This document shows positions 1 through 64,000 of a stretch of DNA of 64,000 nucleotides, piece after piece. The position numbers and the translations under genes were made by a program. The notes beneath the pieces were generated by a model, which was given only the letters and a program-made list of their open reading frames with translations, made no database searches and had not been told where the DNA came from. The DNA lies in contig JBQTJX010000004.1 of assembly GCA_052386675.1 (NCBI GenBank), forward strand, positions 71,330-135,329. Reading direction: 5' to 3'. The stretch is from Betaproteobacteria bacterium (GTDB taxonomy: Bacteria; Pseudomonadota; Gammaproteobacteria; Burkholderiales; SG8-39). Numbering within the stretch: position 1 is the stretch's first letter; every line of letters starts with the position of its first letter.

Positions 1-2
1 TT

Positions 3-212
3 GCCACCATCGTGCGCGGCGCGGACACCGGGCGGCTGGACCTCGCGCCCCAGTCCGCCGGCCTGGCGGCCATTTCGCTCGGCTTGTCGCGCAATTTCGT
101 CGACGATCACGAAATGCTGGCGCAGGGCATGGTGCTGTACGACGCGCTCTACCGCTGGTGCAGGGAGGGCAAGCAGGAACTGCACACCTGGAATCCGGAA
201 GCGTACCGATGA
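3..212 (+). CDS. chrB: ChrB-like chromate resistance protein, C-terminal fragment (gene begins upstream of window)
   Basis: Frame is open from the window edge to TGA 210-212, which overlaps the chrA ATG (ATGA). It sits directly upstream of chrA. The C-terminal sequence ...MVLYDALYRWCREGK... is recalled as ChrB-like, from memory only. Confidence 0.45.
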   Translation, partial: ATIVRGADTGRLDLAPQSAGLAAISLGLSRNFVDDHEMLAQGMVLYDALYRWCREGKQELHTWNPEAYR

Positions 213-1534
213 GCGTTACCGCCGCGATCCCGTTCCGGGAAGCACTCCTGTTCTGGCTCAAGCTCGGCTTCATCAGCTTCGGCGGCCCCACCGGGCAGAT
301 CGCGATCATGCACCAGGAACTGGTGGAGCGACGGCGCTGGATCTCGGAGAAGCGTTTCCTCCACGCGCTCAATTTCTGCATGGTGCTGCCCGGGCCGGAG
401 GCGACGCAGCTCGCAACCTACATAGGCTGGCTGATGCACCGGACCTGGGGCGGCATCGTGGCGGGCGGCCTGTTCGTGCTGCCCTCGGTGTTCATCCTGG
501 GCGCGCTGACCTGGATCTACCTCGTCTGGGGAAACGTGCCGCTGGTGGCGGGAATCTTCTACGGCATCAAGCCCGCGGTGGTGGCGATCGTGCTGGCGGC
601 GGCGTGGCGCATCGGCCAGCGGGCATTGAAGCATCCAGCGTTGTGGGCAATGTCAGCGGCCGCGTTCGTCGCCATCTTCGCCTTCGATGTCCCGTTCCCG
701 GCGATCGTGCTCGCCGCGGCGGTGCTGGGCTACTTCGGCGGCCAGCACCTGCCGCAGGTCTTCAGCGGCGGCGCGGGCCACGGCGATGCGAAAGCCGGCT
801 ACGGCCCGGCGCTGATCGACGACGACACGCCGACGCCCGCGCACGCGCGCTTCACCTGGCCCGGATTCTGGCGACACCTCGCCTACGGCATTGCCATCTG
901 GCTGGCCGCCATGGGTGCGCTGATGGCGGCATTCGGCTGGGAGGACGCGCTGACGCAGATGGGCTGGTTCTTCACCAAGGCCGCGCTGCTCACCTTCGGC
1001 GGCGCCTACGCCGTGCTTCCCTACGTCTACCAGGGCGCGGTGGAGCACTACCAGTGGCTGACGCCCCAGCAGATGATCGACGGCCTCGCGCTTGGGGAAA
1101 CCACGCCGGGGCCGCTCATCATGGTGGTCGCCTTCGTCGGCTTCGTAGGCGCCTGGACGCACGCGGTGTTCGGCGGCGAGGCGCTCGCCTGGGCGGGCTG
1201 GGCCGGCGCGCTGGTGGCGGCCTTCTTCACCTTCCTGCCCTCGTTCGTGTTCATCTTCGTCGGCGCGCCGTTCGTCGAGACCACGCACGGCAATTTGAAG
1301 TTCAGCGCGCCGCTCACCGGCATCACCGCCGCGGTGGTCGGCGTCATCGTCAACCTGGCGCTGTTCTTCGCCTGGCACGTGCTGTGGCCGAATGGCTGGG
1401 ACGGCGGGTTCGAGTGGCCCTCCGCGCTCATTGGCGCCGCGGCCTTCATCGCGCTGTTCCGCTACAAGGCCGGGATCATGCCGGTGATCGGCGCTTGCGC
1501 GCTGGCGGGCCTCGCGATTACCCTCCTTCGCTGA
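209..1534 (+). CDS. chrA: Chromate ion transporter ChrA (CHR family)
   Basis: 441-aa polytopic membrane protein. N-terminus FWLKLGFISFGGPTGQIAIMHQELVERRRWISEKRFLHALNFCMVLPGPEATQLATYIGW is a typical CHR-family signature, and the second half repeats the domain (LLTFGGAYAVLPY). Confidence 0.9.
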   Translation: MSVTAAIPFREALLFWLKLGFISFGGPTGQIAIMHQELVERRRWISEKRFLHALNFCMVLPGPEATQLATYIGWLMHRTWGGIVAGGLFVLPSVFILGALTWIYLVWGNVPLVAGIFYGIKPAVVAIVLAAAWRIGQRALKHPALWAMSAAAFVAIFAFDVPFPAIVLAAAVLGYFGGQHLPQVFSGGAGHGDAKAGYGPALIDDDTPTPAHARFTWPGFWRHLAYGIAIWLAAMGALMAAFGWEDALTQMGWFFTKAALLTFGGAYAVLPYVYQGAVEHYQWLTPQQMIDGLALGETTPGPLIMVVAFVGFVGAWTHAVFGGEALAWAGWAGALVAAFFTFLPSFVFIFVGAPFVETTHGNLKFSAPLTGITAAVVGVIVNLALFFAWHVLWPNGWDGGFEWPSALIGAAAFIALFRYKAGIMPVIGACALAGLAITLLR

Positions 1535-1553
1535 TCCCGCGAGGAGAGAATCC

Positions 1554-1841
1554 ATGGCTGGCTATGTCATCGCCGAGGTCGAAGTGCGCGACCCGGTCCT
1601 GTACGAGGAGTACCGCAAGCTCGTTCCCGCAACGATCGCGCAGTACGGCGGCAAGTACCTGGCGCGCGGCGGCGCCATAGACGTGAAGGAAGGCGGCTGG
1701 CAACCGAAGCGAATGGTGGTGCTGGAGTTCGCCTCCGCAGACCAGGCGCGCAAGTGGTATCACTCGCCCGAATACACGGTCGCCGCGGCCATCCGCCACA
1801 AGGCCGCGACCTCGAACGTGGTGATCGTCGAGGGCGCCTGA
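1554..1841 (+). CDS. DUF1330 domain protein
   Basis: 95 aa, MAGYVIAEVEVRDPVLYEEYRKLVPATIAQYGGKYLARGG... matches the DUF1330 pattern as I recall it. SD-like GGAGAG lies upstream. Confidence 0.75.
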   Translation: MAGYVIAEVEVRDPVLYEEYRKLVPATIAQYGGKYLARGGAIDVKEGGWQPKRMVVLEFASADQARKWYHSPEYTVAAAIRHKAATSNVVIVEGA

Positions 1842-1842
1842 C

Positions 1843-2358
1843 CTAGCGCACCCGGCGGATCACCGCACAGGCGATCCGCGCGCCGCTGTTGCCGGTGGGC
1901 TGCGTGCGGTAGTCGTCCGGATCGGCGTGCACGATCAGGCCGCGGCCGACGATGCTGGCCGGCCCCGGCGCCACCGTCATCAGGTCCAGGTCCACCTGCA
2001 GGCCGCTGGCGCCGGTGGCGTCCCCCTTCAGCGCCGGCAGGTCGCCGGCGTGGCGTTCGGCCTCGCTGAAATGCCCGTGCGGCATCCGGCCCGGATTGAA
2101 ATGGCCCTTGGCGCTCATGCCATCGCCCGAACTGCAGTCGCCCGCTTCATGGACATGAAAGCCGTGTTCGCGGCCGGGAGCGAGGCCGCTCAGCCTCGCG
2201 ACTACGCGAACCTTGTCATCCATCTGGTAGAAATGCACCGTCCCGGCGGCCTTGTTGCCGCGGGTGGGCTGGAGTTCCGCCACGGCATGCGGCGCATCCG
2301 CCGGTATGGTCTGGCAGCCCGCGAGGACTGCCGCGGCGGCCAGGAAGATCCTGCTCAC
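1843..2358 (-). CDS. sodC: Cu/Zn superoxide dismutase, lipoprotein form
   Basis: GTG start. Lipobox LAGC. Motifs HGFHVHEAGDC, GHFNP, HAGDLP and GLIVHADPDDY...GNSGARIACAVI are diagnostic of SodC. Confidence 0.9.
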   Translation of the reverse strand: MSRIFLAAAAVLAGCQTIPADAPHAVAELQPTRGNKAAGTVHFYQMDDKVRVVARLSGLAPGREHGFHVHEAGDCSSGDGMSAKGHFNPGRMPHGHFSEAERHAGDLPALKGDATGASGLQVDLDLMTVAPGPASIVGRGLIVHADPDDYRTQPTGNSGARIACAVIRRVR

Positions 2359-2366
2359 TTAGCGAG

Positions 2367-2639
2367 CTACTTCTTGGCGCCTTTCGCCGGGGCAGCCGGC
2401 TTGGCATCCATGGCGATGCCCTTGTTCTTCTTGTAGTTCGCCACCGCCTTGTCCACGGCCTTGTTGTTCAATTCGCCTTCCTTCGCCTTGGCCGCGGCGG
2501 CCTTCTCGGCGTCGGAGGCCTTCTCCGCATCGGTCTTCGCGGGCGGCGGCGGCAGCTTGGCATGCACCGCGGTGTACGACCCGATCGCGAGCCCGCCCGC
2601 GATCGCCAGCACGTATCCAAGTTTCCCGAGTTTCTTCAC
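2367..2639 (-). CDS. Small membrane-anchored Lys/Ala-rich protein, unknown function
   Basis: 90 aa. GTG start with GGGAGAG SD, 17 nt after the fdh gamma stop. One N-terminal hydrophobic helix followed by a low-complexity KA-rich tail. Confidence 0.45.
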   Translation of the reverse strand: MKKLGKLGYVLAIAGGLAIGSYTAVHAKLPPPPAKTDAEKASDAEKAAAAKAKEGELNNKAVDKAVANYKKNKGIAMDAKPAAPAKGAKK

Positions 2640-2656
2640 GTGGCTCTCCCTGTTCC

Positions 2657-3724
2657 TCAGTGCGATGCCTGTGGCGCGGCGCCGGCCTTGGCGGCGGCCC
2701 CGGACGCGGACTTGCCCGATTTAACCTCGTCGTACCAGTACTGGTGGTGCTCCCTGGCCCAGATCTCGTCCACGAAACCGGTGCGCATGGACTGGTAGGC
2801 GCCCTCGACGCCGATGGTGCCCATGTAGATGTGGCCAAGGGACGCCGCGATCACCAGCAGCGCCGAGACGCCGTGGATGATGTTCATCTGCTGCATGGTG
2901 CTGCGCAGCTGCTCGAAGTTCGGGAACAGCATCACCAGGCCCGAGGCGCTGACGATCAGGCACAGCACCACCACGCCGCCCCAGAACCAGGCTTTCTCCC
3001 CGGCGTTGAAGCGCCCGGAGGCGATGTGCTCGCCGCGGAAGAAGAATCCCCAGACCTTGCCGAACCAGGCGAAGTCGTAGGCCCTGGGCAGGTTGTCCTT
3101 GATGTACATGACGATGAACACGAGCAGGCTCACCATGAACAGCGGCGCGACGAAATTGTGCAGGTTCTTGGCGAGCGCGGTGAGCCAGGCAAACAGCGTG
3201 TAGCCGATCACCGGCAGCAGCACGTACTTGCCGAACAGGATGATCAGTCCCGAGATGCCCAGCACCACGAACGAGATCCCCATGGTCCAGTGCGCCCAGC
3301 GCTCTGCACTGGAGAAACGCTCGATCAGGCGCCCGCTGGGCTTGTCGTGCAGCTTGATCGGGCCGCGCCCGAAATACAGCGCCGCGATGACCAGCGCCAC
3401 CAGCACCACAAGCCAGCCGCCGTAGAAAGTGACCGGGCCGTTTCGGTATTGCCGCCAGGCCTCGCCGGCGGTGGTGAACTTGTCCTGGCCGAGGAAGCGC
3501 GCCTGCCCCTGCACCAGCACGCCCATCTCGCGGCCGGGCAGGCTGGTGTAGTTCGGCTGTCCGGATTTCACCTCGGACCAGACTTCCTTGTTGTTGCCCG
3601 GCTGGTCGACCGTGCGCTTCTGCATGGCAGCGTCGGAAGAACCGGCAGGTACAGGGGCAGGCGCCTGCGCCATGGCGACGGACGCGATACAGAAAGCCGC
3701 GACAAATGCGGACGTCTTCAGCAT
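2657..3724 (-). CDS. Formate dehydrogenase gamma subunit (FdnI-like cytochrome b) with N-terminal periplasmic extension
   Basis: Start chosen at ATG 3724 (MLKTSAFVAAFCIASVAMAQA signal). Four TM helices with conserved His (ERWAHWT, NLHNFV, IIHGV, GHIYMG). Last structural gene after the alpha and beta subunits. Confidence 0.85.
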   Translation of the reverse strand: MLKTSAFVAAFCIASVAMAQAPAPVPAGSSDAAMQKRTVDQPGNNKEVWSEVKSGQPNYTSLPGREMGVLVQGQARFLGQDKFTTAGEAWRQYRNGPVTFYGGWLVVLVALVIAALYFGRGPIKLHDKPSGRLIERFSSAERWAHWTMGISFVVLGISGLIILFGKYVLLPVIGYTLFAWLTALAKNLHNFVAPLFMVSLLVFIVMYIKDNLPRAYDFAWFGKVWGFFFRGEHIASGRFNAGEKAWFWGGVVVLCLIVSASGLVMLFPNFEQLRSTMQQMNIIHGVSALLVIAASLGHIYMGTIGVEGAYQSMRTGFVDEIWAREHHQYWYDEVKSGKSASGAAAKAGAAPQASH

Positions 3725-3737
3725 TCTTGCCCCCGCT

Positions 3738-3986
3738 CTATTGGTAAATGCGCTTGTGCTCGTGCTGCGCCAGCTGGCGGTTCTTGATCTGCGTCTCCCA
3801 GCTCGTGCGGTCGCCCTTGGCCCATTTGGCGGATTCATGCTCGGTCGGCGCATTGGCCCAGGGCTGCGTGTCCGGCTTGCCCTGGTACTTGCCCGCCTTC
3901 GGGCCGGCGCCGGTCTGCTCGACTTCCATGCAGCCGGCCAGCGCAAGCGCCGCGCAGGCCGCTAGCGCAGTGAATCCGGCCCTCAC
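3738..3986 (-). CDS. Small lipoprotein encoded between fdh beta and gamma
   Basis: GTG 3986 overlaps the fdh beta TGA (GTGA). Lipobox ALALAGC. 82 aa. Function unknown. Confidence 0.45.
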   Translation of the reverse strand: MRAGFTALAACAALALAGCMEVEQTGAGPKAGKYQGKPDTQPWANAPTEHESAKWAKGDRTSWETQIKNRQLAQHEHKRIYQ

Positions 3987-4627
3987 GACTTGCCCGCCGG
4001 CGCGGGCGCCGCGGGAGCCGCAGCGGGCTTGCCGCCGGGCTGGCCGTAGGCTGTTCCCCAACCCCAGGCCTCGGCACCCTTGGTGCCGCGGCGCGCCACG
4101 CGCTCACGGTAGATATCGGCGACGACGTCGCCGTCACCACCCAGCAGCGCCTTGGTGGAGCACATTTCCGCGCAGGCTGGCAACTTGCCTTCGGCCAGCC
4201 GGTTGCGGCCGTACTTGCGGAACTCGCTGTCGGACCGGTCGGCCTCGGGGCCGCCGGCGCAGAACGTGCACTTGTCCATCTTGCCGCGCAGGCCGAAGGC
4301 GCCCGCCTGCGGGAACTGCGGCGCGCCGAAGGGGCAGGCGTAGAAACAGTAGCCGCAGCCGATGCACAGGTCCTTGTCGTGCAGCACCACCCCGTCATCC
4401 GTCCGGTAGAAGCAGTCCACCGGGCACACCGCCATGCAGGGCGCGTCCGAGCAGTGCATGCAGGCGACCGAGATGGATTTCTCGGCGCCGATGACGCCGT
4501 CGTTGATGGTGACTACGCGGCGCCGGTTGACGCCCCAGGGCACCTCGTTCTCGTTCTTGCAGGCCGTGACGCAACCGTTGCATTCGATGCAGCGTTCGGC
4601 GTCGCAGAGGAATTTCATTCTGGCCAT
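3983..4627 (-). CDS. Formate dehydrogenase iron-sulfur (beta) subunit, 4Fe-4S dicluster family
   Basis: CIECNGCVTAC, CMHCSDAPCMAVCP, CIGCGYCFYACP and CTFC...CAEMC cluster motifs. Immediately downstream of the alpha subunit. Confidence 0.9.
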   Translation of the reverse strand: MARMKFLCDAERCIECNGCVTACKNENEVPWGVNRRRVVTINDGVIGAEKSISVACMHCSDAPCMAVCPVDCFYRTDDGVVLHDKDLCIGCGYCFYACPFGAPQFPQAGAFGLRGKMDKCTFCAGGPEADRSDSEFRKYGRNRLAEGKLPACAEMCSTKALLGGDGDVVADIYRERVARRGTKGAEAWGWGTAYGQPGGKPAAAPAAPAPAGKS

Positions 4628-4654
4628 GGCTGTCTCCTTGTTCTCGTCGCCGGG

Positions 4655-7645
4655 TTAAGCCGTGAACTTCTCGACCTGGCAGAGCGTCGTCTTGGTTTCC
4701 TGCATCATCGTCACGCGGTCGTAGCCGTAGGTGGTGGCGGTGTTCACCGCCTCGCCGCGCACGATCGGCGCCGCGCCTTCCGGGTAGTAGGCCAGCATGT
4801 CCTGGCCCTGCCACCAACCCGAGAAGTGGAACGGGATGAAGCAGGTGTCCGCGCCCACGCGCTCGGTCACCAGAGCCTTGACCTTCAGGCGCACATGCTT
4901 GCCGTCGGCGTTGCGCCCCGGGGTGCTGACCCAGACGTATTCACCGTTGCGAATGCCGCGGTCGGCCGCGGTCTTCGGATTGACCTCGACGAAGTTGTCC
5001 TGCATCAGTTCGGCGAGCCACGGGTTGGAGCGCGTCTCCTCGCCGCCGCCCTCGTACTCCACCAGGCGGCCGCTGGTGAGCACCAGCGGGAACTTCTTGT
5101 GCATGTCCTCCTTGACGGCCTTCTGCTGCACGGTCTTGAAGAGGGTCGGCAGGCGCCACAGCGTCTTGACGTCGTCGTGGGTCGGGTACTTCTCGACCAT
5201 GTCCGGACGCGGGCTGAACAGCGGCTCGCGGTGCTGCGGGATGCCGTCCGGGAAGTTCCAGACGATGGCCCGCGCCTTGGCATTGCCGAACGGGTGGTTG
5301 CCGTGCTTCATCGCGACGCGCTGGATGCCGCCGGAGAGATCGTTGGCCCATGTCTTGCCCTCGGCCTCCTTTTTCTCCTCGTCCGTGAGTTCGTCCCACC
5401 AGCCCAGCTTCTTCAGCAGACCGTGGTCGAACTGCGGGTGGCCGGTGGTGATGTCGGCGCCCTTGGGGTGCACGCCGTCCTCGGCGAGCAGGTTGACGCC
5501 GTCGCGCTCCACCCCGAACAGGGCGCGGAAGTTGCCGCCGCCGTCCATCATGTGCTTGGAGGTGTCGTACAGGTTGGGCGAGCCCGGGTGCTTGATCGCA
5601 GCGGTGCCATAGCAGGGCCATGGCAGGCCATAGTAGTCGCCAGTCATGTCATAGCCGGTCTTGGCGTCCTTGCCGCCCTTGCACTTGAGCGTCTTGACAT
5701 CGAACAGGTGCATGTTGCGCATGTGGGCCTGGATGCGCTCCGGCGACTGGCCGGTATAGCCGATTGTCCAGGCGCCCCGGTTGACTTCGCGCAGCGTGTC
5801 TTCCATTGACGGCTCCTCGCCGCCCTTTCCCTTGACCAGCTTGATGTTCTGCTTGCCGTCCCTCTTGCCGACCAGCTGGTCGGCGAAGCCCAGCTTTGCG
5901 GCAAGCTGGTACATGATCATGTGGTCGGTGCGCGACTCGAACACCGGGTCGATCACCTTCTCGCGCCACTGGATGGAGCGGTTCGACGCCGTCGCCGAGC
6001 CCTCCGTCTCCAACTGCGTCGCAACCGGCAGCAGGTAGGCGCCGTCCTTCCTCACCATGGCGAACATCGCCGCCGAGGCGGAAGGGTACGGATCCAGCAC
6101 CACCATCAGGTCGAGCTTCTTCATCGCCTCGACCATCTCCGAGCCTCGGGATTGGCTGTTTGGCGCATGGCCCCAGAAGAAAATGGCGCGCAGGTTCGGA
6201 TCCTGGTCCACCGCGTCGTTCTTCTCGGTGACGCCGTCGATCCAGCGCGACACCGTCATGCCCGGCTTGGCCATCATGGCCGGCGAGGCGTATTGGCCCT
6301 GCAGCCACTTCAGGTCCACGTTCCACACCCGCGACCAGTGCGCCCAGGAACCAGGCACCGCGACCGGGTAATAGCCCGGCAGCGTGTCCGGGTTGGGACC
6401 GATGTCGGTCGCGCCCTGCACGTTGTCATGGCCGCGGTAGATGTTGCAGCCGCCGCCGGAGCGGCCGACGTTGCCCAGCGCGAGCATCAGGATATTGGAG
6501 GCTCGCACCACCGCGTTGGCGTTGGTGTGCTGCGTCTGGCCCATGGCCCAGATGATGAAGCCCGGGCGGTTCTCCGCCAGCGTCTTGGCGACCAGGTGGA
6601 TCTCGGCCTCGCTGCAGCCGGTGGCCTCGGTCACCTTGTCCGGGGTCCACTTCGCCAGCACTTCTTCCTTCACCTTGTCCATGCCGTAGACGCGGGTGCG
6701 GATGTACTCCTTGTCCTCCCAGCCGTTCTTGAAGACGTGGTGCAGGACGCCGAACAGGAACGGCACGTCCGTTCCCGAGCGGAAGCGCACGTACTGATCG
6801 GCCTTGGCGGCGGTGCGCGTGTAGCGCGGATCAGCGACGATTACCTTGCAGCCATTCTCCTTGGCGTGCAGCGTGTGCAGCATGGATACCGGATGCGCCT
6901 CTGCGGCGTTCGAGCCCAGGAACAGCAGGCTCTTGGAATTCTGCTCGTCGTTGTACGAATTGGTCATCGCGCCGTAGCCCCAGGTCTGGGCGACGCCGGC
7001 GACGGTGGTGGAGTGGCAGATGCGCGCCTGGTGGTCGGTGTTGTTGGTGCCCCAGAGCGACACCCACTTGCGCAGCAGGTATGCCTGCTCGTTGTTGTGC
7101 TTGGAGGAGCCGACCACGAACAGGGCGTCGGGCCCGGATTCCTTGCGTATCGCGAGCAGCTTCTTCGAGATCTCGTCGTAGGCGACGTCCCAGGAGATCT
7201 TCTTCCACTTGCCGCCTTCGAGCTTCATCGGGTGCTTCAGGCGGTGCGAATCGTGGGTGATGCCGTGCTCGCGGATCGAGGCGCCCTTGGCGCAGTGCGC
7301 GCCGAGATTGATGGGCGAGTCGAACACCGGCTCCTGGCGTATCCAGACGCCGTTCTGCACATGGGCGTCGATCGCGCAACCCACCGAACAGTGCGTGCAC
7401 ACGGTGCGCTTGACCTCGATCTTGCCGCCCTCGCCTTCCTTGGCGGCCTCGGCCTGGCCGATGACGCTGAAGGGCAGCTGCGAGGCGACGGCGCCGGCGC
7501 CGACGGTGAAGCCGGAGCGCTTGAGGAACGCGCGCCGGTCGAGCGTCTTGCCCATCACGGCGGACAGGCCGCGCGAGAGGCGATTCTGGACGGCACTCGT
7601 GCCGTGGGAAGCGGCGGGAGTGGACGACTTCTTCGTGAGCAGCAT
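4655..7645 (-). CDS. Periplasmic formate dehydrogenase alpha subunit (molybdopterin), Cys-type
   Basis: 996 aa. GAGGAGG SD 7 nt before ATG 7645. Twin-arginine signal DRRAFLKRSG. N-terminal CTHCSVGC Fe-S motif. HQARICHSTTV has Cys (TGC 7016-7018) where FdnG-type enzymes carry Sec. Confidence 0.95.
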   Translation of the reverse strand: MLLTKKSSTPAASHGTSAVQNRLSRGLSAVMGKTLDRRAFLKRSGFTVGAGAVASQLPFSVIGQAEAAKEGEGGKIEVKRTVCTHCSVGCAIDAHVQNGVWIRQEPVFDSPINLGAHCAKGASIREHGITHDSHRLKHPMKLEGGKWKKISWDVAYDEISKKLLAIRKESGPDALFVVGSSKHNNEQAYLLRKWVSLWGTNNTDHQARICHSTTVAGVAQTWGYGAMTNSYNDEQNSKSLLFLGSNAAEAHPVSMLHTLHAKENGCKVIVADPRYTRTAAKADQYVRFRSGTDVPFLFGVLHHVFKNGWEDKEYIRTRVYGMDKVKEEVLAKWTPDKVTEATGCSEAEIHLVAKTLAENRPGFIIWAMGQTQHTNANAVVRASNILMLALGNVGRSGGGCNIYRGHDNVQGATDIGPNPDTLPGYYPVAVPGSWAHWSRVWNVDLKWLQGQYASPAMMAKPGMTVSRWIDGVTEKNDAVDQDPNLRAIFFWGHAPNSQSRGSEMVEAMKKLDLMVVLDPYPSASAAMFAMVRKDGAYLLPVATQLETEGSATASNRSIQWREKVIDPVFESRTDHMIMYQLAAKLGFADQLVGKRDGKQNIKLVKGKGGEEPSMEDTLREVNRGAWTIGYTGQSPERIQAHMRNMHLFDVKTLKCKGGKDAKTGYDMTGDYYGLPWPCYGTAAIKHPGSPNLYDTSKHMMDGGGNFRALFGVERDGVNLLAEDGVHPKGADITTGHPQFDHGLLKKLGWWDELTDEEKKEAEGKTWANDLSGGIQRVAMKHGNHPFGNAKARAIVWNFPDGIPQHREPLFSPRPDMVEKYPTHDDVKTLWRLPTLFKTVQQKAVKEDMHKKFPLVLTSGRLVEYEGGGEETRSNPWLAELMQDNFVEVNPKTAADRGIRNGEYVWVSTPGRNADGKHVRLKVKALVTERVGADTCFIPFHFSGWWQGQDMLAYYPEGAAPIVRGEAVNTATTYGYDRVTMMQETKTTLCQVEKFTA

Positions 7646-7656
7646 GGCGCGCCTCC

Positions 7657-7854
7657 TCAGACTTTCGCCGAGCGGTAGTAGTTGTTGACGTGCTCCGTGA
7701 CGTGGTAGCCCTGCGTCGAGCGCTTGTCCCCGTCCTTTGCAACCGTTTCGGGCGCGGGCCTGGTCGCGACCGCGGCCGCAGCGGCAGCGGCGCCGCCTGC
7801 GCCGAGCGTCACGAGAAAAGTCCTGCGGGAAAGCCTGGTTTTTTTGTCGCTCAT
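7657..7854 (-). CDS. Formate-dehydrogenase-region Tat-target small protein
   Basis: 65 aa with SRRTFLVTLGAGGAAAA twin-arginine signal, directly upstream of the alpha subunit. AGGAGA SD. Family recalled from memory. Confidence 0.7.
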   Translation of the reverse strand: MSDKKTRLSRRTFLVTLGAGGAAAAAAAVATRPAPETVAKDGDKRSTQGYHVTEHVNNYYRSAKV

Positions 7855-7936
7855 CGGTCGTCTCCTCTTGTGCCGTCCACGTTCCTGCTCAGCCCTCGCA
7901 CCAATTCGGGGCCCGGCTTATGAAAACCTGTGCAAA

Positions 7937-7955
7937 ATTACCTGTCTATTACCTG
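7937..7955 (-). promoter_or_regulatory. Two direct ATTACCTG repeats spaced 11 bp apart (CAGGTAAT in gene sense) in the AT-rich fdh upstream region
   Basis: ATTACCTG at 7937-7944 and 7948-7955, plus a third ACCTG at 7926-7930. They lie 83-100 nt upstream of the first fdh-operon start codon. Confidence 0.3.
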
Positions 7956-7973
7956 AACCACAAGAGAAAGTTG

Positions 7974-8006
7974 GCGCGAAGTCGGGATGCGTTCTTGACT
8001 TCGCGC
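7974..8006 (-). terminator. Candidate terminator hairpin between the accessory operon and the fdh structural operon
   Basis: Perfect 10-bp stem GCGCGAAGTC/GACTTCGCGC with a 13-nt loop, 32 nt after the TorD-like stop. Followed in gene sense by CAACTTTCTCTT, a weak T tract. Confidence 0.35.
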
Positions 8007-8037
8007 TCGCAGTTGAGAGGCGTTCTCGACTGAGCGC

Positions 8038-8655
8038 TCAACCGATGTCGAATGCTTCGTTCTCAAGTTCGAAGAAGGCGCGCGCGAACCGGGCAGCAGA
8101 TCGGTAAAAACGCGCTTTCGGCGAAGCGCTTACCGCAGTGCAGAAGGCGGTTGCGCCGCGGTACACGAAGCGCTTGAAGAAAACCCTCTGTTCCTCAAGG
8201 CCTCTCTGCTGCACCGCAATAGCCATTCGCATCACTTCGCACATCGCCGCGATGTGGTCTTCCGGTTCATGCGCGGATTCGCGCCGCGCCAGTCCCCAGC
8301 GCTCGAGTTGCTGCTTCACGTCGACCAATGGCGTGTCGTTGGCGTGCGCCAGCACGTAATGCGAGAGGTACGGCGTGACCTCGGCCTTGCCGGTACCGAT
8401 GAACAGTTCGGTGTGCTCGTCCTCCAGCTGCACCGGGAATGCCTTGCGGCAGGCGTCCATCATCTCGCGCCAGGCGTCGGCGATCTCCGATGGCGAGGTG
8501 TCGAATGGCTCTGCATTGAGCAGCTCGCCCAGCAGCTGCGCATCCGGCGCCTGGTAGAACAGCCGCGCGATGAGGCCGTAGAAATTGGCGCGCGCCCGGT
8601 CCTCTTCGTCCAGGGACACCTGGCCTGCGGCAATAAGCGTCGAATCCTGGCTCAT
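8038..8655 (-). CDS. TorD/DmsD-family redox-enzyme maturation chaperone-like protein
   Basis: 205 aa. ATG 8655 overlaps the upstream stop (ATGA). Sequence ...ANFYGLIARLFYQAPDAQLL...EHTELFIGTG...PYLSHY... matches the TorD-like pattern. Confidence 0.7.
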   Translation of the reverse strand: MSQDSTLIAAGQVSLDEEDRARANFYGLIARLFYQAPDAQLLGELLNAEPFDTSPSEIADAWREMMDACRKAFPVQLEDEHTELFIGTGKAEVTPYLSHYVLAHANDTPLVDVKQQLERWGLARRESAHEPEDHIAAMCEVMRMAIAVQQRGLEEQRVFFKRFVYRGATAFCTAVSASPKARFYRSAARFARAFFELENEAFDIG

Positions 8656-10757
8656 GACCCCTTCGGATAATCCATGATCGAGGGCTCGTCCTTGGCGTTC
8701 ATCATGTCCACCACCCGGCAATCGGCACACATCTGCAGGCGCTTGAGCGCGCCGCCGCCCGCAAACATGGAATGCGCGCCCAGCTTGCCGGACATGTTTT
8801 CGATCATCCTGCGTGTGCCGAAGGGCGTGCCGCAGCGCACGCAGTTGAACGGCTCGGCCTCGTTCAGCGTCACCGCTTCCTTCGCCTGCGCGCCGAGCAG
8901 CAGTCGCGGCACCAGCCTGATGGCGTCCTCCGGGCAGGTTTCCGCGCACAGGCCGCACTGCACGCAGTTGCGCTCGATGAAGCGCAGCGCCGGTGCCTCC
9001 TGCGCGTCCAGCAGCGCGGATTCCGGGCAGGCGCCGATGCAGGCCTTGCACAGCGTGCAGCTGTCCTTGTTGATCGCCAGCGTGCCGTAGGGCGCCCCGG
9101 CGGGCAGCGGGATCTCGTCCTTCGGCGCGGGCGCGTGCTTCGCGAGATGCTCGAAGGCGAAATCCAGGGTGCCGCGCTTCTCGGCCGCGAGGTTGAAGGT
9201 CGCGGGGATCTTCACCGAGGGCGCTGGCGCGAGGCTCCACAGCGCCTGCTCCAGCGCCGCCGCATCTTCCGCCTCGATCACCGAAAACCGGCTGCCCGGG
9301 TAGCCCAGCGCCGACACGATGGCCTGCGCGAACTCCATCTGCTTTCGCATCGCGGCGACATAGGCCGTCTCGCCCAGCCGAGGGGCGACCACGCAGACCT
9401 GGCTGGCGCCGTAGGCGAGCGCGCCCAAAAGGAAGTCCATCCCCACCGAGGCGGCATGGAAGGCCTCGAACGGAATCGCCCTCGCCGGCAGCCCCCGACC
9501 TGCGCCTTTCCCGCCCTGACCGCGCGAGCCGTGGCCCGCGCGCCGGCCGACTTCATGCAGCAGCTTGCGGCCCGCCTGCAGGTCGTGGACGAGCACGCAT
9601 GCGTCGCGCCCGCCCGCCTGCGCGTAGGTCGAGAGCATGGTCTTCAGCCGCGCCCCGATCTGCGCCATGCCCGGCACGACATGGGTCAGCGCGCCGGAAG
9701 GACAGACTGTCGCGCAGCCGCCGCAGCCCGCGCACAAGTGGGGCTCGACGCGCACGTGATCGCCATCGGGGCGGATGGCCCCGGTGGAACAGACGTCGAG
9801 GCATTTCGTGCAGCCGGTCTTGCCCGAGCGGCCATGAGCACAGATGCGCTCTCGGTAGTGCGTGAAGCGCGGCTTGGAGAACTCGCCCACCAGCGCGGCG
9901 AGCTTCTGCGCCGCGAGCGCCTGCTCAAGCGGATCGGCGCCCGGCGCGGCATATCCCTGCGGCAGGTCCGGCATCCGCAGCAGCGGCACGCGCGACAGGT
10001 CAAGGACGAGATCGAAGGTTTCCCGGTGCCGGGCCTCGGGCCGCGAGAAGTCGATCGCGCCAACCGCCCCGCAGGCCTTGACGCAGGCGCGATGCGACCT
10101 GCAGCGAGACAGGTCCACCTGGTAGGTGAAATCGATCGCGCCCTCGGGACAGGCGTTTACGCAGGCATTGCACCGCGTGCACAGCTCGAGGTCGACGGGG
10201 TTCTCCTGGCGCCATTCGATGTCGAATGCGCCGAGCCAGCCCGACAGGGCCAGCGGCTTGCCCGACCAGACCGGGTAGCGGCGCTCAGCCGGAAGCTCTC
10301 CTGCGCCTGCTTCGGTCAGCAGCACGCTGACCTGCAGCGACTGGCACAGACGCTCGGCCCAGTCGAGCGCGGCGCCCGCGGGGCCGACGATCAGCATCTG
10401 GCCCGAGGACTGGTAGTCCACCTGCGCCACCGGCTCGGGCTCGGGCAGCGCGGCGGTGGCGATCAGCGCCGCGATCTTGGGCTGCGCCGAGCGTCCTTCG
10501 GCGGACCATCCGGCCAACTCGCGGATGTTGACGAAGGAAATGCGCGCCTGCGAGTTCGCGCCCTCCGCCAGTTCTGCGAACAGCGGCGCTTCCTGGGTGC
10601 AGGCGACGATCAGGTCGGAATCCGACAGCGCCGCCTGGAACGCGCCCGCCTCCTTGCGGCAGAGCTCGGTGTGCAGCGCCACGCCGAGCGCTTTCGCGTC
10701 CACCGGGATGGTGCCGTTGCAGGAGCAGAGCTTAAGCGTCTTGTTTTGCAGCGCCAT
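8652..10757 (-). CDS. Large multi-cluster 4Fe-4S ferredoxin-domain protein (fdh-associated)
   Basis: 701 aa. N-terminal LCSCNGT motif. At least six CxxCxxCxxxC(P)-type motifs (CTRCNACVNACP, CTKCLDVCS, CAGCGGCATVCP, CTLCKACIGACP, CVQCGLCAETCP, CVRCG...CADC). Confidence 0.8.
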   Translation of the reverse strand: MALQNKTLKLCSCNGTIPVDAKALGVALHTELCRKEAGAFQAALSDSDLIVACTQEAPLFAELAEGANSQARISFVNIRELAGWSAEGRSAQPKIAALIATAALPEPEPVAQVDYQSSGQMLIVGPAGAALDWAERLCQSLQVSVLLTEAGAGELPAERRYPVWSGKPLALSGWLGAFDIEWRQENPVDLELCTRCNACVNACPEGAIDFTYQVDLSRCRSHRACVKACGAVGAIDFSRPEARHRETFDLVLDLSRVPLLRMPDLPQGYAAPGADPLEQALAAQKLAALVGEFSKPRFTHYRERICAHGRSGKTGCTKCLDVCSTGAIRPDGDHVRVEPHLCAGCGGCATVCPSGALTHVVPGMAQIGARLKTMLSTYAQAGGRDACVLVHDLQAGRKLLHEVGRRAGHGSRGQGGKGAGRGLPARAIPFEAFHAASVGMDFLLGALAYGASQVCVVAPRLGETAYVAAMRKQMEFAQAIVSALGYPGSRFSVIEAEDAAALEQALWSLAPAPSVKIPATFNLAAEKRGTLDFAFEHLAKHAPAPKDEIPLPAGAPYGTLAINKDSCTLCKACIGACPESALLDAQEAPALRFIERNCVQCGLCAETCPEDAIRLVPRLLLGAQAKEAVTLNEAEPFNCVRCGTPFGTRRMIENMSGKLGAHSMFAGGGALKRLQMCADCRVVDMMNAKDEPSIMDYPKGS

Positions 10758-11211
10758 CCAGTGGATCCATTTTTGAGTCCAACTGCGGGTCGGAATGCGG
10801 GGCGGCGGCTTCAGCCTGTGCTTGCGTCGCCGCGGCCTGCGGCTTCGGCTCCTCGAACAGCACGCTGCGTGCGTGGTCGAGGCGCTTGAGCATTTCCAGC
10901 GGGATCGGATCCTCCTTCGTATAGTCCTCCATGTAGGCCTCGAACGGATCGTGCACGTTGTAGCGCGCGTCCGCGAACAGCTTCTTCAGCGCGGCCCGGC
11001 GCGTTTCCGGAGCAACCTCGGCGGCCATGAACGGCTTGAAATCAGACTCGGTCGTCAGGCTCTCGACCGGAGGCAGCGGCGCCGGCGGTTCCTGTGCAAC
11101 TGCAGGCACCGGCGCCGCTTCGGGCTCCCGCTGCGGTGGCGCAACTTCCTCGCGCGCCTCGACCTTGCGCCGCGACCAGCGCGACAGGAACGGCTCCCGA
11201 TCCTCGTTCAT
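10732..11211 (-). CDS. DUF3306 domain protein
   Basis: 159 aa, FLSRWSRRK... N-terminus, Pro/Glu-rich middle, conserved ...[23 protein letters not shown]... Assignment from memory. ATGA-coupled to the upstream gene. Confidence 0.65.
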
Positions 11212-11687
11212 CGCTGCGGGCGGTCCTTCGGGTGCAGGAAGGAGCGGGGCTTGATGCGCTTCTTCGGTTCCGGGCGGTAGTTGGCTTCGACGTATTCGCC
11301 CACCCAGGCGAACAATTCCGGAGACATGGACACGCTGTCCACCGAGTTGCCGCCGTCGAGCCAGCGCCCGCCTTCGTAATAGCTCGCCGTGACCTGCAGC
11401 GGCAGCGCGGTTCCGCTATCCTCGTCCATGCGCCAGAGCACGAAGATGCGCGGCGATCCGGAAGACACGTTCAGGTAATAGCCCTCGGCCTCGTCGCGAT
11501 GCAGCTCCAGCGGGAACCCCGGGTGCAGCCATTGCGCAAAGGCCGGCTCCTGCACGAGCAGGCGCGGCGCTCCCGCCGGTTCCTCCGATTCGATCACCGA
11601 CCAGGGTTCCCACTGCACGCTCTCCCACCGGTTGCTGGTGGTGCGGCGCTGCATGATTACTGCGAGCGTTCTCCTCGGTATTTCCAT
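11208..11687 (-). CDS. DUF3305 domain protein
   Basis: Start placed at ATG 11687 (MEIPRRT...); ATG 11762 is possible but would overlap the moaA start region. ...[12 protein letters not shown]...[11 protein letters not shown]... pattern recalled as DUF3305. Confidence 0.65.
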
Positions 11688-11733
11688 TCGCGCGACTATA
11701 CCCTCTGCTATGATTTTGCGGCGAAAAGCACCA

Positions 11734-12803
<1,070 letters not shown>

Positions 12804-12813
12804 GCGCAAGCTG

Positions 12814-13668
12814 GTGGCAGCGGCATCCCGTCCGGTCCTCACTGACGCCGCGCGCCCGGCCACCTTCGAGGTCGAGGCGATCAACGAGCGCGGCGAGTCG
12901 GTGCCGACCTCCATCGCGGGCGAACACCCGCTTACCCTGTACCTGGACAAGCGCGAGCTGGTGACGCTGATGACGCTGGGCCACGCGCCCGAGGCGCTGG
13001 TGATCGGCTACCTGCGCAATCAGCGCCTGGTCGATTCCATCGCCGACATCAAGGCGGTGCAGGTGGACTGGGAAACCGATTCGGCCGCGGTCACCACCTC
13101 CGGCAAGGTGAAGGACGTGCTGAAGAAGACCCGCAAGCGCACCGTCACCACCGGCTGCGGCCAGGGCACGGTGTTCGGCGACCTGATGGACGAGATCGAC
13201 AAGCTGAGCCTGCGCGACGACGTGCGCCTCGCCGACAGCCAGCTGTTCGACCTGGTGGAGAAAGTGCGCAAGTACGAAACCATCTACAAGCAGGCGGGCG
13301 CGGTGCACGGCTGCGCCCTCGCCGCGGTCGCGGGACCCGCATCGATCAAGATCCTGATGTTCGTCGAGGATGTCGGCCGCCACAACGCGGTGGATGCCAT
13401 CGCCGGCAGGATGTGGCTGGATGGCATCGATGGCTCGGACAAGATCTTCTACACCACCGGTCGGCTCACCTCGGAGATGGTGATCAAGTGCGCGCAGATG
13501 GGCATTCCGTTCCTGGTCTCGCGCTCGGGCCTGACCCAGATGGGCCACGACATCGCGCGCCGCGTCGGACTCACCATGCTCGGGCGCGCGAGCGGCCGGC
13601 ACTACCTCGCCTTCACCGGCCAGCACCGGCTGCTGCGCACTGCGCCGCAGGCCACCGCGCTGGCCTGA
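12814..13668 (+). CDS. fdhD: Formate dehydrogenase accessory sulfurtransferase FdhD
   Basis: TTGCGQGTVFG, GAVHGCALA, EDVGRHNAVDAI and SRSGLTQMG motifs. No ATG after the moaA stop, so GTG 12814 was chosen and the start is uncertain. Confidence 0.8.
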   Translation: MAAASRPVLTDAARPATFEVEAINERGESVPTSIAGEHPLTLYLDKRELVTLMTLGHAPEALVIGYLRNQRLVDSIADIKAVQVDWETDSAAVTTSGKVKDVLKKTRKRTVTTGCGQGTVFGDLMDEIDKLSLRDDVRLADSQLFDLVEKVRKYETIYKQAGAVHGCALAAVAGPASIKILMFVEDVGRHNAVDAIAGRMWLDGIDGSDKIFYTTGRLTSEMVIKCAQMGIPFLVSRSGLTQMGHDIARRVGLTMLGRASGRHYLAFTGQHRLLRTAPQATALA

Positions 13669-13678
13669 TTCCGCCTCC

Positions 13679-14620
13679 ATGCTGCCGCAGCTGCCAGCCG
13701 CCCAGGCCGCCGCCTTGGCCTGCGAAACAGTCGCCGACTGGTGGCCGCGCCACCGCGCCATTGCCGCGGAGCACCCGGACCCGATCCACCAGGCGATCGT
13801 CGGCGGTTTCGTCGCCGACCGCGTCGGCTGGGCATTCGCCTCCGGATACCAGGCCGCGCTGCGCGCGCTGGTGCCCGACCTGCCGGCGGACCGCATCTGC
13901 GCGCTGTGCGTCACCGAGGAGGATGGCAACTCGCCCAAGGCAATCAAGTCCACGCTCCGGCGCAACGGCTCGGGCCTGATCCTCGACGGCGCCAAGCGCT
14001 GGACCACGCTCGGGCCGGACGGAGGGCTGTTCCTTGTGGCGGCACGCGATGCCGATGCTCAGGGCGAGCGCCCGTCGCTGAAGGTTGCGCGAGTCGCGTC
14101 CGGAGCGGCAGGCGTCACTGTCGAGAAGATGCCCCCGACCCGCTTCGTGCCCGAGGTTCCGCATGCGCGCCTGAAGTTCGAAGGCGTGCGCGTGGAGGAA
14201 TCGGCGCTCCTGCCCGGGGACGGCTACGACCAGTATGTGAAGCGCTTCCGCACTGTGGAGGACATCCACGTCCAGGCCGCGGTGCTGTCCTACCTGATGC
14301 GCGAGGCGCAGCGGCTGTCCTGGCCGGAAGGCTGGATCGAGCGTCTGTCGGCGCTGCTGGCGGCGCTGGGCAAGATCGCGGACATGCCTGCGGAGAACGC
14401 CGAGACGCATATATCGCTCGCGGGCGCGCTCGCCATCGGCAGCGACCTGATCGGGGAAGCGGAGGCGTTCTGGATGAAGTCGGCCGCCGACCCGGCGGCG
14501 CTCAGGTGGGGGCGCGACCGGGAATTGCTCAAGGTCGCGAGCGGCGCGCGGGCGCAGCGCACCAGGCGCGCCTGGGAGCGCCTGCGCGGCTTACGTCGGG
14601 CAAATGTTACCGATCGGTAA
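13679..14620 (+). CDS. Acyl-CoA dehydrogenase-like family protein (short form)
   Basis: 313 aa. ...LILDGAKRWTTLGPDGGLFLVAAR... and ...LLPGDGY... resemble the ACAD middle and C-terminal domains. The final codons and TAA stop lie inside the 26-bp palindrome. Confidence 0.55.
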   Translation: MLPQLPAAQAAALACETVADWWPRHRAIAAEHPDPIHQAIVGGFVADRVGWAFASGYQAALRALVPDLPADRICALCVTEEDGNSPKAIKSTLRRNGSGLILDGAKRWTTLGPDGGLFLVAARDADAQGERPSLKVARVASGAAGVTVEKMPPTRFVPEVPHARLKFEGVRVEESALLPGDGYDQYVKRFRTVEDIHVQAAVLSYLMREAQRLSWPEGWIERLSALLAALGKIADMPAENAETHISLAGALAIGSDLIGEAEAFWMKSAADPAALRWGRDRELLKVASGARAQRTRRAWERLRGLRRANVTDR

Positions 14621-14626
14621 CATTTG
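14601..14626. repeat. 26-bp perfect palindrome CAAATGTTACCGATCGGTAACATTTG (family copy 1)
   Basis: It is its own reverse complement, checked base by base. Low GC relative to its surroundings. Supplies ...NVTDR-TAA to the upstream CDS and lies 100 nt upstream of ATG 14726. Confidence 0.9.
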
Positions 14627-14725
14627 GGCGCCCAGGGCGGCGCGGGCGTGGCCCTCGCAGCGAAAGTGGACGCGTTCGCAGTTCAGGGTTGTTCAGGCGC
14701 CATCACTCGTGGCAAGGTTCGCCGC

Positions 14726-16156
14726 ATGGCCGCCGAATTCCTGGTCCTCGTCAAACGCGAATGCGAGACCTGCCAGATGGTCGGGCCGGTGCTCGCCGGC
14801 CTGAAAGCACGCGCCCCCCTCACGCTCTTCTCGCAGGACGACCCCGCGTTCCCCGAAGAAACCGGCGGCGCGCTGGACGACCGGTCCCTGGCGCAGTCGT
14901 GGAAGCACAAGGTGGAGATCGTCCCGACGCTCATCCGACTCGAGGGCGGCCGCGAGGTCGCCCGCACCGAGGGCTGGAACCGCGCCGATTGGGCAAGGCT
15001 CACCGGCATCGCCGACATCGGCAAGGCGTTGCCGCCTTCGCGCCCCGGTTGCGGCTCCCTCACCATGGACCCGGGCATGCCGGAGCGCCTCGCCCTGAAA
15101 TTCGGCGACCTCAAGCTCGCCTCGCGCCCGATCGAAGTGGCCGAGCTGGACGACCCGCACGAGGTCGCCTACGACCGCGGCTGGTCGGACGGCCTGCCCG
15201 TCATCCCGCCCACCGACCTGCGCATCGCGAGGATGCTGGCAGGCACCACGCGCAAGCCGGACGAGGTCATCGGCCTGATCCCGCCCAACCTGGTCGAGTG
15301 CACCATCGAGAAAGCAGCCATCAATGCGGTGATGGCCGGCTGCCGGCCGGAGTACTTCCCGGTGGTGCTGGCGGCAATCGAGGCCGCGCTCAAGCCGGAG
15401 TTCTCGATGCACGGCCTGCTGGCGACGCTGTGGTTCTCCGGCCCGGTGGTGATCGTCAACGGACCGGTGACGAAGCGCATCGGCATGAACTGGGCGGGCA
15501 ACGCGCTCGGCCAGGGCAACCGCGCCAATGCCACCATCGGCAGAGCGCTGCAACTCGTGATCCGCAACGTGGGCGGCGGCCGGCCGCAGGAAATTGATCG
15601 ATCCATACTGGGAAACCCGGGCAAGTACACCTTCTGCTTCGCCGAGGACGAGACCGATCCGGAGTGGATGCCGCTCAACGTCGCGCGCGGCCATCGGCGC
15701 GGTTCATCCACCGTGACGCTGTTCCACGGCGACGGCGTGCACGCGGTCTGCGACCAGCGCTCGCGCGACCCGGAAAGCCTGTCGGGCTCGCTGGCGCTGA
15801 CGCTGTGGTCGGTGTGCCACCCCAAGCTCGCGCAGTGGTCGCATGCGATCCTCGTGCTTTCGCCCGACCATTACGACATCTTCAAGCAGGCCGGCTGGGG
15901 CAGGAAGGAAATCGAGGCCGGGCTGTGGCAGGCGCTCAAGCGCCCGGCGAAGGACCTGGTGCAGGGCGCCGGCGGCGTCGCCGAGGGCCTCGATCCGTCG
16001 CGCGCGGACGAGATCGTGGACAAGTTCCATCCCGGCGGACTGCTTGTGGTGCGCGCCGGGGCGAGCGGCGGGCTCTTTTCCGCCGTCATCGGTGGCTGGT
16101 CCGCCCAGCGCCGCCATACCGAAGTTCAAGTCGTATCAAAGGAGATCGGGACATGA
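14726..16156 (+). CDS. Thioredoxin-like (CxxC) domain fused to a ~370-aa domain of unknown function
   Basis: MAAEFLVLVKRECETCQMVGPVL...VEIVPTLI is Trx-fold-like with a CETC motif. The remainder (…GWSDGLPVIPPT…AINAVMAGC…) I cannot assign. The stop overlaps the next ATG (ATGA). Confidence 0.65.
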   Translation: MAAEFLVLVKRECETCQMVGPVLAGLKARAPLTLFSQDDPAFPEETGGALDDRSLAQSWKHKVEIVPTLIRLEGGREVARTEGWNRADWARLTGIADIGKALPPSRPGCGSLTMDPGMPERLALKFGDLKLASRPIEVAELDDPHEVAYDRGWSDGLPVIPPTDLRIARMLAGTTRKPDEVIGLIPPNLVECTIEKAAINAVMAGCRPEYFPVVLAAIEAALKPEFSMHGLLATLWFSGPVVIVNGPVTKRIGMNWAGNALGQGNRANATIGRALQLVIRNVGGGRPQEIDRSILGNPGKYTFCFAEDETDPEWMPLNVARGHRRGSSTVTLFHGDGVHAVCDQRSRDPESLSGSLALTLWSVCHPKLAQWSHAILVLSPDHYDIFKQAGWGRKEIEAGLWQALKRPAKDLVQGAGGVAEGLDPSRADEIVDKFHPGGLLVVRAGASGGLFSAVIGGWSAQRRHTEVQVVSKEIGT

Positions 16157-16686
16157 CGCAGGACGGCTACGTAATGCGCGACCCGACCGCGGAAACCGCG
16201 GCGGCGCAGCGCGAAAGGCTGGCGCCACCGCCGGACCTCTCCAAGGCCGCCATCGGGCTGCTCTGCATCTCGAAGGAGCGCAGCGAGGAGTTCCTCGACA
16301 CGCTCGCCGAGCGGCTGGGCGCGCGCGGACTCGAGGTGCTGCGCTTCGCCAAGCCCACGCACACCAAGCCCGCGCCGGAAGCGGTGCTCGCGGACATCGT
16401 CGAGCGCTGTGACGTGGTGGTGGAAGGGCTCGCCGACTGAGGTTCCTGTACGTCGTGCAGTTTGCATGACCTGCAGAATCTCGACCGGCGCGGCATCCCG
16501 GGATGCGGCGTGGCCACCGAGGCCTTCCGCCAGGCGGCGGACGCGCAGATGAAGTCGCTCGGCTTCGCCGCCGGGCTGGTGTGGGTGCCGCATCCGGTGC
16601 AGAACCGGACGCGCGCCGAACTGGTGGCGCTGGCGGACGAAGCGCTGCCGAAAATCCTCGCCCTGATCGAGCGCAAGGCGGCCTGA
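16153..16686 (+). CDS. Candidate UGSC-family selenoprotein (177 aa, Sec at codon 96 encoded by TGA 16438-16440)
   Basis: AAGGAGA SD 8 nt before ATG 16153. ...VVVEGLAD-TGA-GSCTSCSLHDLQNL... continues in the same frame to TGA 16684-16686. The downstream half has no SD of its own. Confidence 0.65.
16438..16440 (+). other. In-frame UGA, proposed selenocysteine codon
   Basis: This single TGA separates two same-frame ORFs (15664..16440 and 16462..16686 in the ORF track). It is followed by GGT TCC TGT, giving U-G-S-C. Confidence 0.6.
16452..16485 (+). promoter_or_regulatory. Candidate bacterial SECIS hairpin
   Basis: GTCG-TGCAG-(TTTGCATGAC loop)-CTGCA-(GAATCT bulge)-CGAC, starting 12 nt after the UGA. 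Folded by eye only. Confidence 0.3.
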
Positions 16687-16696
16687 GCCGACCGGA

Positions 16697-17920
16697 TCAG
16701 ATCGCGCCGGTCCGCCTCAGATCCTCGATCTCGCCCGGCGCGAGCCCGATCCAGTCGCGCAGGATTTCCCCGGTGTGCGCGCCCAGCGCCGGGCCAGCCG
16801 AGTCGATGCGACCCGGCGTGGCCTCCAGCCGCGGCACGACGTTGGGCAGCGCCAGGTCGCGTTCGCCAGGCAATCTGGGCTCCGGGATGAACGCGATGTT
16901 CTGTCTCGCCGCGTACTGCGGATCCGAGAATATTTCGTCGATGGCGTAGACCGGCCCGCAGGGCACTTCGCCGCGGCTGCACAGGTCCAGCAGCGCTTCG
17001 CGGTCGTGCCGACCCGTCCACTCCGTCACCGCGGCATCCACGGTTGCGCGTTCGGCTTCGCGCTGCGCGAGCGTGCCCCAGCGGCCCTCGCCTGCCCATT
17101 CCGGATGGCCCATGGCCGCGGCCAGGCGCGCGAAGATCTTGTCGCTGGTGCAGGCGATCGCGATCCAGCGCCCGTCCTTCGTCGGGTAATGGCTGTGCGG
17201 CACCACGTTGACCGTGCCCGCGCCCATGCGCTGGCGGACGGTGCCGCTGTGCTGGAACGCGGGCGCCAGCTCATCGAGGATCCGGAACACCGATTCGTAG
17301 AGCCCTATGTCCACCACCTGTCCGGCGCCGCTGCGGTCGCGCTCGCGCAAGGCCATCAGCGCGCCCATCGCGCCATACATGCCCGAAAGGTAGTCGGGCA
17401 GCGTCGCCGAGCCGGGCGTCACTGGTGGCCGGTCCGGATCGCCGGCGAGGAAGGAAATGCCGCCGAAGGCATTGGCGATGCGGCCGAACCCGGGCCGCGG
17501 GCTGTAGGGCCCGGTCTGTCCGTAGGCGGAGATCCGGACCATGACCAGGCGCGGGTTGCGCGCCTTCATCGCCTCCCAGCCGAGGCCCCACTTTTCCAGC
17601 GTCCCGGGCTGGAAGTTCTCCACCAGCACATCTGCCTTCGCAGCCAGGCGCAGGAGCAGTTCCGCGCCCGCCGGATTCTTCAGGTCGATGGTGACCGATT
17701 TCTTGTTGCGCGCTTCCGACAACCACACCAGCGAATCGCCGCAGTTCGTGGGCGTGCCGAAATGGCGCGTCGGATCGCCGGTGCCCGGCATCTCGACCTT
17801 GACCACCTCGGCGCCGAACTCGGCGAGGAACGTGGCGCAGTACGGCGCGGCGATGAAGGTGCCGCAATCGAGCACCCGCACCCCGTCCAGCGGCCGCGGC
17901 GCTCCGCTCGCGCGCGGCAC
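16697..17920 (-). CDS. Family III CoA-transferase (CaiB/BaiF-like)
   Basis: GTG 17920 start. PLDGVRVLDCGTFIAAPYCATFLAEFGAEVVKVE...DVLVENFQPGTLEKWGLGW...VRISAYGQTGPY... are classic family III motifs. Confidence 0.9.
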   Translation of the reverse strand: MPRASGAPRPLDGVRVLDCGTFIAAPYCATFLAEFGAEVVKVEMPGTGDPTRHFGTPTNCGDSLVWLSEARNKKSVTIDLKNPAGAELLLRLAAKADVLVENFQPGTLEKWGLGWEAMKARNPRLVMVRISAYGQTGPYSPRPGFGRIANAFGGISFLAGDPDRPPVTPGSATLPDYLSGMYGAMGALMALRERDRSGAGQVVDIGLYESVFRILDELAPAFQHSGTVRQRMGAGTVNVVPHSHYPTKDGRWIAIACTSDKIFARLAAAMGHPEWAGEGRWGTLAQREAERATVDAAVTEWTGRHDREALLDLCSRGEVPCGPVYAIDEIFSDPQYAARQNIAFIPEPRLPGERDLALPNVVPRLEATPGRIDSAGPALGAHTGEILRDWIGLAPGEIEDLRRTGAI

Positions 17921-17922
17921 GC

Positions 17923-19128
17923 TCAGGCGGCCTGCGCTTCGCCTGCGGAGCGCGCCTTCTCGGCCGTCAGCTCGGCGCGCGTCGGGAAGAAGAACGCGGC
18001 CACGAAGATTCCCGAAGCCAGCACCGACAGCACCATGAACACATTGGCGAAACCGCCCTCGGTCTTGTGCAGGGCGGCGATCAGCGGCACCGCGACCGCC
18101 GCCACGCCCAGCGAAACCACGTAGCGCACGCCCAGCACGCGGGCGCGGAACTCGTCGGCGACGTACTTGCCGACGATGGCGTCGTTCAGCGGGATCTGCC
18201 CGAACACCGCCAGCATCATGAGCAGCGCCGCGCCGAGCATCCACCAGCCTTCCAGGTTCGCGGCAAGGAACAGCATCGGGATCTGGACCAGGCCGACCGC
18301 GATCATGAGCCGGCGCATTTCCATGCGGTCGATGAGCGCGCCCATCAGCACCTGCGCAAACGCGGCCATGGTGTAGACAATCGCCACCAGCGCGCCGACG
18401 CCGAAGCTGGTCTGGGTCAGCGACTGCAGGCGCTCGTCGAACACCTTGGGCATGGAGATGGTGGTCGAATTGAAGATGATGCCGCCGCAAGCGGTGGCGA
18501 CCAGCATGATGGCCATGATGCGCGCCAGCATGCGGGTGTCCATGTGCAGGCCGAGCGATTTGGAAGTCTTCTTCACCTTGCCCGGATCCTGGACCAGCAG
18601 CAGGAACGCCACGCCTGCGGCCACGCACAGCACCCCCGGGACGAAGAACGCGGCGCGCCAGCCGAAGCTGTCCACCAGAGCGCCGGTGAGCAAAGCCGCG
18701 AAGGCGAGGCCCATGTTTCCCCAGAGCCCGTTCCAGCCCAGCATCTTGCCCATTTTCTCCGGCGAGACGACCAGCATGGCGATGCCCACCGGGTGGTAGA
18801 TGGCGGCGAAGGCACCCACCGCAGTGAGCCCGAACGCGATCTGCCAGGGCGACTGCGCCAGGCCAGTCGCGAACAGCGCCAGCCCGATCCCGATGAAGAA
18901 CACCACCATCACCTTGTAGCGGCTCCAGTGGTCCGCCAGCCAGCCGGCGGGTATGGCGAAGGCGCCGAAGGCGATGAAGCTGCCCAGCGCGAGCGGCAGC
19001 AGTTCCGAGTACGGGCGTCCCCATTCGCGCCCGATCGCGACCACCGCGGTCGGGAACACGAGCATGGCCAGGTGGTCGAGCAGATGCCCGAGGTTGAGGA
19101 AGGGGACGAGGAAGCGGTTGTTGGGCAT
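17923..19128 (-). CDS. MFS transporter
   Basis: 401 aa, about 12 TM segments. Start at ATG 19128 (MPNNRFLVPFLNLGHLLDH...). Confidence 0.85.
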   Translation of the reverse strand: MPNNRFLVPFLNLGHLLDHLAMLVFPTAVVAIGREWGRPYSELLPLALGSFIAFGAFAIPAGWLADHWSRYKVMVVFFIGIGLALFATGLAQSPWQIAFGLTAVGAFAAIYHPVGIAMLVVSPEKMGKMLGWNGLWGNMGLAFAALLTGALVDSFGWRAAFFVPGVLCVAAGVAFLLLVQDPGKVKKTSKSLGLHMDTRMLARIMAIMLVATACGGIIFNSTTISMPKVFDERLQSLTQTSFGVGALVAIVYTMAAFAQVLMGALIDRMEMRRLMIAVGLVQIPMLFLAANLEGWWMLGAALLMMLAVFGQIPLNDAIVGKYVADEFRARVLGVRYVVSLGVAAVAVPLIAALHKTEGGFANVFMVLSVLASGIFVAAFFFPTRAELTAEKARSAGEAQAA

Positions 19129-19197
19129 AGGTGGATTGTGCCTTTCCCGCTTGCGTCCTTCTTTCGCATGTTGGACAATCATTGTCGAATATAAGAC

Positions 19198-20001
19198 ATG
19201 ACGCCCACGCGCGCGCCCATCCGCAGTACCTCGGCCGTTGACTACCAGAACGTCCCCCGGCCCGTCGCGGCCATGGCACGCGACCTGCCTTCGGACCACG
19301 AGATTGACTGGCACGCGCACCCTCGCTTCCAGGTGATTTACGCCTCCGAGGGCGTGATGACTGTGGATACCCGAGACGAAACCTGGGTCGTGCCGCCAAT
19401 GCGCGCGGTGTGGATGCCGCCCCGCGTACCCCACCGCGTGCGCGCCTCCGGCCACGTGAAGATGCGCACGCTCTACATCCAGCCCGAAGCCGCCACGCGC
19501 ATGCCGGACGCGTGCCACGTCCTCACGGTGACGCCGCTGCTGCGCGAGCTGATCCAGCGCGCGACCGAGGTCCCGGTCCAGTACGACGAGGACGGCGCCG
19601 ACGGGCGTGTCATGCGGCTGGTGCTGGACGAACTGGCGAAGCTCGCCCGCCTGCCGTACAACCTGCCCATGCCCCGCGCCGAGCCCCTTTCCCGGGTCTG
19701 CGCGGAATTGCTCGACCAGCCGGGCGCTGCGCCCACCCGCGAAGCGGTCGCCGCGCGGCACGGCATGAGCGGGCGCACGCTGGAGCGGCATTTCAAGCGC
19801 GACCTCGGCATGAACTTCGGCGATTGGTGCCGGCGCGCGGCGCTGCTGCGGGCGCTGGCGTGGTTCGCCGAAGGCCGGCCGGTCACGGCAGTGGGGCTTG
19901 ACCTCGGCTATTCCAGCCTGTCCGCGTTCTGCGCCATGTTCAAGCGCGAGACCGGGCGCACGCCGCGCGCATACAGAAGCGAACTGCGCCGGGCGGCCTA
20001 G
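19198..20001 (+). CDS. AraC-family transcriptional regulator (cupin N-domain + HTH)
   Basis: HAHPRFQVIYASEGVM cupin-like N-terminus. C-terminal ...GMSGRTLERHFKRDLGMNFGDW...LGYSSLSAFCAMFKRETGRTP HTH_AraC signature. Divergent from the MFS/CoA-transferase genes. Confidence 0.85.
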   Translation: MTPTRAPIRSTSAVDYQNVPRPVAAMARDLPSDHEIDWHAHPRFQVIYASEGVMTVDTRDETWVVPPMRAVWMPPRVPHRVRASGHVKMRTLYIQPEAATRMPDACHVLTVTPLLRELIQRATEVPVQYDEDGADGRVMRLVLDELAKLARLPYNLPMPRAEPLSRVCAELLDQPGAAPTREAVAARHGMSGRTLERHFKRDLGMNFGDWCRRAALLRALAWFAEGRPVTAVGLDLGYSSLSAFCAMFKRETGRTPRAYRSELRRAA

Positions 20002-20120
20002 CCACACACCTTCACCGGTGACGCGCTCAGGGGTATATTCCGACTGCGCTCCGGGAAGCGCTGGCCGCAAACCGGGCGCAGATCTGGAATCAAGAAGCAG
20101 AACAATTTAAGGGGGGATTC

Positions 20121-21047
20121 ATGCTGATTCGTGCAGTTCTCGCGCTCCTGTTCTTCGCCGGCCTGACCATTGGTGGCGCCATCGCCCAGCCCTTCAACGA
20201 GGGCTACCGCAAGTGCGAGAAGTGCCACGAGGCGGAGGTCGACGTCTGGAAGAAAACCAGGCATTTCAAGGGCTTCCAGGAGATCCACAAGAGCGACAAG
20301 GCGAAGAAGATCCTCGCCGCAGCGGGTGGCGCCACCAGCATGCGCGCCAACGCGAACTGCGTGATGTGCCACTTCACCGAAACCAAGGCCTCGGCCGCGG
20401 GCAAGCCCCAGGTGTCCTCCGGGCCGTCCTGCGAAAGCTGCCACGGTCCGTCCTCGGACTGGCGCGACGTCCACAATTTCTACGGCGACGGCATCGACGA
20501 CCCGAAAAAGGAACCGGCGGCGAAGCGCGACAAGCGCCATGCCGATGCCCGCAAGGCCGGGATGATCTGGTCCTTCATGACCTATGACATCGCCGCGAAT
20601 TGCATGGAGTGCCACGGCCTGGCGAATCCGAAGCTGAAGCCGGACGTGCTGGCGAAGATGCTCGATGCGGGACACCCCGGCGAGCCCGAATTCGAGCTGG
20701 TCGCCCATTCCCAGGGCTCGGTCCGCCATCGCTACTACCCGCCGAACGTCACCACCAACGCCGAGATGACCCCGGCAGAGCTGTCCCGCCTTTATGTCAT
20801 CGGCCAGGCTGCCAAGCTGGTGTCGGCAACCGCCGCCGGTGCCGGCGGCAGCGCGCCATTCACCGCGATGCAGAAGAAGCGCGCGCAGGACGCGCGCGCG
20901 GCGCTGCAGCCGGTGGCCGACGTGCCGGAAGTGAAGGCGGTGCTGGACAAGCCCAGCGCGGACGCGGGACGCAAGCTCGCCGAAGCGCTCAAGGGCAAGG
21001 ACCTGTCGGCGAAGGTGAAGCTCCCGGCCAAGAGCAGCTACAAGTAA
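20121..21047 (+). CDS. Secreted tetrahaem cytochrome c
   Basis: Signal peptide MLIRAVLALLFFAGLTIGGAIAQ. Four CxxCH motifs (CEKCH, CVMCH, CESCH, CMECH). GGGGGA SD. Confidence 0.8.
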   Translation: MLIRAVLALLFFAGLTIGGAIAQPFNEGYRKCEKCHEAEVDVWKKTRHFKGFQEIHKSDKAKKILAAAGGATSMRANANCVMCHFTETKASAAGKPQVSSGPSCESCHGPSSDWRDVHNFYGDGIDDPKKEPAAKRDKRHADARKAGMIWSFMTYDIAANCMECHGLANPKLKPDVLAKMLDAGHPGEPEFELVAHSQGSVRHRYYPPNVTTNAEMTPAELSRLYVIGQAAKLVSATAAGAGGSAPFTAMQKKRAQDARAALQPVADVPEVKAVLDKPSADAGRKLAEALKGKDLSAKVKLPAKSSYK

Positions 21048-21071
21048 TCCGGCGGCCGGGCGGGTCGCGGC

Positions 21072-22793
21072 ATGAGCGAGCTCCAGGTCCTGCAGCGCCC
21101 GAAGCGCTGGGATACGCCTTTTGACGGCGCGATGTCCGAGCAGCATGTCGACGAACTGCTCGCGCGCCCCGAGTTCGCGACCATCGACGCCAGCAAGTTC
21201 CCGGCCTCGGCGCCGTTGCGTGGCATCGTGCGCAACGACTGCCGCATCGTGCACTTCCAGCCCGGCGACATCCTGGTGCGCGACGGCGATTACGGCAATT
21301 CCGCGTTCCTTGTCCTCTCCGGCACGGTGCGGGTGGTCCTGCCCCCTGGCCTGCCGCAGCACCTGCTCGGGCGCTCGGTCGAGGCCAAGACTTCCGCGCT
21401 GGACTCCCTCCTGCAGTTGTTCCGCCAGTCGAAGACGCCCGAGACCCGTGACACGTCGCGCTACCACGCCGGCGAGTCGCGCGGGGCCAGCGAGCAGCAC
21501 CATTCGCTGCTCGATCCGGACGGCATCGGCCAGCTGTTCGGTGCCGGCGTCGATCCGCGGGCGGACAAGCGCCGCGTACCCCAGCTCGCGGCAACGTGGA
21601 AGACCGCGATCCTGCCGCCGGGCACGCTGTTCGGGGAAATCGCCGCGCTTGGCAGGGTGCAGCGATCGGCCACCGTGTATGCCGAATCGGAATGCACTGC
21701 GCTCGAGATGCGCTGGCAGGCGTTGCGCGACATCAAGAACCGCGACGAGACCTGGCGCACGAAGATCGAACAGAGCTACCGCGACAACCAGCTGCGCATC
21801 CACCTGGCCGAGCACCCGCTGCTCGCCGGGCTTGACCCGAAGTCGCTGCAAAAACTGGCCGCCGCCACGCTGTTCGAAACCTACGGCTCGTTCGAGTGGT
21901 ACCTGGAATTCAAGCGCGGCAAGGGCAGCGAGCGGCCGGCGCCTCCGATCGAACCCGCGGTCGCGCAGCAGGGCGACTACCCGGATGGCCTGCTGCTGGT
22001 GACCGGCGGCTTTGGCCGCGTCTCCATGCAGCTCGGCCAGGGCTCGCGCACCCTGACCTACCTGCGTAACGGCGATCACTACGGCCTGGACGAGCTGTAC
22101 GAGGCCTGGAAGAGCGGCCACGACTGCCCCTACGAGACCAGCCTGACGGCGCTGGGCTACCTGCACGTGCTCCGGATTCCCTACTCCGCTCTTGCGGAAC
22201 TGGTGTTCCCGAAGCTGCGCCCGCCCGCGGCGCGCCTGATTGACGCCTCGTCGCGGCCGATCGCGCAGGACGCCTTCCTCGAGTGGGCGGTCGAGGAGCG
22301 CTACATCAACGGCACGCGCACCATGGTCATCGACCTCGAGGCCTGCGTGCGCTGCGACGACTGCGTGCGCGCCTGCGCGGACACGCACGGCGGCAATCCG
22401 CGCTTCGTGCGCGCCGGCAACACCTTCGGCAAGTGGCTGGTGGCGAACGCGTGCATGCACTGCGTCGACCCGGTGTGCATGATCGGCTGCCCGACAGGCG
22501 CGATCCACCGCACCGTGCAGGGCGGCGCGGTGGTGATCAATGACCTCACCTGCATCGGCTGCGGCACCTGCGCCAACTCCTGCCCGTACGACAACATCCG
22601 CCTGGTGCCGATCCGCGAGCTGGACGGCCGCGCGCTGCTCGACCCGGCATCCCAGGAGCCGATCCTCAAGGCCACCAAGTGCGACCTGTGCTTCTCCCTG
22701 CCCACCGGCCCTTCATGCGAGCGTGCCTGCCCGCACGGGGCGCTGCGCCGCGCCGACCTTCAGTCGCTGGTGGCGCAGGCGGCGGAGCTCTAG
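21072..22793 (+). CDS. Tandem cyclic-nucleotide-binding domains fused to an NrfC/HybA-like four-cluster Fe-S domain
   Basis: cNMP phosphate-binding-cassette-like FGEIAALGRVQRSATVYA, then a second degenerate cNMP domain. This is followed by CVRCDDCVRAC, CMHCVDPVCMIGCP, CIGCGTCANSCP and CDLC...CERACP. Confidence 0.8.
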   Translation: MSELQVLQRPKRWDTPFDGAMSEQHVDELLARPEFATIDASKFPASAPLRGIVRNDCRIVHFQPGDILVRDGDYGNSAFLVLSGTVRVVLPPGLPQHLLGRSVEAKTSALDSLLQLFRQSKTPETRDTSRYHAGESRGASEQHHSLLDPDGIGQLFGAGVDPRADKRRVPQLAATWKTAILPPGTLFGEIAALGRVQRSATVYAESECTALEMRWQALRDIKNRDETWRTKIEQSYRDNQLRIHLAEHPLLAGLDPKSLQKLAAATLFETYGSFEWYLEFKRGKGSERPAPPIEPAVAQQGDYPDGLLLVTGGFGRVSMQLGQGSRTLTYLRNGDHYGLDELYEAWKSGHDCPYETSLTALGYLHVLRIPYSALAELVFPKLRPPAARLIDASSRPIAQDAFLEWAVEERYINGTRTMVIDLEACVRCDDCVRACADTHGGNPRFVRAGNTFGKWLVANACMHCVDPVCMIGCPTGAIHRTVQGGAVVINDLTCIGCGTCANSCPYDNIRLVPIRELDGRALLDPASQEPILKATKCDLCFSLPTGPSCERACPHGALRRADLQSLVAQAAEL

Positions 22794-22800
22794 GCCCGGC

Positions 22801-23673
22801 ATGCGCGAGACGCTTCGGCTGGCGTCGGAACTGTGGCGCGACGCCCTTGCCTACGCGCCGGCGCGCCCGGCCCGCGGCCTGTTGACGGCGTGGTTCGCGG
22901 CGATCGCGGCCTGGATCCTGGTCAGCCTCCTTGCCTGGCACACCGAGCGCAGCCTGGGCAACGCCTCGCTGGTGACCGGCTATGCACTGATGGCGGCGAT
23001 GCTGTTCCTGGGCAGCTTCGGCCTGCGCAAGCGCGTCCTGGTGCTGCCGCTGGGCACGGCGCGCGCCTGGATGCGGGCGCACCTGGTCGTCAGTGCGATT
23101 TGCGTGCCGCTGTACTTCCAGCACGCCGGCAGCCTCTGGCCGGGCGGCGTCTACGAGCAGGCGCTCGCCCTGGCGTTCTACGGCGTGGCGCTCACCGGGC
23201 TCGCGGGCTACGTCCTCGAGCGCCTGCTGCCCAAGCGTCTCACCGACCTCGACAGCGAGATCGTCTACGAGCGCATTCCGCACGAGATCGCCGAGCTGCG
23301 CGAGCGCGCCGAGGCGGTGGTGGTACAGGCGATGCAGCAACTGGGTTCGGACACGCTGGGCCGCTACTACCACGAGTCGCTGGACTGGTATTTCTGGAAG
23401 CCGCGTTTCCTGGTCAGCCACCTGCTGGGCGGCCGGCGCGCAGCGCGCTGGATCGGTGGCCACATCTCCGCACTCGCCCGCTACCTCAGCGAGCCGGAGC
23501 GCGCCTACCTCGACCAGATCGAGGCGCTGGCAACACGCAAAAGCCACCTGGACGCCCACTTGGTCATGCAGGGCGCGCTGAAGTACTGGCTGTTCCTGCA
23601 CGTCCCGCTGGCCGCTGTCCTGATCCTGCTGGTGCTCTGGCACCTGCTCCTGGTGAACATCTACGCACTGTGA
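22801..23673 (+). CDS. Integral membrane protein (4 N-terminal TM, helical soluble region, C-terminal TM), unknown function
   Basis: 290 aa. Hydrophobic segments carry His residues (AWHTE, RAHLVVSA, YFQH, FLHVP, LWHLL). 7 nt after the preceding gene. Confidence 0.55.
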   Translation: MRETLRLASELWRDALAYAPARPARGLLTAWFAAIAAWILVSLLAWHTERSLGNASLVTGYALMAAMLFLGSFGLRKRVLVLPLGTARAWMRAHLVVSAICVPLYFQHAGSLWPGGVYEQALALAFYGVALTGLAGYVLERLLPKRLTDLDSEIVYERIPHEIAELRERAEAVVVQAMQQLGSDTLGRYYHESLDWYFWKPRFLVSHLLGGRRAARWIGGHISALARYLSEPERAYLDQIEALATRKSHLDAHLVMQGALKYWLFLHVPLAAVLILLVLWHLLLVNIYAL

Positions 23674-23697
23674 CGCCATGCCGAACCTGAGAGACGC

Positions 23698-25527
23698 ATG
23701 AAGGGACCGCGCAGCTTCCGCCACGAGACCATTGCGTACGAGCGGCCGATGCTGCCGTACCGCTGCGGCCGCGGCGCGATGTGGCGCAAGCCGTGCTGGC
23801 AGGGTCCCGACGCCGGCGGCGGCTGCCAGGGGCGCTTCGAGTGCGCGCCGGTGCGCATCGGGGACCGCTGGGAATGCCGCCGGCCCAAGCTTGCCGGCGG
23901 CAAGTGCGACCGCGGGCCGCTGCCCGACGGCAGCTGCGCGCACAGCCATCCGCCATGCGTGCCGCGCCGCAGCCTGCGCTCGCTGCGCGGCCACTTTTCC
24001 GCGCTGCTGGCGATCGCGCTGGGCATTGTCCTGCTTGTCGGCCTGGATCCCACCGCGCCCTCGATGGTCAACCCCCGCGCGATCGACGCCGGCGAGCTCA
24101 CCAGCGTGCACGGCGGATTCACGCGCGAGCGCGGCTGCGCGGCCTGCCACGCGAGCCACGAGAAGGACGCGCTCGGCTGGGTCGCGGCCGCGTTCCGCGG
24201 CAACGATCCCAGCGCCCGTTGCCTGGACTGCCACGATTTCCCGGGCAGCGCGATGCGCGCGCACAATGCCGCTCCGGACAAGGGCGCGGCGTTCGGCGAA
24301 GTGCCCTGCGCGCGCTGCCACACCGAGCACAAGGGCGCGGCGGCGAAGATCGCCCAGGTTCCCGACTTCGTCTGCGCCAACTGCCACCAGAAGCGGTTCG
24401 ACAGCTTCTCCTCCGGGCACACGCCCTTCCCGGCCAACTATCCGTTCGACCGTCCCGGGGCGATCCACTTCGACCACAGCCGCCACATCGGCAAGTACTT
24501 CGGCGACCCGAAGGTCGCGCGCACCTCCAAGGCCGCGGCGGCGTTCGCCGCGGATGCGCAGAAGAAATGCACTGCCTGCCACAGCGTCGAAGGCGCGACG
24601 CGCGAGGTGAAGCCCAAGCCCTATTCCGAGATCTGCGCCACCTGCCATGAGGGCCAGGTCGGCAAGGCCGAGTTCGTGGTGCTTGAACAGGAGCGCCTGA
24701 CACCGGCTGCGTCCTTCCTGCTGGGCATGGAACTGGAGGGCGACGAGGAGGCCGCCACGCGCCGCCTGGGCAAGCTCTGGGAGGCGATGGCGCGCGGCGG
24801 CACGGAGGCGCTGGTGGAACTGGCCGCCGGCGGCGGCGATGCAACCCGGCGCAAGTCCTCCGAAGCGCTGTTCGCCGGCCTGGCCGGCCAGACCGCGCGC
24901 GAGACCGGGGCGGCCTGGGCCGCGCGCCGCGACCTGCCGGATCGTGGCGCAAAGGACGGGGTCGCTGGCTGGATCGCAGGCAACACCTCGGACGACAAAC
25001 CGGCGCTTCATTACCGCGCCGCCCACGGCGACCCGGTGCTGAAGGCCTGGATCGAGGCCCTGCGGACAGCCGCGGCGGAGGGCAAGGACAAGGACCGGCA
25101 GCAGATCGCCGCAGCCGCGCTCGACCAGGTACTCGATCCGGATGGCCCGGGCGCCTGCGGCAAGTGCCACGGCGCCTCGGTGAGGCTGGCCAAGCCCGGG
25201 GGACTGGAGGCGGCCTGGAAACGCGCCGGCAAGGCGGCCTCGCCCCATGACCGCTACTCCCACGCCCCGCACCTTGCGCTTGTGGACCCGGATGCCGGCT
25301 GCCGTGCGTGCCACGAGCTGAACCCGAGCTCGGGCTACGCGAAATACTTCGCATCCAAGGCGCCCAAACCCGAGGCCTACCAGAGCAACTTCCTTGGGAT
25401 TCGCGCCGAAGCTTGCGTAGAATGCCATCGTGAAGGACAGGTGAATGCTGGCTGCCAGGTCTGCCATGCCTATCACCTGCCGCATCGCTTCAATCTCGGT
25501 TTCCGAACAAGGGGAGCAAGCAAATGA
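23698..25527 (+). CDS. Membrane-anchored decahaem cytochrome c with N-terminal Cys-rich region
   Basis: Ten CxxCH motifs (CAACH, CLDCH, CARCH, CANCH, CTACH, CATCH, CGKCH, CRACH, CVECH, CQVCH). One TM helix (ALLAIALGIVLLVGL) preceded by about 95 aa containing 8 Cys. Confidence 0.8.
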   Translation: MKGPRSFRHETIAYERPMLPYRCGRGAMWRKPCWQGPDAGGGCQGRFECAPVRIGDRWECRRPKLAGGKCDRGPLPDGSCAHSHPPCVPRRSLRSLRGHFSALLAIALGIVLLVGLDPTAPSMVNPRAIDAGELTSVHGGFTRERGCAACHASHEKDALGWVAAAFRGNDPSARCLDCHDFPGSAMRAHNAAPDKGAAFGEVPCARCHTEHKGAAAKIAQVPDFVCANCHQKRFDSFSSGHTPFPANYPFDRPGAIHFDHSRHIGKYFGDPKVARTSKAAAAFAADAQKKCTACHSVEGATREVKPKPYSEICATCHEGQVGKAEFVVLEQERLTPAASFLLGMELEGDEEAATRRLGKLWEAMARGGTEALVELAAGGGDATRRKSSEALFAGLAGQTARETGAAWAARRDLPDRGAKDGVAGWIAGNTSDDKPALHYRAAHGDPVLKAWIEALRTAAAEGKDKDRQQIAAAALDQVLDPDGPGACGKCHGASVRLAKPGGLEAAWKRAGKAASPHDRYSHAPHLALVDPDAGCRACHELNPSSGYAKYFASKAPKPEAYQSNFLGIRAEACVECHREGQVNAGCQVCHAYHLPHRFNLGFRTRGASK

Positions 25528-27359
25528 CCGAGGAGTTCAGCCAGCAGCGGGACATGGTCCGCAACCCGTCGCGCAGGCGCCGCTGGACGGCCCTCGCGGC
25601 GATCCTGGTGGCCTGCGTGCTGTCGGCGCCGGGCGAGTCCGGCGCGCAGCGCAAGCCCCGCGGCGCGGCACCGGCGGAGGCCCCTGCCGCAGCCCCGGCC
25701 GGCGAAGCGCACGCCCGGGTCCTGAATGAAGAGCAGTACCCCAGCGCCGCGCGCTGCGGCGAGTGCCACAAGCAGATCTACGACGAATGGCGGGTCTCCA
25801 ACCACGCCTACGCCGGAATGTCGCCGATGTTCCACAAGTTCGAGCAGAAGATCACCGAGCTCGCGCCCTCGATCGGCACGTTCTGCGTGCGCTGCCACAT
25901 GGGCGTGGGCACCACGCAGGGCGAATCGCGCGACCTGCCGCTGTGGAAGCGCAGCCAGGTGTCGCGCGAAGGCGTGACCTGCATCAGCTGCCATCGCGTC
26001 CAGGACGAGTACGCCAAGGCGAACGGCGAGCGCCGCATCGTCCCGGGCTCCATCTTCGCGCCGGTCTACGGGCCGGGCGGCGGCGAGGGTGTCGCCGAGG
26101 CGGTGAAAAATCCGGGCCGCTTCAATATCGCCACCAACGACAAGGCGCGGGGCACGAAGATCCACACCGCCGGGGTCAAGTTCGAGCAGATCGACAAGGC
26201 CGAGTTCTGCGTCTCCTGCCACCAGGTCGCGGTGAACCTGGGCATCAAGCTGGAGGTGGTCTGGGACCAGTACCGTTCGTCTCCCGCGCGCAAGCAGGGC
26301 ATCACCTGCCAGGACTGCCACATGGGCAAGGTTCCCGGCAAGGCGGAGGGCTACGCCACCGGTCCCGCAGCCGACGGCATGCGCAACGGCCGCACGCTCA
26401 ATCCGACGCGCAAGCGCAGCAACCATTCGTTCTACGGGCCCGGCTACCCGATCACCCACCCCGGCATCTTCCCGCACCACAATACCGAGGGCACCGAGGA
26501 GTGGACGATCGAGCGCTGGCTCAAGTTCGACTACCGCGCGAAGTGGGGCAGCGACGACTTTGAGCAGGAAGTCGAGTCCGGCAAGCGCAAGCTGCGCTTC
26601 CCCGAGGAATGGGCCGACGCCGAGGACCGCAAGAAAGCCTGGTCGGTGGTGGAGGAGAACCTGCGCCTGCTGGAGGTCAAGCGCGAACAGCGCAAGCAGG
26701 TGATGGAGAATGGCTCGCGCATCGACGGCCCGTTCTTCACCGAGGCGCGCGCCGGCCGGCCGCTCAGCTTTGCCTACCGGGTGACCAACACCGATCCCGG
26801 CCACAACCTGCCCTCGGGGTCCCTGGGCGCGCAGCCCGAGATCTGGCTCAACGTGGCGCTGATCGGCCCCGACGGCAAGCGGCTCTGGGAGAGCGGCCAC
26901 CTCGACAGCATCGGTGACATGGCCGACCTGCATTCGACCGACGTGCGCGCCGGCAAGCTACCGCTCGACCGGCAGCTGTTCAACCTGCAGACCAAGTTCC
27001 TCACCACCAACGTGAAGGGCACCGACCGCGAGATGTACCTGCCGGTCAACTTCGACATCGACCAGTTGCCGTTCCTGCGGCCACCCGGCCAGCCGGTGTC
27101 GGTCATGAACCACCCGCCCTTCGTGCGCATGGAATCGCGCTCGCTGCCGCCGCTGGGCAGCCGCATGGCGAATTACACCGTGCCGGCCGAACTGGTCGCG
27201 AAGCCCGGCAAGTACCGCCTCGCGGTGCGCCTGCGCAGCCGCGCCGAGCCGATCTACTTCATGCGCTTCGTCGGCGCCACCAGCGACATGGAGCGCGCGA
27301 TGAACGAATGGATGCTCGACATCCATCCGTACACGGTCGAATTCCAGGTGAAGGAGTGA
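25524..27359 (+). CDS. Pentahaem cytochrome c with ~340-aa haem-free C-terminal domain
   Basis: ATGA overlap with the upstream gene. Arg-rich signal or anchor (SRRRRWTALAAILVACVLSA). CGECH, CVRCH, CISCH, CVSCH and CQDCH all lie in the first ~290 aa. Confidence 0.8.
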   Translation: MTEEFSQQRDMVRNPSRRRRWTALAAILVACVLSAPGESGAQRKPRGAAPAEAPAAAPAGEAHARVLNEEQYPSAARCGECHKQIYDEWRVSNHAYAGMSPMFHKFEQKITELAPSIGTFCVRCHMGVGTTQGESRDLPLWKRSQVSREGVTCISCHRVQDEYAKANGERRIVPGSIFAPVYGPGGGEGVAEAVKNPGRFNIATNDKARGTKIHTAGVKFEQIDKAEFCVSCHQVAVNLGIKLEVVWDQYRSSPARKQGITCQDCHMGKVPGKAEGYATGPAADGMRNGRTLNPTRKRSNHSFYGPGYPITHPGIFPHHNTEGTEEWTIERWLKFDYRAKWGSDDFEQEVESGKRKLRFPEEWADAEDRKKAWSVVEENLRLLEVKREQRKQVMENGSRIDGPFFTEARAGRPLSFAYRVTNTDPGHNLPSGSLGAQPEIWLNVALIGPDGKRLWESGHLDSIGDMADLHSTDVRAGKLPLDRQLFNLQTKFLTTNVKGTDREMYLPVNFDIDQLPFLRPPGQPVSVMNHPPFVRMESRSLPPLGSRMANYTVPAELVAKPGKYRLAVRLRSRAEPIYFMRFVGATSDMERAMNEWMLDIHPYTVEFQVKE

Positions 27360-27364
27360 CGCCG

Positions 27365-28879
27365 ATGTCTGCGACCGGAGTTCACAGGAAGGCGCGCCTC
27401 CTTGCGACGCTCGCCCTTGCGCTGGCGGCCATCCCGGCGCCGGCGCTCGCCGACGACAAGGGCGGCCCCCGGCAGATGGCCCCGGACGCAGTCGTGGTGC
27501 CGCACAAGGCGGAGACCTTCGGCCCCGACCCGTCCTACGAGCAAAAGCCCTACAGCGTCGAGGACCAGTTGCGCATCTATGGCGGCAAGTCCGCGGTGCG
27601 CAACCCTCGCCCGCTGATCGAGTTGGGCCGGCCGATCTACGACAGCGGTCCGCTGAGCGCGCCGGGCACCGGCCTGGGCCGCAAGAACCCCACCGACCAC
27701 GCGTTCTCGATTTACGGCGACTGGCGCACCGCCATCGCCCGCAACAACAATGGTGCCGTCCGCCAGAGCGTGCTCGCCACCCGGCTCAACCTGGACGTGG
27801 ACTGGAAGATCACGGGCACCGAGCGCGTGCATGCCTTCTTCCGCCCGCTGGACCACGACGGCAGGTTCACCGGCTGCGTGCGCGAGAACGGCGGCGGCCA
27901 CTGCGAGAACCGGCTCGACGTGAAGGCCGAGGCGCTGTTCTTCGAGGGCGACCTGGGCGCGCTGATGTCCGGCTGGACCGACCGCTACCAGTCCTTCGAC
28001 CTGCCCTTCACGTTCGGCAAGATCCCGCTGCTGTTCCAGAACGGCGTCTGGCTGGAGGACGCCTTCGGCGGCTTTGCGTTCACCATCCCGGCGCGCAACA
28101 GCCCGTTGCTCGACATCTCGAACATGGACGTCACGTTCTTCGCCGGCGTCGACAACGTCGACACCCCCGGCATCGTCGACCGTGCCGGGCTCGCGACCAA
28201 GGCAAACCGCCTGTTCGGCGCCACCGCGTTCATCGAAGCCAACGAGGGCTACTGGGAACTCGGCCTGGCGCGCGTCAAGCCCAAGGACGACTTCGCCAAC
28301 CAGGGCTACAACAACGCGGCGATCGCGTTCACCCGGCGCTACGGCGGCTGGCTGTCGAATTCCGTGCGCCTGATCCACAACTTCGGCCAGCGCCCCGTTG
28401 CCGGCGTGCGCCGCAACGCGAACGGCTCGCTGCTGCTCATCGAGAATTCGCTGGTGACCCACAAGCCGCTGACGCTGGTGCCCTACCTGAACCTGTTCTA
28501 CGGCAACGACCGCCCGCAGTCCGTGGCGCGCGCCGTGGACGCCGGCGGCATCCTGAAGAACACCGGCATCAACTTCGAGACCGACGGCCTGACCGGATTC
28601 CCCAAGCTGAACGACACCGCCAACAACACCTACGGCGGCGCGCTCGGCATCCAGTACCTGTTCGACCTTAGCCAGCAGGTCGTGGCCGAGATCGCGATGG
28701 TGCGTCCGCACGGGGACGCCGCCAACCGCGGCGTCCCGGGCCGCGAACTCGCGCTCGGACTGCGCTACCAGCTCAACCTTGACCGGGCGTGGATCTTCCG
28801 CGCCGACGCCATCATCGCTGACCGCGACGGCGCGCGCGACCTGAGCGGCGTGAGGTTCGAACTGCGGCGCAAGTTCTAG
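27365..28879 (+). CDS. Putative outer-membrane beta-barrel (porin-like) protein
   Basis: Signal peptide ...LALAAIPAPALADD. 504 aa, rich in alternating aromatic/Gly segments. C-terminal ...GVRFELRRKF ends in Phe, as is typical of OMPs. Confidence 0.55.
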   Translation: MSATGVHRKARLLATLALALAAIPAPALADDKGGPRQMAPDAVVVPHKAETFGPDPSYEQKPYSVEDQLRIYGGKSAVRNPRPLIELGRPIYDSGPLSAPGTGLGRKNPTDHAFSIYGDWRTAIARNNNGAVRQSVLATRLNLDVDWKITGTERVHAFFRPLDHDGRFTGCVRENGGGHCENRLDVKAEALFFEGDLGALMSGWTDRYQSFDLPFTFGKIPLLFQNGVWLEDAFGGFAFTIPARNSPLLDISNMDVTFFAGVDNVDTPGIVDRAGLATKANRLFGATAFIEANEGYWELGLARVKPKDDFANQGYNNAAIAFTRRYGGWLSNSVRLIHNFGQRPVAGVRRNANGSLLLIENSLVTHKPLTLVPYLNLFYGNDRPQSVARAVDAGGILKNTGINFETDGLTGFPKLNDTANNTYGGALGIQYLFDLSQQVVAEIAMVRPHGDAANRGVPGRELALGLRYQLNLDRAWIFRADAIIADRDGARDLSGVRFELRRKF

Positions 28880-28888
28880 CCCGGCGCG

Positions 28889-30148
28889 ATGGCCATCCTG
28901 GTCCACTCCATCGCCCTGGCCGCCGCCGCGCTCGGCGCGGCGTACCTCGCCCTGCTCGCGTACGGCGCCTTCATGCGCCAGGCGCGGCTCGCGGAACTGC
29001 ACCAGGACGAGCGCGCGGTGTTCGTGGAGCGATTGCATCAGGTCAGCGCGCCAGTCTCCCGGCTCGCGAGCCAGCAGGGTCCGGCCTGGTCCGGGTTCCG
29101 GAAATTCCGCATCGACGGCAAGGTGCTCGAGGCCGACAGCATCTGCTCCTTCTATCTGGTGCCGCACGACGGCCGGCCGCTGCCGCCGTTCTATCCGGGC
29201 CAGTACCTCACCTTCCGGGTGCCGATTCCAGGCCAGACCCGCGAAGTCACGCGCTGCTACTCGCTGTCCGACAGTCCCGACCACACCGACTACTACCGCG
29301 TGACGATCAAGCGCATCCCGCCGCCGCCGTCGCAACCCGAGGCGCCGGGCGGACTGGTATCCGGGCACTTCCACGAGCGGCTGCGGGTCGGCGACTTCCT
29401 GGACGTGAAGGCGCCAAGCGGCCACTTCCACCTCGACGTCGAACACCGCGGTCCGGTGGTGCTGATCGGCGGCGGCATCGGCATCACTCCGGTCCTCAGC
29501 ATGCTCGGGCACCTCGCCGCGACCCAGGCCGGCCGCGAAGCATGGCTGTTCTACGGCGTGCGCAACAGCAGCGAGCATGTGATGCAGGATTTGCTCAAGG
29601 AGATCGCCGCCGCGCACCGCAACCTGCACGTGGTGGTGTGCTACTCCGATCCCTTGCCGGGGGACCGCCAGGGCGAGCACTACGACGTCGCCGAGCGGGT
29701 CGGCGTGGACCTGTTCAAGCGCATGCTGAAGGTGAACAACTTCGACTTCTACATCTGCGGTCCGCCGCCGATGATGCAGTCGATCACCGAAGGGCTGGCC
29801 GCATGGGGCGTGCCCGAGGCGCGCGTGCATTTCGAGGCTTTCGGGCCGGCATCGGTCAAGAAGGGCGCGCAGGCGGCGGCACCTTCCGTGGCGGCCGGCC
29901 TGCAGGTGACCTTCACGCGCTCCAATCGCACCCTGGTGTGGCCGGGGGCGGGCTCGCTGCTGGAGTTCGCGGAAGCCAACGGCATCCAGATTGACTCCGG
30001 CTGCCGTGCGGGGAACTGCGGCACCTGCGTCACCGCCATCCGCGAAGGCCAGGTGGACTACCTCAGCCCCCCTGGCGCCGAGATCGAGAAGGGTTCCTGC
30101 CTCGCCTGCATCGCGACGCCCAAGAGCGCGCTGAGCGTGGACGCCTAG
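28889..30148 (+). CDS. Membrane-anchored ferredoxin-NAD(P)+ reductase-like flavoprotein with C-terminal plant-type 2Fe-2S domain
   Basis: N-terminal TM helix. RCYSLS FAD motif, LIGGGIGITP NAD(P) motif, and CRAGNCGTCVT...C 2Fe-2S motif. Confidence 0.85.
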   Translation: MAILVHSIALAAAALGAAYLALLAYGAFMRQARLAELHQDERAVFVERLHQVSAPVSRLASQQGPAWSGFRKFRIDGKVLEADSICSFYLVPHDGRPLPPFYPGQYLTFRVPIPGQTREVTRCYSLSDSPDHTDYYRVTIKRIPPPPSQPEAPGGLVSGHFHERLRVGDFLDVKAPSGHFHLDVEHRGPVVLIGGGIGITPVLSMLGHLAATQAGREAWLFYGVRNSSEHVMQDLLKEIAAAHRNLHVVVCYSDPLPGDRQGEHYDVAERVGVDLFKRMLKVNNFDFYICGPPPMMQSITEGLAAWGVPEARVHFEAFGPASVKKGAQAAAPSVAAGLQVTFTRSNRTLVWPGAGSLLEFAEANGIQIDSGCRAGNCGTCVTAIREGQVDYLSPPGAEIEKGSCLACIATPKSALSVDA

Positions 30149-30155
30149 GCGCGAC

Positions 30156-31208
30156 ATGGCCAGACTGAGCAACGCGCAGGGACTGCTGTTCGTCGAGATC
30201 TTCCAGGAGGAGATCGCCGCGGACGGCCCCGCCGTGACGACCCTGAAGGACTGGTTCGGCCACCAGCAGGTCGGGCAGGCAAAGGCAATGATCAGCGACG
30301 CAGTCAGCGCGAACAGGGGCGTGGTCACCCATACCGTGGGAGACGCGACTCTCAGCAGCTTCCCGGATGCACGCCACGCGGTCGCCGCTGCGATCGCGAT
30401 CCGCAACAAGCTTTTCCGTACCCGAAAGGCCTCGTCGACCGCCATCGTGCGGATGCGCGCCGGAATCTCCTACGGCGCGGTCCGCGTGATCGCCGGCAAG
30501 GTCTCCGGTGACGCGGTCACCGCGGCCGGCCTGCTCATGGAGAAGGCCGGCCCGGATGAGGTGCTTGCCGACCAGGCGCTTGCCGATGCGGCGTCCGGCG
30601 CGGAAGCGATCACCTTCGAGTCGCGCGGCGCAATCGACGGCATCCAGGCGCTCTGCGTCGTCGGCGGGGATGCGGCGCCGAAGACCGCGCCCACGATTCC
30701 AGGGGCGCTGCCCGCGACCCCGGCCGCGCTGGCGCGCGCGCCCGCCCCGCCTCCGCCTGCTGCACCTGCTGCACCTGCTGCACCTGCTGCACCTGCTGCG
30801 CCTGCCGCTCCCGCGGCGGCCGTCGCGCCCGCCGCACCTGCCGCATCCGATGCCCCTGGCGCGAAAATGACCAAAGCGGTCGTGATCATCGTGGGTGGCG
30901 CGGAGCTTCGATTCGATCCCGCGGTCGGCACCGTGTCCATCGGCCGCGGCCCGGAGAACCACATCAACGTGCCCTTGCGCCATGTGTCGCGCAAGCACGC
31001 GAGGATATTCTGGCCGGGCGGCGGCATGCCGTTCATCGCCAACCTGAGCCCGAACGGCACCTGCATGCGCCCTGCGGGCTCGAACACAGAAACACGCTTC
31101 ACCGACCAGGTGCCCCTGCTCGCCAGCGGCGATCTCGCGCTTTGCGGTTCCTTCGGCCAGGTGTCGACGCCGGACGAGATCATCCGTTTCAGTCTTGTCG
31201 ATCCCTAG
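30156..31208 (+). CDS. Class III cyclase-homology domain (probably degenerate) - Pro/Ala repeat linker - FHA domain protein
   Basis: LLFVEIF / TVGDATLSSF / RAGISYGAV...GDAVTAAG resembles a CHD with substituted catalytic positions. The C-terminal SIGRGPENHINVPLRHVSRKHARIFW...NLSPNGT is FHA-like. Confidence 0.65.
   Translation: MARLSNAQGLLFVEIFQEEIAADGPAVTTLKDWFGHQQVGQAKAMISDAVSANRGVVTHTVGDATLSSFPDARHAVAAAIAIRNKLFRTRKASSTAIVRMRAGISYGAVRVIAGKVSGDAVTAAGLLMEKAGPDEVLADQALADAASGAEAITFESRGAIDGIQALCVVGGDAAPKTAPTIPGALPATPAALARAPAPPPPAAPAAPAAPAAPAAPAAPAAAVAPAAPAASDAPGAKMTKAVVIIVGGAELRFDPAVGTVSIGRGPENHINVPLRHVSRKHARIFWPGGGMPFIANLSPNGTCMRPAGSNTETRFTDQVPLLASGDLALCGSFGQVSTPDEIIRFSLVDP
30756..30809 (+). repeat. 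9-bp in-frame tandem repeat (CCTGCTGCA)x4 perfect + 2 degenerate, encoding (PAA)n
   Basis: Units at 30756, 30765, 30774 and 30783 are identical. Units at 30792 and 30801 diverge by 1 and 3 nt. Confidence 0.9.
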
Positions 31209-31848
31209 CGGCAGCGGACAGCCAGCGGGGCTCGATGCGCGCGGGCTCGCCTGCGAGCGCGGCGAGCGGCGCCTGTTTTCGGATCTCTCGCTTGCGCTCG
31301 AGCCGGGTGGCCTGGCGCGCCTGCTTGGACCCAACGGCAGCGGCAAGACGAGCCTGCTGCGCATCCTCGCCGGCCTGACCCGCCCTGCCGAGGGCGAAGT
31401 GCGCTGGCGCGGCGAGCGCATCGGCGAACTCTCGGAGGCGTACGGCCATGAGCTTGCCTATGTCGGCCACTCGCCTGCGCTCAAGGACGAACTGACCGTG
31501 GCCGAGAACCTCGCATTCGCGGCGCACCTGGCGGGCCTGGCGACCAGCGGCGCGCAGCTCGAGGCCGCGCTCGAGCGCTTCGGCATGGCTTCGCGTGCCG
31601 CACTTCCCGCGCGCGTGCTCTCGCAGGGGCAGAAGCGCCGCGCCGCGCTGGCGCGCCTGGCGCTGGCCGGCGCGCCGGTACTGTGGCTGCTGGATGAGCC
31701 ATTCGTGGCGCTGGACAAGGAAGGCATCGCCTGCGTACGCGAACTGGCCGAGGCGCACCTCGCGCGTGGCGGCATGCTGGTGCTGACCTCGCACCAGGAG
31801 GTGCCCATAGCCGCGCGCGCAACGCAGACGGTGGTCCTGGGCGCATGA
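31195..31848 (+). CDS. ccmA: Haem exporter ATP-binding protein CcmA
   Basis: LDARGLACERGERRLF...GPNGSGKTSLLRILAGL aligns with E. coli CcmA. TTG start; no ATG or GTG is available. Confidence 0.9.
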   Translation: MSIPSGSGQPAGLDARGLACERGERRLFSDLSLALEPGGLARLLGPNGSGKTSLLRILAGLTRPAEGEVRWRGERIGELSEAYGHELAYVGHSPALKDELTVAENLAFAAHLAGLATSGAQLEAALERFGMASRAALPARVLSQGQKRRAALARLALAGAPVLWLLDEPFVALDKEGIACVRELAEAHLARGGMLVLTSHQEVPIAARATQTVVLGA

Positions 31849-31855
31849 GCCGCGC

Positions 31856-32524
31856 ATGAGCGCTGCCTTCGCCGCCGTCCTGCGCCGCGACCTGCTGGTC
31901 GCGCTGCGCCGCAGGGGCGATGCGCTCAACGTCCTCATCTTCTTCGTCATCGTCGCGAGCCTGTTTCCCCTGGGCACCGGCGCCGAACCCGGCCAGCTGC
32001 GCGCCATGGCCGCGGGCGTGATCTGGGTGGGGGCGCTGCTCGCGGCGCTGCTGTCGCTGCCGCGCCTGTTCGCGGCCGATCTCGCCGACGGCACCCTGGA
32101 GCAGATGCTGGTCTCCGCGCAGCCGCTGCCGGCGGTGGTGATGGGGAAAGTCGCCGCCCACTGGCTGACCACGGGGCTGCCGCTGGCGCTCATCGCCCCG
32201 GTACTCGGGCTGCAGTACGGGTTGCCCGGCGACGCCCAGCTGGTGCTCCTCGTGGCGGTCCTGCTCGGCACGCCGGTGCTGAGCCTCATCGGCGCGGCGG
32301 GCGCCGCCCTGACGCTGGGGGTGCGCGGCGCCGGCGTGCTCACCGGCCTGCTGGTGCTGCCGTTGTTCGTCCCGGCCCTCGTGTTCGGCGCCGGCGCGGT
32401 CACCGCCTCGCTGTCGGGCCTCGCGCCGGGTGCGCATCTTTCGCTGCTTGGCGCGCTACTTGCGGTATCCTTTTTATTCGGCCTCTGGGCAGCCTGCGCG
32501 GCGCTACGCGTCGCCCTCGATTGA
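31856..32524 (+). CDS. ccmB: Haem exporter permease CcmB
   Basis: 222-aa six-TM protein in the canonical ccm position. Confidence 0.9.
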   Translation: MSAAFAAVLRRDLLVALRRRGDALNVLIFFVIVASLFPLGTGAEPGQLRAMAAGVIWVGALLAALLSLPRLFAADLADGTLEQMLVSAQPLPAVVMGKVAAHWLTTGLPLALIAPVLGLQYGLPGDAQLVLLVAVLLGTPVLSLIGAAGAALTLGVRGAGVLTGLLVLPLFVPALVFGAGAVTASLSGLAPGAHLSLLGALLAVSFLFGLWAACAALRVALD

Positions 32525-32538
32525 GTTTCTCTTCCGCG

Positions 32539-33279
32539 ATGTTCTCTAAGCTGTATTCCCTCGCCTCTCCGCAGGCCTTCTATCCCGTTGCCGGGAGGCT
32601 GATCCCGTGGTTCGGCTGGGCCGCAGCGCTGCTCGCGGCCGCGGGACTCTGGATCGCGTTCTTCGTCGCCCCGACCGACGCCACGCAAGGCGAGTCGTAC
32701 CGCATCATCTTCATCCACGTCCCGGCGGCCTGGATGTCCATGTTCATCTACCTGGTCATGGCGGGCTGGGCGGGGCTGGGGCTGGTGCTCAATACGCGCC
32801 TGTCCGGCATGATGGCCTCGGCGCTCGCGCCGACCGGCGCGATGTTCACCTTCGTCGCCCTGTGGACCGGCGCCCTGTGGGGCCGGCCGACCTGGGGCAC
32901 CTACTGGGTGTGGGATGCACGCCTGACCTCGGAACTTATCCTGCTGTTCCTGTATCTAGGATTCATGGCCCTGAAAGAAGCGATCGACGACCCGCAGCGC
33001 GCCGACCGCGCCGGGGCGATCCTGGCGCTGGTGGGCGTGGTGAACATCCCCATCATCTACTTTTCCGTCCAGTGGTGGAACACGCTGCACCAGGGCGCCT
33101 CGGTGAGCCTGACGCGCGCCCCGTCCATGGCCGCGACCATGCTGGCCGGGATGCTGGTGATGGTGTTCGCGGCCTGGATGTATGCGATCGCCGCGTCACT
33201 GGCGCGGGCGCGGGCGATCATCCTGGAGCGCGAGCGGGGACGCGACATGGCGTGGGTGCAACGGATGGCCAAGGCATGA
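32539..33279 (+). CDS. ccmC: Haem exporter / haem lyase component CcmC
   Basis: [15 protein letters not shown]...[15 protein letters not shown]...[14 protein letters not shown] (WWD motif) aligns with E. coli CcmC from ATG 32539. Confidence 0.9.
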
Positions 33280-33419
33280 ACTGGGGCAGCGCGGCGGAAT
33301 TCCTCTCCATGGGCGGCTACGGCGCCTTCGTGTGGGGCTCCTATGGCGTGACGGCGCTGTGCGTGTGCCTGGAGGTCTGGCTGCTGGCGCGGCGCAACCG
33401 CAGGGCCGGGGCCGCATGA
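33276..33419 (+). CDS. ccmD: Haem exporter small subunit CcmD
   Basis: 47-aa single-TM peptide, ATGA-coupled on both sides, in the canonical position. Confidence 0.7.
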
Positions 33420-33910
33420 AGCCCGGCATGAAGCCCCGTCACCGCCGCCTCGTCGCCGTCGCCTGCGGCCTGGCGCTCCTCGCCGTCGCCGCGGCGCTGG
33501 TGCTGAACGCGTTCCAGTCCAACCTGGTGTTCTTCTTCAGCCCGACCCAGGTGGCGGCGAAGGAAGCGCCGCTGGACAAGACCTTCCGCCTCGGCGGCAT
33601 GGTGCTGGACGGCAGCCTCAAGCGCCGTGCCGACGGCCTCACCGTTGACTTCGTGGTCACCGACACCGCGAAGGACATCCCGGTGACCTACACCGGCATC
33701 CTTCCGGACCTGTTCAAGGAAGGCAAGGGCGTGGTGACGCAGGGGCGCCTCGGGCCCGACGGCGTGTTCCGCGCCTCCGAGGTGCTGGCCAAGCATGACG
33801 AGAACTACATGCCGCCCGAGGCGGCCGAGGCGTTGAAGAAGGCACACGACCAAGGTGCCGCCAAGGTCCGCGCCGAGCGCGCGTCGAAATCGCTGGTGAC
33901 CGGAAAGTGA
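33416..33910 (+). CDS. ccmE: Haem chaperone CcmE
   Basis: N-terminal anchor, ...FRLGGMV... OB fold, and [12 protein letters not shown] haem-binding His motif. Confidence 0.9.
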
Positions 33911-33917
33911 TCGACGC

Positions 33918-35888
33918 ATGATCCCCGAGCTCGGCCATTTCTCGCTGATCGTCGCGCTCGCCATCGCGCTGGTGCAGGGCACCCTGCCCCTGGTCGGCGC
34001 CGCCCGCGGCGTGCCCGCCTTCATGGCCCTCGCCCGGCCCGCGGCGCAGGGCCAGTTCGTGTTCGTGGCCTTCGCCTTCGCCGCGCTGGGCTGGTCGTTC
34101 TACACCAATGATTTTTCAGTGGTGAACGTCGCCACCAACTCCAATTCCGCGCTGCCGGTCGCCTATCGCATCGCCGCGACCTGGGGCAGCCATGAGGGCT
34201 CCCTCCTCCTGTGGGTGTTCATGCTGTCGTTCTGGATGCTCGCGGTGTCGGTGTTCAGCCGCACCCTTCCCGAGGCGATGCTGGCGCGCATCCTGGGCGT
34301 CATGGGCCTGATCAGCATCGGTTTCCTCACATTCATGCTGTTCACCTCCAACCCCTTCGAGCGCCTGCTGCCGGCGGCGGCCGACGGCCGCGACCTGAAT
34401 CCGCTGCTGCAGGATCCGGGCATGGTGTTCCACCCGCCGATGCTCTACATGGGCTACGTCGGCTTTTCCGTGGCCTTCGCCTTCGCCATCGCCGCGCTGC
34501 TGGACGGCAAGCTGGATGCCACTTGGGCGCGCTGGTCGCGGCCCTGGACCACCGCGGCGTGGGTGTTCCTGACCCTGGGCATCGCCCTGGGCAGCTTCTG
34601 GGCGTACTACGAACTGGGCTGGGGCGGCTGGTGGTTCTGGGACCCGGTGGAGAACGCCTCGTTCATGCCCTGGCTGGTGGGCACCGCGCTCATCCACTCG
34701 CTGGCGGTGACCGAGAAGCGCGGCCTGTTCAAGGGCTGGACGGTGCTGCTCGCCATCCTCGCGTTCTCGCTTTCCCTGCTGGGAACGTTCCTCGTGCGCT
34801 CCGGCGTGCTGACCTCGGTGCACGCCTTCGCCACGGACCCCAAGCGCGGCGTGTTCATCCTGGCGTTCCTCGTGATCGTCGTGGGCGGGTCGCTAGCCCT
34901 CTACGCCTGGCGGGCGCAGCGCATGACGGCCGGCGGCAGCTTCGAGCCGGTGTCGCGCGAGACCTTCCTGCTCGCCAACAGCGTGCTGCTGCTGGTGGCG
35001 ACCGCCGCGGTGATGCTGGGCACGCTGTACCCGTTGTTCCTCGACGCGCTCAACATGGGCAAGATCTCCGTCGGCCCGCCGTATTTCGAGGCGGTGTTCG
35101 CGCCGCTGATGGCGCCGGCGCTGCTGCTGGCCGGCATCGGACCGCTCATCAGCTGGCGCAAGGGCGACGCGGCGGGGCTGGCGGGAAAAATGCGCTGGGT
35201 CGCGGCCGCGGTGCTCTTGTTCGCGATCGCCGCGCCGTTCCTGTTCGGGCGCTGGAGCGTGCTCACCGCCGCCGGCCTGGCGCTGGCCTTCTGGTTGCTC
35301 GGCTCGGTCGCAGTCACGCTGGCGCAGCGCCTGCGCGCCCAGCGGTTCTCCACCCTTCCCGCGGCCTTCCTTGGCATGTGCCTGGCCCACGCCGGCGTCG
35401 GCGTGTTCGTGATCGGCGTCACGCTGGTGAAGAGCTACGAATCCGAGCGCGACGTGCGCCTGGAACCCGGCCAGAGCGTCTCGCTGGGCGGGTACGACTT
35501 CCGCCTGGACCACGTGCGCGAGCGCGCCGGCCCCAACTTCGACGCCTCGCGGGCGCAGATCACCGTGTTGCGCGGCGGCGAGGTGTTTCGCGTGCTGCAC
35601 CCGGAGAAGCGCGTCTACCGCGTCCAGACCATGCCCATGAGCGAGGCCGCGATCCACTATGGCGTCACGCGCCACCTGTACGTTTCGCTGGGCGAGCCCG
35701 TGGGGAAAGCGGGCGACGCCGTGGCCTGGTCCGTGCGCGTGCACGTCAAGCCCTTCGTCGGCTGGATCTGGCTGGGCTGCGTCATCATGGCGCTGGGCGG
35801 GACACTTGCCGCCAGCGACCGGCGCTATCGCGTCGGCTCGCGCGCGCGCGCCGCGGTTGCAACTCCGGCGCAGGAGGCGCGCGCGTGA
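33918..35888 (+). CDS. ccmF: Cytochrome c haem lyase subunit CcmF
   Basis: 656 aa, GWGGWWFWDPVENAS WWD motif. Confidence 0.95.
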   Translation: MIPELGHFSLIVALAIALVQGTLPLVGAARGVPAFMALARPAAQGQFVFVAFAFAALGWSFYTNDFSVVNVATNSNSALPVAYRIAATWGSHEGSLLLWVFMLSFWMLAVSVFSRTLPEAMLARILGVMGLISIGFLTFMLFTSNPFERLLPAAADGRDLNPLLQDPGMVFHPPMLYMGYVGFSVAFAFAIAALLDGKLDATWARWSRPWTTAAWVFLTLGIALGSFWAYYELGWGGWWFWDPVENASFMPWLVGTALIHSLAVTEKRGLFKGWTVLLAILAFSLSLLGTFLVRSGVLTSVHAFATDPKRGVFILAFLVIVVGGSLALYAWRAQRMTAGGSFEPVSRETFLLANSVLLLVATAAVMLGTLYPLFLDALNMGKISVGPPYFEAVFAPLMAPALLLAGIGPLISWRKGDAAGLAGKMRWVAAAVLLFAIAAPFLFGRWSVLTAAGLALAFWLLGSVAVTLAQRLRAQRFSTLPAAFLGMCLAHAGVGVFVIGVTLVKSYESERDVRLEPGQSVSLGGYDFRLDHVRERAGPNFDASRAQITVLRGGEVFRVLHPEKRVYRVQTMPMSEAAIHYGVTRHLYVSLGEPVGKAGDAVAWSVRVHVKPFVGWIWLGCVIMALGGTLAASDRRYRVGSRARAAVATPAQEARA

Positions 35889-36406
35889 AGAAGGCGCTCA
35901 TTCCGCTGGCGCTGTTCCTGGTCATCGCCGGATTCCTGTTTGCCGGCCTGGACCTGAATCCGCGCGAAGTCCCCTCGCCGCTGGTGGGCAAGGCGGCGCC
36001 CGGCTTCGAGCTGCCGGTGCTGCACCAGCCGGACAAGCGTTTCCGGCCAGCGGACATGAAAGGCAAGGCCTGGATGCTGAATGTCTGGGCTTCCTGGTGC
36101 GTGACCTGCCGGGAAGAGCACCCGCTGCTGGTCGCGCTCGCGAAGCAGGACGTGATCCCGATCCTGGGCCTCAATTACAAGGACCAGCCTGAGGACGCGA
36201 AGCGCTGGCTGAAGCAGTTCGGCGACCCATACGCGTTCTCCGTGATGGATGCCGAGGGCCGCGTCGGCATTGATTACGGCGTCTACGGCGTGCCGGAGAC
36301 CTACATCATCGACGGCGCGGGCGTGATCCGCTTCAAGCACATCGGCGCGCTGACGCCGGAAATCGTCTCCGGCAAGGTCATGCCGCTGCTGAAGGCGATG
36401 CCGTGA
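35885..36406 (+). CDS. ccmG: Thiol:disulfide interchange protein CcmG/DsbE
   Basis: GTGA overlap with ccmF. WASWCVTCREEHP CxxC motif. GVYGVPETYIIDG. Confidence 0.9.
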   Translation: MKKALIPLALFLVIAGFLFAGLDLNPREVPSPLVGKAAPGFELPVLHQPDKRFRPADMKGKAWMLNVWASWCVTCREEHPLLVALAKQDVIPILGLNYKDQPEDAKRWLKQFGDPYAFSVMDAEGRVGIDYGVYGVPETYIIDGAGVIRFKHIGALTPEIVSGKVMPLLKAMP

Positions 36407-36849
36407 TCGGGCGCGCCCTGGCCGCTCTTGCCCTCGCGCTGTGCCTGTCGGCGCTGGCCCAGGAAACGCCCGAGGAGGCCCGGCTGCGCGTCCTGTCGGA
36501 GAAGCTGCGTTGCCTGGTGTGCCAGAACCAGACCCTGGCGGATTCCAGCGCCGAGCTGGCCGGGGACCTGCGTCGCGAGCTGCGCGAGCAGGTGAAGGCC
36601 GGCCGCAGCGACGGCGAAATCCTGGATTTCATGGTCGCGCGCTATGGCGACTTCGTGCTCTACGAGCCGCGGTTCAAATCAAGCACGGTGCTGCTCTGGG
36701 TGGGCCCGTTCGCATTGCTCGCGCTCGCGCTCGTCACCGTGGCCGTGATGGCGCGACGCCGCCGCAGCGCCGTCGCGGAGTCGGACCTGGGCGCCGAGGA
36801 GCGCCGCCTGGTCGCGCAGGCGCTGGGCAGGGAAGAGGACCGCCAGTGA
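36403..36849 (+). CDS. ccmH: Cytochrome c biogenesis protein CcmH
   Basis: Signal peptide, LRCLVCQNQTLADS motif, C-terminal TM. Confidence 0.9.
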   Translation: MIGRALAALALALCLSALAQETPEEARLRVLSEKLRCLVCQNQTLADSSAELAGDLRRELREQVKAGRSDGEILDFMVARYGDFVLYEPRFKSSTVLLWVGPFALLALALVTVAVMARRRRSAVAESDLGAEERRLVAQALGREEDRQ

Positions 36850-38087
36850 CCCTGTTCGTCGCCCTTGCCGCGCTGCTCGCGGCCGTGGCGCTCGCCTTCG
36901 TCCTGCCGCCGCTCCTTCGCGGTGCAAAGCCCGCCGCCGGGGCGGTCCGGGAAGAAGTCAATTCCCTGATCTACCGCGAGCAGCTGGCGGAACTGCGCGC
37001 CGAGCGCGAGCGCGGCGCGCTGGACGAGGACCAGTTCCAGCGCGCGGTGCGCGAGCTGGAACGGCGCATCGTCGCCGAATCCGGCGCGACCGGCGCGGAG
37101 TCGCCCCGCAGCCCGCACGCGCTGGCGGCCGTCGTCGTCGCGCTCGCAGTCCCGGTCGTCGCCGGCCTGGGCTACTGGCGGCTGGGCGCGCCGGAGGCCC
37201 TGGTTCGCGGCGACGCCACGCATGCCGCCGGCTCCATGGCGCAACCCGGCGACGGCGAACTCAATGCCATGGTGGAGAAGCTCTGGGACCGCCTGCAGAA
37301 GTCCCCCGATGACCCGGACGGCTGGGCGCTGCTGGGGCGCTCGGCTTCGGCGCTGGGCAGGCACGACCGGGCTGTGCAGGCGTTCGCGCGCGCGGCGCAG
37401 CTGCTGCCCGACGATGCCAACGTGCTCGCGGACTACGCCGACGCGTTGGCGGTGACGCGCGGGCGCAGGCTGGAGGGCGAGCCGATGGTGCTCGCAAGGC
37501 GCGCACTCGCCGCCGACCCGCAGCACCTCAAGGCGCTCGCGCTGGTGGGCGCCGGCGAGTTCCAGGCTGGCAACCACGCCGCGGCGGCCGGCTACTGGAG
37601 GAAGGCGCTGGCCACGGTGCCCCCCGAATCCGAGTTCGCCCGCCAGCTCCAGGGGAGCCTGGAGGAAGCCGAAAAGCTCGCCGCAGCCGGGGGGACTCCG
37701 GCGCCGGCGGCAAAGGCGCCCGCGAAGAAACCCATGGAGACGCTCGCGGCGGTGAACGGGACGGTGAGCCTGGACCCGAAGCTCGCCGCCGCCGCCTCGC
37801 CAGGGGACATCGTGTTCGTGATTGCGCGCCCTGCCGACGGCGGGCGCATGCCGCTCGCCGTGGCGCGCACCACCGTGGCCGCGCTGCCCTACCGTTTCAC
37901 GCTGGACGACAGCATGGCGATGGCGCCCGGCATGACGCTGTCGTCGCACGCGAAAGTGGTGGTCGCCGCGCGAATCTCGAAGTCGGGCAATCCGATCGCG
38001 CAGAAGGGCGACCTGGAAGGCGCAAGCGCGCCGGTGGCCTCCACCGCGTCGGGCCTCAGCATCGTGATCTCCAGGGTCGTCGAGTGA
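36846..38087 (+). CDS. ccmI: Cytochrome c biogenesis TPR protein CcmI
   Basis: GTGA overlap with ccmH. N-terminal TM, then TPR-like repeats (…GWALLGRSASALGRHDRAVQAFARA…). Confidence 0.8.
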   Translation: MTLFVALAALLAAVALAFVLPPLLRGAKPAAGAVREEVNSLIYREQLAELRAERERGALDEDQFQRAVRELERRIVAESGATGAESPRSPHALAAVVVALAVPVVAGLGYWRLGAPEALVRGDATHAAGSMAQPGDGELNAMVEKLWDRLQKSPDDPDGWALLGRSASALGRHDRAVQAFARAAQLLPDDANVLADYADALAVTRGRRLEGEPMVLARRALAADPQHLKALALVGAGEFQAGNHAAAAGYWRKALATVPPESEFARQLQGSLEEAEKLAAAGGTPAPAAKAPAKKPMETLAAVNGTVSLDPKLAAAASPGDIVFVIARPADGGRMPLAVARTTVAALPYRFTLDDSMAMAPGMTLSSHAKVVVAARISKSGNPIAQKGDLEGASAPVASTASGLSIVISRVVE

Positions 38088-38650
38088 GCTCCGGCGTCAC
38101 GGGCATCGTGCTCGCGGGAGGCCAGGGCAGGCGCATGGGCGGTGTGGACAAGGGCCTGCAGCTCCTGCATGGGCGAGCCATGGTCGCGCACGTCATCGCG
38201 CGCCTCGCGCCGCAGGTGGACGGCATCGTGGTGAACGCCAACCAGAACCTGGAGGCCTACCGCGCCTTCGGCCACCCCGTGGTGCCGGACGCCGTCGGCG
38301 GATTCGCCGGGCCGCTGGCCGGGCTGCACGCGGGCCTGGGCGCCGCGACGCGCCCGCTCGCCGTCACGGTCCCCTGCGATTCACCATTCCTGCCCGCCGA
38401 CCTGGTCGACCGCCTGGTGGAAGCGCTCGGGGAGAACGACCTCGCGGTGGCCAGGACCGGCGAGCAGCCGCACCCGGTGTTCTCGCTGGTGCGGGTCGCG
38501 GTGCGCGGCCACCTGGAGGCCTTCCTCGCCTCCGGCGGGCGCAAGATCGACGCCTGGTACGCGACGCTGAAGGTGGCCGAGGTGCCGTTCGACGACGAAG
38601 CCGACGCCTTCCGCAACATCAATACCGTGGAAGAACTGAAGCAGGCATGA
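38084..38650 (+). CDS. mobA: Molybdenum cofactor guanylyltransferase MobA
   Basis: GIVLAGGQGRRMGGVDKGL...GPLAGLHAGL signature. GTG start overlaps the ccmI stop. Confidence 0.9.
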   Translation: MSSGVTGIVLAGGQGRRMGGVDKGLQLLHGRAMVAHVIARLAPQVDGIVVNANQNLEAYRAFGHPVVPDAVGGFAGPLAGLHAGLGAATRPLAVTVPCDSPFLPADLVDRLVEALGENDLAVARTGEQPHPVFSLVRVAVRGHLEAFLASGGRKIDAWYATLKVAEVPFDDEADAFRNINTVEELKQA

Positions 38651-39921
38651 CCAGCCTGACGAAGACAGTGAGCTGCCTGGACGGCTACGACCCGGACGCG
38701 CTGCCGGTGGACACCGCGCGAGCGGCGATCCGTGCCTGCCTGGAACCGTTGCGCGAATCCGAGCGCGTCGGTACCCGCGAGGCGCTGGGCCGCGTGCTGG
38801 CCGAGGACATCGTCTCCGCCATCGACGTCCCGGCGCACGACAACTCGGCCATGGACGGCTGGGCGCTGCGCGGCGCGGACCTGCAGCCGGACCGCGACGT
38901 GACGTTGAAGGAAATCGGCGCCGCCTTCGCCGGGCGCCCGTTCCAGGGCGAGATCGGCGCGGGCGAGTGCGTGCGCATCATGACCGGTGCGGTGATGCCG
39001 GGTGGCACGGATACCGTCGTGGTCCAGGAAGTCGTGCGGCGCGACGGCGAGCAGGTCGTGGTGCCGCCTGGACAGAAGAAGGGGCAGAACGTCCGCGCCG
39101 CCGGCGAGGACATCAGGGCCGGCGCCGCCGCGCTCAAGGCGGGCCGCTGCGTGCGCGCCGCCGACCTCGGCCTGATCGCCTCGCTCGGCATCGCGGATGT
39201 CAGCGTGAAGCGCCGCCTGCGCGTGGCCTACTTCTCCACCGGGGACGAGCTCACCTCCATCGGCAAGCCCCTGCCCGAGGGCGGCATCTACGATTCCAAC
39301 CGCTACACCCTGCACGGCATGCTGGCGAAGCTGGGCATGGATGTGACCGACATGGGCGTGGTGCGCGACGACCCAGCCAAACTAGAAGCCGCCTTCCGTA
39401 CCGCCGCGGCCAATGCCGACGCCGTCATCACCACCGGCGGCGTGTCGGTCGGCGAGGCGGATTTCGTGAAGCAGCTCATGGGCAAGCTGGGCGAGGTGCT
39501 GTTCTGGAAGGTTGCCATGCGCCCGGGGCGGCCGATGGCCTTCGGCCGCATCTCGGCCGGCCGGCGCGCGCCGTTCCTGTTCGGCCTGCCGGGCAACCCG
39601 GTGGCGGTGATGGTTACCTTCCACCAGTTCGTGCGCGAAGCGCTGCTGGTGCTCGCCGGCCGCACCGACGACTGCAGCCTGCCGCTGGTCCAGGTGCAGG
39701 CGGCGCAGGCCATCCGCAAGGTGCCCGGCCGCACCGAATACCAGCGTGGCGTGGTGTTCCGCGACGGCGGCTTCTGGAAGGCGCGCAGCACCGGCCAGCA
39801 GGGCTCCGGCGTGCTGCGCTCCATGTCCGAGGCCAACTGCTACATCGTGCTCGAGCACGAGCGCGGCGCCGTGCAGCCGGGCGAGCCGGTGCAGGTGCAG
39901 CTGTTCGAGGGGCTGGACTAG
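38647..39921 (+). CDS. moeA: Molybdopterin molybdotransferase MoeA
   Basis: ...AHDNSAMDGWAL..., IMTGAVMPGGTDTVV and GGVSVGEADFVK motifs. 424 aa. Confidence 0.9.
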   Translation: MTSLTKTVSCLDGYDPDALPVDTARAAIRACLEPLRESERVGTREALGRVLAEDIVSAIDVPAHDNSAMDGWALRGADLQPDRDVTLKEIGAAFAGRPFQGEIGAGECVRIMTGAVMPGGTDTVVVQEVVRRDGEQVVVPPGQKKGQNVRAAGEDIRAGAAALKAGRCVRAADLGLIASLGIADVSVKRRLRVAYFSTGDELTSIGKPLPEGGIYDSNRYTLHGMLAKLGMDVTDMGVVRDDPAKLEAAFRTAAANADAVITTGGVSVGEADFVKQLMGKLGEVLFWKVAMRPGRPMAFGRISAGRRAPFLFGLPGNPVAVMVTFHQFVREALLVLAGRTDDCSLPLVQVQAAQAIRKVPGRTEYQRGVVFRDGGFWKARSTGQQGSGVLRSMSEANCYIVLEHERGAVQPGEPVQVQLFEGLD

Positions 39922-39925
39922 GCGC

Positions 39926-40921
39926 GTGACCCTACAAGACCGCCGCTCGGTGGCGGCGTGGCTGTTCCTCTGCGCGGCCCTCGTCTTCATCATGATCGTG
40001 GTGGGCGGCATCACGCGCCTGACCGAATCCGGACTGTCGATCGTCGAGTGGCAACCGCTGGTGGGCGCGCTGCCGCCGCTGTCGCAGGCGGACTGGCAGG
40101 TCCTGTTCGACAAATACCGCGCCACGCCGCAGTTCATGAAGGTCTTCCCGGACATGGACGTGGAGGGCTTCAAGGCGATTTTCTGGTGGGAGTACGTCCA
40201 CCGCCTGCTGGGGCGCGTGATCGGCCTGGTGTTCCTGCTGCCCTTTCTCTGGTTCCTGCTGCGCAGGAAACTGGACACGCCGCTGGCCTGGAAGCTGGCG
40301 GGCCTGTTCGTGCTGGGCGGCCTGCAAGGCGCGATGGGCTGGTACATGGTGAAGAGCGGGCTGGTGGACGACCCGCGCGTGAGCCATTTCCGGCTGACGG
40401 CGCACCTTGGCCTCGCGCTCGCCATCCTCGCCGCCGAGCTGTGGATCGCGATCGGCCTGCTGCGGCCGGACGGCGGCAAGCCGCGCGCCTTCGCCCTCCT
40501 CGTCCTTGGCCTTGTGTTCCTGATGGCGCTCTCGGGGGGCTTCGTCGCCGGCCTGCGCGCCGGGCACGCCTACAACACCTTTCCGCTCATGAACGGTTAC
40601 TTCGTCCCGCCCGAGACCTTCATGCTGGAGCCGTGGTGGCGAAATTTCCTCTGGAATCCGGCGGCGATCCAGCTCACGCACCGGGGCTTCTTCTGGGTCC
40701 TGCTGCTGCTCGTGCCGATCCTGTGGTGGCGCCTGGTCCGCACACCCGCCAGGCTCGCGGTGAATCACCTGCTGGGGATGTACTTCGTGCAGGCCGGGCT
40801 GGGCATCGCGACCGTGACGATGAAAGTGCCGGTGCCGCTGGCCGCCGCACACCAGGCGGGGGCGGTGCTGCTGCTGGCCTGCGCGCTGTGGACGGCGCAG
40901 GCGTCGCGACGCCGCAGCTAG
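39926..40921 (+). CDS. ctaA: Haem A synthase (COX15/CtaA family)
   Basis: GTG start. GGITRLTESGLSIVEWQPLVGALPPLSQADW...FWWEYVHRLLGR is a typical COX15 N-terminus. Eight TM segments. Confidence 0.85.
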   Translation: MTLQDRRSVAAWLFLCAALVFIMIVVGGITRLTESGLSIVEWQPLVGALPPLSQADWQVLFDKYRATPQFMKVFPDMDVEGFKAIFWWEYVHRLLGRVIGLVFLLPFLWFLLRRKLDTPLAWKLAGLFVLGGLQGAMGWYMVKSGLVDDPRVSHFRLTAHLGLALAILAAELWIAIGLLRPDGGKPRAFALLVLGLVFLMALSGGFVAGLRAGHAYNTFPLMNGYFVPPETFMLEPWWRNFLWNPAAIQLTHRGFFWVLLLLVPILWWRLVRTPARLAVNHLLGMYFVQAGLGIATVTMKVPVPLAAAHQAGAVLLLACALWTAQASRRRS

Positions 40922-41550
40922 GGCTGGTACGCCGGCTGGTAAACGATCGCCCTGACCGGCGTCGGATTGAAGTCGTTCACCGGATTGTTCACCTGCGGGC
41001 AGTTGGACACCACCGCGAGCACGTCCATTTCCGCGCGCAGGTCCACGTAGTCGCCCGGCTTCGAGATGCTCGGCCCCATGTCCATGGACCCGTCCTTGCC
41101 CACCGGCACGTACATGAAGAAGTTCAGGTTCGCCACCATGTCGCGCGGCCCCATGCCGTAGCGCTTCAACTGGTCGAGGAAGTTCTGCCGGCAGCTGGGA
41201 TCGTCGGGCTTGTTATAGCGCCGCCGGTTGAGCGCAGAGGAACAGCAGCCGCCGATGGTGTCGTGGAAGCCCAGCGTGTCCTCCACCACGGTGAGGAGCG
41301 GGTTGCAGTTCACCGAATACAGTACCGTGCCCTTGCCGATGAAGATGTTGCCGTTGATCTTCATGGTGTCGGCGGCCGCATAGCGGTCCTCGTGGTCGCG
41401 CGCGTTGTAGCAGAGGAAGTCCACCGCCTGCCTGCCCTCCAGGTCCACCAGGCGCAGCACCTCGCCCTGCTTCAATTCCCGGCTCCAGCCGGCGCGCGCG
41501 GGGATGACTTCGTCGGAAATCGCTCTCCCGGGGAAAGTCTTCCAAGTCAT
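40918..41550 (-). CDS. DUF1989 (urea-carboxylase-associated) family protein
   Basis: 210 aa. ...VLRLVDLEGRQAVDFLCYNA...GFHDTIGGCC... pattern recalled as DUF1989. Its stop overlaps the ctaA stop convergently. Confidence 0.75.
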   Translation of the reverse strand: MTWKTFPGRAISDEVIPARAGWSRELKQGEVLRLVDLEGRQAVDFLCYNARDHEDRYAAADTMKINGNIFIGKGTVLYSVNCNPLLTVVEDTLGFHDTIGGCCSSALNRRRYNKPDDPSCRQNFLDQLKRYGMGPRDMVANLNFFMYVPVGKDGSMDMGPSISKPGDYVDLRAEMDVLAVVSNCPQVNNPVNDFNPTPVRAIVYQPAYQP

Positions 41551-42065
41551 TTGCAGGTTCCCTCCATTCGCAGCCGATGCTGAATCGGGGTGCGCCTTGC
41601 GGTGCCATCCTGGAACCTGTACTCCTCGGCCAGAAGCACATCGCAGCGCTTGTCCCCGCCCTTGTACTCGTAGCGGACCACGTAGCGCTGCCCCGGCGAC
41701 GGAACAAATTCGATCGAGCCGCTACAGACGATCAGGCCGGAAATCCGTCCGATCAGTTCCCGCTTGCTGGATTGGGGAAACTCGACCCTCGTCCAGAGCG
41801 CGAACGGCCTGCCGCTGGGAACGGCCACGGTGACGGGGCCGCCGGCACGAATGCCTTCGTGGATCTGGCGCGGATCGGTGCAGTTCGCAGCGTCGGCGTA
41901 GGTCCTTGCGGAGAGTGGCGCAGAGTTGGCGTTCTCAATGACCAGCGTCGCGGTCGCGGCGCCCCTGGGCGGAATATAGGGAACAGATTCGCAGGCGGAC
42001 AGGAGGCCGGCCACGGCAACGATGAGCGCGGTGCGCCGGCCCTGGGGCGAACCAGCGCCTGTCAT
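41547..42065 (-). CDS. Lipoprotein, unknown function
   Basis: ATG 42065 overlaps the upstream stop. Lipobox LLSAC. 172 aa. Confidence 0.5.
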   Translation of the reverse strand: MTGAGSPQGRRTALIVAVAGLLSACESVPYIPPRGAATATLVIENANSAPLSARTYADAANCTDPRQIHEGIRAGGPVTVAVPSGRPFALWTRVEFPQSSKRELIGRISGLIVCSGSIEFVPSPGQRYVVRYEYKGGDKRCDVLLAEEYRFQDGTARRTPIQHRLRMEGTCK

Positions 42066-42805
42066 CCGCCCTTGCCCACCATCGGATCGCCAACCAGTTC
42101 CCTCAGCCGTTCCGCCCCCATCACCTGCACGCCGTCGTCCATCGTGGCGAGCGCATCCACGGCCACCTGCGCCGCGCGCCTGACGCGCACCGGTTGCAGC
42201 GTCTTCGGCGTCATGTAGCTTCCCAGCGTGCCAGTGACCACGCCTCCCACGCGGGCGAAGAATCCGGGCGCGGCGCGCCGCCCGCCTTCCTGCGACGGGC
42301 GCAGCACCAGCATGCGCGCGAAACCGGCCCCCAGGATCGCCAGCTCGTCGGTGTCGCGGATCGCGGGGGCCATGCCCATCTGCAGGATCGCCTCCAGCGG
42401 CGTGATCACCGCGATGCGGCTCGCGCCCGCGGCGCGCAGGCGGCGCGCGATCGCGACGGCCTGCGCGCTCGTGATCGCGACGAAGGGCTTGGCGATCTTC
42501 CAGAACGACTTCGCCTCCGGCTCGATGCACAGGTAGGCATCCTCCGGTCCACGCCTCATGCCGGCGCAGGGGTTCCAGGTCGACAGATCCCCAGGCACCA
42601 CGAGCGGATGCAGCCTGGGCACATGGCTGCTCATGGCCTTGCGCACGCCGACGTAGACCGCGGCGTACTCCGGGCGCTCCAGCAGGACGTTGAGCAGTTC
42701 CTCGCCCAGCTTGCCGGTGTTGCCGATGATGAAGGCAGTGCGGGTGGCTTCCGCAGCTGCTGGGACGTGCCGGGCACCCGCGAGTACCTGCGCGATATCC
42801 GTCAC
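42062..42805 (-). CDS. NAD(P)-binding Rossmann-fold protein, unknown specificity
   Basis: FIIGNTGKLGEELL glycine-rich dinucleotide motif near the N-terminus. 247 aa. Confidence 0.5.
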   Translation of the reverse strand: MTDIAQVLAGARHVPAAAEATRTAFIIGNTGKLGEELLNVLLERPEYAAVYVGVRKAMSSHVPRLHPLVVPGDLSTWNPCAGMRRGPEDAYLCIEPEAKSFWKIAKPFVAITSAQAVAIARRLRAAGASRIAVITPLEAILQMGMAPAIRDTDELAILGAGFARMLVLRPSQEGGRRAAPGFFARVGGVVTGTLGSYMTPKTLQPVRVRRAAQVAVDALATMDDGVQVMGAERLRELVGDPMVGKGG

Positions 42806-42812
42806 GAGCCGG

Positions 42813-44174
42813 CTATCCGCCCGGAATCAAATCGTCGCCAGGGGACTCCAAAAGCTTCGATGCCACCGGCTCTGGGAGCGCCTCCACGCCCTTCAACTTG
42901 CGCGCCATCTGGCGCGTGCGCGTCTCGGCACTATCTATGGAATTGGTGACAGCTTCCAGTTGGCGCTTAGTATTTGCAAGCACCTTGCCGAAGTTCTCAA
43001 ACTCGGTCTTGACGGCACCCAGGACAGCCCAGACTTCACTAGAGCGCTTTTCAATAGCAAGCGTCCGAAATCCCATCTGCAGGCTATTCAGGAAAGCAAT
43101 GAGGTTGACGGGCCCACAGACCGTTACGCGAAAGTCCTTCTGTAGTACTTGGAACAGACCGGGACGGCGCAGGATTTCCGCATACAGCCCTTCGGTGGGA
43201 ACGAAGAGGATTGCGAAGTCAGTTGTCGCAGGCGGCTCGACATACTTGTCTCGGATGGACTTGGCTTCCAGCTTCACCCTCGCCTCTAACGCCTTCGCGG
43301 CTGCCTGCGCGCCGGCAACGTCACCTGCTTCCTGTGCTTGAAGTAACGTCTGGTAGTCGGCAATCGGGAACTTGGAATCTATCGGCAGCCAAATATGTCC
43401 TTCGACATCACGGCCCGGGAGCCGGATGGCGAACTCCACCGGATCTCGCGACCGGGGACGTGTCACAACATTGCGAGCGTACTGTTCCGGCGCAAGCGCC
43501 TGCTCAAGCAGCGCCGCAAGTTGCATTTCGCCTGCCAAGCCAAGCGTCTTGACATTCGACAGCACTTGCTTCAGCCCACCGACGTCAGCGGCAAGCGACT
43601 GCATCTCGCCTAGCCCTTTGTGAACTTGCTCAAGGCGATCCGCTACTTGCTTAAAGGACTCGCCTAGGCGTTTCTCCAAGGTCTCGTGGAGCTTCTCGTC
43701 AACCGTCGCACGCATCTTCTCCAACTTCTCGGCATTGTCTTTCTGCAGAGTATCTAAGCGCGTCTCCACCGTCTGGCGGATTTCGGCAAAGCGCTCGCCC
43801 AGCGTGTCACCGAAACGCTTGAGAGTCGCCCCGCTCTCATCGCGGCCAAGACGCGCATCCTCTTTTGCTTCTCGCAGTTTGGTGTCCACAGTTTCGCGCA
43901 AGTCCTGCAAACGGCGCTCGTTGGCAGCCACCAATTCCGCAAGTTGGCGAGAAAAACCATCAATCTGGTTGTTTTGTACCGTGGCGATCGAGGTCATTTG
44001 CGCGAGCACCGCCTGACTAGTGCGCTCCGCGCCCGCAGCGAGTTCCTCGCGCAAATCGCGTGCTGACGCCCTGACTTCGTCCGCCTGCCCTTTTCGGCCG
44101 GTCAGACCAACAATTGCGAGGACAACGCCAACAACGGACAGCGCGACGATGAGATAGAGCAAGGCTTCGTTCAC
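42813..44174 (-). CDS. rmuC: DNA recombination protein RmuC
   Basis: N-terminal TM, long coiled-coil, and C-terminal ...VEFAIRLPG...IWLPIDSKFP...DFAILFVPTEGLY... RmuC nuclease-like domain. GC is visibly lower than in the flanks. Confidence 0.9.
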   Translation of the reverse strand: MNEALLYLIVALSVVGVVLAIVGLTGRKGQADEVRASARDLREELAAGAERTSQAVLAQMTSIATVQNNQIDGFSRQLAELVAANERRLQDLRETVDTKLREAKEDARLGRDESGATLKRFGDTLGERFAEIRQTVETRLDTLQKDNAEKLEKMRATVDEKLHETLEKRLGESFKQVADRLEQVHKGLGEMQSLAADVGGLKQVLSNVKTLGLAGEMQLAALLEQALAPEQYARNVVTRPRSRDPVEFAIRLPGRDVEGHIWLPIDSKFPIADYQTLLQAQEAGDVAGAQAAAKALEARVKLEAKSIRDKYVEPPATTDFAILFVPTEGLYAEILRRPGLFQVLQKDFRVTVCGPVNLIAFLNSLQMGFRTLAIEKRSSEVWAVLGAVKTEFENFGKVLANTKRQLEAVTNSIDSAETRTRQMARKLKGVEALPEPVASKLLESPGDDLIPGG

Positions 44175-44225
44175 GATAAGATTCTAACGACCCAACCGCA
44201 CTTCATGTCCTTTTCAGGGTTTTGC

Positions 44226-45191
44226 TCAAGGCGTGACGTGCAGCCAGACGGGCTGTTCCTTCGATCCCGCGGTGCCCAGGATGGTTCGCGAGCGGAACTT
44301 TCCTGCTGCATCCTTCACTGGATCGCCCTCGATCTCGAAGAAGGCCGGGAACGGCACGCCTGCGAAAACGCCGACCTCCGCGAGGTCCACCGCCATCTCG
44401 TACTGCCGGTAACCGTCCACCCGGCTCGCGCCACGGCTGCCCGCGAAAATGTTCCAGTCGGTCTTCTGCGTGAGGCGCGTCCCCGGCGGAGGCGCTTCCT
44501 GGATCGCCTCCCGCTCCGGCGGCAGCCACACGTCGCGCAGGTTTCCGAACCAGCCCTTGCCGGCGAGGAACACGCGCTCGTTGCGGAGGTAGGGCGACAG
44601 GTCGATGTGGAACCAGAAGCGGAACTGGTCGAAGCCCTCGTCGGTCCGGTCGGGCGTGGCGTGCGCGGCAAGGTAGAGCTGCCCGCCGTGTGCGAGGAGC
44701 AGGACCGAGGTGCCGCCGGTCGCCGGCTCGAGGGCCACGCGCAGCGCGCCCTTCCATTCCTCGGCATAGATCCGCCCGTCCAGCGACGGCGCGAGCTTCG
44801 CGCGCGGGATGGTGAGCACGCGCACGCCCTCCGGCGCCTTGCGCGCGCGCGCGATTTCCGCGCGCGCCTTGCGGATCCACTGCTCCTCAGGCATCGCGGA
44901 GCTGTCCGGTATCCGGCCGCGGGAGCCGAGCGCCGCCGCATAGGCCGGGTCGTTGAACTTGTAGGCAATCATCTGCGCCAGCCAGACATGCGGCGTGTCG
45001 CGCAGGAAGCGCGGTGGCTCGCGCTTCTGGACCGGCGTCGGCGCCGGCGGGGCCGCGGCGGGCTTCGGATGTAACCGATCGGTTACATCAGGGGGCCCCA
45101 CGGGTCCATGCCAGGGCTGTTGCGCCCCCGCCCAGCCGGCGGCGAGGGAAAGGACCGGGACGAGGAACAGCGCAAGGGCGCTAGAGCGCAT
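44226..45191 (-). CDS. Secreted protein, unknown function (contains in-frame palindrome copy)
   Basis: Signal peptide MRSSALALFLVPVLSLAAGWAGAQQ. The start overlaps the ybbP-like stop by 11 nt. Codons DVTDRLH are encoded by the 22-bp palindrome. Confidence 0.6.
   Translation of the reverse strand: MRSSALALFLVPVLSLAAGWAGAQQPWHGPVGPPDVTDRLHPKPAAAPPAPTPVQKREPPRFLRDTPHVWLAQMIAYKFNDPAYAAALGSRGRIPDSSAMPEEQWIRKARAEIARARKAPEGVRVLTIPRAKLAPSLDGRIYAEEWKGALRVALEPATGGTSVLLLAHGGQLYLAAHATPDRTDEGFDQFRFWFHIDLSPYLRNERVFLAGKGWFGNLRDVWLPPEREAIQEAPPPGTRLTQKTDWNIFAGSRGASRVDGYRQYEMAVDLAEVGVFAGVPFPAFFEIEGDPVKDAAGKFRSRTILGTAGSKEQPVWLHVTP
45068..45089. repeat. 22-bp perfect palindrome GATGTAACCGATCGGTTACATC (family copy 2)
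   Basis: It is its own reverse complement. Its 18-bp core TGTAACCGATCGGTTACA is identical to the copy at 50678-50703. Confidence 0.9.
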
Positions 45192-47676
45192 CCCTCAGTG
45201 TAAGCGCGGGCGACGCCGACAGCACCTTGCGCGCCGAGAGCCACGCATTCAGCGACAGCAGCAGCACGCCGGCCACCGGGCCGGCGACGAGCAACCACTG
45301 GTTGGGCGGCAGGTCCAGCTCGAACACCCGCCGCGCCAGCAATTGGCCGATGGCGGCAGCGCCCACCGCGGCGAGCGATCCCGCCAGCAGGCCCATGGAG
45401 AGGAACTCCACGCGCTGGCTGTTGGTGACCTGCGCTCGCGAAGCGCCGTAGACGCGCATCACCGCGGCCTCGCGCCGGCGCTCGTCCTCGGTGGCCACCA
45501 GCGCCGAGTACAGCACCAGAAGCCCCGCGCCCATGGCGAACAGGAACACCACCTGCACCGCCGTGATCACCTGGTCGATCACGGTCTGCGCCTGGCGCAC
45601 CGCGGCGCCGACGTCCACCACCGTCAGGTTCGGGAAGCGCGCGGCGAGGTCGTTGACCTTCCTCTCCTCGCCCGGCTCGAGGCGGAACGCGGAGACGTAG
45701 CTGGAGGGAAACTTCCCCAGCAGGGCCGGGGGCGCGATGACGAAGAAGTTCACCTTCATGGAATCCCAGCGCAGCTTGCGCATCGAGGTAATGCGCGCGG
45801 CGAAGGATTCGGCGCCGACCGCGAAGCTGAGTTCATCGCCCATTTTCCAGCCCAGCCGGTTGGCGATGCCCTCCTCCACCGACACCTCGACCGCGTTCGG
45901 CGCGAACCACTTCCCGGACACAATCTCGTTGTGCGCGGGCGGCGCGTCCATGAACGACAGGTTGAACTCGCGCTCCACCAGCCGCCGCGCGCGTTCCTCG
46001 GTGTAGTCGTCTTCGGACACCTTGCGGCCGTTCACGCTCGTCAGCCGGCCACGCACCATGGGCTGCAGCTCCGGGGGCGCGATGCCGTTGTCGGCGAAGA
46101 AGCGCCGCACCTCGCCCAGCTGGTCGGGCTGCACGCCGATCAGGAAGCGGTTCGGGGCATCGGGCGGGGCACTCCGGCGCCAGGCGTCCACCAGGTCGTT
46201 GCGCGTGAAGGTGAGCAGCAGTACCGCGGTGAGGCCCAGCGCCAGGCTGGCGACCTGGATGGCATTGCCGCGCGAATGGCGGCGCAGGTTGGCAAGGCCG
46301 TAGCGAAGCGCGGTACTGGAGGCGCCTATCCGGCGAGCGACCGGTCCGCTCGCCATGAGGCGAAGCAGTACCCAGGCCACGATCGCGAACACCGCGACCG
46401 CGACCCCGAAGCCGCCCACGACGGTGACGCCCAGCCGGAAATCGCCGGCCTGCCAGATGAGCAACCCCGACAGCGCGGCAAGACCCGTGGCATAAACCGC
46501 GAGCGTGCCACCTCTGGTCGAACCGGATTCGCGCCGGATGACGCGTATTGCCGGCACGTTCTTCAACTGCACCAGCGGCGGCAGCGCGAAGCCCAGCAGC
46601 AGCACCAGGCCCACCAGGAAGCCCTGCACCGCGGGCAGCATGGTGGGCGCGGGCAGGTCCGCGCGCAGCATTTCCGACAACGCGGCGGCAATCGCCGCCT
46701 GCGCCCCGATCCCGATCAGGCAGCCCAGCGCGCAGGCGCCCACGCCAAGGACCGCGAATTCGATGCCATACAGGGTGATCAGGCGGCCCTGCGTCGCACC
46801 CAGGCAGCGCATCACCGCGCAGCCGTCCAGGTGGCGCTCGACGAAGCGGCGCGTGCCCAGCGCCACCGCCACGCCGGCGAGGATCGCCGCCAGCAGCGCG
46901 GTCAACCCAAGGAAGCGCTGCGCGCGCTCGATGGCGGCGCGCACCTCGGGCCGGCCGCTCTCCAGGTTGTCCACGCGCTGGCCGCGTTCCAGGTTCTGCT
47001 TCGACCAGCCTTCCAGCGCGGCGATCCGGTCCGGCGGACCGGCGGCGTACAGGTAATGCCACACCCGGCTGCCGGTCTGCACCAGCCCGGTCGCGGGCAC
47101 GTCGGCCACGTTCATGAACAGGCGCGGCGCGATGTTGAAGAAATTCGCCCCGCGCTCGGGCTCCAGCGTGATGATCGCGGCCACCTCGAATTCGGCGCTG
47201 CCCAGCCGGATCCTGCCGCCCACCGGCGTCTCCAACGCGGTGACCAGGCGCTCCTCGATCCACACAGTGCCGCGCGCAGGGCCTGCGGCGGCCTGCTCGT
47301 CGGGCGCGTTCACCGCGCGCGCGATGCGCAGCTTGCCGCGCAGCGGATAGCTGTCCGACACCGCCTTGACGCCCGCAAGCTGGGACTGTTCTCCAGCAAA
47401 CACCATGCTGATGAACGTGGTCGCCCGCGCAAAGGCAAGGCCGCGGCGCTTGATCTCCTCGCCAATCGCCTGGCGCCAGGGGTGGTCCGAGACCAGCACC
47501 AGGTCGGCTCCAAGCAACTGGTGCGCGTCCCGCACCAGGGCCCGGCTGACGCGGTCGGCGAAGAAGGCAACGCTGGTGACGCTCGCCACCGCCACCACCA
47601 GCGCGGCGGCGAGGATGCGCAACTCCCCCGCGCGCCAGTCGCGGCTGAACATGCGCAAGGCCTGGCGAACAATCAT
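45181..47676 (-). CDS. ybbP: FtsX-like ABC transporter permease (YbbP-like, duplicated 4+4 TM architecture)
   Basis: 831 aa, MIVRQALRMFSRDWRAGELRILAAALVVAV... tesA-ybbA-ybbP synteny as in E. coli. Confidence 0.85.
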   Translation of the reverse strand: MIVRQALRMFSRDWRAGELRILAAALVVAVASVTSVAFFADRVSRALVRDAHQLLGADLVLVSDHPWRQAIGEEIKRRGLAFARATTFISMVFAGEQSQLAGVKAVSDSYPLRGKLRIARAVNAPDEQAAAGPARGTVWIEERLVTALETPVGGRIRLGSAEFEVAAIITLEPERGANFFNIAPRLFMNVADVPATGLVQTGSRVWHYLYAAGPPDRIAALEGWSKQNLERGQRVDNLESGRPEVRAAIERAQRFLGLTALLAAILAGVAVALGTRRFVERHLDGCAVMRCLGATQGRLITLYGIEFAVLGVGACALGCLIGIGAQAAIAAALSEMLRADLPAPTMLPAVQGFLVGLVLLLGFALPPLVQLKNVPAIRVIRRESGSTRGGTLAVYATGLAALSGLLIWQAGDFRLGVTVVGGFGVAVAVFAIVAWVLLRLMASGPVARRIGASSTALRYGLANLRRHSRGNAIQVASLALGLTAVLLLTFTRNDLVDAWRRSAPPDAPNRFLIGVQPDQLGEVRRFFADNGIAPPELQPMVRGRLTSVNGRKVSEDDYTEERARRLVEREFNLSFMDAPPAHNEIVSGKWFAPNAVEVSVEEGIANRLGWKMGDELSFAVGAESFAARITSMRKLRWDSMKVNFFVIAPPALLGKFPSSYVSAFRLEPGEERKVNDLAARFPNLTVVDVGAAVRQAQTVIDQVITAVQVVFLFAMGAGLLVLYSALVATEDERRREAAVMRVYGASRAQVTNSQRVEFLSMGLLAGSLAAVGAAAIGQLLARRVFELDLPPNQWLLVAGPVAGVLLLSLNAWLSARKVLSASPALTLRDAL

Positions 47677-48374
47677 GGCGCTACCCTGCCCGCGACCAGG
47701 CGCACGATCCGCCCGCAGCGCTTCGCCAGGCCCTCGTCATGGGTCACCATGATGAGCGTGGTGCCGAAGCTGCGGTTGAGTTCAAACACCAGGTCGATCA
47801 CCGCGGTGCCGGAGTCCGAATCCAGGCTCCCGGTGGGCTCGTCGGCCAGCAGGAGCTTGGGGCGCACCACGAAGGCGCGCGCCAGCGCCACGCGCTGCTG
47901 TTCGCCGCCGGAGAGGTGCTTGGGGTAGTGACCCAGGCGCTCGCCCAGGCCGACCTGCTTCAGGATCGCGCGCGCCTCGGACTCCGCGTCGTCGCGCCCG
48001 GCCAGTTCCAGGGGCAGCATCACGTTCTCCAGCGCCGAGAGCGCCGGCAGCAGCTGGAAGGACTGGAACACGAATCCGACCGAACGGCCACGCAACTCCG
48101 CGCGCGAATCCTCGTCCAAGCTGAATATGTCGACCCCGTCCAACTCCACCGTGCCCGTGCTGGGCGTGTCCAGGCCCGCCAGGATCGCGAGCAGCGTGGA
48201 CTTGCCCGAGCCCGAGGCGCCCACGATGGCCACCGCCTCGCCCGGGGCGACGTCGAAGCCGATTTCGCGCAGAATGACGAGATCGTCCTCGCCGCTCTTC
48301 ACCGTCTTGCCGATGCCACGCGCACTCAGAACCGTCGTCGTCTTCATGCTCGCCTGGGTTGCTTCCATGTTCAT
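47673..48374 (-). CDS. ybbA: ABC transporter ATP-binding protein (YbbA-like)
   Basis: Walker A GASGSGKST, signature LSGGEQQRVALARA, Walker B LLLADEPTG. ATG 48347 is an alternative start that avoids overlap with tesA. Confidence 0.9.
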   Translation of the reverse strand: MNMEATQASMKTTTVLSARGIGKTVKSGEDDLVILREIGFDVAPGEAVAIVGASGSGKSTLLAILAGLDTPSTGTVELDGVDIFSLDEDSRAELRGRSVGFVFQSFQLLPALSALENVMLPLELAGRDDAESEARAILKQVGLGERLGHYPKHLSGGEQQRVALARAFVVRPKLLLADEPTGSLDSDSGTAVIDLVFELNRSFGTTLIMVTHDEGLAKRCGRIVRLVAGRVAP

Positions 48375-48951
48375 GGGGGGCTTGGCGCGGGCCTCAACGC
48401 CGGTGGTCCTGGTGTTCGGCGACAGCCTGTCGGCCGCCTATGGCATCGCCGCGAACCGCGGCTGGGTGACGCTCCTCGGGGAACGCCTGAAGCGAGAGCG
48501 GCTGGATTATAGCGTCGTCAATGCGAGCATCTCCGGGGAAACCACCGCCGGCGGCGTCGCGCGCCTGCCGAAAATGCTCGAGGCTCACCGCCCCGCCGTG
48601 GTGCTGCTGGAACTGGGCGCCAACGACGGCCTGCGCGGCCTGCCCGTGGCGGCCATGAAGAAGAATCTCGCCGCCATGGTCGCCATGGGACACAAGGCGG
48701 GCGCAAAAGTTCTGCTGGTGGGCATGCGCCTGCCGCCCAACTACGGCCCGGAGTACACGAATGCCTTCGATGGCGCCTTCGCCGACCTCGCGAAAGCGCA
48801 CAAGGCGTCCCTGGTGCCGTTCCTGTTCGAGGGCTTCGGCGAGAAGCGCGAGTTGTTCCTGGAGGACCGCATCCACCCCAACGAGAAGGCGCAGCCGCTC
48901 CTGCTGGAGAACGTCTGGAAGGGGCTCAGGCCGCTGCTCGCGAAGCGCTAG
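48367..48951 (+). CDS. tesA: GDSL arylesterase / acyl-CoA thioesterase I (TesA-like)
   Basis: VLVFGDSLSAAYG (GDSL), ISGETT, LGANDGLRG and DRIHPN blocks. Divergent from ybbA. Confidence 0.85.
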   Translation: MFMGGLARASTPVVLVFGDSLSAAYGIAANRGWVTLLGERLKRERLDYSVVNASISGETTAGGVARLPKMLEAHRPAVVLLELGANDGLRGLPVAAMKKNLAAMVAMGHKAGAKVLLVGMRLPPNYGPEYTNAFDGAFADLAKAHKASLVPFLFEGFGEKRELFLEDRIHPNEKAQPLLLENVWKGLRPLLAKR

Positions 48952-48977
48952 CGCGCCGGGGCGTAGAATCCCGCCCG

Positions 48978-50057
48978 ATGAACCCGCGGGAAAAACCTTC
49001 GGTCGCGATCGGGCCAGCCGCGCTTGCCGGCTTCGACGCGATCATCGACACCCGCTCGCCCGCGGAGTACGCCGAAGACCATGTTCCCGGCGCGGTGAAC
49101 TACCCGGTGCTGGACAACGAGGAGCGCGCGCGCGTCGGAACCGACTACAAGCAGCGCTCTCCCTTCGAGGCGAAGAAGCTGGGCGCAGCGCTGGTGGCGC
49201 GCAACATCGCGCGCCATATCGAGCAGTCCCTCATGGACCAGCCGCGCGGCTGGCGCCCGCTGGTCTATTGCTGGCGCGGCGGCAAGCGCTCCGGGGCCAT
49301 GGCCCACATCCTGCGCGAGATCGGCTGGGAGGCGAAGACGCTGGAGGGCGGCTATCGCGCCTACCGGCGCTACGTGGTCGAGCGCCTCGCTACCCTGCCC
49401 GGTTCGTTCGACTTCCGCGTCGTGCATGGGGTGACGGGCAGCGGCAAGAGCCGGCTGCTGCAATCGCTGCGCGGCGCCGGGGCGCAGGTGCTGGACCTGG
49501 AGGACCTCGCGGCCCATCGCGGCTCGGTGCTGGGCAACCTGCCCGAGCGGCCGCAACCGTCGCAGAAGATGTTCGAGAGCCTGCTGCTCGCGGAACTGGA
49601 AAAGCTGGACGCCTCGAAGCCGGTCTACGTCGAAGGCGAGAGCCGCAAAATTGGCCAGGTGCAAGTGCCCGAGGCGCTCATCACCCGCATGCGCGCCAGC
49701 GAGTGCGTCCTGCTGGAAACCGCACGCGAGGCTCGCGTGGCCCTGCTGCTGGACGAATACCGCCATTTCTTTGCCGACCTGCCGGCGCTCAACCTGCAAC
49801 TGGATTGCTTGGTCACCCTGCACGGGCGCGAGCGCATCGGTGAATGGAAGGCGATGGCGGCGAACGGCGAGTGGCCTGCGCTGGTGGCGCGGCTGCTGGA
49901 GGAGCACTACGACCCGGCCTACAAGCGCTCGGCGCCGAACAATTTCCCCCGGCTCGCGCAGGCGCGGCGCGTCTCCGTCGCCTCGCCCGAGCCTTCGGCT
50001 TTCGATGCTGCGGCGCGCGCGGTTCTCGCCTCCGCCAACGAGGCGGTCGCCGCCTGA
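48978..50057 (+). CDS. mnmH: tRNA 2-selenouridine synthase (MnmH/SelU)
   Basis: Rhodanese domain with active-site CWRGGKRS, P-loop GVTGSGKS, 359 aa. Confidence 0.9.
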   Translation: MNPREKPSVAIGPAALAGFDAIIDTRSPAEYAEDHVPGAVNYPVLDNEERARVGTDYKQRSPFEAKKLGAALVARNIARHIEQSLMDQPRGWRPLVYCWRGGKRSGAMAHILREIGWEAKTLEGGYRAYRRYVVERLATLPGSFDFRVVHGVTGSGKSRLLQSLRGAGAQVLDLEDLAAHRGSVLGNLPERPQPSQKMFESLLLAELEKLDASKPVYVEGESRKIGQVQVPEALITRMRASECVLLETAREARVALLLDEYRHFFADLPALNLQLDCLVTLHGRERIGEWKAMAANGEWPALVARLLEEHYDPAYKRSAPNNFPRLAQARRVSVASPEPSAFDAAARAVLASANEAVAA

Positions 50058-50686
50058 GCCGGCTCGATCCGGCCGAACTCGCGCGGATCTCCGCCGCTAC
50101 GCTCGAGCACTACGAGCGGCGCGCGGAGGACTTCCGTTCCGGGACCAAGGACCACGACGTCAGCCAGAACATCGCCGCGCTGCTGCGCCATATCGAGGGC
50201 GTGCCGCCGTTCACCATCCTCGATTTCGGCTGCGGGCCGGGGCGGGACCTGAAGGCTTTGACTGCCCTGGGCCATGTCGCCGTGGGGCTGGATGGGTCGG
50301 AGAGCTTTGCGTCGATGGCGCGTGCGGACAGCGGGTGCGAGGTGCTGCGGCAGGATTTCCTTGCGCTGGATCTGCCGGCTGGACGCTTCGATGGGATTTT
50401 CGCCAATGCTTCGCTGTTTCATGTTCCTTCGCAGGAACTGACGCGGGTGTTGCGGGAACTGAGCGCTGCGCTAAAGCCGCGCGGCGTGCTGTTCAGCTCC
50501 ATTCCGCGCGGGGAGAACCAGGAAGGCTGGAACCGCGGACGCTACGGGGTGTATCACGACCTGGAACAGTGGCGCCGCTTCATGACCGGGGCGGGATTCG
50601 AGGAACTGGAGCACTACTACCGGCCGGCGGGGTTGCCGTGGGAGGAGCAGCCGTGGTTGGCGAGCGTGTGGCGGCGTCAAATGTAA
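50054..50686 (+). CDS. Class I SAM-dependent methyltransferase (start codon unresolved)
   Basis: ILDFGCGPGRD motif I and FANASLFHV. No ATG, GTG or TTG lies between the mnmH stop and motif I, so CTG 50054 (overlapping the mnmH TGA) is only a placeholder. The TAA stop lies inside the palindrome. Confidence 0.6.
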   Translation: MSRLDPAELARISAATLEHYERRAEDFRSGTKDHDVSQNIAALLRHIEGVPPFTILDFGCGPGRDLKALTALGHVAVGLDGSESFASMARADSGCEVLRQDFLALDLPAGRFDGIFANASLFHVPSQELTRVLRELSAALKPRGVLFSSIPRGENQEGWNRGRYGVYHDLEQWRRFMTGAGFEELEHYYRPAGLPWEEQPWLASVWRRQM

Positions 50687-50703
50687 CCGATCGGTTACAT
50701 TTG
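50678..50703. repeat. 26-bp perfect palindrome CAAATGTAACCGATCGGTTACATTTG (family copy 3)
   Basis: It is its own reverse complement. It differs from copy 1 only by a symmetric T/A swap in both arms. It marks the left edge of the low-GC islet. Confidence 0.9.
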
Positions 50704-50720
50704 CTGCTTCGCCGCCCCCC

Positions 50721-50939
50721 CTAGGTCGCCGTACCTTTCCTGGCGGTGTAATCACGCAGGGCGCGATTCACCGCTTCGGAGTCCGGATACAGCTTCTGGA
50801 GGTCGGGGTCGATCAGCACTAGGTTCGTGCCTTCCCGATGGCTCGCAGCGTACTTGCCGCGCACTCCGGACCTGATGAGGTTCTCGGGGTACTCGTCCCT
50901 CAGGGTGTCTTTGTCATTGCTCATAGGCTCTTCGCTCAC
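50721..50939 (-). CDS. brnA: BrnA-like antitoxin
   Basis: ...LRDEYPENLIRSGVRGKY...NLVLIDPDLQKLYPDSEAVNRALRDY resembles antitoxins found downstream of BrnT. Overlaps the brnT stop. ATG 50924 is an alternative start. Confidence 0.65.
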   Translation of the reverse strand: MSEEPMSNDKDTLRDEYPENLIRSGVRGKYAASHREGTNLVLIDPDLQKLYPDSEAVNRALRDYTARKGTAT

Positions 50940-51186
50940 GTGGCGTCATCTGCCGTGCGGAAATCAGCCGGATTCGACCTTCGCGCTCAGTATAGGACAC
51001 AACGAGGGCCCTGCCCTGCTTGGTCGTACCGAAGATAATGTACCGCTCTTCGTCGGTCGAATGGTCCGGGTCGGGCACGGAGGAGGAATGGTCGTCACCG
51101 AATACCTCTGTGGCCTCCGCGAACGCCACGCCATGCTTCTGCTCGTTCTCTAGGGCTTTCTCCGGATTCCATTCAAACGTAAGCAT
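50914..51186 (-). CDS. brnT: BrnT-family (DUF497) ribonuclease toxin
   Basis: MLTFEWNPEKALENEQKHGVAFAEATEVFGDD...RIRLISARQMTPRERRAY is a near-textbook BrnT pattern. Confidence 0.85.
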   Translation of the reverse strand: MLTFEWNPEKALENEQKHGVAFAEATEVFGDDHSSSVPDPDHSTDEERYIIFGTTKQGRALVVSYTEREGRIRLISARQMTPRERRAYEQ

Positions 51187-51319
51187 GGCGGGTCGTTACG
51201 GCAACTTAGCGATACAGATGAGCAATGACTAGGAGCGCGCCGACGGCATTTACAGCCGAGATCAACGTGAACGCGCTTCCCGTCACTGGCTCAATCCGTA
51301 GGTTCCGTGATCTGTCCGG

Positions 51320-52102
51320 TCAGATATTGTCGTAATCGATTTTCTGGAACTTATTCAGTTGTGTCTTCAGGTTACTCCAGTCGAAATCGTACTTCTCATC
51401 ATCACTCCAATCATTGGGAAACACGATATGAAAGAAATCGCCTAGTGCCGGTTCCGTCGAATAGTAGCGGTCGGTACTTACAGCAAGCGATTCGCTTCCG
51501 GGCGCAAAGTCTTGCGTGCCAAACTGTGATGAAAGCAGTACCAATAGACCTGAAATAGAAGACAGAAGATTGCGGAAACTTGCCTCCTTGAATTGCAGTT
51601 GCCTATCGTGCTTGCTCTTGTTGTAGGCCTGGTACCACGAAAGGTCGTTTGCAGTCATCCACTCCTTGAACGGCGCGAATGCAGAATTGCTTCCACTCCA
51701 AATGGGAATATGAACTCTGTAGGAAGACAAATGGTGCGTCTTATTGATCTTTCGATAGTCGTGAATGTTCCAATTCTTCTCCGGCCTGGGATCTCCGGCG
51801 CGATCCTTCGGATTGAAAATGTTTTCCTTTAGGATTGCTTTGAAATTGGCTTCGATTTCGATGCAAGTGCGCATGAAAAGTTCGTGAATTCGGTATGAAT
51901 ATGCGTCAAGATTTGCATCTGACGGTTCGATGAATTCGAAGATCCGTTGGAGGTCTTTCTGGATCAGAAGAAATGCACGAACGTAGTGTTCAGGTGACTG
52001 CGAATACGCGCGGTCAACAATATATGCCCAGCTGCTGAAGCCGGAATTGCTGCTCGGCACGAATCCCCGATAGTTTCGATGAAAAGGCTTTGAGTGGCTC
52101 AC
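51320..52102 (-). CDS. Hypothetical protein in low-GC islet (orphan, 260 aa)
   Basis: The only long ORF in a stretch of roughly 40-45% GC. No family recognised. Confidence 0.55.
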   Translation of the reverse strand: MSHSKPFHRNYRGFVPSSNSGFSSWAYIVDRAYSQSPEHYVRAFLLIQKDLQRIFEFIEPSDANLDAYSYRIHELFMRTCIEIEANFKAILKENIFNPKDRAGDPRPEKNWNIHDYRKINKTHHLSSYRVHIPIWSGSNSAFAPFKEWMTANDLSWYQAYNKSKHDRQLQFKEASFRNLLSSISGLLVLLSSQFGTQDFAPGSESLAVSTDRYYSTEPALGDFFHIVFPNDWSDDEKYDFDWSNLKTQLNKFQKIDYDNI

Positions 52103-52327
52103 AGTGTCAGTTCTTGATTCGCTAAACGTAGAAGTGTGCAGCGGGCGAAAAAGTCCTTGATTGTGTCTCGGCGCTTCCGCCCGTTCGCACCACTGCCTGG
52201 CTATGTGCCACGGCGTGGGACGACCTCAATCCGGAAACCGACCGTGTACCCGGGGCAAGTCCAATCTTCTGCGCCGGGGTCGCGCGCTTCAAGGCCTCCA
52301 ACTGCGCCGGATGGATGGGCTCATCCA

Positions 52328-53254
52328 TCAATCCAACTCCGCCAACACCTTCACATGCCTCACCACGCATCGCCCGAGCGCCGACAACGCATAACCACCC
52401 TCCAGCATGGAAACAATCCGCCCCTTCGCATGCCGGTCCGCCACCGCCTTCACCTGCGCCGTGACCCAGGCGTAGTCGTCGTCCCTAAGCTGCAGCATCG
52501 CCATGTCGTCCTCGACGTGGGCGTCGAATCCCGCCGAAAACACGACTAACTCAGGCTTGAACGCGTCCAGCGCCGGAATCCAGTGTTGTTCCACCGCCGT
52601 CCGAAACTGCCTCGACCCGGCGCCGGCGGCCAAAGGCACGTTGACCATGTTCGAAGCCGGTTCCTCGGTGCCGCTGTACGGGTAGAACGGATGCTGGAAC
52701 GTGGAGGCCATCAGCACCGAAGGATCGCCAGCAAAGATGTCCTCGGTGCCGTTGCCATGGTGGACGTCGAAATCGATGATCGCGACGCGCTTCACGCCAT
52801 AGGCCGCCTGCGCGTGCTTCGCCGCCACCGCGACGTTGTTGAAAATGCAGAACCCCATCGGCCGCACGCGGCAGGCGTGATGCCCCGGCGGGCGCACGCT
52901 GCAGAATGCGGCACGCGCCTCGCCCTTCATCACCAGGTCCGTCGCCAAGACTGCGGCACCCGCCGCACGCAGCGCGGCACCCAATGAGTGCGGATTCATC
53001 GCCGTGTCCGGGTCCAGGTGCACCGTGCCCGATTGCGGCGCCGCCTCGCGGACGGCCAGCACGTATTCCATCGGATGCACCAGCGCCACCTGTTCGTCGG
53101 TCGCCAGGGGCGCGTCGTAGCGCTTCAGGTGCGCCTCCAGCCCCGAGGCGATCAACTGGTCCTCGATCGCCGTCAGGCGCGCCGGCTGCTCCGGATGCCC
53201 ACGGCCCATATCGTGCTTCAGGCAGTCAGGATGTGTAATGAAGGCAGTAGGCAT
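52328..53254 (-). CDS. Histone deacetylase-family (acetylpolyamine/acetoin-utilisation-like) amidohydrolase
   Basis: [18 protein letters not shown] and SAGFDAH...D motifs. 308 aa. Confidence 0.9.
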
Positions 53255-53292
53255 AAGTGCATGAATATTAACGCAGCAGGTAGAATCCGCCC

Positions 53293-54234
53293 ATGCTCAT
53301 GACCAAGAAGCTCCAGCCCCTGCCGCAAACGCCGCTCTCGCGCGTGTTCGACGCGGCCAACCGCATCATCCTCGGCAAGGAGGCGCAAATCCGGATGTCG
53401 CTTGCTTGCATCCTGGCACGCGGCCACCTGCTGATCGAGGACCTGCCCGGCGTGGGCAAGACCACGCTAGCCCACGTGCTCGCGCGGTCGCTTGGCCTGC
53501 AGTTCCAGCGCATCCAGTTCACCAGCGACATGCTGCCCGCGGATATCCTCGGCGTGTCGGTCTACGAGCGCGACAGCGGCACGTTCAAGTTCCACCCCGG
53601 CCCGATTTTCGCGCAGGTGATCCTCGCCGACGAGGTGAACCGCGCCACGCCCAAGACGCAGTCGGCGCTGCTGGAGGCGATGGAGGAGCACCAGGTCACC
53701 GCCGAGGGCGAGACGCGCAAGCTGCCCGAGCCCTTCTTCGTCATCGCGACGCAGAACCCCACCGAGCAGGTCGGCACTTTCCCGCTGCCCGAATCGCAGC
53801 TGGACCGCTTCCTGATGCGCATCGAGCTGGGCTACCCGGGGCACGAGGCCGAGCGCGCGCTGCTGGCGGGCGTGGACCGCCGCGACCTGCTGGCGACGCT
53901 GGATCCCTGCCTTTCGCCCGCCGAGCTGATGGAGCTGCAGGCGAACGTGCAGTCGGTGCATGTCGCGCCCGCGCTGCTGGACTACGTGCAGGCGCTGGTG
54001 GAATTCACGCGCCGCTCACCCGAGTTCCAGGCCGGCCTGTCGCCGCGCGCCGCGCTCGCGCTGCTGCATTCGGCGCGCGCCTGGGCGCTGATCGAGGGCC
54101 GCGACAAGGTGATCCCCGAGGACGTGCAGGCGGTGCTGCCCGGTGTCGCCGGCCATCGCCTGCGGCCGGCCAACGATACCGCGCGGCGCGTGGACGTCGG
54201 CGCCACGCTGCTCGCGGCGGTTCCGATCCCGTGA
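53293..54234 (+). CDS. MoxR-family AAA+ ATPase
   Basis: [17 protein letters not shown] Walker [24 protein letters not shown] Walker B/sensor, [15 protein letters not shown] -10-like box upstream. Confidence 0.9.
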
Positions 54235-54248
54235 TCCCGTGATCCCCT
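54225..54248. repeat. Three tandem 8-mers GATCCCGT/GATCCCGT/GATCCCCT placing TGA in all three frames
   Basis: TGA at 54232, 54240 and 54248, falling in frames 1, 0 and 2. The first is the moxR stop. Confidence 0.85.
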
Positions 54249-54366
54249 GAATTCGCAGCCCACCACCGTCCACCCCGCCGGCTCGGTCCTGCCGCGCCGG
54301 ACCGGGCGCGCGGGCTGGTTCTCGCCCGCGGGCATCGCCCTGGTCCTGTCGGCCTCGGCGCTGCTG

Positions 54367-56208
54367 ATGGCGCTGGGCTGGTGGACCTACCGCGCGGTGG
54401 AAGGCTCGCTGCAGGAGATCCGCGCCGTCACCATGCGCAGCCTGCTCGATGCGCAGGTGAACGCGCTGCGGGTCTGGGTGAAGGAGGAAACCGGCGATGC
54501 CGAGCGCGTCGCGCGCGAGCCGGGCGTGCGCGAGGCCGTCCGCGCCCTGCTCGCGGCCGCCGGAGGCGACGGCGCGCACCCGTCCGGGTACTGCGCCGGA
54601 AGCACGCGCGAGCGGCTGGAAGAGGTGCTGCGCCCGCTGCTGCGCGACATCGGCGATTCCACCTTCAACGTCGTGCTGCCTTCGGGCCGGCTGGTGGCGA
54701 CGCGCTTCCCGGAGTACTGCGGGCTGAACGTCACGGCCGACCGCTTCCTGCCGCAGCTCGTGGCGGTGTTCCGCGGCGAATCGCGCTTCATCCGGCCGTT
54801 TCGCGACGCCGACCGCGTCGCCGCGCCGCGGCAATTGCGCGAAGGCGCGGCATTCGGCTGGATCGCGACGCCGGTTCGCGACGACTCCGGCAATGTGCTC
54901 GCCGCGCTCGGCATCGCCGAACCGGCCGACGGCACCTGGAGCGCGATCCTCGCCGCCGCCCGCCCGGGCGACACCGGGGACGTGTTCGCGTTCGACGAAC
55001 GCGGCGAGCGCCTGTCGCAGGGCCGCTTCGGCGGCGATAGCCGCCTGGTCATCCCCGGCTTCGCCCCCTCCTCGCCCGAACGGGGCCAGGGCGAATCCAT
55101 GTCGCCGTTCCTGAACGCACGCGGCGCGCAGGTGATCGGCGCCTGGCGCTGGCTGCCCGACCTTGGCCTGGGCATCGCCATCGAGATCGAGGCCGCGGAA
55201 GCCTACGCGCCGCTGCAGTACCTGCGCATCGCCTTCGGCGTGGTATTCGGCGCGCTGGTGATCGCCGCCGCGGCCGCGCTTGCCTCCTGGCTCTCGGTGC
55301 TGCGCCTGCGCGGCGAGCTGGGCGGGCAGCGCAAGATCGGCGCCTATCGCCTGGAGAAGTCCATCGGCGAGGGCGGCATGGCGAACGTGTACCTCGCGCG
55401 CCACGACCTGTTGAAGCGCCCCTGCGCGGTGAAGCTGTTGAAGCCCTCGCGCGCCTCCGACGAGATGATCGCGCGCTTCGAGCGCGAAGTGCAGATGGCG
55501 AGCGCGCTCGCGCACCCGAACATCGTCGAGGTCTACGACTACGGCCGCAGCTCCGAAGGCCTGTTCTACTACGCGATGGAGTACCTCGATGGCATCAACC
55601 TGGGCGAGCTGGTGGCGAAGGACGGCGCGGTCCCGGTCGAGCGCGCGCTGCCCATCCTGCGCCAGGTCTGCGCCGGCCTGGCGGTGGCGCACCGCGCGGG
55701 CCTGGTGCACCGGGACATCAAGCCCGAGAACATCATGGTCTGCCGCCGCGGCGACGCCGAGGACGTGGTCAAGATCCTCGACTTCGGCCTGGCCAAGAAC
55801 ACCGTCGCGGAGCACAGCCGGGACCTGACCCGCGGCCTGCGCATCCTGGGCACCCCGCTCTACATGGCGCCGGAGCGCCTGCGCGACCCGGCCGACGTCG
55901 ATGCGCGCGCCGACATCTACGCCTTCGGCGCGGTGGCCTTCTTCATGCTCGCGGGCAAGCGCATGTTCGACAGCGCCGACGACCTCGGCCTCACCAGCAA
56001 GGTGCTCAACGAAGAACCGCCGCTCCTGTCCTCGGTCGCGCCGCAGCCCATTCCCCAGGCGCTCGACCTGATGGTGCAGGCTTGCCTGGAGAAAAAGCGC
56101 GAGAACCGTCCGCAGCGGATCTCGGATGTCGCCGAGGCGCTGGAGGCGATGATGGAGGAATCGCGGGAGGAACTGCGCGCCGCTAGTTCGGCGCCAGAAG
56201 CACCCTGA
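54367..56208 (+). CDS. Ser/Thr protein kinase with N-terminal extracytoplasmic-type sensor region (true start probably upstream of 54367)
   Basis: Kinase motifs GEGGMANVYLA, AVKLL, HRDIKPEN, DFGLA and GTPLYMAPE. One TM before the kinase domain. The frame is open upstream to 54235 and encodes the rest of a first TM helix. Confidence 0.85.
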   Translation: MALGWWTYRAVEGSLQEIRAVTMRSLLDAQVNALRVWVKEETGDAERVAREPGVREAVRALLAAAGGDGAHPSGYCAGSTRERLEEVLRPLLRDIGDSTFNVVLPSGRLVATRFPEYCGLNVTADRFLPQLVAVFRGESRFIRPFRDADRVAAPRQLREGAAFGWIATPVRDDSGNVLAALGIAEPADGTWSAILAAARPGDTGDVFAFDERGERLSQGRFGGDSRLVIPGFAPSSPERGQGESMSPFLNARGAQVIGAWRWLPDLGLGIAIEIEAAEAYAPLQYLRIAFGVVFGALVIAAAAALASWLSVLRLRGELGGQRKIGAYRLEKSIGEGGMANVYLARHDLLKRPCAVKLLKPSRASDEMIARFEREVQMASALAHPNIVEVYDYGRSSEGLFYYAMEYLDGINLGELVAKDGAVPVERALPILRQVCAGLAVAHRAGLVHRDIKPENIMVCRRGDAEDVVKILDFGLAKNTVAEHSRDLTRGLRILGTPLYMAPERLRDPADVDARADIYAFGAVAFFMLAGKRMFDSADDLGLTSKVLNEEPPLLSSVAPQPIPQALDLMVQACLEKKRENRPQRISDVAEALEAMMEESREELRAASSAPEAP

Positions 56209-56902
56209 CGATGCCCGCGACGAGCGCTGCCGAGCCCTTGTGGTTGGCGGGTTCGCGCGCGCTGCGCGGAAACTCGAAATGGATCGCGCGCCGCGCGATG
56301 GGATCGCCCAGGATCCCCAGCTTCTTGGAACAGCCGGCCCCGAAGTAGATGCGATCCGCGGGCTCCATCAGCAGCTCCAGCGCGGGATAGCCGGGCGTCT
56401 CCTCGCGCACCGCGGCGAGCATCGCGCCGTAGGCCGCCTTTGCCGCGCGGGCCTCTCCCGCGGAGAAGCCGACGGCGCCGACCTCGAGGTGGTTCGCGCT
56501 GCGCGGCTCGGCGTTACCGTGGATCTCGACGTACAGGCGCAGCGGCGCGCCGCCGGCGGCCTTCTTCGCGAGGTCCAGGTACCCGGCGTACACCTCCTGC
56601 GCCCGGTCGGTCTGCTGCTCCTGGGCACATGGCAACTGCGCGCCTTCGGTCGGGCGATTGACGTTGATGCGGCGCTTGTCGGCCTGGAAGTGTCGCGCGA
56701 TCAGGTAACCCGAACCGAGATCTCCTGCCGCCCGGTAGAGGATTCCGGGAGTGTAGGTGTCATGGGAACCGTGGGGAGCGGCGAGCAGGATGCCGTTGGC
56801 GGTCGCCTTGTGCTCGAATTCGCCAAGCGGGTGCTTGAGACGCGCCTGGGCGGAGACGGTCAGCGCCGGAATGGCCAGCGCCAGCAGCAACCAGCGCCTC
56901 AT
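56183..56902 (-). CDS. Secreted protein, possible FGase/DUF867-like zinc-hydrolase fold (tentative)
   Basis: Signal MRRWLLLALAIPALTVSAQA. AAPHGSHD..., ...INVNR... and ...YVEIHGN resemble N-formylglutamate-amidohydrolase-type motifs. The functional call is weak. Confidence 0.4.
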   Translation of the reverse strand: MRRWLLLALAIPALTVSAQARLKHPLGEFEHKATANGILLAAPHGSHDTYTPGILYRAAGDLGSGYLIARHFQADKRRINVNRPTEGAQLPCAQEQQTDRAQEVYAGYLDLAKKAAGGAPLRLYVEIHGNAEPRSANHLEVGAVGFSAGEARAAKAAYGAMLAAVREETPGYPALELLMEPADRIYFGAGCSKKLGILGDPIARRAIHFEFPRSAREPANHKGSAALVAGIVRVLLAPN

Positions 56903-57486
56903 CGCCGCGCCCACGCCAGCGCCGCCTCCAGCCGATCATTGCCCCAGAACAGTTCCTCGCCAACCACGAACGAGGGCGCGCCGAAGATGCCGAGCGCCTG
57001 CGCGCGGGCGGTCTGCTCGCGCAGCTTCGCCTTGGCTTCCGGAGATTCCGCGGCGGCGAGCGCGCCCGTGGGCGCGCCGACCGACTGCAGGACGGCGCCG
57101 ATCACCGCCGGGTCCGAGATCTCCCGGTCCTCGGCGAAGTTGGCGCGATAGACCTGGTGCACGAACTCCGGCAGCCAGTCCTCCCCGTCGAAACGGCAGG
57201 CAATGCGCGCCGCGAGCAGGCCGTTGCGCGGGAAGCGCGACGGCCGGCGCAGCGGCAGGCCCTGCGCCTCGCAGATGCGCTCCAGGTCGCGCCACATGTA
57301 GCGACCCTTGTCGGGAAACAGGTTGAACGGCGAGTCGTTCCAGCCCTGCGCATTGAAGATGGGACCGAGCAGGAATGGCCGCCATCGGATGTCGATGCCG
57401 GCCGCCTTGGCCGCACCGGTGATGCGCATGGCCGCCGGATAGGAATAGGTGCTCGCGAATTCAAACCAGAACTCGATGCGGTTCAT
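56899..57486 (-). CDS. 2-hydroxychromene-2-carboxylate isomerase / DsbA-like thioredoxin-fold protein
   Basis: MNRIEFWFEFASTYSY...GIFGAPSFVVGEELFWGNDRLE is characteristic of the HCCA isomerase family. Confidence 0.85.
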   Translation of the reverse strand: MNRIEFWFEFASTYSYPAAMRITGAAKAAGIDIRWRPFLLGPIFNAQGWNDSPFNLFPDKGRYMWRDLERICEAQGLPLRRPSRFPRNGLLAARIACRFDGEDWLPEFVHQVYRANFAEDREISDPAVIGAVLQSVGAPTGALAAAESPEAKAKLREQTARAQALGIFGAPSFVVGEELFWGNDRLEAALAWARR

Positions 57487-57502
57487 CCAACCCTCCTTCT
57501 GC

Positions 57503-57871
57503 CTAGGCCTTCCACGCCGCCCAGGCGAGGCACAGCCAACCCGCAAGGAACGCGGCGCCGCCGATCGGCGTGATCGCGCCCAGCCAGCGCACGCCGGTCA
57601 GGCTCAGGATGTAGAGGCTGCCGGAAAAGATCACGGTTCCGGCGACGAACAGCCAGCCGCTGGCGTTCACCGCGGTGCCGGGCCAGCGCGTGCAGGCCCA
57701 GCCGACGGCCAGCAGCGCGAGCGCGTGGTACATCTGGTAGCGCACGCCGGTTTCGAATGTGGCAAGCAGTTCGGGCGACAGGCGCGCCTTGAGCGCGTGC
57801 GCGCCGAACGCTCCCAGGCCCACCGCGAGGAAGCCGGAAACGCAGCCGAGCGCGAAGAAGAGGCGCTCCAT
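57503..57871 (-). CDS. DUF423 (YgdD-like) membrane protein
   Basis: 122 aa, four TM, GAFGAHAL...YQMYHALALL... pattern. Confidence 0.85.
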   Translation of the reverse strand: MERLFFALGCVSGFLAVGLGAFGAHALKARLSPELLATFETGVRYQMYHALALLAVGWACTRWPGTAVNASGWLFVAGTVIFSGSLYILSLTGVRWLGAITPIGGAAFLAGWLCLAWAAWKA

Positions 57872-57877
57872 GCTCGC

Positions 57878-58372
57878 TCAAAACTCGATCGCGTCGGCAA
57901 TCGCCTTGATCCCCGCCGCCGCGCAAGAGTCGTCGGCATCGCCGCCGGGAGCGCCGGAGACGCCGATCGCGCCCAGCGACGAGCCGCTCGCCTCGATCAA
58001 CTGGCCGCCGCCCACGGCAACGAAGCGCGGTGTGTTGCGAATGCCGCTCATCGGGCGTCCGGCCTGCGTCTCGGCGGCCAGATCACGCGTCGAGGTGCGG
58101 AAGCTCGCCGCGGTCCAGGCCTTGTTGATGGACACGCGCACGGTATGCGGGCCGGCGAAGCGGTCGCGCAACATCACCTGCACGATGCCGGAGCGGTCCA
58201 CCACCGCGACCGCGGCCTGCCAGCCCTGCCTGCGGCAATGCTCGAGGGCTGCCTGCGCGGCCTTCAGCGCAGTCTCGGGGGTGAGGGAACGGGTTGGGAA
58301 GGTGGCGTTCTGCGCGGTGGCGGCGCCGGCGGTGAGCGCGAGGACGAGTCCAAGGGTTGCGATGCGGATCAT
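57878..58372 (-). CDS. GlcG/HbpS-like (DUF336) haem-binding protein, secreted
   Basis: Start at ATG 58372 (MIRIATLGLVLALTAGAATAQ). ...VAVVDRSG..., ...SINKAWTAASF... and ...GAIGVSGAPGGDADDSCAAAG motifs. Confidence 0.8.
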   Translation of the reverse strand: MIRIATLGLVLALTAGAATAQNATFPTRSLTPETALKAAQAALEHCRRQGWQAAVAVVDRSGIVQVMLRDRFAGPHTVRVSINKAWTAASFRTSTRDLAAETQAGRPMSGIRNTPRFVAVGGGQLIEASGSSLGAIGVSGAPGGDADDSCAAAGIKAIADAIEF

Positions 58373-58430
58373 GGCTTGCTCCCGGTCAGTAAACGGATGT
58401 GGCAACTATACTGCGGCAGCAGGGCGGCCC

Positions 58431-58454
58431 AAATGTGCACGATCGGTAACATTT
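58431..58454. repeat. Degenerate copy of the palindrome family (AAATGTGCACGATCGGTAACATTT)
   Basis: The right arm GGTAACATTT and central GATC match copy 1. The left arm has 3 mismatches. Intergenic. Confidence 0.6.
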
Positions 58455-58460
58455 TTTCGG

Positions 58461-58718
58461 TCACAGGGCGTCCACCTGTCCCGCGATGCCCTTGAATGTC
58501 CCCAGCGCGAACAGCAGCACGGTCACGCCGTCGGCGACCAGCCCGGCGATGGACATCGCCTGCTTGTCCAGGATCCGGCCCAGGACCAGGAGCGCGAGTT
58601 GCAGGCCGACGCCGGCGCCCAGCATGACCAGCGACCACCCGGGCGGCAGGGCCCGCGACTGGAAGAACAGGAAGGCCCCGACGCCGTAGCTGATCAGGAC
58701 GCCGCGCAACGCGTTCAT
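58461..58718 (-). CDS. Small membrane protein (3 TM), unknown function
   Basis: 85 aa, hydrophobic. Its start overlaps the GNAT stop (ATGA-type coupling). Confidence 0.45.
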   Translation of the reverse strand: MNALRGVLISYGVGAFLFFQSRALPPGWSLVMLGAGVGLQLALLVLGRILDKQAMSIAGLVADGVTVLLFALGTFKGIAGQVDAL

Positions 58719-59176
58719 GGCAGGCGCTTTCGCATGAACACCCGCGCCAATCCGTCGTCGACGCGCCGGTCGTACTCGACGTAGCCGATCCTCGCGTACA
58801 GCGCCTGGTTCTCGGTCATCTTCTCGTGGGTGTAGAGGTAGATGGAATCGTGGCCCCGCCGCCGTGCCGCGGACTCCGCCAGTTCCAGCAGCACCCGCCC
58901 CAGCCCCCTGCCCTTCTGCGACGGCACGACTGCGACGTTGTCGAGCAGGAAGCCACCGGGTCCCGGGCCAAGGACGAGGACGCCCACGACCTCATCACCC
59001 AGGCAGGCGACGGTGACGTCTCTCGTCGCGATGACCTCGGCGTAGTCATCGCGCATCGGGCCGGGCAGCGTCCCGATGCGTTCGACGTAGTGCCGGTAGG
59101 CGGCGTGCACGCAAGCGGCCACCGCCGGCGCATCCGCCGCGACAGCTGATCGCAACTCCCAAAGTCTTTCCGCCAC
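58715..59176 (-). CDS. GNAT-family N-acetyltransferase
   Basis: ...VAVVPSQKGRGLGRVLLELAE... acetyl-CoA binding motif (Q/RxxGxG). 153 aa. Confidence 0.85.
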   Translation of the reverse strand: MAERLWELRSAVAADAPAVAACVHAAYRHYVERIGTLPGPMRDDYAEVIATRDVTVACLGDEVVGVLVLGPGPGGFLLDNVAVVPSQKGRGLGRVLLELAESAARRRGHDSIYLYTHEKMTENQALYARIGYVEYDRRVDDGLARVFMRKRLP

Positions 59177-59251
59177 GCTCGAATCACACCTCGGTCAACG
59201 GGATCGCTTCCGGATCGTTCTCCGGAACAGTACTAGGATAGGACGACCCGA

Positions 59252-59782
59252 ATGCCGCGCGCCAGATCGGACTCGACCCGAATCGACACCTGCATTGTTG
59301 TGCTGCGGGGGCATCGGGTCATCCTCTCCAGTGACCTTGCCGCCCTGTATGGCGTCCCTCACAAGAGGTTGAACGAACAGGTTCGGCGCAATCGGGAACG
59401 GTTTCCGCCGGATTTCCTGTTTAGCCCTACTAATCAAGAGCTTGGAATCTTGAAGTCGCAATCTGCGACTTCAAGTTGGGGCGGGCGGCGCAAGCCGCCC
59501 CTCGCATTCACGGAGCACGGCGCGGTCATGGCGGCCAACGTGGTGAACACGCGGAAGGCCATCGAGATGTCGATCTTTGTCGTGCGCGCGTTCGTGCAGT
59601 TGCGGGAGTCCCTGGAATCCCACAAGGACCTCTCGCGCCGAATCGATGATCTTGAGCGGAAGATGAGCAGTGGACTGGCCGAGCATGATGCCGCCATCCG
59701 CGAAGTGCTGGAGGCCGTTCGCCGCCTGATGCTTCCTGTCGATCCGGCGCCGCGCCGTCGGATCGGATTCATCCAGAGCTAG
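59252..59782 (+). CDS. ORF6N (KilA-N-related) domain protein
   Basis: IVVLRGHRVILSSDLAALYGVPHKRLNEQVRRNRERFPPDFLF...LAFTEHGAVMAANVVN matches the ORF6N pattern. C-terminal coiled coil. Confidence 0.8.
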   Translation: MPRARSDSTRIDTCIVVLRGHRVILSSDLAALYGVPHKRLNEQVRRNRERFPPDFLFSPTNQELGILKSQSATSSWGGRRKPPLAFTEHGAVMAANVVNTRKAIEMSIFVVRAFVQLRESLESHKDLSRRIDDLERKMSSGLAEHDAAIREVLEAVRRLMLPVDPAPRRRIGFIQS

Positions 59783-60987
59783 GCAACCAGCCCCACCATC
59801 GCCGCCACCAGGCAAGTCGCCAGCGTTCCCGCCGCGATGGACTTCATCCCCAGCGCCACGATCTCGCCGCGCCGCTCCGGGCACATCGTGCCCATGCCGC
59901 CGATCATGATCCCCAGCGAGCCGAAGTTGGCGAAGCCGCACAGCGCGTAGGTGAGGACCAGCCGGCTGCGCTCGGACAGTTCGGTGTTTTTCGCCAGCTC
60001 GATGTAGGCGACCAGTTCGTTGAGGACGGTCTTGGTCCCGAGCAGCGCGCCGCCGGCCTGCGCCTCCGCCCAGGGCACGCCGGCGAGCCACGCCAGCGGC
60101 GCAAGCACCCAGCCGAGGATCCCTTGCATGGAATACGGCGCGATCACCAGGTTGACCAGGGTCACCAGCGCGACGAAGACGAGCAGCATGGCGACAATGT
60201 TCACCAGCAGCTGCGCGCCTTCCAGCGTGCCGCGCGTGAGTGCATCCATCGCGCCGGAGTCGGTCGAGCGCAGGTCAATGTCGCCACCGGTCGGCGTGCC
60301 CTCGGGCGGCACCATGAGGAAGGCGATCACCAGCGCCGCCGGCGCCGAAAGCACCGAGGCGATGAGCAGGTGCGCAATCGCGTCGGGCATCACGCCCTTC
60401 AGGATGCCGGCGTAGAGGAACAGCACCGTGCCCGCGATGGAGGCCATGCCGCACACCATGATGGCGAACAGCTCCCCGCGCGAAACGCGCGCGAGCCACG
60501 GCTTGATGAAAAGGGGCGCCTCCACCATCCCGACGAACACATTGGCCGCGGTGGACAAGCCCACCACGCCGCCGACCTTCATGGTCCGCTCCAGCAGCCA
60601 GGACAGCGCGCGCACGATTGCCGGCAGCACGCGCCAGTGGAACAACAATGCCGAAATTGCGCTCATCACCAGCACGATGGGCAAGGCGCGGAAGGCGAGC
60701 ACGAAGCTGGAATTCGGATCGGTGATGGCGAAAGGCACCGCGCCGCCGCCGAGGTAGCCGAAGACGAACGCGGTGCCCGCCTGCGTCGCCTTCTCCAGCC
60801 CGAGGAGGACGTCGTTCAGCCACAGGAATGCGGCCTTGGCGCCGGGCAGCTTGAGCAGCAGGAGCGTGAGCACGAACTGCAGCGCGAGCCCCGCGCCCAC
60901 CGCCCGCCAGGGAATGGCCCGCCGCTTCTCGCTCGCGATCCAGGCCAGCGCCAGCAGCCCCGCAATACCGGCGAGCGCCTGCATCAC
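59779..60987 (-). CDS. nupC: NupC/CNT-family nucleoside transporter
   Basis: 402 aa, ...GTAFVFGYLGGG... and C-terminal ...LCGFANFGSLGIMIGG... motifs. Confidence 0.85.
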   Translation of the reverse strand: MMQALAGIAGLLALAWIASEKRRAIPWRAVGAGLALQFVLTLLLLKLPGAKAAFLWLNDVLLGLEKATQAGTAFVFGYLGGGAVPFAITDPNSSFVLAFRALPIVLVMSAISALLFHWRVLPAIVRALSWLLERTMKVGGVVGLSTAANVFVGMVEAPLFIKPWLARVSRGELFAIMVCGMASIAGTVLFLYAGILKGVMPDAIAHLLIASVLSAPAALVIAFLMVPPEGTPTGGDIDLRSTDSGAMDALTRGTLEGAQLLVNIVAMLLVFVALVTLVNLVIAPYSMQGILGWVLAPLAWLAGVPWAEAQAGGALLGTKTVLNELVAYIELAKNTELSERSRLVLTYALCGFANFGSLGIMIGGMGTMCPERRGEIVALGMKSIAAGTLATCLVAAMVGLVA

Positions 60988-61706
60988 GCCGGGAAGATCC
61001 CCGCGATGGTCTGCTGGATGGCGAGCGCGGCCGCACGCGGATCCGGCGCGTCGCGGATCGGCCGGCCGACGACGATGTAGTCGGAGCCCCCGCGGAAGGC
61101 CTGCGCCGTGTCCACGGCGCGCTTCTGGTCGTCCGAAGGTCTATCCCGTGCAGGATCGCCTTCGGCGATGGGCCGGATCCCCGGCGTCACCACCAGCAGC
61201 TTCGAGCCGAACTCGGCCTTCAGCTTCGGCGACTCCATGCCGGAGGCAATCACCCCGTCGCAGCCGCATTCCACCGCGCCGCGCGCCCGCGCCATCACCA
61301 GTTCGTCCACCGTGGCCGTGGAGCGCATCTCGGCGAGGTCCTTCGCATCGAAGCTGGTGAGCACGGTGACGGCGAGGATCTTCAGCGCGCCCTTTTCCTG
61401 CGCCGCCGCCGCCATCACCGAGCGATGGCCGTGCACGGTAAGAAACGTGGCTCCGCTGCCCGAGAGGTTGGCGGTGGCGCGCTTCACGGTCTCCGGGATG
61501 TCGTAGAGCTTCAGGTCGGCGAACACCTTGTTGCCGCGTTTCGCCAGCCACTCGATCAGCTCGAAGTAGCCGCCAGCCGAGAACAGCTCCAGCCCGACCT
61601 TGTAGAACGAGGCCGCGTCACCCAGCTTCTCCACCAGGGCGCGCGCCCCGGCGGCCGTGGGGACGTCCAGCGCGACGATCAGCCTTTCCCTGCGGGCAAT
61701 GCTCAT
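60984..61706 (-). CDS. pyrF: Orotidine 5'-phosphate decarboxylase
   Basis: LIVALDV, KVGLELF, FADLKLYDIPETV and IVVGRPI motifs. 240 aa. Confidence 0.9.
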   Translation of the reverse strand: MSIARRERLIVALDVPTAAGARALVEKLGDAASFYKVGLELFSAGGYFELIEWLAKRGNKVFADLKLYDIPETVKRATANLSGSGATFLTVHGHRSVMAAAAQEKGALKILAVTVLTSFDAKDLAEMRSTATVDELVMARARGAVECGCDGVIASGMESPKLKAEFGSKLLVVTPGIRPIAEGDPARDRPSDDQKRAVDTAQAFRGGSDYIVVGRPIRDAPDPRAAALAIQQTIAGIFPA

Positions 61707-62923
61707 GTTTTCTCCATCTCCGCGAAAAGTTCGCTCAACCGGACCTGCATGCGCCTGCCGACATCCTCCTGGTGCGCGGCGATCATGGCCTCGAGCGACT
61801 CGTCGCCGGCGCGCGCATCGAGGACGAACAGCCGGTAGACGTCCGCCACGCTGAGCGAACCGGCGTCGCGGACGAGCACCCAGGCGTCGCCGCCCGCGGC
61901 AGCCGCCCAGCCCGCCCCCGCCAGCCGGTCGAGCAGGCGCTCGCATTGCTCGGGCAGCAGGCGCAGGTCGTGCGCGAGTCTCGCCAACGGCCGCACCTCG
62001 CCGGCGCGCTGCGCCTTGACCAGTTCCCCCAGCAGCGCGAGGACATCGTAGAAGTGCTGCCCGGCGCCCAGGCCGCGCCTGCGGTCGCCGAAGCGGTAGC
62101 CGGGCACGAGCGCGGTCACCGTCCCGCCCAGCAGCACCACAACCCAGGACAGGTACATCCAGAGCAGGAACATGGGCACGGCCGCGAAGGCGCCGTAGAT
62201 TGCGGTATAGGTCGGGAAGCGCGAAATGTAGAAACCGAAGCCGCGCGTCATCAGCTCGAACAGCACGCCTGCGACGATGCCGCCCACCAGCGCGTGGCGC
62301 GCGCGCACGCGCCGGTTCGGCACCCAGATGTAGAGCAGCGTGAAGGCCACGCTCGTGAGCAGCACAGGCACCACGCCGAGCAGCAGGCGGCCGGCCCCCG
62401 GCACGCCCTTGGCGAAGCCGAGCGACGCCGACACCAGGTAGGAGGTGATGCTGACGCTCAAGCCGATGAGGATCGGGCCCAGTGTCAGCACCGCCCAGTA
62501 GGTGAGCAGGCGTTGCGCCACCGGACGCTCGCGGCCGACGCGGAAAATCTGGTTGAACGCGCGGTCGATGGTCAGCATCGTCATCAGCGCGGTGAAGGCG
62601 AGGAACACGATGCCCACCGCGGTCAGGCGCGCGGCGGCGCCGGAGAACTCCGCGAGGTAGCGGGTGACCGCGGTCGCGATCTGCTCGGGCAGCACGTTCT
62701 CCGCGAGCCACTCGTCCACGCCATTGGTGAACGCGCCGAACACCGGGAACGCAGTCACCAGCGCCAGCGCCACGGTGACCAGCGGCACCAGCGCGAGCAG
62801 CGTGGTGAAGGTAAGGCTGCCCGCGACCTGAAGGCAATGGTCCTCGAGCATGCGGTTGTAGGCGGCGACCAGGAAGCGGGACAGCTCGCCCAGGCTGCGC
62901 GGCGTGGCGTCGGGGAGTTGCAT
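61703..62923 (-). CDS. YihY/BrkB-family membrane protein with C-terminal soluble domain
   Basis: ...CLQVAGSLTFTTLLALVPL... and ...YGAFAAVPMFLLWMYLSW... motifs. 406 aa. ATGA-coupled to pyrF. Confidence 0.85.
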   Translation of the reverse strand: MQLPDATPRSLGELSRFLVAAYNRMLEDHCLQVAGSLTFTTLLALVPLVTVALALVTAFPVFGAFTNGVDEWLAENVLPEQIATAVTRYLAEFSGAAARLTAVGIVFLAFTALMTMLTIDRAFNQIFRVGRERPVAQRLLTYWAVLTLGPILIGLSVSITSYLVSASLGFAKGVPGAGRLLLGVVPVLLTSVAFTLLYIWVPNRRVRARHALVGGIVAGVLFELMTRGFGFYISRFPTYTAIYGAFAAVPMFLLWMYLSWVVVLLGGTVTALVPGYRFGDRRRGLGAGQHFYDVLALLGELVKAQRAGEVRPLARLAHDLRLLPEQCERLLDRLAGAGWAAAAGGDAWVLVRDAGSLSVADVYRLFVLDARAGDESLEAMIAAHQEDVGRRMQVRLSELFAEMEKT

Positions 62924-62950
62924 CGCGCCGCTATGATACCTTCGGCCGCG

Positions 62951-63544
62951 ATGGCCGACATTCTCGTCCTCTACTACAGTGCCGGCGGTTCGGTACGCCG
63001 CATGGCGGAGCTGGTCGCCGAAGGCATCGAGCGCGTCGCCGGCGCGCAGGCGCGGCTGCGCACGGTGCCGAAGGTGGCGCCGGTGACGCAGCTTGCCGAG
63101 CCCGAGGTGCCGCCTGCCGGATCGCCCTACTGCGAATTGCAGGACCTCCAGGATTGCGCCGGCCTGGCGCTTGGAAGCCCGGCGCGCTTCGGCAATGTCG
63201 CCGCGCCAATGAAGCACTTCCTCGAGGGCAGCACCACGCTCTGGCTGAAGGGCGCGCTGTCCGGCAAGCCCGCAAGCGTGTTCACCTCATCGGGCAGCCT
63301 GCACGGCGGGCAGGAGAGCACGCTGTTGTCCATGATGCTGCCCCTGCTCCACCACGGCATGGTGATCGTCGGCCTGCCTTACACGAACGCGGAGCTGAAC
63401 GCGACGCGGTCGGGAGGAACGCCCTATGGCGCGAGCCACTTCGCCGGCATGGCGGACGACCTGCCCGTGACCGACGCCGAGCGCGCGCTGTGCGTGGCGC
63501 AGGGACGGCGCCTCGCTGAAATGGCGCTGAAACTCCTGAAGTGA
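62951..63544 (+). CDS. wrbA: NAD(P)H:quinone oxidoreductase WrbA (flavodoxin-like)
   Basis: ILVLYYSAGGSVRRMAE..., GSPARFGNVAAPMKHFLE and SLHGGQESTLLSM motifs. Confidence 0.9.
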   Translation: MADILVLYYSAGGSVRRMAELVAEGIERVAGAQARLRTVPKVAPVTQLAEPEVPPAGSPYCELQDLQDCAGLALGSPARFGNVAAPMKHFLEGSTTLWLKGALSGKPASVFTSSGSLHGGQESTLLSMMLPLLHHGMVIVGLPYTNAELNATRSGGTPYGASHFAGMADDLPVTDAERALCVAQGRRLAEMALKLLK

Positions 63545-63897
63545 TCGCTGCGCTGCGGCTTGCCGCTTCGGCGAGCCTGATCCTGATGATCGCCCTCTGC
63601 GTCGCCTGGGAACTCTGGCTGGCGCCGCTGCGGCCCGGCGGTTCATGGCTGGTGCTCAAGGCGCTGCCGCTGCTGGCGCCCTTGTTCGGGGTCCTGCGCG
63701 GCAAGCGCTACACCTACCAGTGGGCCGCGATGTTCATCCTGGCGTACTTCTGCGAGGGCGTGATGCGCGCCTGGGGCGACAAGGGCCTGTCGCAGCAGCT
63801 GGCGCTGCTGGAGGTGGTGCTCAGCCTCGCGTTTTTCGTCTCGACGGTGGCGTATGCGCGACTGACTCGAGCAAGCGCCTTGCCGCAGAGTAAATAG
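63541..63897 (+). CDS. DUF2069 membrane protein
   Basis: GTGA overlap with wrbA. ...WELWLAPLRPGGSWLVLKALPLL...RYTYQW... pattern. The wrbA-DUF2069 pairing is common. Confidence 0.8.
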   Translation: MIAALRLAASASLILMIALCVAWELWLAPLRPGGSWLVLKALPLLAPLFGVLRGKRYTYQWAAMFILAYFCEGVMRAWGDKGLSQQLALLEVVLSLAFFVSTVAYARLTRASALPQSK

Positions 63898-64000
63898 GCA
63901 TCTCGACCAGCTTTCCGTCCACCTTCGCGCGCTCGATCCCCGAGGCACGCGCTTTCTCGAACGCCGCCACCAATCGACGGGCCTTCGCGATCTCCGCCGC
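63821..64000 (-). CDS. C-terminal fragment of an HpcH/HpaI aldolase / citrate-lyase-beta (CitE)-like protein (gene continues beyond window)
   Basis: Open frame from the window edge: AAEIAKARRLVAAFEKARASGIERAKVDGKLVEMPIYSAARRLLE...-TGA(63821-63823). This resembles CitE-family C-termini. It is not in the ORF track because it has no start in the window. Confidence 0.4.
   Translation of the reverse strand, partial: AAEIAKARRLVAAFEKARASGIERAKVDGKLVEMPIYSAARRLLESVAHTPPSRRKTRG

Follow-up and report, generated by a model that had tools for sequence, protein, structure and literature searches.

Organization of the Locus

The DNA analyzed here, a stretch of 64 kb that will be referred to as the window, contains two adjacent genes on the forward strand. 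The first one (positions 14726 to 16156) codes for a protein of 476 residues, the partner, whose start was assigned by alignment to orthologues and which is made up of a thioredoxin-fold domain, a linker, and a domain of about 350 residues. The second one (16153 to 16686) is a gene of the UGSC family of selenoproteins. As described in the initial annotation and confirmed by direct reading of the sequence, its start codon (ATG 16153-16155) overlaps the stop codon of the partner gene (TGA 16154-16156) in an ATGA, and a Shine-Dalgarno sequence, AAGGAGA (16139-16145), lies 7 nt 5' of the ATG. The UGSC frame runs through ...ERCDVVVEGLAD to an in-frame TGA at 16438-16440 and, as had also been claimed, continues as GSCTSCSLHDLQNLDRRGIPGCG... 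for 81 further codons up to the true stop codon, TGA 16684-16686. With the internal TGA read as selenocysteine (Sec96), the product would comprise 95 + 1 + 81 = 177 residues, and the Sec residue, which aligns to an invariant Cys of the homologues, would open the sequence U-G-S-C-T-S-C. The G-S-C99-T-S-C102 stretch that follows (16441-16458), invariant in the alignments, contains Cys99, which probably acts as the resolving residue, and Cys102 as the third Cys.

The downstream half of the frame had been reported to offer, at 16462, an ATG lacking a Shine-Dalgarno sequence. Indeed, no such sequence precedes 16462, but the codon at this position is TTG, a Leu codon located within the loop of a hairpin described below, and the first in-frame ATG 3' of the UGA is found at 16549. 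The expectation that standard gene callers would produce two fragments proved right, since the public call on an identical, independent Logan contig, which carries the same TGA, gives two ORFs of 95 and 74 aa.

The Reading Frame Extends Across the TGA

When the two halves were joined across the TGA, the resulting protein matched the NCBIfam model NF041046, "UGSC family (seleno)protein", with 127.9 bits (cutoff 125) along profile positions 3-146 of 147, as well as Pfam PF24696 with 129 bits (cutoff 25), in agreement with the family identity proposed beforehand. The halves taken singly scored 40.9 and 65.9 bits against NF041046, and the family cutoff of 125 was reached only by the joined protein. 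In an alignment of 27 homologues, the D-[C/TGA]-G-S-C-T-S-C sequences are in register and invariant columns are present on either side of residue 96, which is either Cys or TGA; the Cys is invariant in the full-length homologues (D-C-G-S-C-T-S-C). These Cys forms do not end at the position of the TGA but run on with conserved downstream residues, and the truncated database entries of UGSC homologues all stop at ...LAD.

The same arrangement was observed in the closest relatives, as 80 of the 80 closest species loci have a TGA followed by an in-frame GSCxxC. Among the 164 species-level loci examined, 114 are Sec forms (TGA), which span several phyla, and 50 are Cys forms. This predominance of Sec forms agrees with the 255 Sec versus 21 Cys forms of UGSC reported in ocean metagenomes (Zhang and Gladyshev; PMC1976440, PMC2398784). 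At the nucleotide level, the G-S-C-T-S-C codons of 77 sequences differ by synonymous changes alone, among them a switch between AGT and TCN serine codons in a paralogue, and 3' of the TGA the codon differences with respect to close relatives are mostly synonymous (12 synonymous and no non-synonymous changes with respect to locus L006). Sequence comparison thus indicates that the UGSC frame downstream of the TGA is under purifying selection.

The gene model of the automatic callers takes the UGA as a true stop, with separate 95- and 74-aa products, the second of them translated from the in-frame TTG present at 16462. However, the seven codons that separate the TTG from the UGA (G-S-C-T-S-C-S) are conserved as protein, with nucleotide changes that are synonymous only and include the TCN/AGT serine switch; codon 104, which would act as the start, is CTG, a poor start codon, in 13 of 102 Sec forms, and 16462 has the above-mentioned lack of a Shine-Dalgarno sequence. 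Moreover, the Cys homologues are continuous proteins, and each half alone falls below the family cutoff. We consider a split gene extremely improbable.

A TGA also differs by one substitution from TGC or TGT, and the window by itself would be compatible with a pseudogene or a sequencing error in which a Cys codon was mutated or misread. In contrast to what would be expected from such an accident, the same TGA is present in 114 species-level loci of several phyla and in the independent Logan contig, the frame behind it is under purifying selection, and a TGA-specific hairpin goes with it (see below). The comparative data effectively rule out this reading, to which we assign a negligible probability.

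A Hairpin Specific to the TGA Forms

The RNA that starts at the UGA is predicted to fold into a SECIS-type hairpin of 46 nt (16438 to 16483, forward strand) with a free energy of -25.6 kcal/mol (z = -2.83), and none of 200 shuffled sequences was as stable. An upper stem of 8 bp (16452-16459/16463-16470) closes a G-U-U loop (16460-16462) and rests on a lower stem that is variable and contains the UGA. The upper stem starts 11 nt 3' of the UGA, which is consistent with the bacterial SECIS spacing indicated in the initial annotation. Pairing in this upper stem is maintained in 616 of 616 cells (77 sequences), and the exchanges that occur never break it, with GU, GC, or AU at pair 18-30 and GC, AU, or GU at pair 15-33. 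Covariation is formally weak, with double changes at two pairs and an only marginal shuffle control, because the stem is mostly invariant.

Of 102 distinct Sec-form sequences, 97 have the full 8-bp stem with the G-U loop, as against 0 of 48 Cys-form sequences, and the minimum free energy of the region was -20.4 kcal/mol in Sec forms as opposed to -11.0 kcal/mol in Cys forms (p = 9e-21). Codon usage within the hairpin follows the same division, since Ser103 is encoded by AGT in 102 of 102 Sec forms and in 1 of 48 Cys forms; Cys102 is encoded by TGC in all 102 Sec forms. The recurrence of TGA, motif, and hairpin in 114 species-level loci far exceeds what chance would give.

The SECIS element of E. 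coli fdhF provides a bacterial reference for the spacing of the stem-loop, the G and U of the loop, and the location of the UGA in the lower helix. The window hairpin resembles this type in having its stem-loop 11 nt past the UGA, the UGA within the lower helix, and a G and a U in its apical loop that fall at positions 23-24 when numbering begins with the U of the UGA. It differs in its sequence, in a loop of 3 nt, in the lack of an obvious bulged U, and in that no SECIS or other Rfam family was matched, either along the whole window at the gathering threshold or in 16380-16560 with a permissive E-value.

Selenocysteine Decoding

Taken together, the Cys/TGA column, the TGA-specific hairpin, and the family score of the joined protein support the initial proposal that the in-frame UGA joins two ORFs into one selenoprotein, and comparative analysis indicates that TGA 16438-16440 is a genuine selenocysteine codon. 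The UGA is not reassigned in this organism, because TGA serves as a genuine stop codon for the partner, UGSC, mnmH, and fdhD genes of the window. The mnmH gene (48978 to 50057, forward strand), which is relevant here as context only, encodes a tRNA 2-selenouridine synthase, as already annotated, with 507.7 bits against NF008752 (cutoff 266); it shows that the organism uses selenophosphate and implies a selenophosphate supply.

None of selA, selB, selC, and selD was found within the 64-kb window, motif scans for SelD, SelA, and SelB included, and we therefore infer the organism's own Sec decoding from its relatives and from the conserved RNA element. In three lineages, two of them Burkholderiales, selA and/or selB together with tRNA-Sec lie beside the UGSC module. 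Thus, loci L013/L171 show the order selB (TIGR00475, 404 bits), tRNA-SeC, partner, and UGSC; locus L020 has selA (TIGR00474, 551 bits) and tRNA-SeC near the module, and just past selA a SelB-type GTPase motif, ATAGHVDHGKTSL, that is a motif match only; and the locus of Noviherbaspirillum galbum (L174) contains the partner, a Sec-form UGSC gene, selB, and tRNA-SeC. This last locus was brought up by a pattern search with a single selB sequence, which returned only 14 loci, none of them from the closest MAGs to the window.

The presence of mnmH by itself indicates the selenouridine trait only. It is then conceivable that the organism has just this trait (mnmH and selD) and that the UGA is read through without Sec, e.g. 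by a near-cognate Cys or Trp tRNA, with which the lack of Sec machinery in the 64-kb window would be consistent. Against this stand the SelB-type hairpin, which is kept at synonymous sites in the TGA forms only, and the linkage of selA and/or selB and tRNA-Sec to the module in three lineages that include two Burkholderiales, and we regard readthrough of this kind as very unlikely. In the preferred reading, SelB and tRNA-Sec, recruited by the stem-loop 11 nt downstream, would decode UGA 16438-16440 as selenocysteine, and translation would end at the next in-frame TGA. We hold it highly probable that the locus encodes a single 177-residue UGSC selenoprotein through UGA recoding and that this protein forms one enzyme with the product of the coupled partner gene. 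Hence, the gene belongs in annotations as a single 177-aa selenoprotein, which public calls now split into two fragments.

The UGSC family itself is already known since 2005-2008, and the window gene is a further ordinary member of it. It shares with the family (NF041046/PF24696; the "UGSC-containing protein" of Zhang and Gladyshev) the position of the U-G-S-C motif, a length of about 175-190 aa, and the occurrence of Sec and Cys forms, and no feature sets it apart. UGSC ranks among the most abundant families of selenoproteins in metagenomes of ocean and fresh water. It has lacked an assigned function ever since its discovery, and a review of May 2026 still lists it as uncharacterized.

The Partner Protein and Its Association with UGSC

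UGSC is consistently preceded by a partner gene of ~475 aa. The partner adjoins UGSC in 84 of the 85 assessable sites of a first batch of loci, and in a second batch it does so in 49 of 49 Cys loci and 30 of 31 Sec loci. In three proteins (P0267, P0302, and P0320) UGSC is fused to the C-terminal domain of the partner in a single polypeptide, and in P0190 an AhpC/TSA redoxin takes the place of the thioredoxin domain of the partner. Stand-alone C-domain proteins also precede Sec-form UGSC genes in other phyla. In some fused relatives the UGSC triad is reduced to its first two Cys or to the first alone (DCGSCTSW, HCGASSSW), and others, such as P0302 (WSGVYTIW), have lost the UGSC cysteines and kept those of the large domain, which indicates that the UGSC selenol/thiol is not indispensable throughout the superfamily.

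The N-terminal domain of the partner combines a thioredoxin fold with a CxxC motif (C13-E-T-C16) and can be classified as a thioredoxin domain. In an AlphaFold2 (AF2) model of the partner (pLDDT 82.3), residues 1 to ~100 gave many matches to thioredoxins of the PDB in Foldseek (target TM-score ~0.6, probability 1.0), and a profile search against PDB sequences gave marginal thioredoxin matches only (E 0.14). The linker carries a P-G-C109-G-S sequence and the C-terminal domain two universally conserved Cys residues, C206 and C304. At least 96 of 98 Sec modules and 48 of 48 Cys modules retain Cys13, Cys16, Cys109, Cys206, and Cys304. The large-domain family comprises about 6,500 clusters at 50% identity, and in 121 diverse members of it C206 and C304 are the only conserved Cys residues. 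The partner did not match any Pfam family even at E <= 10 nor any NCBIfam model, and the source names for its family are only "thioredoxin family protein" or "hypothetical protein".

Predicted Fold and Possible Function of UGSC

The fold of UGSC was modelled on a Cys homologue of 57% identity (P0001) rather than on the window protein. The AF2 model of P0001 (pLDDT 90.7) shows five beta-alpha units, with Cys96 at the junction of strand 3 and helix 3 and with Cys99 and Cys102 separated by one turn of the helix that begins at the Sec position. Its top Foldseek matches in the PDB were TIR domains, flavodoxins, and lumazine synthase, generic similarities with TM-scores of 0.4-0.5, and a profile search of UGSC against PDB sequences matched nothing. 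These data predict a flavodoxin-like rather than thioredoxin-like fold. A thioredoxin-like fold had been suggested in 2008 (Zhang and Gladyshev); the P0001 model does not support this suggestion, being flavodoxin-like and having no thioredoxin among its top 50 Foldseek matches.

The predicted features suggest a model in which UGSC would be a small flavodoxin-like alpha/beta domain with Sec96 placed where strand 3 ends and the helix begins, followed by Cys99 and Cys102 on the two turns after it (U-x-x-C-x-x-C). Because of the strict gene pairing, the natural fusions, and the conservation of all redox residues, we propose that UGSC and the translationally coupled (ATGA) partner form one enzyme, in which the large domain of the partner would bind the substrate and the UGSC selenolate would act as the attacking or redox-active nucleophile. 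Cys99 would then resolve Sec96 into a selenenylsulfide, which the CxxC domain of the partner, supplied by the cellular thioredoxin system, could re-reduce. The pair is most likely a selenol/thiol relay oxidoreductase tied to organic-acid or acyl-CoA metabolism.

A CxxCxxC spacing is also typical of Fe-S ligation, and the U/C-x-x-C-x-x-C triad might provide metal or Fe-S ligands for a partner acting, in the manner of class I fumarase, as an Fe-S hydro-lyase. In fact, class I fumarate hydratases are the only solved structures matched by the large domain in Foldseek (E 1e-4, probability ~0.9), and the neighboring genes are related to carboxylate and acyl-CoA metabolism, so that both proteins would be carboxylate-linked. 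Nevertheless, the TM-score with fumarase is only ~0.22 (rmsd 15-17 Å) and there is no sequence similarity; two Cys are conserved in the large-domain family and class I fumarase needs three ligands; the above-mentioned fused relatives lack the last one or two Cys of the triad; and the fusion of a thioredoxin or an AhpC/TSA redoxin to the partner points to dithiol exchange. We consider a metal or Fe-S ligand role of the triad, with the partner as a hydro-lyase, unlikely. The candidate identity of the large domain as a class I fumarase was rejected, given that only C206 and C304 are conserved and that Pfam gave no match at E <= 10.

Grd and Prd enzymes depend on thioredoxin or a dithiol, a dependence on a thiol reductant that UGSC may share in view of the thioredoxin domain fused to its partner. 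UGSC could be a miniature homologue of the Sec domain of GrdB/PrdB (PF07355, TIGR01917), with the module acting as a Grd/Prd-like enzyme that reductively cleaves C-X bonds. In both families, a helix that begins with U-x-x-C comes right after a hydrophobic strand and is followed by a "GIP(T)V" strand, and a weak match of UGSC residues 86-122 to model positions 337-372 of TIGR01917 (E 0.23) is centered on Sec. Moreover, the layout of beta-strand, U-x-x-C, helix, and "GIxTV" strand recurs in marine PrdB-like selenoproteins (PMC2398784, supplement), and hhalign sets Sec on Sec along ~60 columns (E 0.009, P 0.0035; reversed controls, P 0.25 and 0.71). However, an unrelated control profile scored nearly the same (24.9, P 0.012), the hhalign probability was below 10%, and TIGR01917, with a cutoff of 602, was matched with 10.3 bits; the similar Sec register is suggestive of homology, yet its significance does not exceed that of an unrelated control, and it serves as a lead only. 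UGSC, with 177 aa versus ~240-430 aa, also differs in its unrelated partner, whose large domain showed no similarity to PrdB-like proteins or to UGSC, and no gene for a pyruvoyl-type PrdA or GrdE subunit was found among the neighbors. A Grd/Prd-like enzyme appears to us rather improbable.

GrdA, a small selenoprotein of glycine reductase, works together with a larger protein that handles the substrate, and a thioredoxin-type dithiol recycles it. UGSC and its partner resemble this system by analogy only, as the UGSC motif is UxxC instead of CxxU and no sequence relationship was detected; a carrier role as in GrdA is purely hypothetical.

Coming back to the selenol/thiol relay, UGSC and its obligate partner might represent an unrecognized and widespread class of two-component selenol/thiol reductases of aerobic aquatic and soil bacteria, acting on an organic-acid or acyl-CoA substrate and perhaps having its Sec domain in common with GrdB/PrdB, which are the classic Stickland reductases of anaerobic metabolism. 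We put this forward as a tentative and rather speculative proposal.

Genomic Neighborhood and Cultured Strains

A conserved third gene was not found among the 164 loci, the top neighbor family being present in 15 of them. Genes for acyl-CoA synthetases, CoA-transferase III, enoyl-CoA hydratases, and ACAD recur near the module, as do TctC/TRAP transporters and GntR/FCD regulators, and in the window an ACAD-like gene lies upstream and a CoA-transferase III gene downstream. These recurrent but variable neighbors might point, less firmly than the other steps of the model, to an organic acid or an acyl-CoA intermediate as the substrate, and the metabolic assignment is soft because the neighbor genes are highly variable.

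Cys-form UGSC genes are present in the cultured strains Sphingosinicella xenopeptidilytica, Bradyrhizobium australafricanum, and Elioraea rosea, and the Sec form in Noviherbaspirillum galbum 17J57-3 and, according to the literature, in Hyphomonas neptunium. Together with the gene pairing, the fusions, and the sel linkage in three lineages, these cultured strains make the function of UGSC experimentally approachable.

The UGSC Gene Spans an In-frame UGA

The initial annotation had proposed, from the sequence alone, that two ORFs joined by a UGA codon encode one 177-aa selenoprotein with a U-G-S-C motif. The observation is real and this interpretation of it is correct, the UGSC gene of the window (16153-16686, plus strand) being one gene with a Sec codon and its own SECIS. 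Direct reading confirmed the Shine-Dalgarno sequence AAGGAGA at 16139-16145, 7 nt ahead of the ATG at 16153, the overlap of this ATG with the TGA stop of the upstream ORF (16154-16156), and a single frame that runs through ...ERCDVVVEGLAD, the TGA at 16438-16440 and GSCTSCSLHDLQNLDRRGIPGCG... for 81 codons up to the TGA at 16684-16686. An ATG had also been placed at 16462, where the codon is TTG; the first in-frame ATG past the UGA is at 16549. With Sec entered as Cys, the fused 177-aa product scored 127.9 bits (curated cutoff 125) against the NCBIfam model named in the initial annotation, 'UGSC family (seleno)protein' (NF041046), and 129 bits against Pfam PF24696, whereas the halves scored separately gave 40.9 and 65.9 bits. 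Therefore, family membership holds for the fused reading only. Within this known family, for which curated models exist, the gene is nothing out of the ordinary. As had been anticipated, gene calls on an identical public contig split it into one ORF of 95 aa and another of 74 aa.

A homologue search of 5.8 billion proteins gave matches of two classes, i.e. full-length proteins (165-195 aa, 43-57% identity), all with Cys at the TGA position (D-C-G-S-C-T-S-C), and fragments of 97-130 aa (62-79% identity) that cover the N-terminal half only and all end in ...LAD, because gene callers truncate the Sec forms. Relatives are encoded in 359 genomes of a collection with one genome per species, and in the best 80 of their loci codon 96 was TGA in every case, followed by an in-frame GSCxxC and 78-88 more codons. 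Another scan that started from Cys forms yielded 80 further loci, and the 164 non-redundant loci comprised 114 Sec and 50 Cys forms. The homologue alignment suggested as a check in the initial annotation thus has Cys or TGA at residue 96 and is conserved on both sides of it. Past the TGA, the codons in which close relatives differ from the window are mostly synonymous (12 synonymous and 0 non-synonymous in L006, 17 and 4 in L007), and from the UGA to codon 104 no amino-acid change occurs among 77 sequences, the nucleotide variation being silent even where a paralogue has switched between TCN and AGT serine codons. In the window, the partner, UGSC, mnmH and fdhD genes all terminate at a genuine TGA, so UGA is not reassigned.

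A Hairpin Downstream of the UGA Is Confined to Sec Forms

The predicted stem-loop was indeed present, starting 11 nt past the UGA. The RNA from the UGA onward folds into a 46-nt hairpin of -25.6 kcal/mol (z = -2.83), and none of 200 shuffles was equally stable. Among 77 distinct Sec-form sequences its 8-bp upper stem (16452-16459 with 16463-16470) was paired in 616 of 616 cells. Counting from the U of the UGA, pairing was never lost at 18-30 (G·U in 63, G-C in 10, A-U in 4) or at 15-33 (G-C in 73, A-U in 3, G·U in 1), and the loop had an invariant G at position 23 and an invariant U at position 24. The lower stem, in the register it has in the window, was conserved in part only. Formal covariation statistics were weak because most stem positions are invariant.

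The decisive control for the hairpin is the comparison with the Cys forms over the same 48 nt (102 Sec and 48 Cys sequences). Mean folding energy was -20.4 ± 3.3 kcal/mol in Sec and -11.0 ± 3.7 kcal/mol in Cys sequences (Mann-Whitney p = 9e-21), at a GC content of 0.55 and 0.58, respectively, and the full 8-bp stem was found in 97/102 Sec but 0/48 Cys sequences. Ser103 was encoded by AGT in 102/102 Sec sequences and 1/48 Cys sequences, Cys102 by TGC in 102/102 and 38/48, and residue 104 was Leu or Val (UUG/CUG/GUG) in Sec forms and Thr (46/48) in Cys forms. The hairpin is therefore an RNA element that selection maintains in the UGA-containing genes alone. The SECIS of Escherichia coli fdhF likewise begins 11 nt past the UGA and has a G and a U in its loop. 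No Rfam model matched the UGSC hairpin.

Selenium Genes in the Window and Next to the Module

The 64-kb window contains no tRNA genes, and motif scans of it revealed no SelA, SelB or SelD. The mnmH gene reported initially is real (507.7 bits), which implies a supply of selenophosphate. In three other lineages, sel genes and tRNA-Sec directly flank the module formed by UGSC and its partner (L013, 116-6531; L020, <929-5900; L174, 664-6020). In a Burkholderiales MAG (L013/L171), whose partner is 79% identical to that of the window, the order is selB (TIGR00475, 404 bits), tRNA-SeC, partner, UGSC; in a Magnetovibrio MAG (L020), tRNA-SeC and selA (TIGR00474, 551 bits) are divergent to the module at a distance of about 1.4 kb, with a match to a SelB-type GTPase motif immediately past selA; and in the cultured Noviherbaspirillum galbum 17J57-3 (L174) the order is partner, Sec-form UGSC, selB, tRNA-SeC. 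This linkage suggests that in these bacteria UGSC is one of the main proteins served by the Sec system.

In L013, selB forms the last ~640 residues of one stop-free frame of 1,164 codons (292-3786), whose first ~527 codons gave no selA match in that frame; selA may be located in the overlapping ORF 116-1876. Downstream of the same module, at a distance of about 2.5 kb, there is a tmRNA gene (9064-9434, tag ANDERFALAA).

The window also carries a formate dehydrogenase cluster (2657-13668) with a gamma subunit (2657-3946, minus strand), an alpha-like molybdopterin subunit of 996 aa (4655-7645, minus), a TorD-like chaperone (8038-9240, minus), moaA (within 11094-12803, plus) and fdhD (within 12703-13668, plus). 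No in-frame stop interrupts the alpha-like subunit over the stretch where FdnG-type enzymes carry their Sec, so that this protein is apparently no selenoprotein.

The Partner Gene Is a Constant Neighbour of UGSC

The partner gene (14726-16156) encodes 476 aa from ATG 14726, the start indicated by alignment, and has 63-79% identity to genes preceding UGSC on unrelated contigs. It adjoined UGSC at 84 of 85 assessable sites in a first batch and at 49/49 Cys and 30/31 Sec loci in a second one, usually ending at the UGSC start or a few bases off. No third conserved neighbour was found, the commonest family occurring at 15 of 164 loci. The partner matched nothing in Pfam, even at E <= 10, or in NCBIfam; its candidate homologues (at least 8,000) are named 'thioredoxin family protein' or 'hypothetical', and an exhaustive profile search returned 6,568 representative clusters at 50% identity with E <= 0.001, 1,700 of them at E <= 1e-30. 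An AF2 model (pLDDT 82.3) predicts that a thioredoxin domain takes up residues 1-~100 and is followed by a large alpha/beta domain, whose sole, weak matches to solved structures were class I fumarate hydratases (TM ~0.22).

Many relatives of the large domain are stand-alone proteins of ~350 aa. Genes for such stand-alone forms, one from Chloroflexi among them, also precede Sec-form UGSC genes (two in tandem in L187). In three proteins (P0267, P0302, P0320) a UGSC domain is N-terminal to the large domain in a single polypeptide, and in P0190 an AhpC/TSA redoxin takes the place of the thioredoxin domain. Cys13/Cys16 (CxxC), Cys109 (PGCGS), Cys206 and Cys304 are present in at least 96 of 98 Sec and 48/48 Cys modules; in the wider large-domain family only Cys206 and Cys304 are universal. 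The ~350-aa C-terminal domain (window 14726-16156, P0181-P0449) is thus seen stand-alone, fused to thioredoxin, AhpC/TSA or UGSC, and in ~710-aa forms, and constitutes a very large family without a Pfam or NCBIfam model or an informative name. In L087, which has the Cys form, ARAGORN calls a 98-nt 'tRNA-Gly' within the partner's coding sequence (3980-4077), probably a false positive.

Predicted Fold and Comparison with GrdB/PrdB

The closest Cys homologue (P0001, 57% identical to the window protein) served as structural proxy. Its model (pLDDT 90.7, pTM 0.84) has five beta-alpha units, with Cys96 located where strand 3 meets helix 3, and Foldseek returned only generic flavodoxin-like, TIR and lumazine-synthase matches, with no thioredoxins among them. 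The thioredoxin-like fold suggested for UGSC in 2008 (PMC2398784) is therefore unsupported by this prediction.

GrdB gave a weak match centred on Sec (E 0.23), and the marine PrdB-like selenoproteins of the 2008 supplement have a layout in common with UGSC (strand, U-x-x-C, helix, 'GIxTV' strand). Alignment of UGSC and PrdB-like profiles with hhalign placed Sec on Sec over ~60 columns (E 0.009; P 0.0035 with deeper profiles). Reversed profiles scored far lower, but an unrelated profile did almost equally well (P 0.012), so that homology to GrdB/PrdB is treated as unproven.

Proposed Role of the Module

In 2008, UGSC was placed among the GOS selenoprotein families of highest abundance, with 255 Sec and 21 Cys forms, and was reported as fused to a domain named 'Unknown_1' (PMC2398784), which is probably the partner's large domain. 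A 2016 survey listed 33 UGSC genes in 26 organisms (PMC5029168), and a review of May 2026 still counts UGSC among the families with largely uncharacterised functions (PMC13188914). The present analysis adds the obligate partner, the fusions, the linkage to sel genes, a predicted fold that is not that of thioredoxin and a set of cultured strains, which together make a 20-year-old 'function unknown' family testable.

Partner and UGSC are strictly paired and occasionally fused, and eight redox-capable residues are conserved across both proteins. We infer that the two would form one enzyme, in which a selenolate at a helix N-terminus would be the reactive nucleophile and Cys99 the resolving residue. 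Recycling by the partner's CxxC domain (the redoxin in P0190) would be driven by a cellular reductant, and the large domain, in which many polar residues are invariant besides the two Cys, would bind the substrate. The loss of some or all UGSC cysteines in fused relatives (DCGSCTSW, HCGASSSW, WSGVYTIW) counts against the universality of such a mechanism.

More tentatively, the substrate might come from organic-acid or acyl-CoA metabolism, as the surroundings of the module repeatedly contain genes for acyl-CoA synthetase, CoA-transferase III, enoyl-CoA hydratase, ACAD, SDR, TctC/TRAP transporters and GntR/FCD regulators; in the window an ACAD-like gene lies upstream and a convergent CoA-transferase III gene downstream. 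The former (13679-14620, directly upstream of the partner) encodes a short acyl-CoA dehydrogenase-like protein (313 aa) in which the middle domain alone was detected; its best NCBIfam resemblance, to 3-sulfinopropanoyl-CoA desulfinase, is very weak (35.9 bits, cutoff 600). ACAD genes are also upstream of the module in L185/L186 and nine other loci.

Hosts and Duplicated Modules

Module hosts (L006-L170) are nearly all uncultured MAGs, from Alpha-, Beta- and Gammaproteobacteria, Acidobacteriota, Bacteroidota, Chloroflexi and Nitriliruptoraceae; among the few isolates, Sphingosinicella xenopeptidilytica, Bradyrhizobium australafricanum and Elioraea rosea carry the Cys form and Noviherbaspirillum galbum the Sec form. 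Several MAGs harbor two modules on separate contigs (L028/L131, L035/L170, L037/L127, L038/L126, L039/L135, L050/L112), which indicates that within-genome UGSC paralogy is common; wherever a second copy was checked, it was a Sec form. Tandem duplications were observed in L071 (2832-6531), L076 (~2167-6531) and L187 (3149-6628). Immediately ahead of the canonical pair, both L071 and L076 carry a diverged ORF that resembles the partner but is without the thioredoxin domain (346 aa in L071; 36-37% identity), followed by a second Sec-form UGSC (motif GSCSSC), and L187 has two stand-alone modules consecutively.

What the first reader, a model, noticed from the sequence alone, without database searches (positions are those of the whole stretch)
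14726..16156. Thioredoxin-like CxxC domain fused to a large unassigned domain, translationally coupled to the selenoprotein
- The 476-aa protein begins with a Trx-fold-like segment (LVLVKRECETCQMVGPVL...VEIVPTLI).
- It continues with about 370 aa that I cannot assign (...RGWSDGLPVIPPTDLRIARML...AINAVMAGCRPEYFP...GNRANATIGRALQLV...).
- Its stop overlaps the selenoprotein ATG (ATGA at 16153-16156), which implies stoichiometric co-expression.
- A CxxC partner next to a UxxC protein suggests a dedicated thiol/selenol redox relay acting on the unknown domain's substrate.
Basis: partly seen in the sequence, partly recalled or inferred. Interest (0 to 1): 0.65.

Follow-up and report, generated by a model that had tools for sequence, protein, structure and literature searches.

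The report
Thioredoxin-fused partner of UGSC selenoprotein
This gene fuses a thioredoxin-like domain to a large, widespread domain that matches no described family or solved structure, and it is almost always found next to (or fused with) the orphan UGSC selenoprotein, so the two probably form a thioredoxin-driven selenium enzyme of unknown chemistry that can now be tested.

Summary
ORF 14726-16156 (+) encodes 476 aa, and its TGA overlaps the ATG of a genuine UGSC selenoprotein gene (16153-16686; Sec codon at 16438; conserved SECIS-like hairpin).

- **N-terminal domain.** Residues 1-95 are a thioredoxin fold by structure prediction, with an invariant C-x-T-C.
- **Domain 'X'.** Residues ~135-476 have no Pfam, NCBIfam or PDB sequence match. 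A high-confidence model (pLDDT 95.9) has no convincing fold match (TM <=0.30). The family is nevertheless very large (5,763 clusters at 50% identity).
- **Link to UGSC.** 77 of 80 species-level genomes from many phyla carry UGSC just downstream. In the reverse test, 67-70 of 72 UGSC genes have X upstream. X-UGSC fusions occur in both orders.
- **Other redox partners.** X is also fused to AhpC/ResA-like and FtrB-like modules. In cultured bacteria the split form is trxB-trxA-X-UGSC (Arthrobacter), and trxB is also in the operon in Roseovarius and Variovorax.
- **UGSC itself.** It shares only the short Sec motif region (UxxCxxC) with selenoprotein B of the glycine and related reductases.

Best reading: a two-subunit, thioredoxin-fed (seleno)cysteine reductase whose substrate site lies in X (near-invariant Cys206). 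The substrate is unknown; it may be an organic acid or a CoA ester.

The parts
14726..16156 (+). Gene for the 476-aa Trx-X fusion protein (stop codon included)
   Evidence: ORF and translation. Full-length homologues at 69-94% identity. 80 species-level orthologues at 49-85% identity.
14726..15010 (+). N-terminal thioredoxin-fold domain (res 1-95)
   Evidence: AF2 model with pLDDT ~90-96 in this part. Foldseek matches ResA and thioredoxins at probability 1.0, TM (target) 0.5-0.63. HMM scores are sub-threshold.
14762..14773 (+). C13-E-T-C16 redox motif at the start of helix 14-18
   Evidence: Read from the sequence. C13, T15 and C16 are invariant in 79 orthologues; position 14 is mostly Pro.
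15044..15058 (+). Linker motif P107-G-C109-G-S111
   Evidence: P107 and G108 are invariant. C109 is present in all 75 orthologues that cover the position. The motif also occurs in AhpC-fused forms and is absent from stand-alone X. Its role as a shuttle or resolving Cys is an inference.
15128..16153 (+). Domain 'X' (res ~135-476): a large alpha/beta domain with no family assignment
   Evidence: No Pfam, NCBIfam or PDB hit. AF2 pLDDT 95.9, pTM 0.93. Best PDB fold match has TM 0.26-0.30. It occurs stand-alone, in tandem, and fused to UGSC, AhpC or FtrB modules.
15341..15343 (+). Cys206 codon (motif NAVMAGC), the candidate catalytic or redox Cys of X, between two helices at the N-cap of helix 208-221
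   Evidence: Present in 135/141 family representatives and in all 75 orthologues that cover the position. Position taken from DSSP on the model.
15635..15637 (+). Cys304 codon (motif C-x-A-E307)
   Evidence: Present in 119/137 representatives; E307 in 131/136. Its loss is not coupled to loss of C206.
15869..15871 (+). His382 codon (motif P-D-H)
   Evidence: Present in 102/112 representatives and in all 75 orthologues that cover the position.
16138..16143 (+). Shine-Dalgarno AAGGAG for the UGSC gene, inside the 3' end of the Trx-X gene
   Evidence: Read from the sequence; it ends 9 nt before ATG 16153.
16153..16156 (+). ATGA stop/start overlap (translational coupling)
   Evidence: A start codon giving the same 4-nt overlap is available in 35 of 76 orthologous loci.
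16153..16686 (+). UGSC-family selenoprotein gene (177 aa with Sec96)
   Evidence: PF24696 E 2.7e-37; NF041046 127.9 bits. Translation.
16438..16440 (+). In-frame TGA read as Sec, in D-U-G-S-C-T-S-C
   Evidence: The same position is TGA in 75 of 77 orthologous loci (TGC in 2), and TGA in 74 of 80 metagenome loci.
16453..16469 (+). SECIS-like hairpin, starting 13 nt after the TGA codon
   Evidence: The window sequence folds at -25.6 kcal/mol, z -2.8, with 0/200 shuffles as good. Six conserved pairs in 39 sequences: one compensatory C-G>U-A, one G-C/G-U.
16697..17899 (-). Family III (CaiB-type) CoA-transferase, convergent neighbour; possible but unproven functional associate
   Evidence: PF02515 E 2e-119. 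A CoA-transferase recurs near X/UGSC in about 12 of 80 genomes. It lies between X and UGSC in L171 and in the clusters of Roseovarius and three haloarchaea.

Best explanation
The 476-aa protein is the large subunit of a two-subunit, thioredoxin-dependent (seleno)cysteine oxidoreductase. The small subunit is the UGSC selenoprotein encoded immediately downstream.

Proposed electron path:
1. NAD(P)H reduces thioredoxin reductase.
2. Thioredoxin reductase reduces a thioredoxin module. Here that module is built in as the N-terminal C-E-T-C domain, possibly with help from linker Cys109.
3. The thioredoxin module reduces the U-G-S-C-T-S-C centre of UGSC.
4. UGSC acts at the active site of the new domain 'X', which is built around the near-invariant Cys206 together with Arg266, Asn268, Arg273, Glu307 and His382.
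5. A small substrate is reduced there, and a selenenyl-sulfide (or disulfide) is left behind for the relay to re-reduce.

In logic this resembles the Stickland glycine/proline reductases (selenoprotein B plus a substrate-binding subunit plus TrxB/TrxA). X, however, is unrelated to their pyruvoyl subunit.

The substrate is unknown. Recurrent neighbours hint at an organic (di)carboxylate or its CoA thioester.

Shown: the domain architecture, the gene coupling, the conserved pairing and fusions, and the trxB/trxA linkage.
Inferred: the physical complex (about 0.9), the direction of electron flow (about 0.7), catalysis at Cys206 with Sec as partner (about 0.45), and the substrate class (about 0.3).
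For: **Pairing with UGSC**
- 77/80 species-level genomes from Alpha-, Beta-, Gamma- and Deltaproteobacteria, Actinomycetota, Chloroflexota, Myxococcota, Nitrospirales and others have UGSC on the same strand downstream. In 76 the gap is <=220 nt.
- In the reverse direction, 67 of 72 informative UGSC-anchored metagenome loci have X directly upstream, and 3 more have it further upstream.
- Seven sampled stand-alone or FtrB-fused X genes all have UGSC in the same operon, in various gene orders.
- All ten annotated loci on plasmids of cultured organisms have UGSC adjacent or fused.
- X and UGSC are fused in both orders: P0227 (UGSC then X) and P0157 (X then UGSC, the ORF call ending at the Sec codon).

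**Redox input**
- X carries alternative N-terminal thiol/selenol modules: Redoxin/AhpC in 7 of 58 members, ResA-like in 6, and SelL-related, WAxxUGC and FtrB double-selenoprotein-like in others.
- Arthrobacter has trxB-trxA(WCGPC)-X-UGSC, with the trxA stop overlapping the X start.
- Roseovarius has X-UGSC-trxB. Variovorax SRS16 has trxB-TctC-SDR-X-UGSC. V. boronicumulans has a TrxR-like gene, TctC, then a UGSC-X fusion.
- The N-terminal domain is a Trx fold with invariant C13, T15, C16, P67 and T68.

**UGSC as the Sec catalytic unit**
- The motif is U-x-x-C-x-x-C.
- 11 of 15 UGSC members hit the GrdB model TIGR01917 (best E 3.8e-5), 8 hit GrdF, 6 hit TIGR01918 and 3 hit GrdH. For the window's own UGSC, the only member whose matched stretch is reported, the match lies over the Sec region.
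- Sec strongly predominates over Cys: 75:2 and 74:6 here, and 255:21 in GOS (PMC2398784).

**X as the substrate-site carrier**
- Near-invariant residues across 150 representatives: D155, T193, C206, R266, N268, R273, E307, H382.
- Tandem X-X proteins keep these residues and have no UGSC gene next to them.

**Co-transcription**
- Metatranscriptome contigs of a relative about 90% identical span the junction between the two genes.
Against: - There is no biochemical or structural evidence for a complex.
- X shows no similarity to GrdE/PrdA, and no GrdA, GrdC or GrdD genes were seen in the neighbourhood.
- The UGSC-GrdB similarity is far below the family cutoffs, and the one matched stretch reported covers only about 40 residues. 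A profile-versus-single-GrdB-like-read comparison aligned the Sec/Cys positions but was not significant.
- Some X proteins lack UGSC nearby: L033 and the tandem X-X protein P0286.
- Some UGSC-X fusions have lost the U/C residues: Vibrio, Sporomusa and P0227. The pair can therefore exist without redox chemistry at that motif.
- Six of 141 family representatives lack Cys206.
- The CoA-transferase association is moderate, and these genes are abundant paralogues in such genomes.
- The Trx domain scores below every curated HMM threshold.
Confidence: 0.5

Rival explanations
1. X is a metal- or Fe-S-dependent hydro-lyase-like enzyme that catalyses a non-redox reaction on an organic acid. UGSC and the Trx module only protect, repair or load its Cys/His site.
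For: - The best (weak) fold matches are to class I fumarate hydratase, at E 4e-4 and probability 0.7. The Fe-S L-serine dehydratase beta domain also appears, at a non-significant E of 0.67.
- Conserved C206, C304, H382 and E307 could be metal ligands.
- Degenerate UGSC-X fusions that lack the redox residues sit next to aconitase X genes.
- Tandem X-X proteins occur without UGSC.
Against: - TM-scores are only 0.26-0.30, and no Fumerase or other Pfam hit appears even at E<=5 in 58 members.
- Only two Cys are widely conserved, and their losses are uncorrelated: 17 representatives have C206 only and 5 have C304 only.
- A repair role does not explain a near-obligate, often fused, mostly Sec-containing partner with trxB in the operon.
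Confidence: 0.15
2. The pair handles selenium or sulfur itself, for example trafficking or detoxifying selenide, persulfide or selenocompounds, rather than reducing an organic substrate.
For: - selA and selB lie directly downstream of UGSC in about 10 genomes, and selB is nearby in Paracoccus.
- DsrE, TusA and a cysteine desulfurase are close by in Paracoccus.
- The Arthrobacter UGSC carries a NifU-like domain.
- There are weak fold matches to the N-terminal domain of selenophosphate synthetase.
Against: - The selA/selB linkage is explained simply by UGSC being a selenoprotein.
- Haloarchaea and many bacteria use Cys-form UGSC with X and have no Sec codon there.
- Neighbours are mostly organic-acid/CoA metabolism and carboxylate transporters, not S/Se metabolism.
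- The SelD fold matches are insignificant (E 0.03-0.3).
Confidence: 0.1
3. X is a non-catalytic scaffold or maturation factor needed to fold, stabilise or present UGSC, and UGSC alone is the enzyme.
For: - The co-occurrence is obligate and fusions exist.
- UGSC is small (about 175 aa).
- The two genes are translationally coupled.
Against: - X is very strongly conserved, at 50-85% identity across phyla. Its near-invariant polar and Cys residues are typical of an active site.
- X persists in tandem X-X proteins and in fusions where the UGSC motif is degenerate.
Confidence: 0.08
4. It is an ordinary 'thioredoxin family protein', as annotation pipelines call it, with an incidental C-terminal extension, and the adjacency to UGSC is coincidental.
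For: NCBI names several homologues 'thioredoxin family protein'.
Against: - The extension is three quarters of the protein and is the conserved core of a family with 5,763 representative clusters.
- The adjacency holds in both directions, across many bacterial phyla and in haloarchaea.
Confidence: 0.02

Closest known systems
Glycine/sarcosine/betaine/D-proline reductases (selenoprotein B GrdB/GrdF/GrdH/PrdB, with the pyruvoyl subunit GrdE/PrdA and TrxB/TrxA)
   Same: - A small alpha/beta subunit carries Sec in a U-x-x-C-x-x-C motif. NCBIfam GrdB, GrdF, GrdH and TIGR01918 models hit UGSC members.
- A second, larger subunit is encoded next to it.
- Thioredoxin reductase and thioredoxin genes sit in the same operon in split versions; this is also typical of grd operons (established knowledge).
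- Sec is strongly preferred over Cys.
   Different: - X has no detectable similarity to the pyruvoyl proproteins GrdE/PrdA.
- No GrdA, GrdC or GrdD genes were seen in the neighbourhood.
- UGSC is about 175 aa and scores 10-30 bits against a 602-bit cutoff.
- The hosts are mostly aerobic proteobacteria, actinobacteria and haloarchaea rather than amino-acid-fermenting anaerobes.
UGSC-containing selenoprotein family (PF24696 / NF041046) and the 'UGSC/Unknown_1 fusion' of Zhang & Gladyshev 2008 (PMC2398784)
   Same: - The downstream gene is a bona fide member of the UGSC family.
[quoted passage not shown] UGSC fused to X is seen here in 6 of 58 representatives.
   Different: - The literature still lists UGSC as a protein of unknown function (2026 review, PMC13188914). 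The open full text searched describes no near-obligate operon partner, no Trx/TrxB linkage and no archaeal members.
- That Unknown_1 equals X could not be verified, because the figure is held only as an image.
Thioredoxin-fused Cys/Sec reductases such as Trx-MsrA-MsrB (PilB-type methionine sulfoxide reductases)
   Same: A dedicated Trx-fold CxxC domain is fused to a reductase whose catalytic Cys (or Sec) is oxidised at each turnover. Stand-alone forms rely on free Trx/TrxR. This comparison rests on established knowledge and is an analogy only.
   Different: There is no sequence or fold relationship between X and MsrA or MsrB. X also needs a separate small (seleno)protein.
TlpA/ResA/CcmG-type thiol-disulfide oxidoreductases
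   Same: The N-terminal domain has the same fold, and ResA is the best PDB match. In orthologues the C-[PE]-T-C motif is mostly C-P-T-C, which resembles the CcmG-type motif (from memory).
   Different: There is no signal peptide or membrane anchor: the CxxC starts at residue 13. The domain scores below all curated HMM thresholds and is fused to a cytoplasmic 340-aa domain.
Class I (Fe-S) fumarate hydratase, L-serine dehydratase and YjgF/Toblerone-fold proteins
   Same: These are the top Foldseek matches for X (E 4e-4 to 0.7), which suggests similar alpha/beta sub-modules.
   Different: TM is 0.16-0.30 and rmsd 11-19 A. There is no sequence-profile link and no three-Cys cluster signature.

Membership tests
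Thioredoxin superfamily (N-terminal domain) | Thioredoxin fold (beta-alpha-beta-alpha-beta-beta-alpha core) | tested here: met
   AF2 pLDDT is about 90-96 for res 1-100. Foldseek matches ResA, TrxA and others at probability 1.0, TM (target) 0.5-0.63.
Thioredoxin superfamily (N-terminal domain) | CxxC at the N-terminus of helix 1, and a cis-Pro loop | tested here: met
   C13-E-T-C16 precedes helix 14-18. C13, T15, C16, P67 and T68 are invariant in 79 orthologues. The cis conformation itself cannot be tested here.
Thioredoxin superfamily (N-terminal domain) | Score above the curated threshold of a Trx-family HMM | tested here: not met
   No Pfam hit. TIGR01068 scores 12.7 bits against a cutoff of 96.8.
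Thioredoxin superfamily (N-terminal domain) | Thiol-disulfide exchange activity | not testable with these tools
   Needs a biochemical assay. Indirect support: the split operon trxB-trxA-X-UGSC.
UGSC family (downstream partner gene) | Profile match above the curated cutoff, spanning the U/C-G-S-C motif | tested here: met
   PF24696 scores 129 bits (cutoff 25). NF041046 scores 127.9 bits (cutoff 125).
UGSC family (downstream partner gene) | In-frame UGA with a downstream SECIS hairpin | tested here: met
   TGA at 16438. Hairpin at 16453-16469. TGA at the same position in 75 of 77 orthologues.
Glycine/sarcosine/betaine/D-proline reductase system | Selenoprotein B homologue above the family threshold (TIGR01917/TIGR01918/PF07355) | tested here: not met
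   Only sub-threshold hits: best E 3.8e-5, and 10.3 bits against a 602-bit cutoff for the window's UGSC, whose matched stretch lies over the Sec region. No PF07355 hit.
Glycine/sarcosine/betaine/D-proline reductase system | U-x-x-C-x-x-C redox motif in the Sec subunit | tested here: met
   D-U-G-S-C-T-S-C in the window and in 75 orthologues.
Glycine/sarcosine/betaine/D-proline reductase system | Pyruvoyl-forming proprotein subunit (GrdE/PrdA, PF09338) | tested here: not met
   58 X members give no hit to PF09338 or to GrdE/PrdA NCBIfam models even at E<=5-10. Cys206 lies between two helices, not at a self-cleavage turn.
Glycine/sarcosine/betaine/D-proline reductase system | Selenoprotein A (GrdA) and protein C (GrdC/GrdD) encoded with it | tested here: not met
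   Clustering of neighbours over 160 loci found no such conserved genes.
Glycine/sarcosine/betaine/D-proline reductase system | Thioredoxin system encoded in the operon | tested here: met
   A fused Trx-like domain here. trxB with or without trxA in Arthrobacter, Roseovarius and Variovorax.
Class I fumarate hydratase / Fe-S hydro-lyases | Global fold similarity (TM >=0.5) and three Cys cluster ligands | tested here: not met
   TM is 0.26-0.30. Only C206 and C304 are widely conserved, and they are lost independently. No Pfam Fumerase hit.
'Unknown_1' domain fused to UGSC (Zhang & Gladyshev 2008) | Sequence identity with the published Unknown_1 alignment | not testable with these tools
   Figure S1A is held only as an image. 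The description (a conserved unknown domain fused to UGSC, with conserved Cys) fits X.

The most novel reading that the evidence does not exclude
X plus UGSC is a previously undescribed class of thioredoxin-dependent (seleno)cysteine enzyme. It would have a new catalytic fold and be present in many bacterial phyla and in haloarchaea. It would be the main reason many aerobic aquatic and soil bacteria keep the Sec-decoding machinery, since selA and selB are often encoded right behind it. It would carry out a reductive step on an organic acid or acyl-CoA, chemistry so far known only from the Stickland reductases of anaerobes.
Probability: 0.35. Interest if true: 0.85.

Novelty: new variant of a known kind. 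Interest (0 to 1): 0.68.

Why it matters
UGSC is one of the most abundant prokaryotic selenoprotein families in aquatic metagenomes. It has been listed as 'function unknown' from its first description up to a 2026 review (PMC2398784, PMC13188914).

The work here shows three things:
- UGSC has a near-obligate partner domain with no family or fold assignment.
- That partner is repeatedly wired to thioredoxin or thioredoxin reductase.
- Cys-only versions of the whole cassette exist in cultured Arthrobacter, Roseovarius, Variovorax and haloarchaea.

Together these turn an orphan into a system that can be expressed, purified, knocked out and solved without needing Sec insertion. If the reductase model is right, it extends Stickland-type selenium chemistry to aerobes and archaea. 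It also defines a large unannotated protein family (thousands of clusters), currently mislabelled 'thioredoxin family protein' or 'hypothetical'.

Tried and rejected
1. **Direct assignment of X.** Pfam, NCBIfam, PDB sequence searches (single sequence and profile) and Foldseek against PDB and BFVD all gave nothing convincing.
2. **Internal repeats in X.** hhalign of sub-pieces and a self-comparison found none.
3. **X as a GrdE/PrdA-like pyruvoyl subunit.** Rejected. There is no profile hit, and the invariant Cys sits at a helix N-cap.
4. **X as an Fe-S hydro-lyase.** Kept only as a weak rival because of the low TM and the uncoupled Cys losses.
5. **Linkage to the window's own upstream genes** (MoaA, FdhD, ACAD-like). 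These neighbours are not conserved in any of the 80 orthologous loci.
6. **A universal third partner.** Clustering of neighbours over 80 and then 173 loci found only lineage-specific genes: selA/selB, thiolase, TctC, CoA-transferase and hydrolases.
7. **Whole-domain UGSC-GrdB homology.** hhalign against one GOS GrdB-like read aligned U with U, but the match was not significant.
8. **The 2008 'Unknown_1' alignment.** It is not machine-readable.
9. **Expression evidence.** Only two metatranscriptomes contain a relative about 90% identical. Their contigs span the gene junction, but DNA carry-over cannot be excluded.
Full report
**1. The observation**

The + strand carries an ORF from ATG 14726 to TGA 16154-16156, encoding 476 aa. 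A longer reading from TTG 14624 is possible, but 41 full-length homologues start at the position of ATG 14726.

The stop overlaps the ATG of the next gene (ATGA, 16153-16156). A strong Shine-Dalgarno sequence (AAGGAG, 16138-16143) lies inside the end of the first gene.

The next gene (16153-16686) has an in-frame TGA at 16438-16440, in the context LAD-U-GSCTSC. It matches Pfam PF24696 'UGSC' (E 2.7e-37) and NCBIfam NF041046 above its curated cutoff, on both sides of the TGA. A hairpin starts 13 nt after the TGA codon. In the window it is more stable than all 200 shuffles, and it is conserved in 39 orthologues with one compensatory pair. The selenoprotein is therefore real, and the coupling is as described.

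**2. What the 476-aa protein is made of**

Sequence profiles do not assign it. Pfam gives no hit, NCBIfam gives only a sub-threshold thioredoxin hit (E 0.11), and the PDB sequence search finds nothing.

- *N-terminal domain.* A model of the whole protein (pLDDT 80.7) gives residues 1-100 high confidence. Foldseek matches this part to ResA and thioredoxins at probability 1.0. It is a Trx fold, with C13-E-T-C16 at the start of helix 1 and a V-P67-T68 loop.
- *Domain X.* A second model covers residues 130-476 and was built on a diverse alignment. It is very confident (pLDDT 95.9, pTM 0.93).
  - Its best PDB matches are class I fumarate hydratase, Toblerone-fold hydrolases and YjgF-like proteins. 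They reach only TM 0.16-0.30.
  - BFVD gives nothing.
  - A family profile finds no PDB sequence.
  - No internal repeats were detected.

I call this domain X. No library of predicted cellular structures was available, so 'no known fold relative' applies to solved structures only.

**3. How big the family is, and its architectures**

The word-indexed search scored 8,000 candidates (its cap), all with E<=1e-3. The best 120 are 69-94% identical and about 474 aa long. Where they have a name at all, it is 'thioredoxin family protein' or 'hypothetical protein'. The exhaustive search of 50%-identity representatives found 5,763 clusters, 1,321 of them at E<=1e-30.

X occurs in several architectures:
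- alone, at about 350 aa;
- in tandem, at about 710 aa;
- behind N-terminal modules, namely the divergent Trx-like domain seen here, Redoxin/AhpC/ResA-like domains, SelL-related and WAxxUGC-type domains, and an FtrB (ferredoxin-thioredoxin reductase beta) 'double selenoprotein'-like domain;
- fused to UGSC itself, in both orders.

Across 150 representatives the near-invariant residues of X are D155, P158, T193, C206 (135/141), R266, N268, R273, C304 (119/137), E307 and H382. C206 sits between two helices, at the N-cap of helix 208-221. That is a typical position for a reactive thiolate. Losses of C206 and C304 are not correlated, so they are not an obligatory disulfide or ligand pair.

In 79 Trx-fused orthologues from many phyla, C13, T15, C16, P67, T68, P107 and G108 are invariant. 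C109, C206, H229, E307 and H382 are present in every orthologue that covers the position, and C304 in all but one.

**4. Is the neighbourhood with UGSC conserved?**

*Forward test.* A scan of one genome per GTDB species returned 80 loci at 49-85% identity. The record titles name Alpha-, Beta-, Gamma- and Deltaproteobacteria, Actinomycetota, Chloroflexota, Myxococcota, Nitrospirales, Spirochaetaceae and Krumholzibacteriia.
- 77 loci have a UGSC gene on the same strand downstream, and in 76 the gap is <=220 nt.
- Of the three without it, two are contigs that end within about 200 nt of the gene. Only L033 truly lacks it.
- The U position is TGA in 75 loci and TGC in 2.
- A 4-nt stop/start overlap like the window's is available in 35 of 76 loci.

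*Reverse test.* 80 metagenome loci were anchored on UGSC.
- Of the 72 informative loci, 67 have X directly upstream, 3 have it further upstream and 2 lack it.
- Of the 38 complete X genes there, 37 carry the C-x-T-C extension.

*Distant members.* Seven sampled stand-alone or FtrB-fused X genes (33-41% identity) all have UGSC in the operon, in various orders. In one, a CoA-transferase is inserted between X and UGSC. A tandem X-X protein has none.

*Cultured organisms.* All ten annotated plasmid or chromid loci have UGSC adjacent or fused. This includes three haloarchaea, where the arrangement is X-UGSC(Cys)-X' or UGSC-X.

*Transcripts.* RNA-derived contigs from a relative about 90% identical span the junction between the two genes.

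The pairing therefore holds in nearly every case, in both directions.

**5. Evidence for a redox relay**

Split versions of the window's fusion are the most telling.
- Arthrobacter sp. ERGS1:01 encodes trxB, then a canonical WCGPC trxA whose stop overlaps the start of X, then X, then UGSC.
- Roseovarius THAF8 encodes X-UGSC-trxB.
- Variovorax SRS16 encodes trxB-TctC-SDR-X-UGSC.
- V. boronicumulans has a TrxR-like flavoprotein, then TctC, then a UGSC-X fusion.

Taken with the repeated fusion of X to other thiol/selenol modules, this argues that X/UGSC is a client of the thioredoxin system.

UGSC carries U-x-x-C-x-x-C. Eleven of 15 members hit the GrdB model (best E 3.8e-5), and fewer hit GrdF, GrdH and TIGR01918. 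For the window's own UGSC, the only member whose matched stretch is reported, the match lies over the Sec region. This is a local resemblance. The scores are far below family cutoffs, and a profile-to-single-sequence comparison was not significant.

Sec outnumbers Cys by 75:2 and 74:6 here, and by 255:21 in GOS (PMC2398784). Such a strong preference suggests that Sec takes a direct part in the chemistry.

**6. Most likely mechanism**

I propose a two-subunit reductase.
1. Electrons flow from NAD(P)H through thioredoxin reductase to a thioredoxin module. Here that module is the fused C-E-T-C domain, possibly helped by the conserved linker Cys109.
2. They then pass to the U/C-G-S-C-T-S-C centre of UGSC.
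3. That centre works with the X active site around Cys206 and the Arg/Asn/Glu/His cluster to reduce a bound small molecule. A selenenyl-sulfide is left behind, which the relay resolves.

What is shown: the architecture, the coupling, the conserved pairing, the fusions and the trxB/trxA linkage.

What is inferred, with my estimates:
- a physical complex: about 0.9;
- reductive direction of electron flow: about 0.7;
- catalysis at C206 with Sec as its partner: about 0.45;
- the substrate class: about 0.3.

For the substrate the only leads are recurrent but lineage-specific neighbours:
- family III CoA-transferase, which is convergent in the window, within 6 kb in about 12 of 80 genomes, lies between X and UGSC in L171, and is in the clusters of Roseovarius and three haloarchaea;
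- a CitE/HpcH CoA-ester lyase;
- HMG-CoA lyase;
- MaoC/ECH hydratases;
- TctC/TRAP/TAXI carboxylate transporters.

These point loosely to an organic (di)carboxylate or its CoA ester. Such genes are abundant paralogues in these genomes, and no background model could be computed.

**7. Rivals**

- *A metal or Fe-S hydro-lyase-like X with UGSC/Trx as protector (0.15).* Support comes from the weak fumarase-like fold hits and from degenerate UGSC-X fusions next to aconitase X genes. Against it are the low TM, the lack of a three-Cys signature, and the near-obligate, mostly Sec-containing partner with trxB.
- *Selenium or sulfur trafficking (0.10).* selA/selB lie directly behind UGSC in about 10 genomes, but this follows naturally from UGSC being a selenoprotein. 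Cys-only cassettes exist in organisms that do not decode Sec here.
- *X as a mere scaffold (0.08).* This fits poorly with its active-site-like conservation.
- *A generic thioredoxin with a chance neighbour (0.02).* Excluded by the conservation data.

**8. Comparison with what is known**

The downstream gene is a member of the UGSC family. The N-terminal domain belongs to the thioredoxin superfamily by fold and motif, but not by any curated HMM threshold.

The system works like the glycine/proline reductases in three respects: a Sec subunit with UxxCxxC, an adjacent large subunit, and a Trx system in the operon. It is not a member of that family. The pyruvoyl subunit, GrdA and GrdC/D are absent, and selenoprotein B thresholds are not met.

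The 2008 GOS paper mentions a 'UGSC/Unknown_1' fusion, which is probably this domain, but the figure is unreadable here. The open full text searched contains no functional study of UGSC or of its partner.

**9. Verdict**

The gene belongs to a very large family that is sequenced but has no functional annotation, so the gene itself is not new. The new points are:
- the partnership between X and UGSC is near-obligate;
- the pair is wired to the thioredoxin system;
- the pairing extends to archaea;
- X has no family or fold assignment.

I rate it a new variant of a known kind (thioredoxin-dependent Cys/Sec reductases), with a substantial chance that the chemistry is new. Interest: 0.68.

Noticed in passing
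L020, L024, L025, L027, L034, L036, L058, L063, L066, L075, L122 (downstream of UGSC): selA (Sec synthase) and selB (Sec elongation factor) lie directly behind the X-UGSC pair in about 10 genomes from Betaproteobacteria, Marinobacter and Acidimicrobiia. The pair looks like a cassette of one selenoprotein plus Sec-decoding genes, and UGSC may be the main Sec user there. There is no selA, selB or tRNA gene in the window itself.
   Followed up: partly
window 2657-10754 (-), 11730-13665 (+): A formate-dehydrogenase-like molybdopterin oxidoreductase (4655-7642, 995 aa) has an Fe-S subunit (3983-4624), a cytochrome b (2657-3943) and a 700-aa poly-ferredoxin (8652-10754). MoaA and FdhD follow on the other strand. 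This cluster is not conserved next to X-UGSC in other genomes.
   Followed up: partly
window 13679-14620 (+): The gene directly upstream encodes a 313-aa protein that matches only the middle domain of acyl-CoA dehydrogenases (PF02770, E 5e-11). It may be a truncated or divergent ACAD-like protein. It is absent from the 80 orthologous loci.
   Followed up: no
window 20121-28876 (+): A cluster of multihaem cytochrome c genes (c554, c7, c3 and MtrC-like domains) lies with a cNMP-binding Fe-S protein downstream of the AraC regulator.
   Followed up: no
L179 5368-7053 (Vibrio europaeus), L180 5329-7053 (Sporomusa termitida), P0227 (Actinophytocola): These UGSC-X fusion proteins have lost the redox residues of the UGSC part (M/G in place of U/C, and V/S/L in place of the second Cys). 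In Vibrio and Sporomusa they sit next to aconitase X plus DUF126 genes. They may be a non-redox offshoot of the family.
   Followed up: partly
L174 4381-7080 (Halalkalicoccus jeotgali), L185 4983-7645 (Halorientalis litorea): In these haloarchaea UGSC (Cys form) is flanked on both sides by hypothetical genes of X size (330-341 aa), in the arrangement X-UGSC-X'. tblastn reports two X-matching places in each record, but the identity of the second copy was not checked. A CoA transferase lies in the same cluster, and in Halorientalis a CitE/HpcH CoA-ester lyase as well.
   Followed up: partly
L171 623-5669: A family III CoA-transferase gene is inserted between X and the Sec-form UGSC. TctC and a second CoA-transferase follow. 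This is the tightest link seen between the pair and CoA metabolism.
   Followed up: no
L178 7042-7857 (Arthrobacter sp. ERGS1:01): The UGSC protein here carries an extra C-terminal NifU-like domain (PF01106).
   Followed up: no
window 16447-16470 and alignment A5: The codons for T-S-C-S-L-H-D after the Sec codon are conserved at synonymous positions across phyla (for example, Ser is almost always TCG). These codons overlap the SECIS hairpin, so the RNA constraint and the protein motif are superimposed.
   Followed up: partly
L164 5001-7154 (P0286): A tandem X-X protein (717 aa) keeps the conserved Cys/Glu/His residues in both copies but has no UGSC gene nearby. A peptide/nickel-type ABC binding protein is encoded upstream.
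   Followed up: no
L178 3713-4501 and L184 1853-2320: Genes annotated as 'phosphosulfolactate synthase' recur near X-UGSC in an Arthrobacter and in a Natrinema plasmid. 'Isocitrate lyase/PEP mutase family' and DUF6282 genes also recur, in two loci each.
   Followed up: no

Follow-up and report, generated by a model that had tools for sequence, protein, structure and literature searches.

The gene cluster ptdABCDEFG was named in 2023 from Alphaproteobacteria UBA11136 and other marine MAGs, was reported from saline habitats, and was described as encoding a putative porin-cytochrome complex whose function was called completely unknown (bioRxiv 10.1101/2023.11.21.568154). The closest characterised analogue of ptd is the ExtHIJKLMNOPQS system of Geobacter sulfurreducens, with the porin ExtI, the pentahaem ExtKL (MccSep), the 12-haem ExtM, the 10-haem ExtN, the Rieske protein ExtO, the cytochrome b ExtP, and the 4-haem ExtS. 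ExtKL/MccSep is a periplasmic polysulfide reductase, and ExtI is not required for Fe(III) citrate reduction. We analysed a 64,000-nt stretch of DNA (the window), in which, judged by domain content, seven of eight clustered genes are ptdABCDEFG one-to-one, in the order ptdD-E-F-G-A-B-C. The assignment follows from a domain-for-domain match to the published PtdA-G and from four Planctomycetota/Verrucomicrobiota loci that carry the same proteins in the published A-B-C-D-E-F-G order. The shared parts are a pentahaem cytochrome with a beta-sandwich, a porin, a FAD/NAD(P) oxidoreductase, a tetrahaem cytochrome, a cNMP-binding Fe-S protein, a ferric-reductase-like membrane protein, and a decahaem cytochrome. 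In contrast to the published cluster, the window has a different gene order, an eighth gene (g8), and cytochrome c maturation genes directly behind it. Its host is a high-GC Betaproteobacterium, and the habitats of related loci include groundwater, lakes, and mines, so that ptd is not confined to saline settings. The locus is a Betaproteobacterial ptd copy plus one lineage-specific, putatively regulatory gene. The initial annotation, made from the sequence of this DNA, had matched the subunit set to none of the Mtr/Pio/Mto, Pcc, or ACIII layouts; the cluster had already been published, with the same porin-cytochrome reading (bioRxiv 10.1101/2023.11.21.568154), and the Ext system was missing from the layouts with which that annotation compared it.

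The eight genes are all present as co-directional plus-strand ORFs with a high GC3 coding signal throughout, spaced by 24, 7, 24, -4, 5, 9, and 7 nt in order. Their 19 CxxCH motifs are divided among three genes (4 in 20121-21047, 10 in 23698-25527, and 5 in 25524-27359), where we estimate from typical Cys and His frequencies a chance expectation of ~0.01 such motifs per 1,500 residues; 38 of 38 CxxCH cysteines are invariant among 44-65 homologues. The packed arrangement, the motif count, and the domains that the initial annotation had predicted for the eight proteins were all recovered, as was its distribution of parts over the envelope, with predicted cytoplasmic, inner-membrane, periplasmic, and outer-membrane components in one conserved unit. 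Immediately upstream lies an AraC-family gene (19198..20001, plus strand; Pfam HTH_18 and AraC_binding), a possible local regulator; no homologue of it was found beside ptd in the other loci read. The 119-nt gap between this gene and ptdD holds a sigma-70-like promoter candidate (20011..20039, plus strand; 9/12 consensus matches), which is weak evidence, as the scan returned 2 sites in 19 kb against 0.9 expected. No plus-strand terminator-like site was found from the promoter candidate to position 34036. Directly downstream, ccmABCDEFGH (31195..36849, plus strand; Pfam ABC_tran, CcmB, Cytochrom_C_asm, CcmE, CcmF_C, and CcmH) encodes cytochrome c maturation, the start of ccmA overlapping the stop of g8 by 14 nt. 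The same g8-ccm junction occurs at three other loci, and ccm is not adjacent to ptd in most other lineages. Together with g8, the ptd genes are apparently co-transcribed with these haem-attachment genes.

The ptd cluster appears to be a functional unit, as all seven genes are kept amid unrelated neighbours in 32 of the 42 loci with enough flanking sequence. The seven-gene synteny extends across at least five phyla, and the family is present in Alpha- and Gammaproteobacteria, Planctomycetota, Verrucomicrobiota, and Acidobacteriota, mostly in aerobic or heterotrophic aquatic lineages. The barrel gene ptdB adjoins the pentahaem gene ptdA at all 80 genome loci examined. PtdA-PtdB is the invariant core, and at two loci the pair stands without the other ptd genes. 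Both the co-conservation of the genes and the linkage of the barrel to a cytochrome, which had been left to comparison with other genomes, are thus real, and the operon is widely conserved. A second (type II) architecture, seen at three loci, fuses the pyridine-nucleotide flavoprotein directly to the cNMP-FeS module and an FHA domain to the decahaem N-terminus, rebuilding the same logic. Overall, ptd looks like a chain that takes electrons from NAD(P)H in the cytoplasm, under cyclic-nucleotide gating, to a five-haem protein whose partner is an outer-membrane barrel.

The proposed electron entry point is PtdC (28889..30148, plus strand), an NAD(P)H flavoprotein that is anchored in the membrane and carries a plant-type 2Fe-2S domain at its C-terminus. 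It matches Pfam FAD_binding_6, NAD_binding_1, and Fer2 and the NCBIfam flavohaemoprotein FNR module (an Hmp-type FAD/NAD module; E = 2e-74), has an N-terminal TM segment at residues 2-20, and keeps C372, C377, C380, and C407 invariant in homologues. These domains point to NAD(P)H as input, and the type II flavoprotein fusion independently ties such input to the PtdE-type Fe-S protein. PtdE (21072..22793, plus strand) is predicted to be cytoplasmic, with neither a signal peptide nor a Tat motif in its sequence, and combines two CRP-type cNMP-binding domains (Pfam cNMP_binding in three stretches, E = 2e-23) with a C-terminal NrfC/DmsB-like module (Fer4 and 4Fe-4S dicluster families). This module has four complete cysteine motifs at 425, 461, 494, and 537, where the original description gave two 4Fe-4S clusters; 15 of the 16 motif cysteines are invariant, and C549 is kept at 98%. 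Gating of PtdE by cAMP or cGMP is expected, because its first cNMP domain keeps the canonical phosphate-binding cassette (G188 in 45/45, E189 in 44/45, and R198 in 45/45 homologues); the second lacks the cassette Arg. A canonical CHASE2 class III adenylyl cyclase beside ptd in 10 loci (Alphaproteobacterial copies) also argues for gating. The cyclic-nucleotide link suggested at the outset is real and recurrent, as the cassette, the cNMP-FeS fusions, and the neighbouring cyclases indicate.

The last gene, g8 (30156..31208, plus strand), joins a cyclase-homology domain, a Pro/Ala linker, and an FHA domain (Pfam FHA, E = 7e-8). The class III cyclase Ma1120 (PDB 4wp8; E about 1e-5) is a match for its N-terminal half, which has neither the catalytic Asn and Arg nor the first metal Asp; nor does the family conserve these residues. 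The cyclase homology noted at the outset is confirmed, but the domain, lacking the canonical catalytic residues, is degenerate and probably not catalytic. The g8 family comprises only 64 proteins, restricted to Beta- and Gammaproteobacterial ptd clusters, and wherever its context was read the gene closes the cluster. It is not part of the published description (bioRxiv 10.1101/2023.11.21.568154). We propose g8 as a lineage-specific eighth ptd gene encoding a phosphothreonine-dependent regulator; the FHA link is drawn from this confinement and from the FHA domain fused to the type II decahaem.

PtdF (22801..23673, plus strand) is an inner-membrane protein, and the window copy has no Pfam match. 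Its homologues share four invariant histidines in the pairs H94/H108 and H267/H281, each pair 14 residues apart in a predicted helix, and a conserved loop of ~125 aa lies between the fourth and last helices. Weak matches to DUF4405 (12/30 members) and Ferric_reduct (4/30) were found in the family. Four invariant histidines in two helices would be enough for two b haems, and together with these matches they are the reason for proposing PtdF as a di-haem b carrier across the membrane. PtdG (23698..25527, plus strand) is a decahaem cytochrome with 10 CxxCH motifs, invariant in 48 homologues, and an N-terminal domain of eight cysteines conserved at >=90% as two Cx9Cx9Cx5-6C units. A single TM helix at residues 98-116 follows an Arg-rich sequence, and by the positive-inside rule the Cys domain would be cytoplasmic and the haem domain periplasmic; the published account places PtdG in the periplasm, in contrast to this anchor and Cys-rich domain. 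PtdD (20121..21047, plus strand), a secreted c554-type tetrahaem cytochrome (Pfam Cytochrome_C554, E = 1e-13) with a visible signal peptide and four CxxCH motifs invariant in 44 homologues, is proposed as a periplasmic shuttle.

PtdA is proposed to be the terminal reductase, by analogy with its pentahaem relatives. It (25524..27359, plus strand) is a secreted pentahaem cytochrome whose haem-free region ends in a beta-sandwich. At least 3108 homologues exist, and it is the best-conserved ptd protein, with identities among loci of 57-84% versus 26-61% for PtdG. It has five invariant CxxCH motifs and no further conserved Cys. Its haem-free region (about residues 300-611) is very conserved and dense with invariant polar residues, including a nearly wholly invariant GHNLPSGSLGAQPE motif at residues 426-439. 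The haem domain matches Thermochromatium tepidum c552 (5ze8, profile E 4e-9), and similarity to MccSep (E = 0.006) and the NCBIfam ExtKL model (34.6 bits, cut-off 250) is marginal or below cut-off. The AF2 model gives a C-terminal beta-sandwich and a poor haem domain (pLDDT 64), with uninformative Foldseek matches. PtdA lacks CxxCK, CX15CH, conserved extra Cys, and Sec, so the MccSep active site is absent and no catalytic haem is identifiable. Its leader is of the signal peptidase I type, with no conserved lipobox. PtdB (27365..28879, plus strand), a predicted outer-membrane beta-barrel with a visible signal peptide and C-terminal Phe, has no Pfam or PDB sequence match. Its AF2 model (pLDDT 76, pTM 0.71) is a barrel of ~18 strands, for which the top Foldseek matches are the 18-strand porins MOMP, OprD/Occ, and AlgE (E = 1e-13 to 1e-9). 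Mean column identity is 61%, unusually high for a barrel, and a conserved N-terminal extension of ~80 aa is predicted to be periplasmic; the invariant residues D55 to P96 fall in a low-confidence part of the model. We propose that PtdB may be a channel for a small soluble oxidant rather than a sheath that insulates a wire of haems.

The reading we favour, tentatively and at a little under an even chance, is that NAD(P)H drives electrons outward to PtdA acting as a reductase, with PtdB as its channel and cyclic nucleotides as the gate. PtdC would oxidise NAD(P)H at the cytoplasmic face through FAD and its 2Fe-2S cluster and pass electrons to the four [4Fe-4S] clusters of PtdE, where cAMP or cGMP would gate the flow. 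PtdF, with a pair of bis-His b haems of the kind found in NOX/FRE/MsrQ-type proteins, would then move them across the inner membrane, and PtdG and PtdD would bridge the periplasm to PtdA docked on PtdB. There, PtdA may reduce a small soluble oxidant arriving through PtdB, after the ExtI/ExtKL (MccSep) arrangement, and g8 may link the chain, on its cytoplasmic side, with signalling by Ser/Thr kinases. The domain content is observed, the protein contacts are conjectural, and the direction of flow is deduced only from domain types and thermodynamics. An enzyme with its channel is suggested by the conservation and invariant polar residues of PtdA, its ordinary signal peptide and missing lipobox, the resemblance of PtdB to substrate-specific 18-strand channels, the periplasmic reductase ExtKL/MccSep beside porin ExtI in the same family, and the occurrence of PtdA-PtdB as a pair alone. 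With NAD(P)H and not quinol as its input, such a chain would consume reducing power without conserving energy. A role in assimilation, detoxification, or redox balancing would suit this, and the tight regulation would be accounted for.

The same inner chain could instead feed a trans-envelope conduit, in which PtdA, or one of its loops or hairpins, inserts into PtdB and electrons pass to acceptors outside the cell (e.g., Fe(III)/Mn(IV) minerals or chelates, humics, or O2). Cyc2 shows that even a small barrel can operate together with a haem domain. The cytochrome-barrel adjacency is invariable, the periplasmic extension of the unusually conserved PtdB could grip PtdA, and 19 haems in a chain could reach across the periplasm; nineteen haems running to the outer membrane and a barrel with 61% mean column identity suit a conduit no less than they suit a reductase with its channel. 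However, the ~18 strands of PtdB match solute channels, and MtrB in the published MtrAB structure reportedly has 26. PtdB has no haem motif and no MtrB_PioB match, no cytochrome matches at the MtrA/DmsE level, and neither a lipoprotein nor a surface cytochrome is encoded in the cluster. The nearest characterised PtdA relative is a soluble periplasmic enzyme, and Fe(III) citrate reduction does not need the porin paired with it. A conduit, the interpretation of both the initial annotation and the ptd authors, who also noted unexplained Fe reduction at the depth of ptdAB transcription (bioRxiv 10.1101/2023.11.21.568154), is in our view a serious rival, if less likely than the reductase reading; what stands of it is the conserved unit with predicted parts in all compartments, and the outer-membrane wire is its less certain part.

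Reverse flow, in which PtdA would oxidise a low-potential periplasmic or external donor (e.g., sulfide/polysulfide or Fe(II)) and NAD(P)+ would be reduced through PtdE and PtdC, is improbable. FNR-type modules are reversible, and the nearest relative with a solved structure, T. tepidum c552, has a low potential and has been connected with sulfur metabolism. The ptd carriers in the ODZ also transcribe sulfur-oxidation genes (bioRxiv 10.1101/2023.11.21.568154). However, inward transfer through a di-haem b protein opposes the membrane potential, donors below about -320 mV would be needed (from standard potentials), the cluster has no energy-coupling subunit, and most carriers belong to aerobic or heterotrophic aquatic lineages. 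Very improbable is an ordinary quinol-linked set of periplasmic cytochromes beside an unrelated general porin, with PtdE and g8 as unconnected regulators there by chance: PtdF, given no family in the window and weakly matching Ni_hydr_CYTB in one type II homologue, might conceivably be a cytochrome b that oxidises quinol, but the seven-gene synteny amid unrelated flanking genes in five or more phyla, a barrel without Pfam family that is never apart from PtdA in the loci read, the cNMP-FeS-flavoprotein fusion, and the restriction of g8 to ptd clusters all speak against it.

Among characterised systems ptd is nearest to Ext. In outline, both set a porin-like barrel next to a pentahaem/Ig-like cytochrome and add decahaem and tetrahaem cytochromes, a b-type cytochrome in the inner membrane, and an Fe-S protein; the pentahaem (PHC) family unites PtdA with ExtKL and T. 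tepidum c552. In contrast, Ext receives its electrons from a Rieske/cytochrome b (quinol) module, where Ptd is predicted to use an NAD(P)H flavoprotein followed by a 4x[4Fe-4S] protein under cNMP control and a di-haem b protein. Neither of the features that define catalysis by MccSep, the haem-ligating Cys and the selenocysteine, is present in PtdA. With MtrCAB/PioAB/MtoAB, ptd shares a multihaem cytochrome gene beside an outer-membrane barrel gene and a decahaem in the cluster. However, PtdG is anchored in the inner membrane and scores 26.5 bits to the MtrA/DmsE family (cut-off 192), no MtrC/OmcA-type lipoprotein accompanies it, and the barrel differs in its modelled strand number. Scores to TIGR03508 and TIGR03507 are far below cut-off, and profile searches of the cluster returned no MtrB_PioB match and no NrfD-like subunit, which agrees with the initial view that it fits neither Mtr/Pio/Mto nor ACIII. 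The cytoplasmic half resembles NOX/FRE/STEAP/MsrQ proteins in its NAD(P)H-flavin input, two stacked b haems (predicted in PtdF) on two His pairs in two helices, and electron export. In contrast to these, the Pfam match of PtdF is weak, the flavin and haem modules are separate proteins that a cNMP-gated four-cluster Fe-S protein would bridge, and the chain would run on as far as the outer membrane by way of 19 c haems.

The eight forward-strand genes at 20121-31208 include, judged by published composition, the ptdABCDEFG operon described in 2023 from oxygen-deficient-zone Alphaproteobacteria (bioRxiv 10.1101/2023.11.21.568154), with the family assignment of PtdF as the sole soft point. Besides PtdA, the published parts are the porin PtdB, the FAD/NAD(P) oxidoreductase PtdC, the tetra-haem PtdD, the cNMP-binding 4Fe-4S protein PtdE, the ferric-reductase-like membrane protein PtdF and the deca-haem PtdG; the authors read them as a putative porin-cytochrome complex whose function "remains completely unknown", with transcripts present in one of the ocean's major oxygen-deficient zones (bioRxiv 10.1101/2023.11.21.568154). 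A literature search found no later paper using the ptd name. The first seven window genes (g1-g7) correspond one-to-one to this set in the order D-E-F-G-A-B-C, and the last (g8), encoding a cyclase-homology/FHA protein, lies outside it. The initial annotation had implied the discovery of an undescribed cluster, which is not new because the system was already named. As the ptd paper states, PtdA is related to T. tepidum c552, and it has five CxxCH motifs and a C-terminal beta-sandwich in its AlphaFold2 model. PtdB agrees with the definition of a porin adjoining PtdA through the porin-fold matches of its model and its adjacency to PtdA in all loci, and PtdC, PtdD, PtdE and PtdG agree in Pfam/NCBIfam domains and haem counts. 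All seven also occur together in loci that derive from the Saanich Inlet and ETNP sample series used in the ptd paper. Table S7 of that paper lists the cultured carriers Tistlia consotensis, Roseibium aggregatum and Sulfidibacter corallicola and gives accessions for the published proteins (e.g., MBT5131319 and Ga0066848_100031354), which were absent from the cluster members read here.

All eight open reading frames lie where they were originally placed and look strongly coding by GC3 (the window has ~68% GC), and the reported tight packing is borne out by intergenic spacings of 24, 7, 24, −4, 5, 9 and 7 nt. The count of 19 CxxCH motifs (4 + 10 + 5) also holds, each motif cysteine being invariant in 44-65 homologues. 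Pfam and NCBIfam back the earlier domain calls for g1 (c554-type tetrahaem), g2 (cNMP_binding and NrfC/DmsB-like 4Fe-4S domains), g7 (FAD_binding_6, NAD_binding_1 and Fer2) and g8 (FHA), and g3 and g6 have no family match in these databases. Rfam scans of the whole window and tRNA scans returned no match, so no riboswitch or RNA element is involved. The stretch at 50001-52000 has a GC content of 0.57 against ~0.68 elsewhere, with no tRNA or Rfam match nearby.

The ptd family is large and is carried by at least five phyla. PtdB and PtdA comprise at least 2,800 and at least 3,100 sequences, respectively, at 90% clustering, and nearly all of them carry no annotation beyond hypothetical protein or generic cytochrome; a profile search across 1.8 billion cluster representatives recovered 859 PtdB relatives, each a cluster at 50% identity. 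When one genome per species was scanned, a relative was encoded in 233 stretches, which belong to Beta-, Gamma- and Alphaproteobacteria, Verrucomicrobiota, Planctomycetota and Acidobacteriota; the carriers are nearly all MAGs, from groundwater, lakes, a mine and also the sea. Our locus-level comparison drew on the best 80 of the 233 matches, and the eight window proteins were compared by tblastn with 84 loci (numbered here with the prefix L). All seven ptd genes were present in 32 of the 42 loci with enough flank, among otherwise unrelated neighbours, and PtdA and PtdB adjoined each other in every locus, so both the co-conservation of the genes and the linkage of barrel and cytochrome extend to other genomes. 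The published A-to-G order was seen in Planctomycetota/Verrucomicrobiota loci. An exact-sequence look-up of the window PtdB gave no match, and no PtdA homologue was present in the plasmid collection. In L069 of Marinobacter sp. CHS3-4, an isolate genome not labelled as a MAG, the PtdA-PtdB pair occurs by itself (arrangement noted at 6096-8018 and 11604-14363). Caspase-domain proteins (Peptidase_C14) lie on its flanks, two in all and one with WD40 repeats, and nearby genes encode a GGDEF protein and a molybdoenzyme resembling formate dehydrogenase.

The Beta/Gamma variant differs from published ptd in having eight genes, in being joined to cytochrome-maturation (ccm) genes and in occurring outside saline habitats too. 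A complete ccmABCDEFGH(I) operon (31195-36849, on to ~38087, forward strand) overlaps the end of g8, beginning 14 nt ahead of its stop codon; L085, L005 and L006 share this junction, and L085 repeats the window layout through ccmA-I, MobA and MoeA. In six other loci (L007, L009-L011, L013 and L014), ccmF lies upstream of the ptd cluster on the opposite strand. An AraC gene was considered as a conserved regulator and rejected, being missing from other loci. The upstream region of the window (4655-16156) is redox-rich, with a 996-aa molybdopterin oxidoreductase (4655-7645, reverse strand), a 701-aa poly-ferredoxin (8652-10757, reverse strand) and FdhD/NarQ (12703-13668, forward strand); downstream, 38647-39921 encodes MoeA, and a chromate transporter gene occupies 158-1534.

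The inner part of the predicted chain combines a flavoprotein, an Fe-S protein, a putative b-haem membrane protein and a membrane-anchored cytochrome. PtdC is anchored by an N-terminal TM segment and joins an Hmp-type FAD/NAD module (E = 2e-74) to a plant-type 2Fe-2S domain. In PtdE, 16 Cys make up four complete motifs, 15 of them invariant and one conserved at 98%, which corresponds to four [4Fe-4S] clusters and not to the two of the published description. Its first cNMP domain retains the phosphate-binding cassette F-G-E...R-[ST]-A (G188, E189 and R198 in 44-45 of 45 homologues) and, on this sequence evidence, is a CRP/PKA-type cNMP-binding candidate; the second domain has lost the cassette Arg. 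PtdF carries two pairs of His, each 14 residues apart (H94/H108 and H267/H281), in two helices and invariant in 30-47 homologues, together with a conserved ~125-residue loop between the fourth and last helices. This is the His-pair arrangement of NOX/FRE/MsrQ (12-14 residues apart in two TM helices), and haem binding is predicted. The PtdF family matches DUF4405 weakly in 12 of 30 members and Ferric_reduct in 4 of 30, the window protein matches neither, and PDB sequence searches with the single sequence and with a profile returned nothing meaningful. PtdG is not simply periplasmic, as in the published account, but runs from a Cys-rich N-terminus through an Arg-rich stretch and one TM helix to ten haems. 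The N-terminus (23698-23990) holds tandem Cx9Cx9Cx5C and Cx9Cx9Cx6C units, with eight Cys conserved at ≥90% in 48 homologues and no family match, and the positive-inside rule places it in the cytoplasm.

A second architecture, type II, also carries signalling domains. It was found in L060 (1974-12740), L078 (8107-19295), L058 (a Ferrovibrio MAG, 6596-16237), L073, L081 and others, and keeps PtdA-PtdB beside a single protein that fuses a Pyr_redox flavoprotein, two cNMP domains and a four-cluster Fe-S module (27% identity to PtdE). Type II loci also encode two c554-like tetrahaems, a membrane protein distantly resembling PtdF, and a TM-anchored decahaem, which in L078 and L058 has an N-terminal FHA domain where PtdG has its Cys units. 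In L060, a CoxMSL-type molybdenum hydroxylase follows the cluster. The window gene g8 has a narrower distribution: it follows ptdC in 13 of 13 Beta/Gamma loci extending far enough, and in none of the other loci. The g8 family has 64 members, and both members whose context was fetched close a ptd cluster. The cyclase-like assignment of g8 stands for its homology, as the N-terminal half matches the class III cyclase Ma1120 (E ~1e-5), but not for its catalytic residues: the substrate-specifying Lys is replaced by His and the transition-state Asn and Arg by Ala and Leu, the first metal Asp position is Glu or variable, and none of the catalytic positions is conserved across 31 family members. An active cyclase feeding PtdE was therefore rejected, and because the Asn, Arg and first metal Asp are absent and unconserved, we read g8 as a probable pseudo-cyclase/FHA adaptor rather than an enzyme.

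Cyclases with intact motifs lie beside ptd elsewhere. A CHASE2-sensor class III cyclase adjoins ptd in ten loci (L027, L035, L038, L042, L049, L057, L062, L055, L050 and L070), nine of them mostly Alphaproteobacterial loci of type I (the architecture of the window) and one an Acidobacteriota locus with PtdA-PtdB only, and the canonical FSDIRGFT, KYMGD and NLASR motifs are kept. In the first seven of these, ptdC is followed by a large TolC-like OEP (~650 aa) and then by the convergent CHASE2 cyclase; upstream, the CHASE2-cyclase loci repeatedly have genes for a TPP enzyme and for a protein of metallo-beta-lactamase fold. Through these recurrent fusions and neighbours, three independent signals in all, cNMP and phosphothreonine signalling are tied to the ptd chain. 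A TagH-like protein (FHA and T6SS_FHA_C) lies directly after g8 in several Burkholderiales loci (L007 and L009-L014, ~13800-15800), which may be only the shared synteny of close relatives, and in L003 a gene for a VWA-FHA protein lies upstream of ptdD. The window also encodes, 23 kb downstream of g8 (54367-56208, forward strand), a Ser/Thr protein kinase with a dCache_1 sensor, which is a possible phosphorylation partner of g8; no conserved linkage of this kinase with ptd was seen in the other loci.

Electrons would enter from NAD(P)H at PtdC (FAD, 2Fe-2S), pass to PtdE (four 4Fe-4S clusters, cNMP-gated), cross the inner membrane through two b haems of PtdF, and continue via PtdG (10 c haems) and PtdD (4 haems) to PtdA (5 haems) at PtdB. 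The type II flavoprotein-cNMP-FeS fusion supports the steps from NAD(P)H through PtdC to PtdE, and we infer the remaining path. Because the donor is of low potential and export runs with the membrane potential, flow would be outward.

What happens at the outer membrane is read in two ways, and we give slightly under an even chance to PtdA being an enzyme and PtdB a solute channel. The pentahaem/Ig-like (PHC) family unites T. tepidum c552, the relative of PtdA, with Geobacter ExtKL, which is MccSep, a periplasmic polysulfide reductase. The ExtKL gene adjoins that of the porin ExtI, which is dispensable for Fe(III) citrate reduction and has been proposed as a selective channel. PtdA resembles MccSep/ExtKL in its pentahaem cap and Ig-like beta-sandwich stem, with marginal sequence similarity (E = 0.006; 34.6 bits against a cut-off of 250 for NF040886), and Foldseek with the PtdA model returned only generic beta-sandwich matches (TM < 0.2), the haem domain being poorly modelled without haems. 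PtdA is the best-conserved Ptd protein; its haem-free region (~residues 300-611) is extraordinarily conserved, with the GHNLPSGSLGAQPE motif almost invariant. It has a signal-peptidase-I leader, neither PtdA nor PtdD has a conserved lipobox, and the cluster encodes no surface cytochrome. The ten conserved Cys of PtdA all belong to CxxCH motifs, the ORF has no in-frame UGA, and neither the haem-ligating Cys (C239) nor the catalytic Sec/Cys (U325) of MccSep has an equivalent, so the chemistry of PtdA, if catalytic, would differ from that of MccSep. The AlphaFold2 model of PtdB (38 homologues; pLDDT 76) is a beta-barrel, in agreement with the original barrel call; the PDB entries that it matches best are 18-strand porins (MOMP, OprD/Occ and AlgE) rather than MtrB, whose barrel reportedly has 26 strands. 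PDB sequence searches with PtdB, single and profile, returned nothing meaningful. The segment D55-P96 contains many invariant residues and is disordered in the monomer model, which suggests a partner-binding extension. Many PtdB homologues (P0338-P0444 in our protein set; e.g., P0409, P0442, P0376 and P0397) have 100-800 extra N-terminal residues, mostly low-complexity and Pro/Gln/Ser-rich among those read, some starting with a hydrophobic anchor, and these might be a tether across the periplasm. Gene fusions of PtdA and PtdB among the long relatives (600-1255 aa) were rejected, as the extra residues lacked CxxCH in seven of seven read.

A conduit through the outer membrane, the view of the initial annotation and of the ptd authors, draws on the conservation of the barrel, its invariant pairing with the cytochrome and the length of the haem chain, and we consider it possible but less probable. 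More speculatively, and in our judgement unlikely, Ptd would be a bacterial two-membrane counterpart of NOX/FRE, gated by cAMP/cGMP and phosphothreonine, that spends cytoplasmic NAD(P)H on electrons delivered at the outer membrane or through it, so that abundant aerobic and microaerobic aquatic bacteria reduce an external oxidant (e.g., Fe(III) or Mn(III/IV) in order to acquire the metal, or O2 with superoxide as the product) by a non-respiratory extracellular electron transfer unrelated to Mtr/Pcc. Inward electron uptake is quite improbable, and that the genes are unrelated neighbours, set beside their joint conservation, is barely credible. If the NAD(P)H-to-outer-membrane reading is true, bacteria not regarded as "electroactive" would have a widespread route for exporting cytoplasmic reducing power in aquatic habitats, under second-messenger control, with consequences for the cycling of iron, manganese, sulfur or nitrogen. 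Experiments can build on the PtdAB core, which is invariant, on the sets of His and Cys ligands, on the cNMP cassette, and on the cyclase and FHA partners.

The window cluster lacks what defines Mtr/Pio/Mto, ACIII and MccSep, and for the first two this agrees with the unlike layout noted initially. Against the MtrA/DmsE decahaem family (TIGR03508; cut-off 192.2 bits), PtdG, PtdA and PtdD score 26.5, 31.9 and 16.7 bits, and the score for MtrC/OmcA surface lipoprotein cytochromes (TIGR03507) is 14.5 bits against 209; PtdB has no Pfam match to the MtrB/PioB barrel family (26 strands or more) at E ≤ 0.1. The Mtr/Pio/Mto decahaem is soluble and periplasmic, whereas PtdG is membrane-anchored. PtdF has no match to the NrfD family of the ACIII subunits ActC/F, and unlike the Tat-exported ActB, PtdE has neither an export signal nor a Tat motif in its sequence and carries cytoplasmic cNMP domains. 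New here relative to the ptd paper are the type II architecture, the links to cyclase and FHA proteins, the sets of ligands and the Ext/MccSep analogy. By that analogy, soluble substrates as well as minerals would be candidates. In Geobacter, the ExtKL-ExtI cluster further encodes an Fe-S protein, a b-type cytochrome, a tetrahaem and a decahaem, and among known systems the window ptd would work most like such an Ext-type layout with a NOX/FRE-like input.
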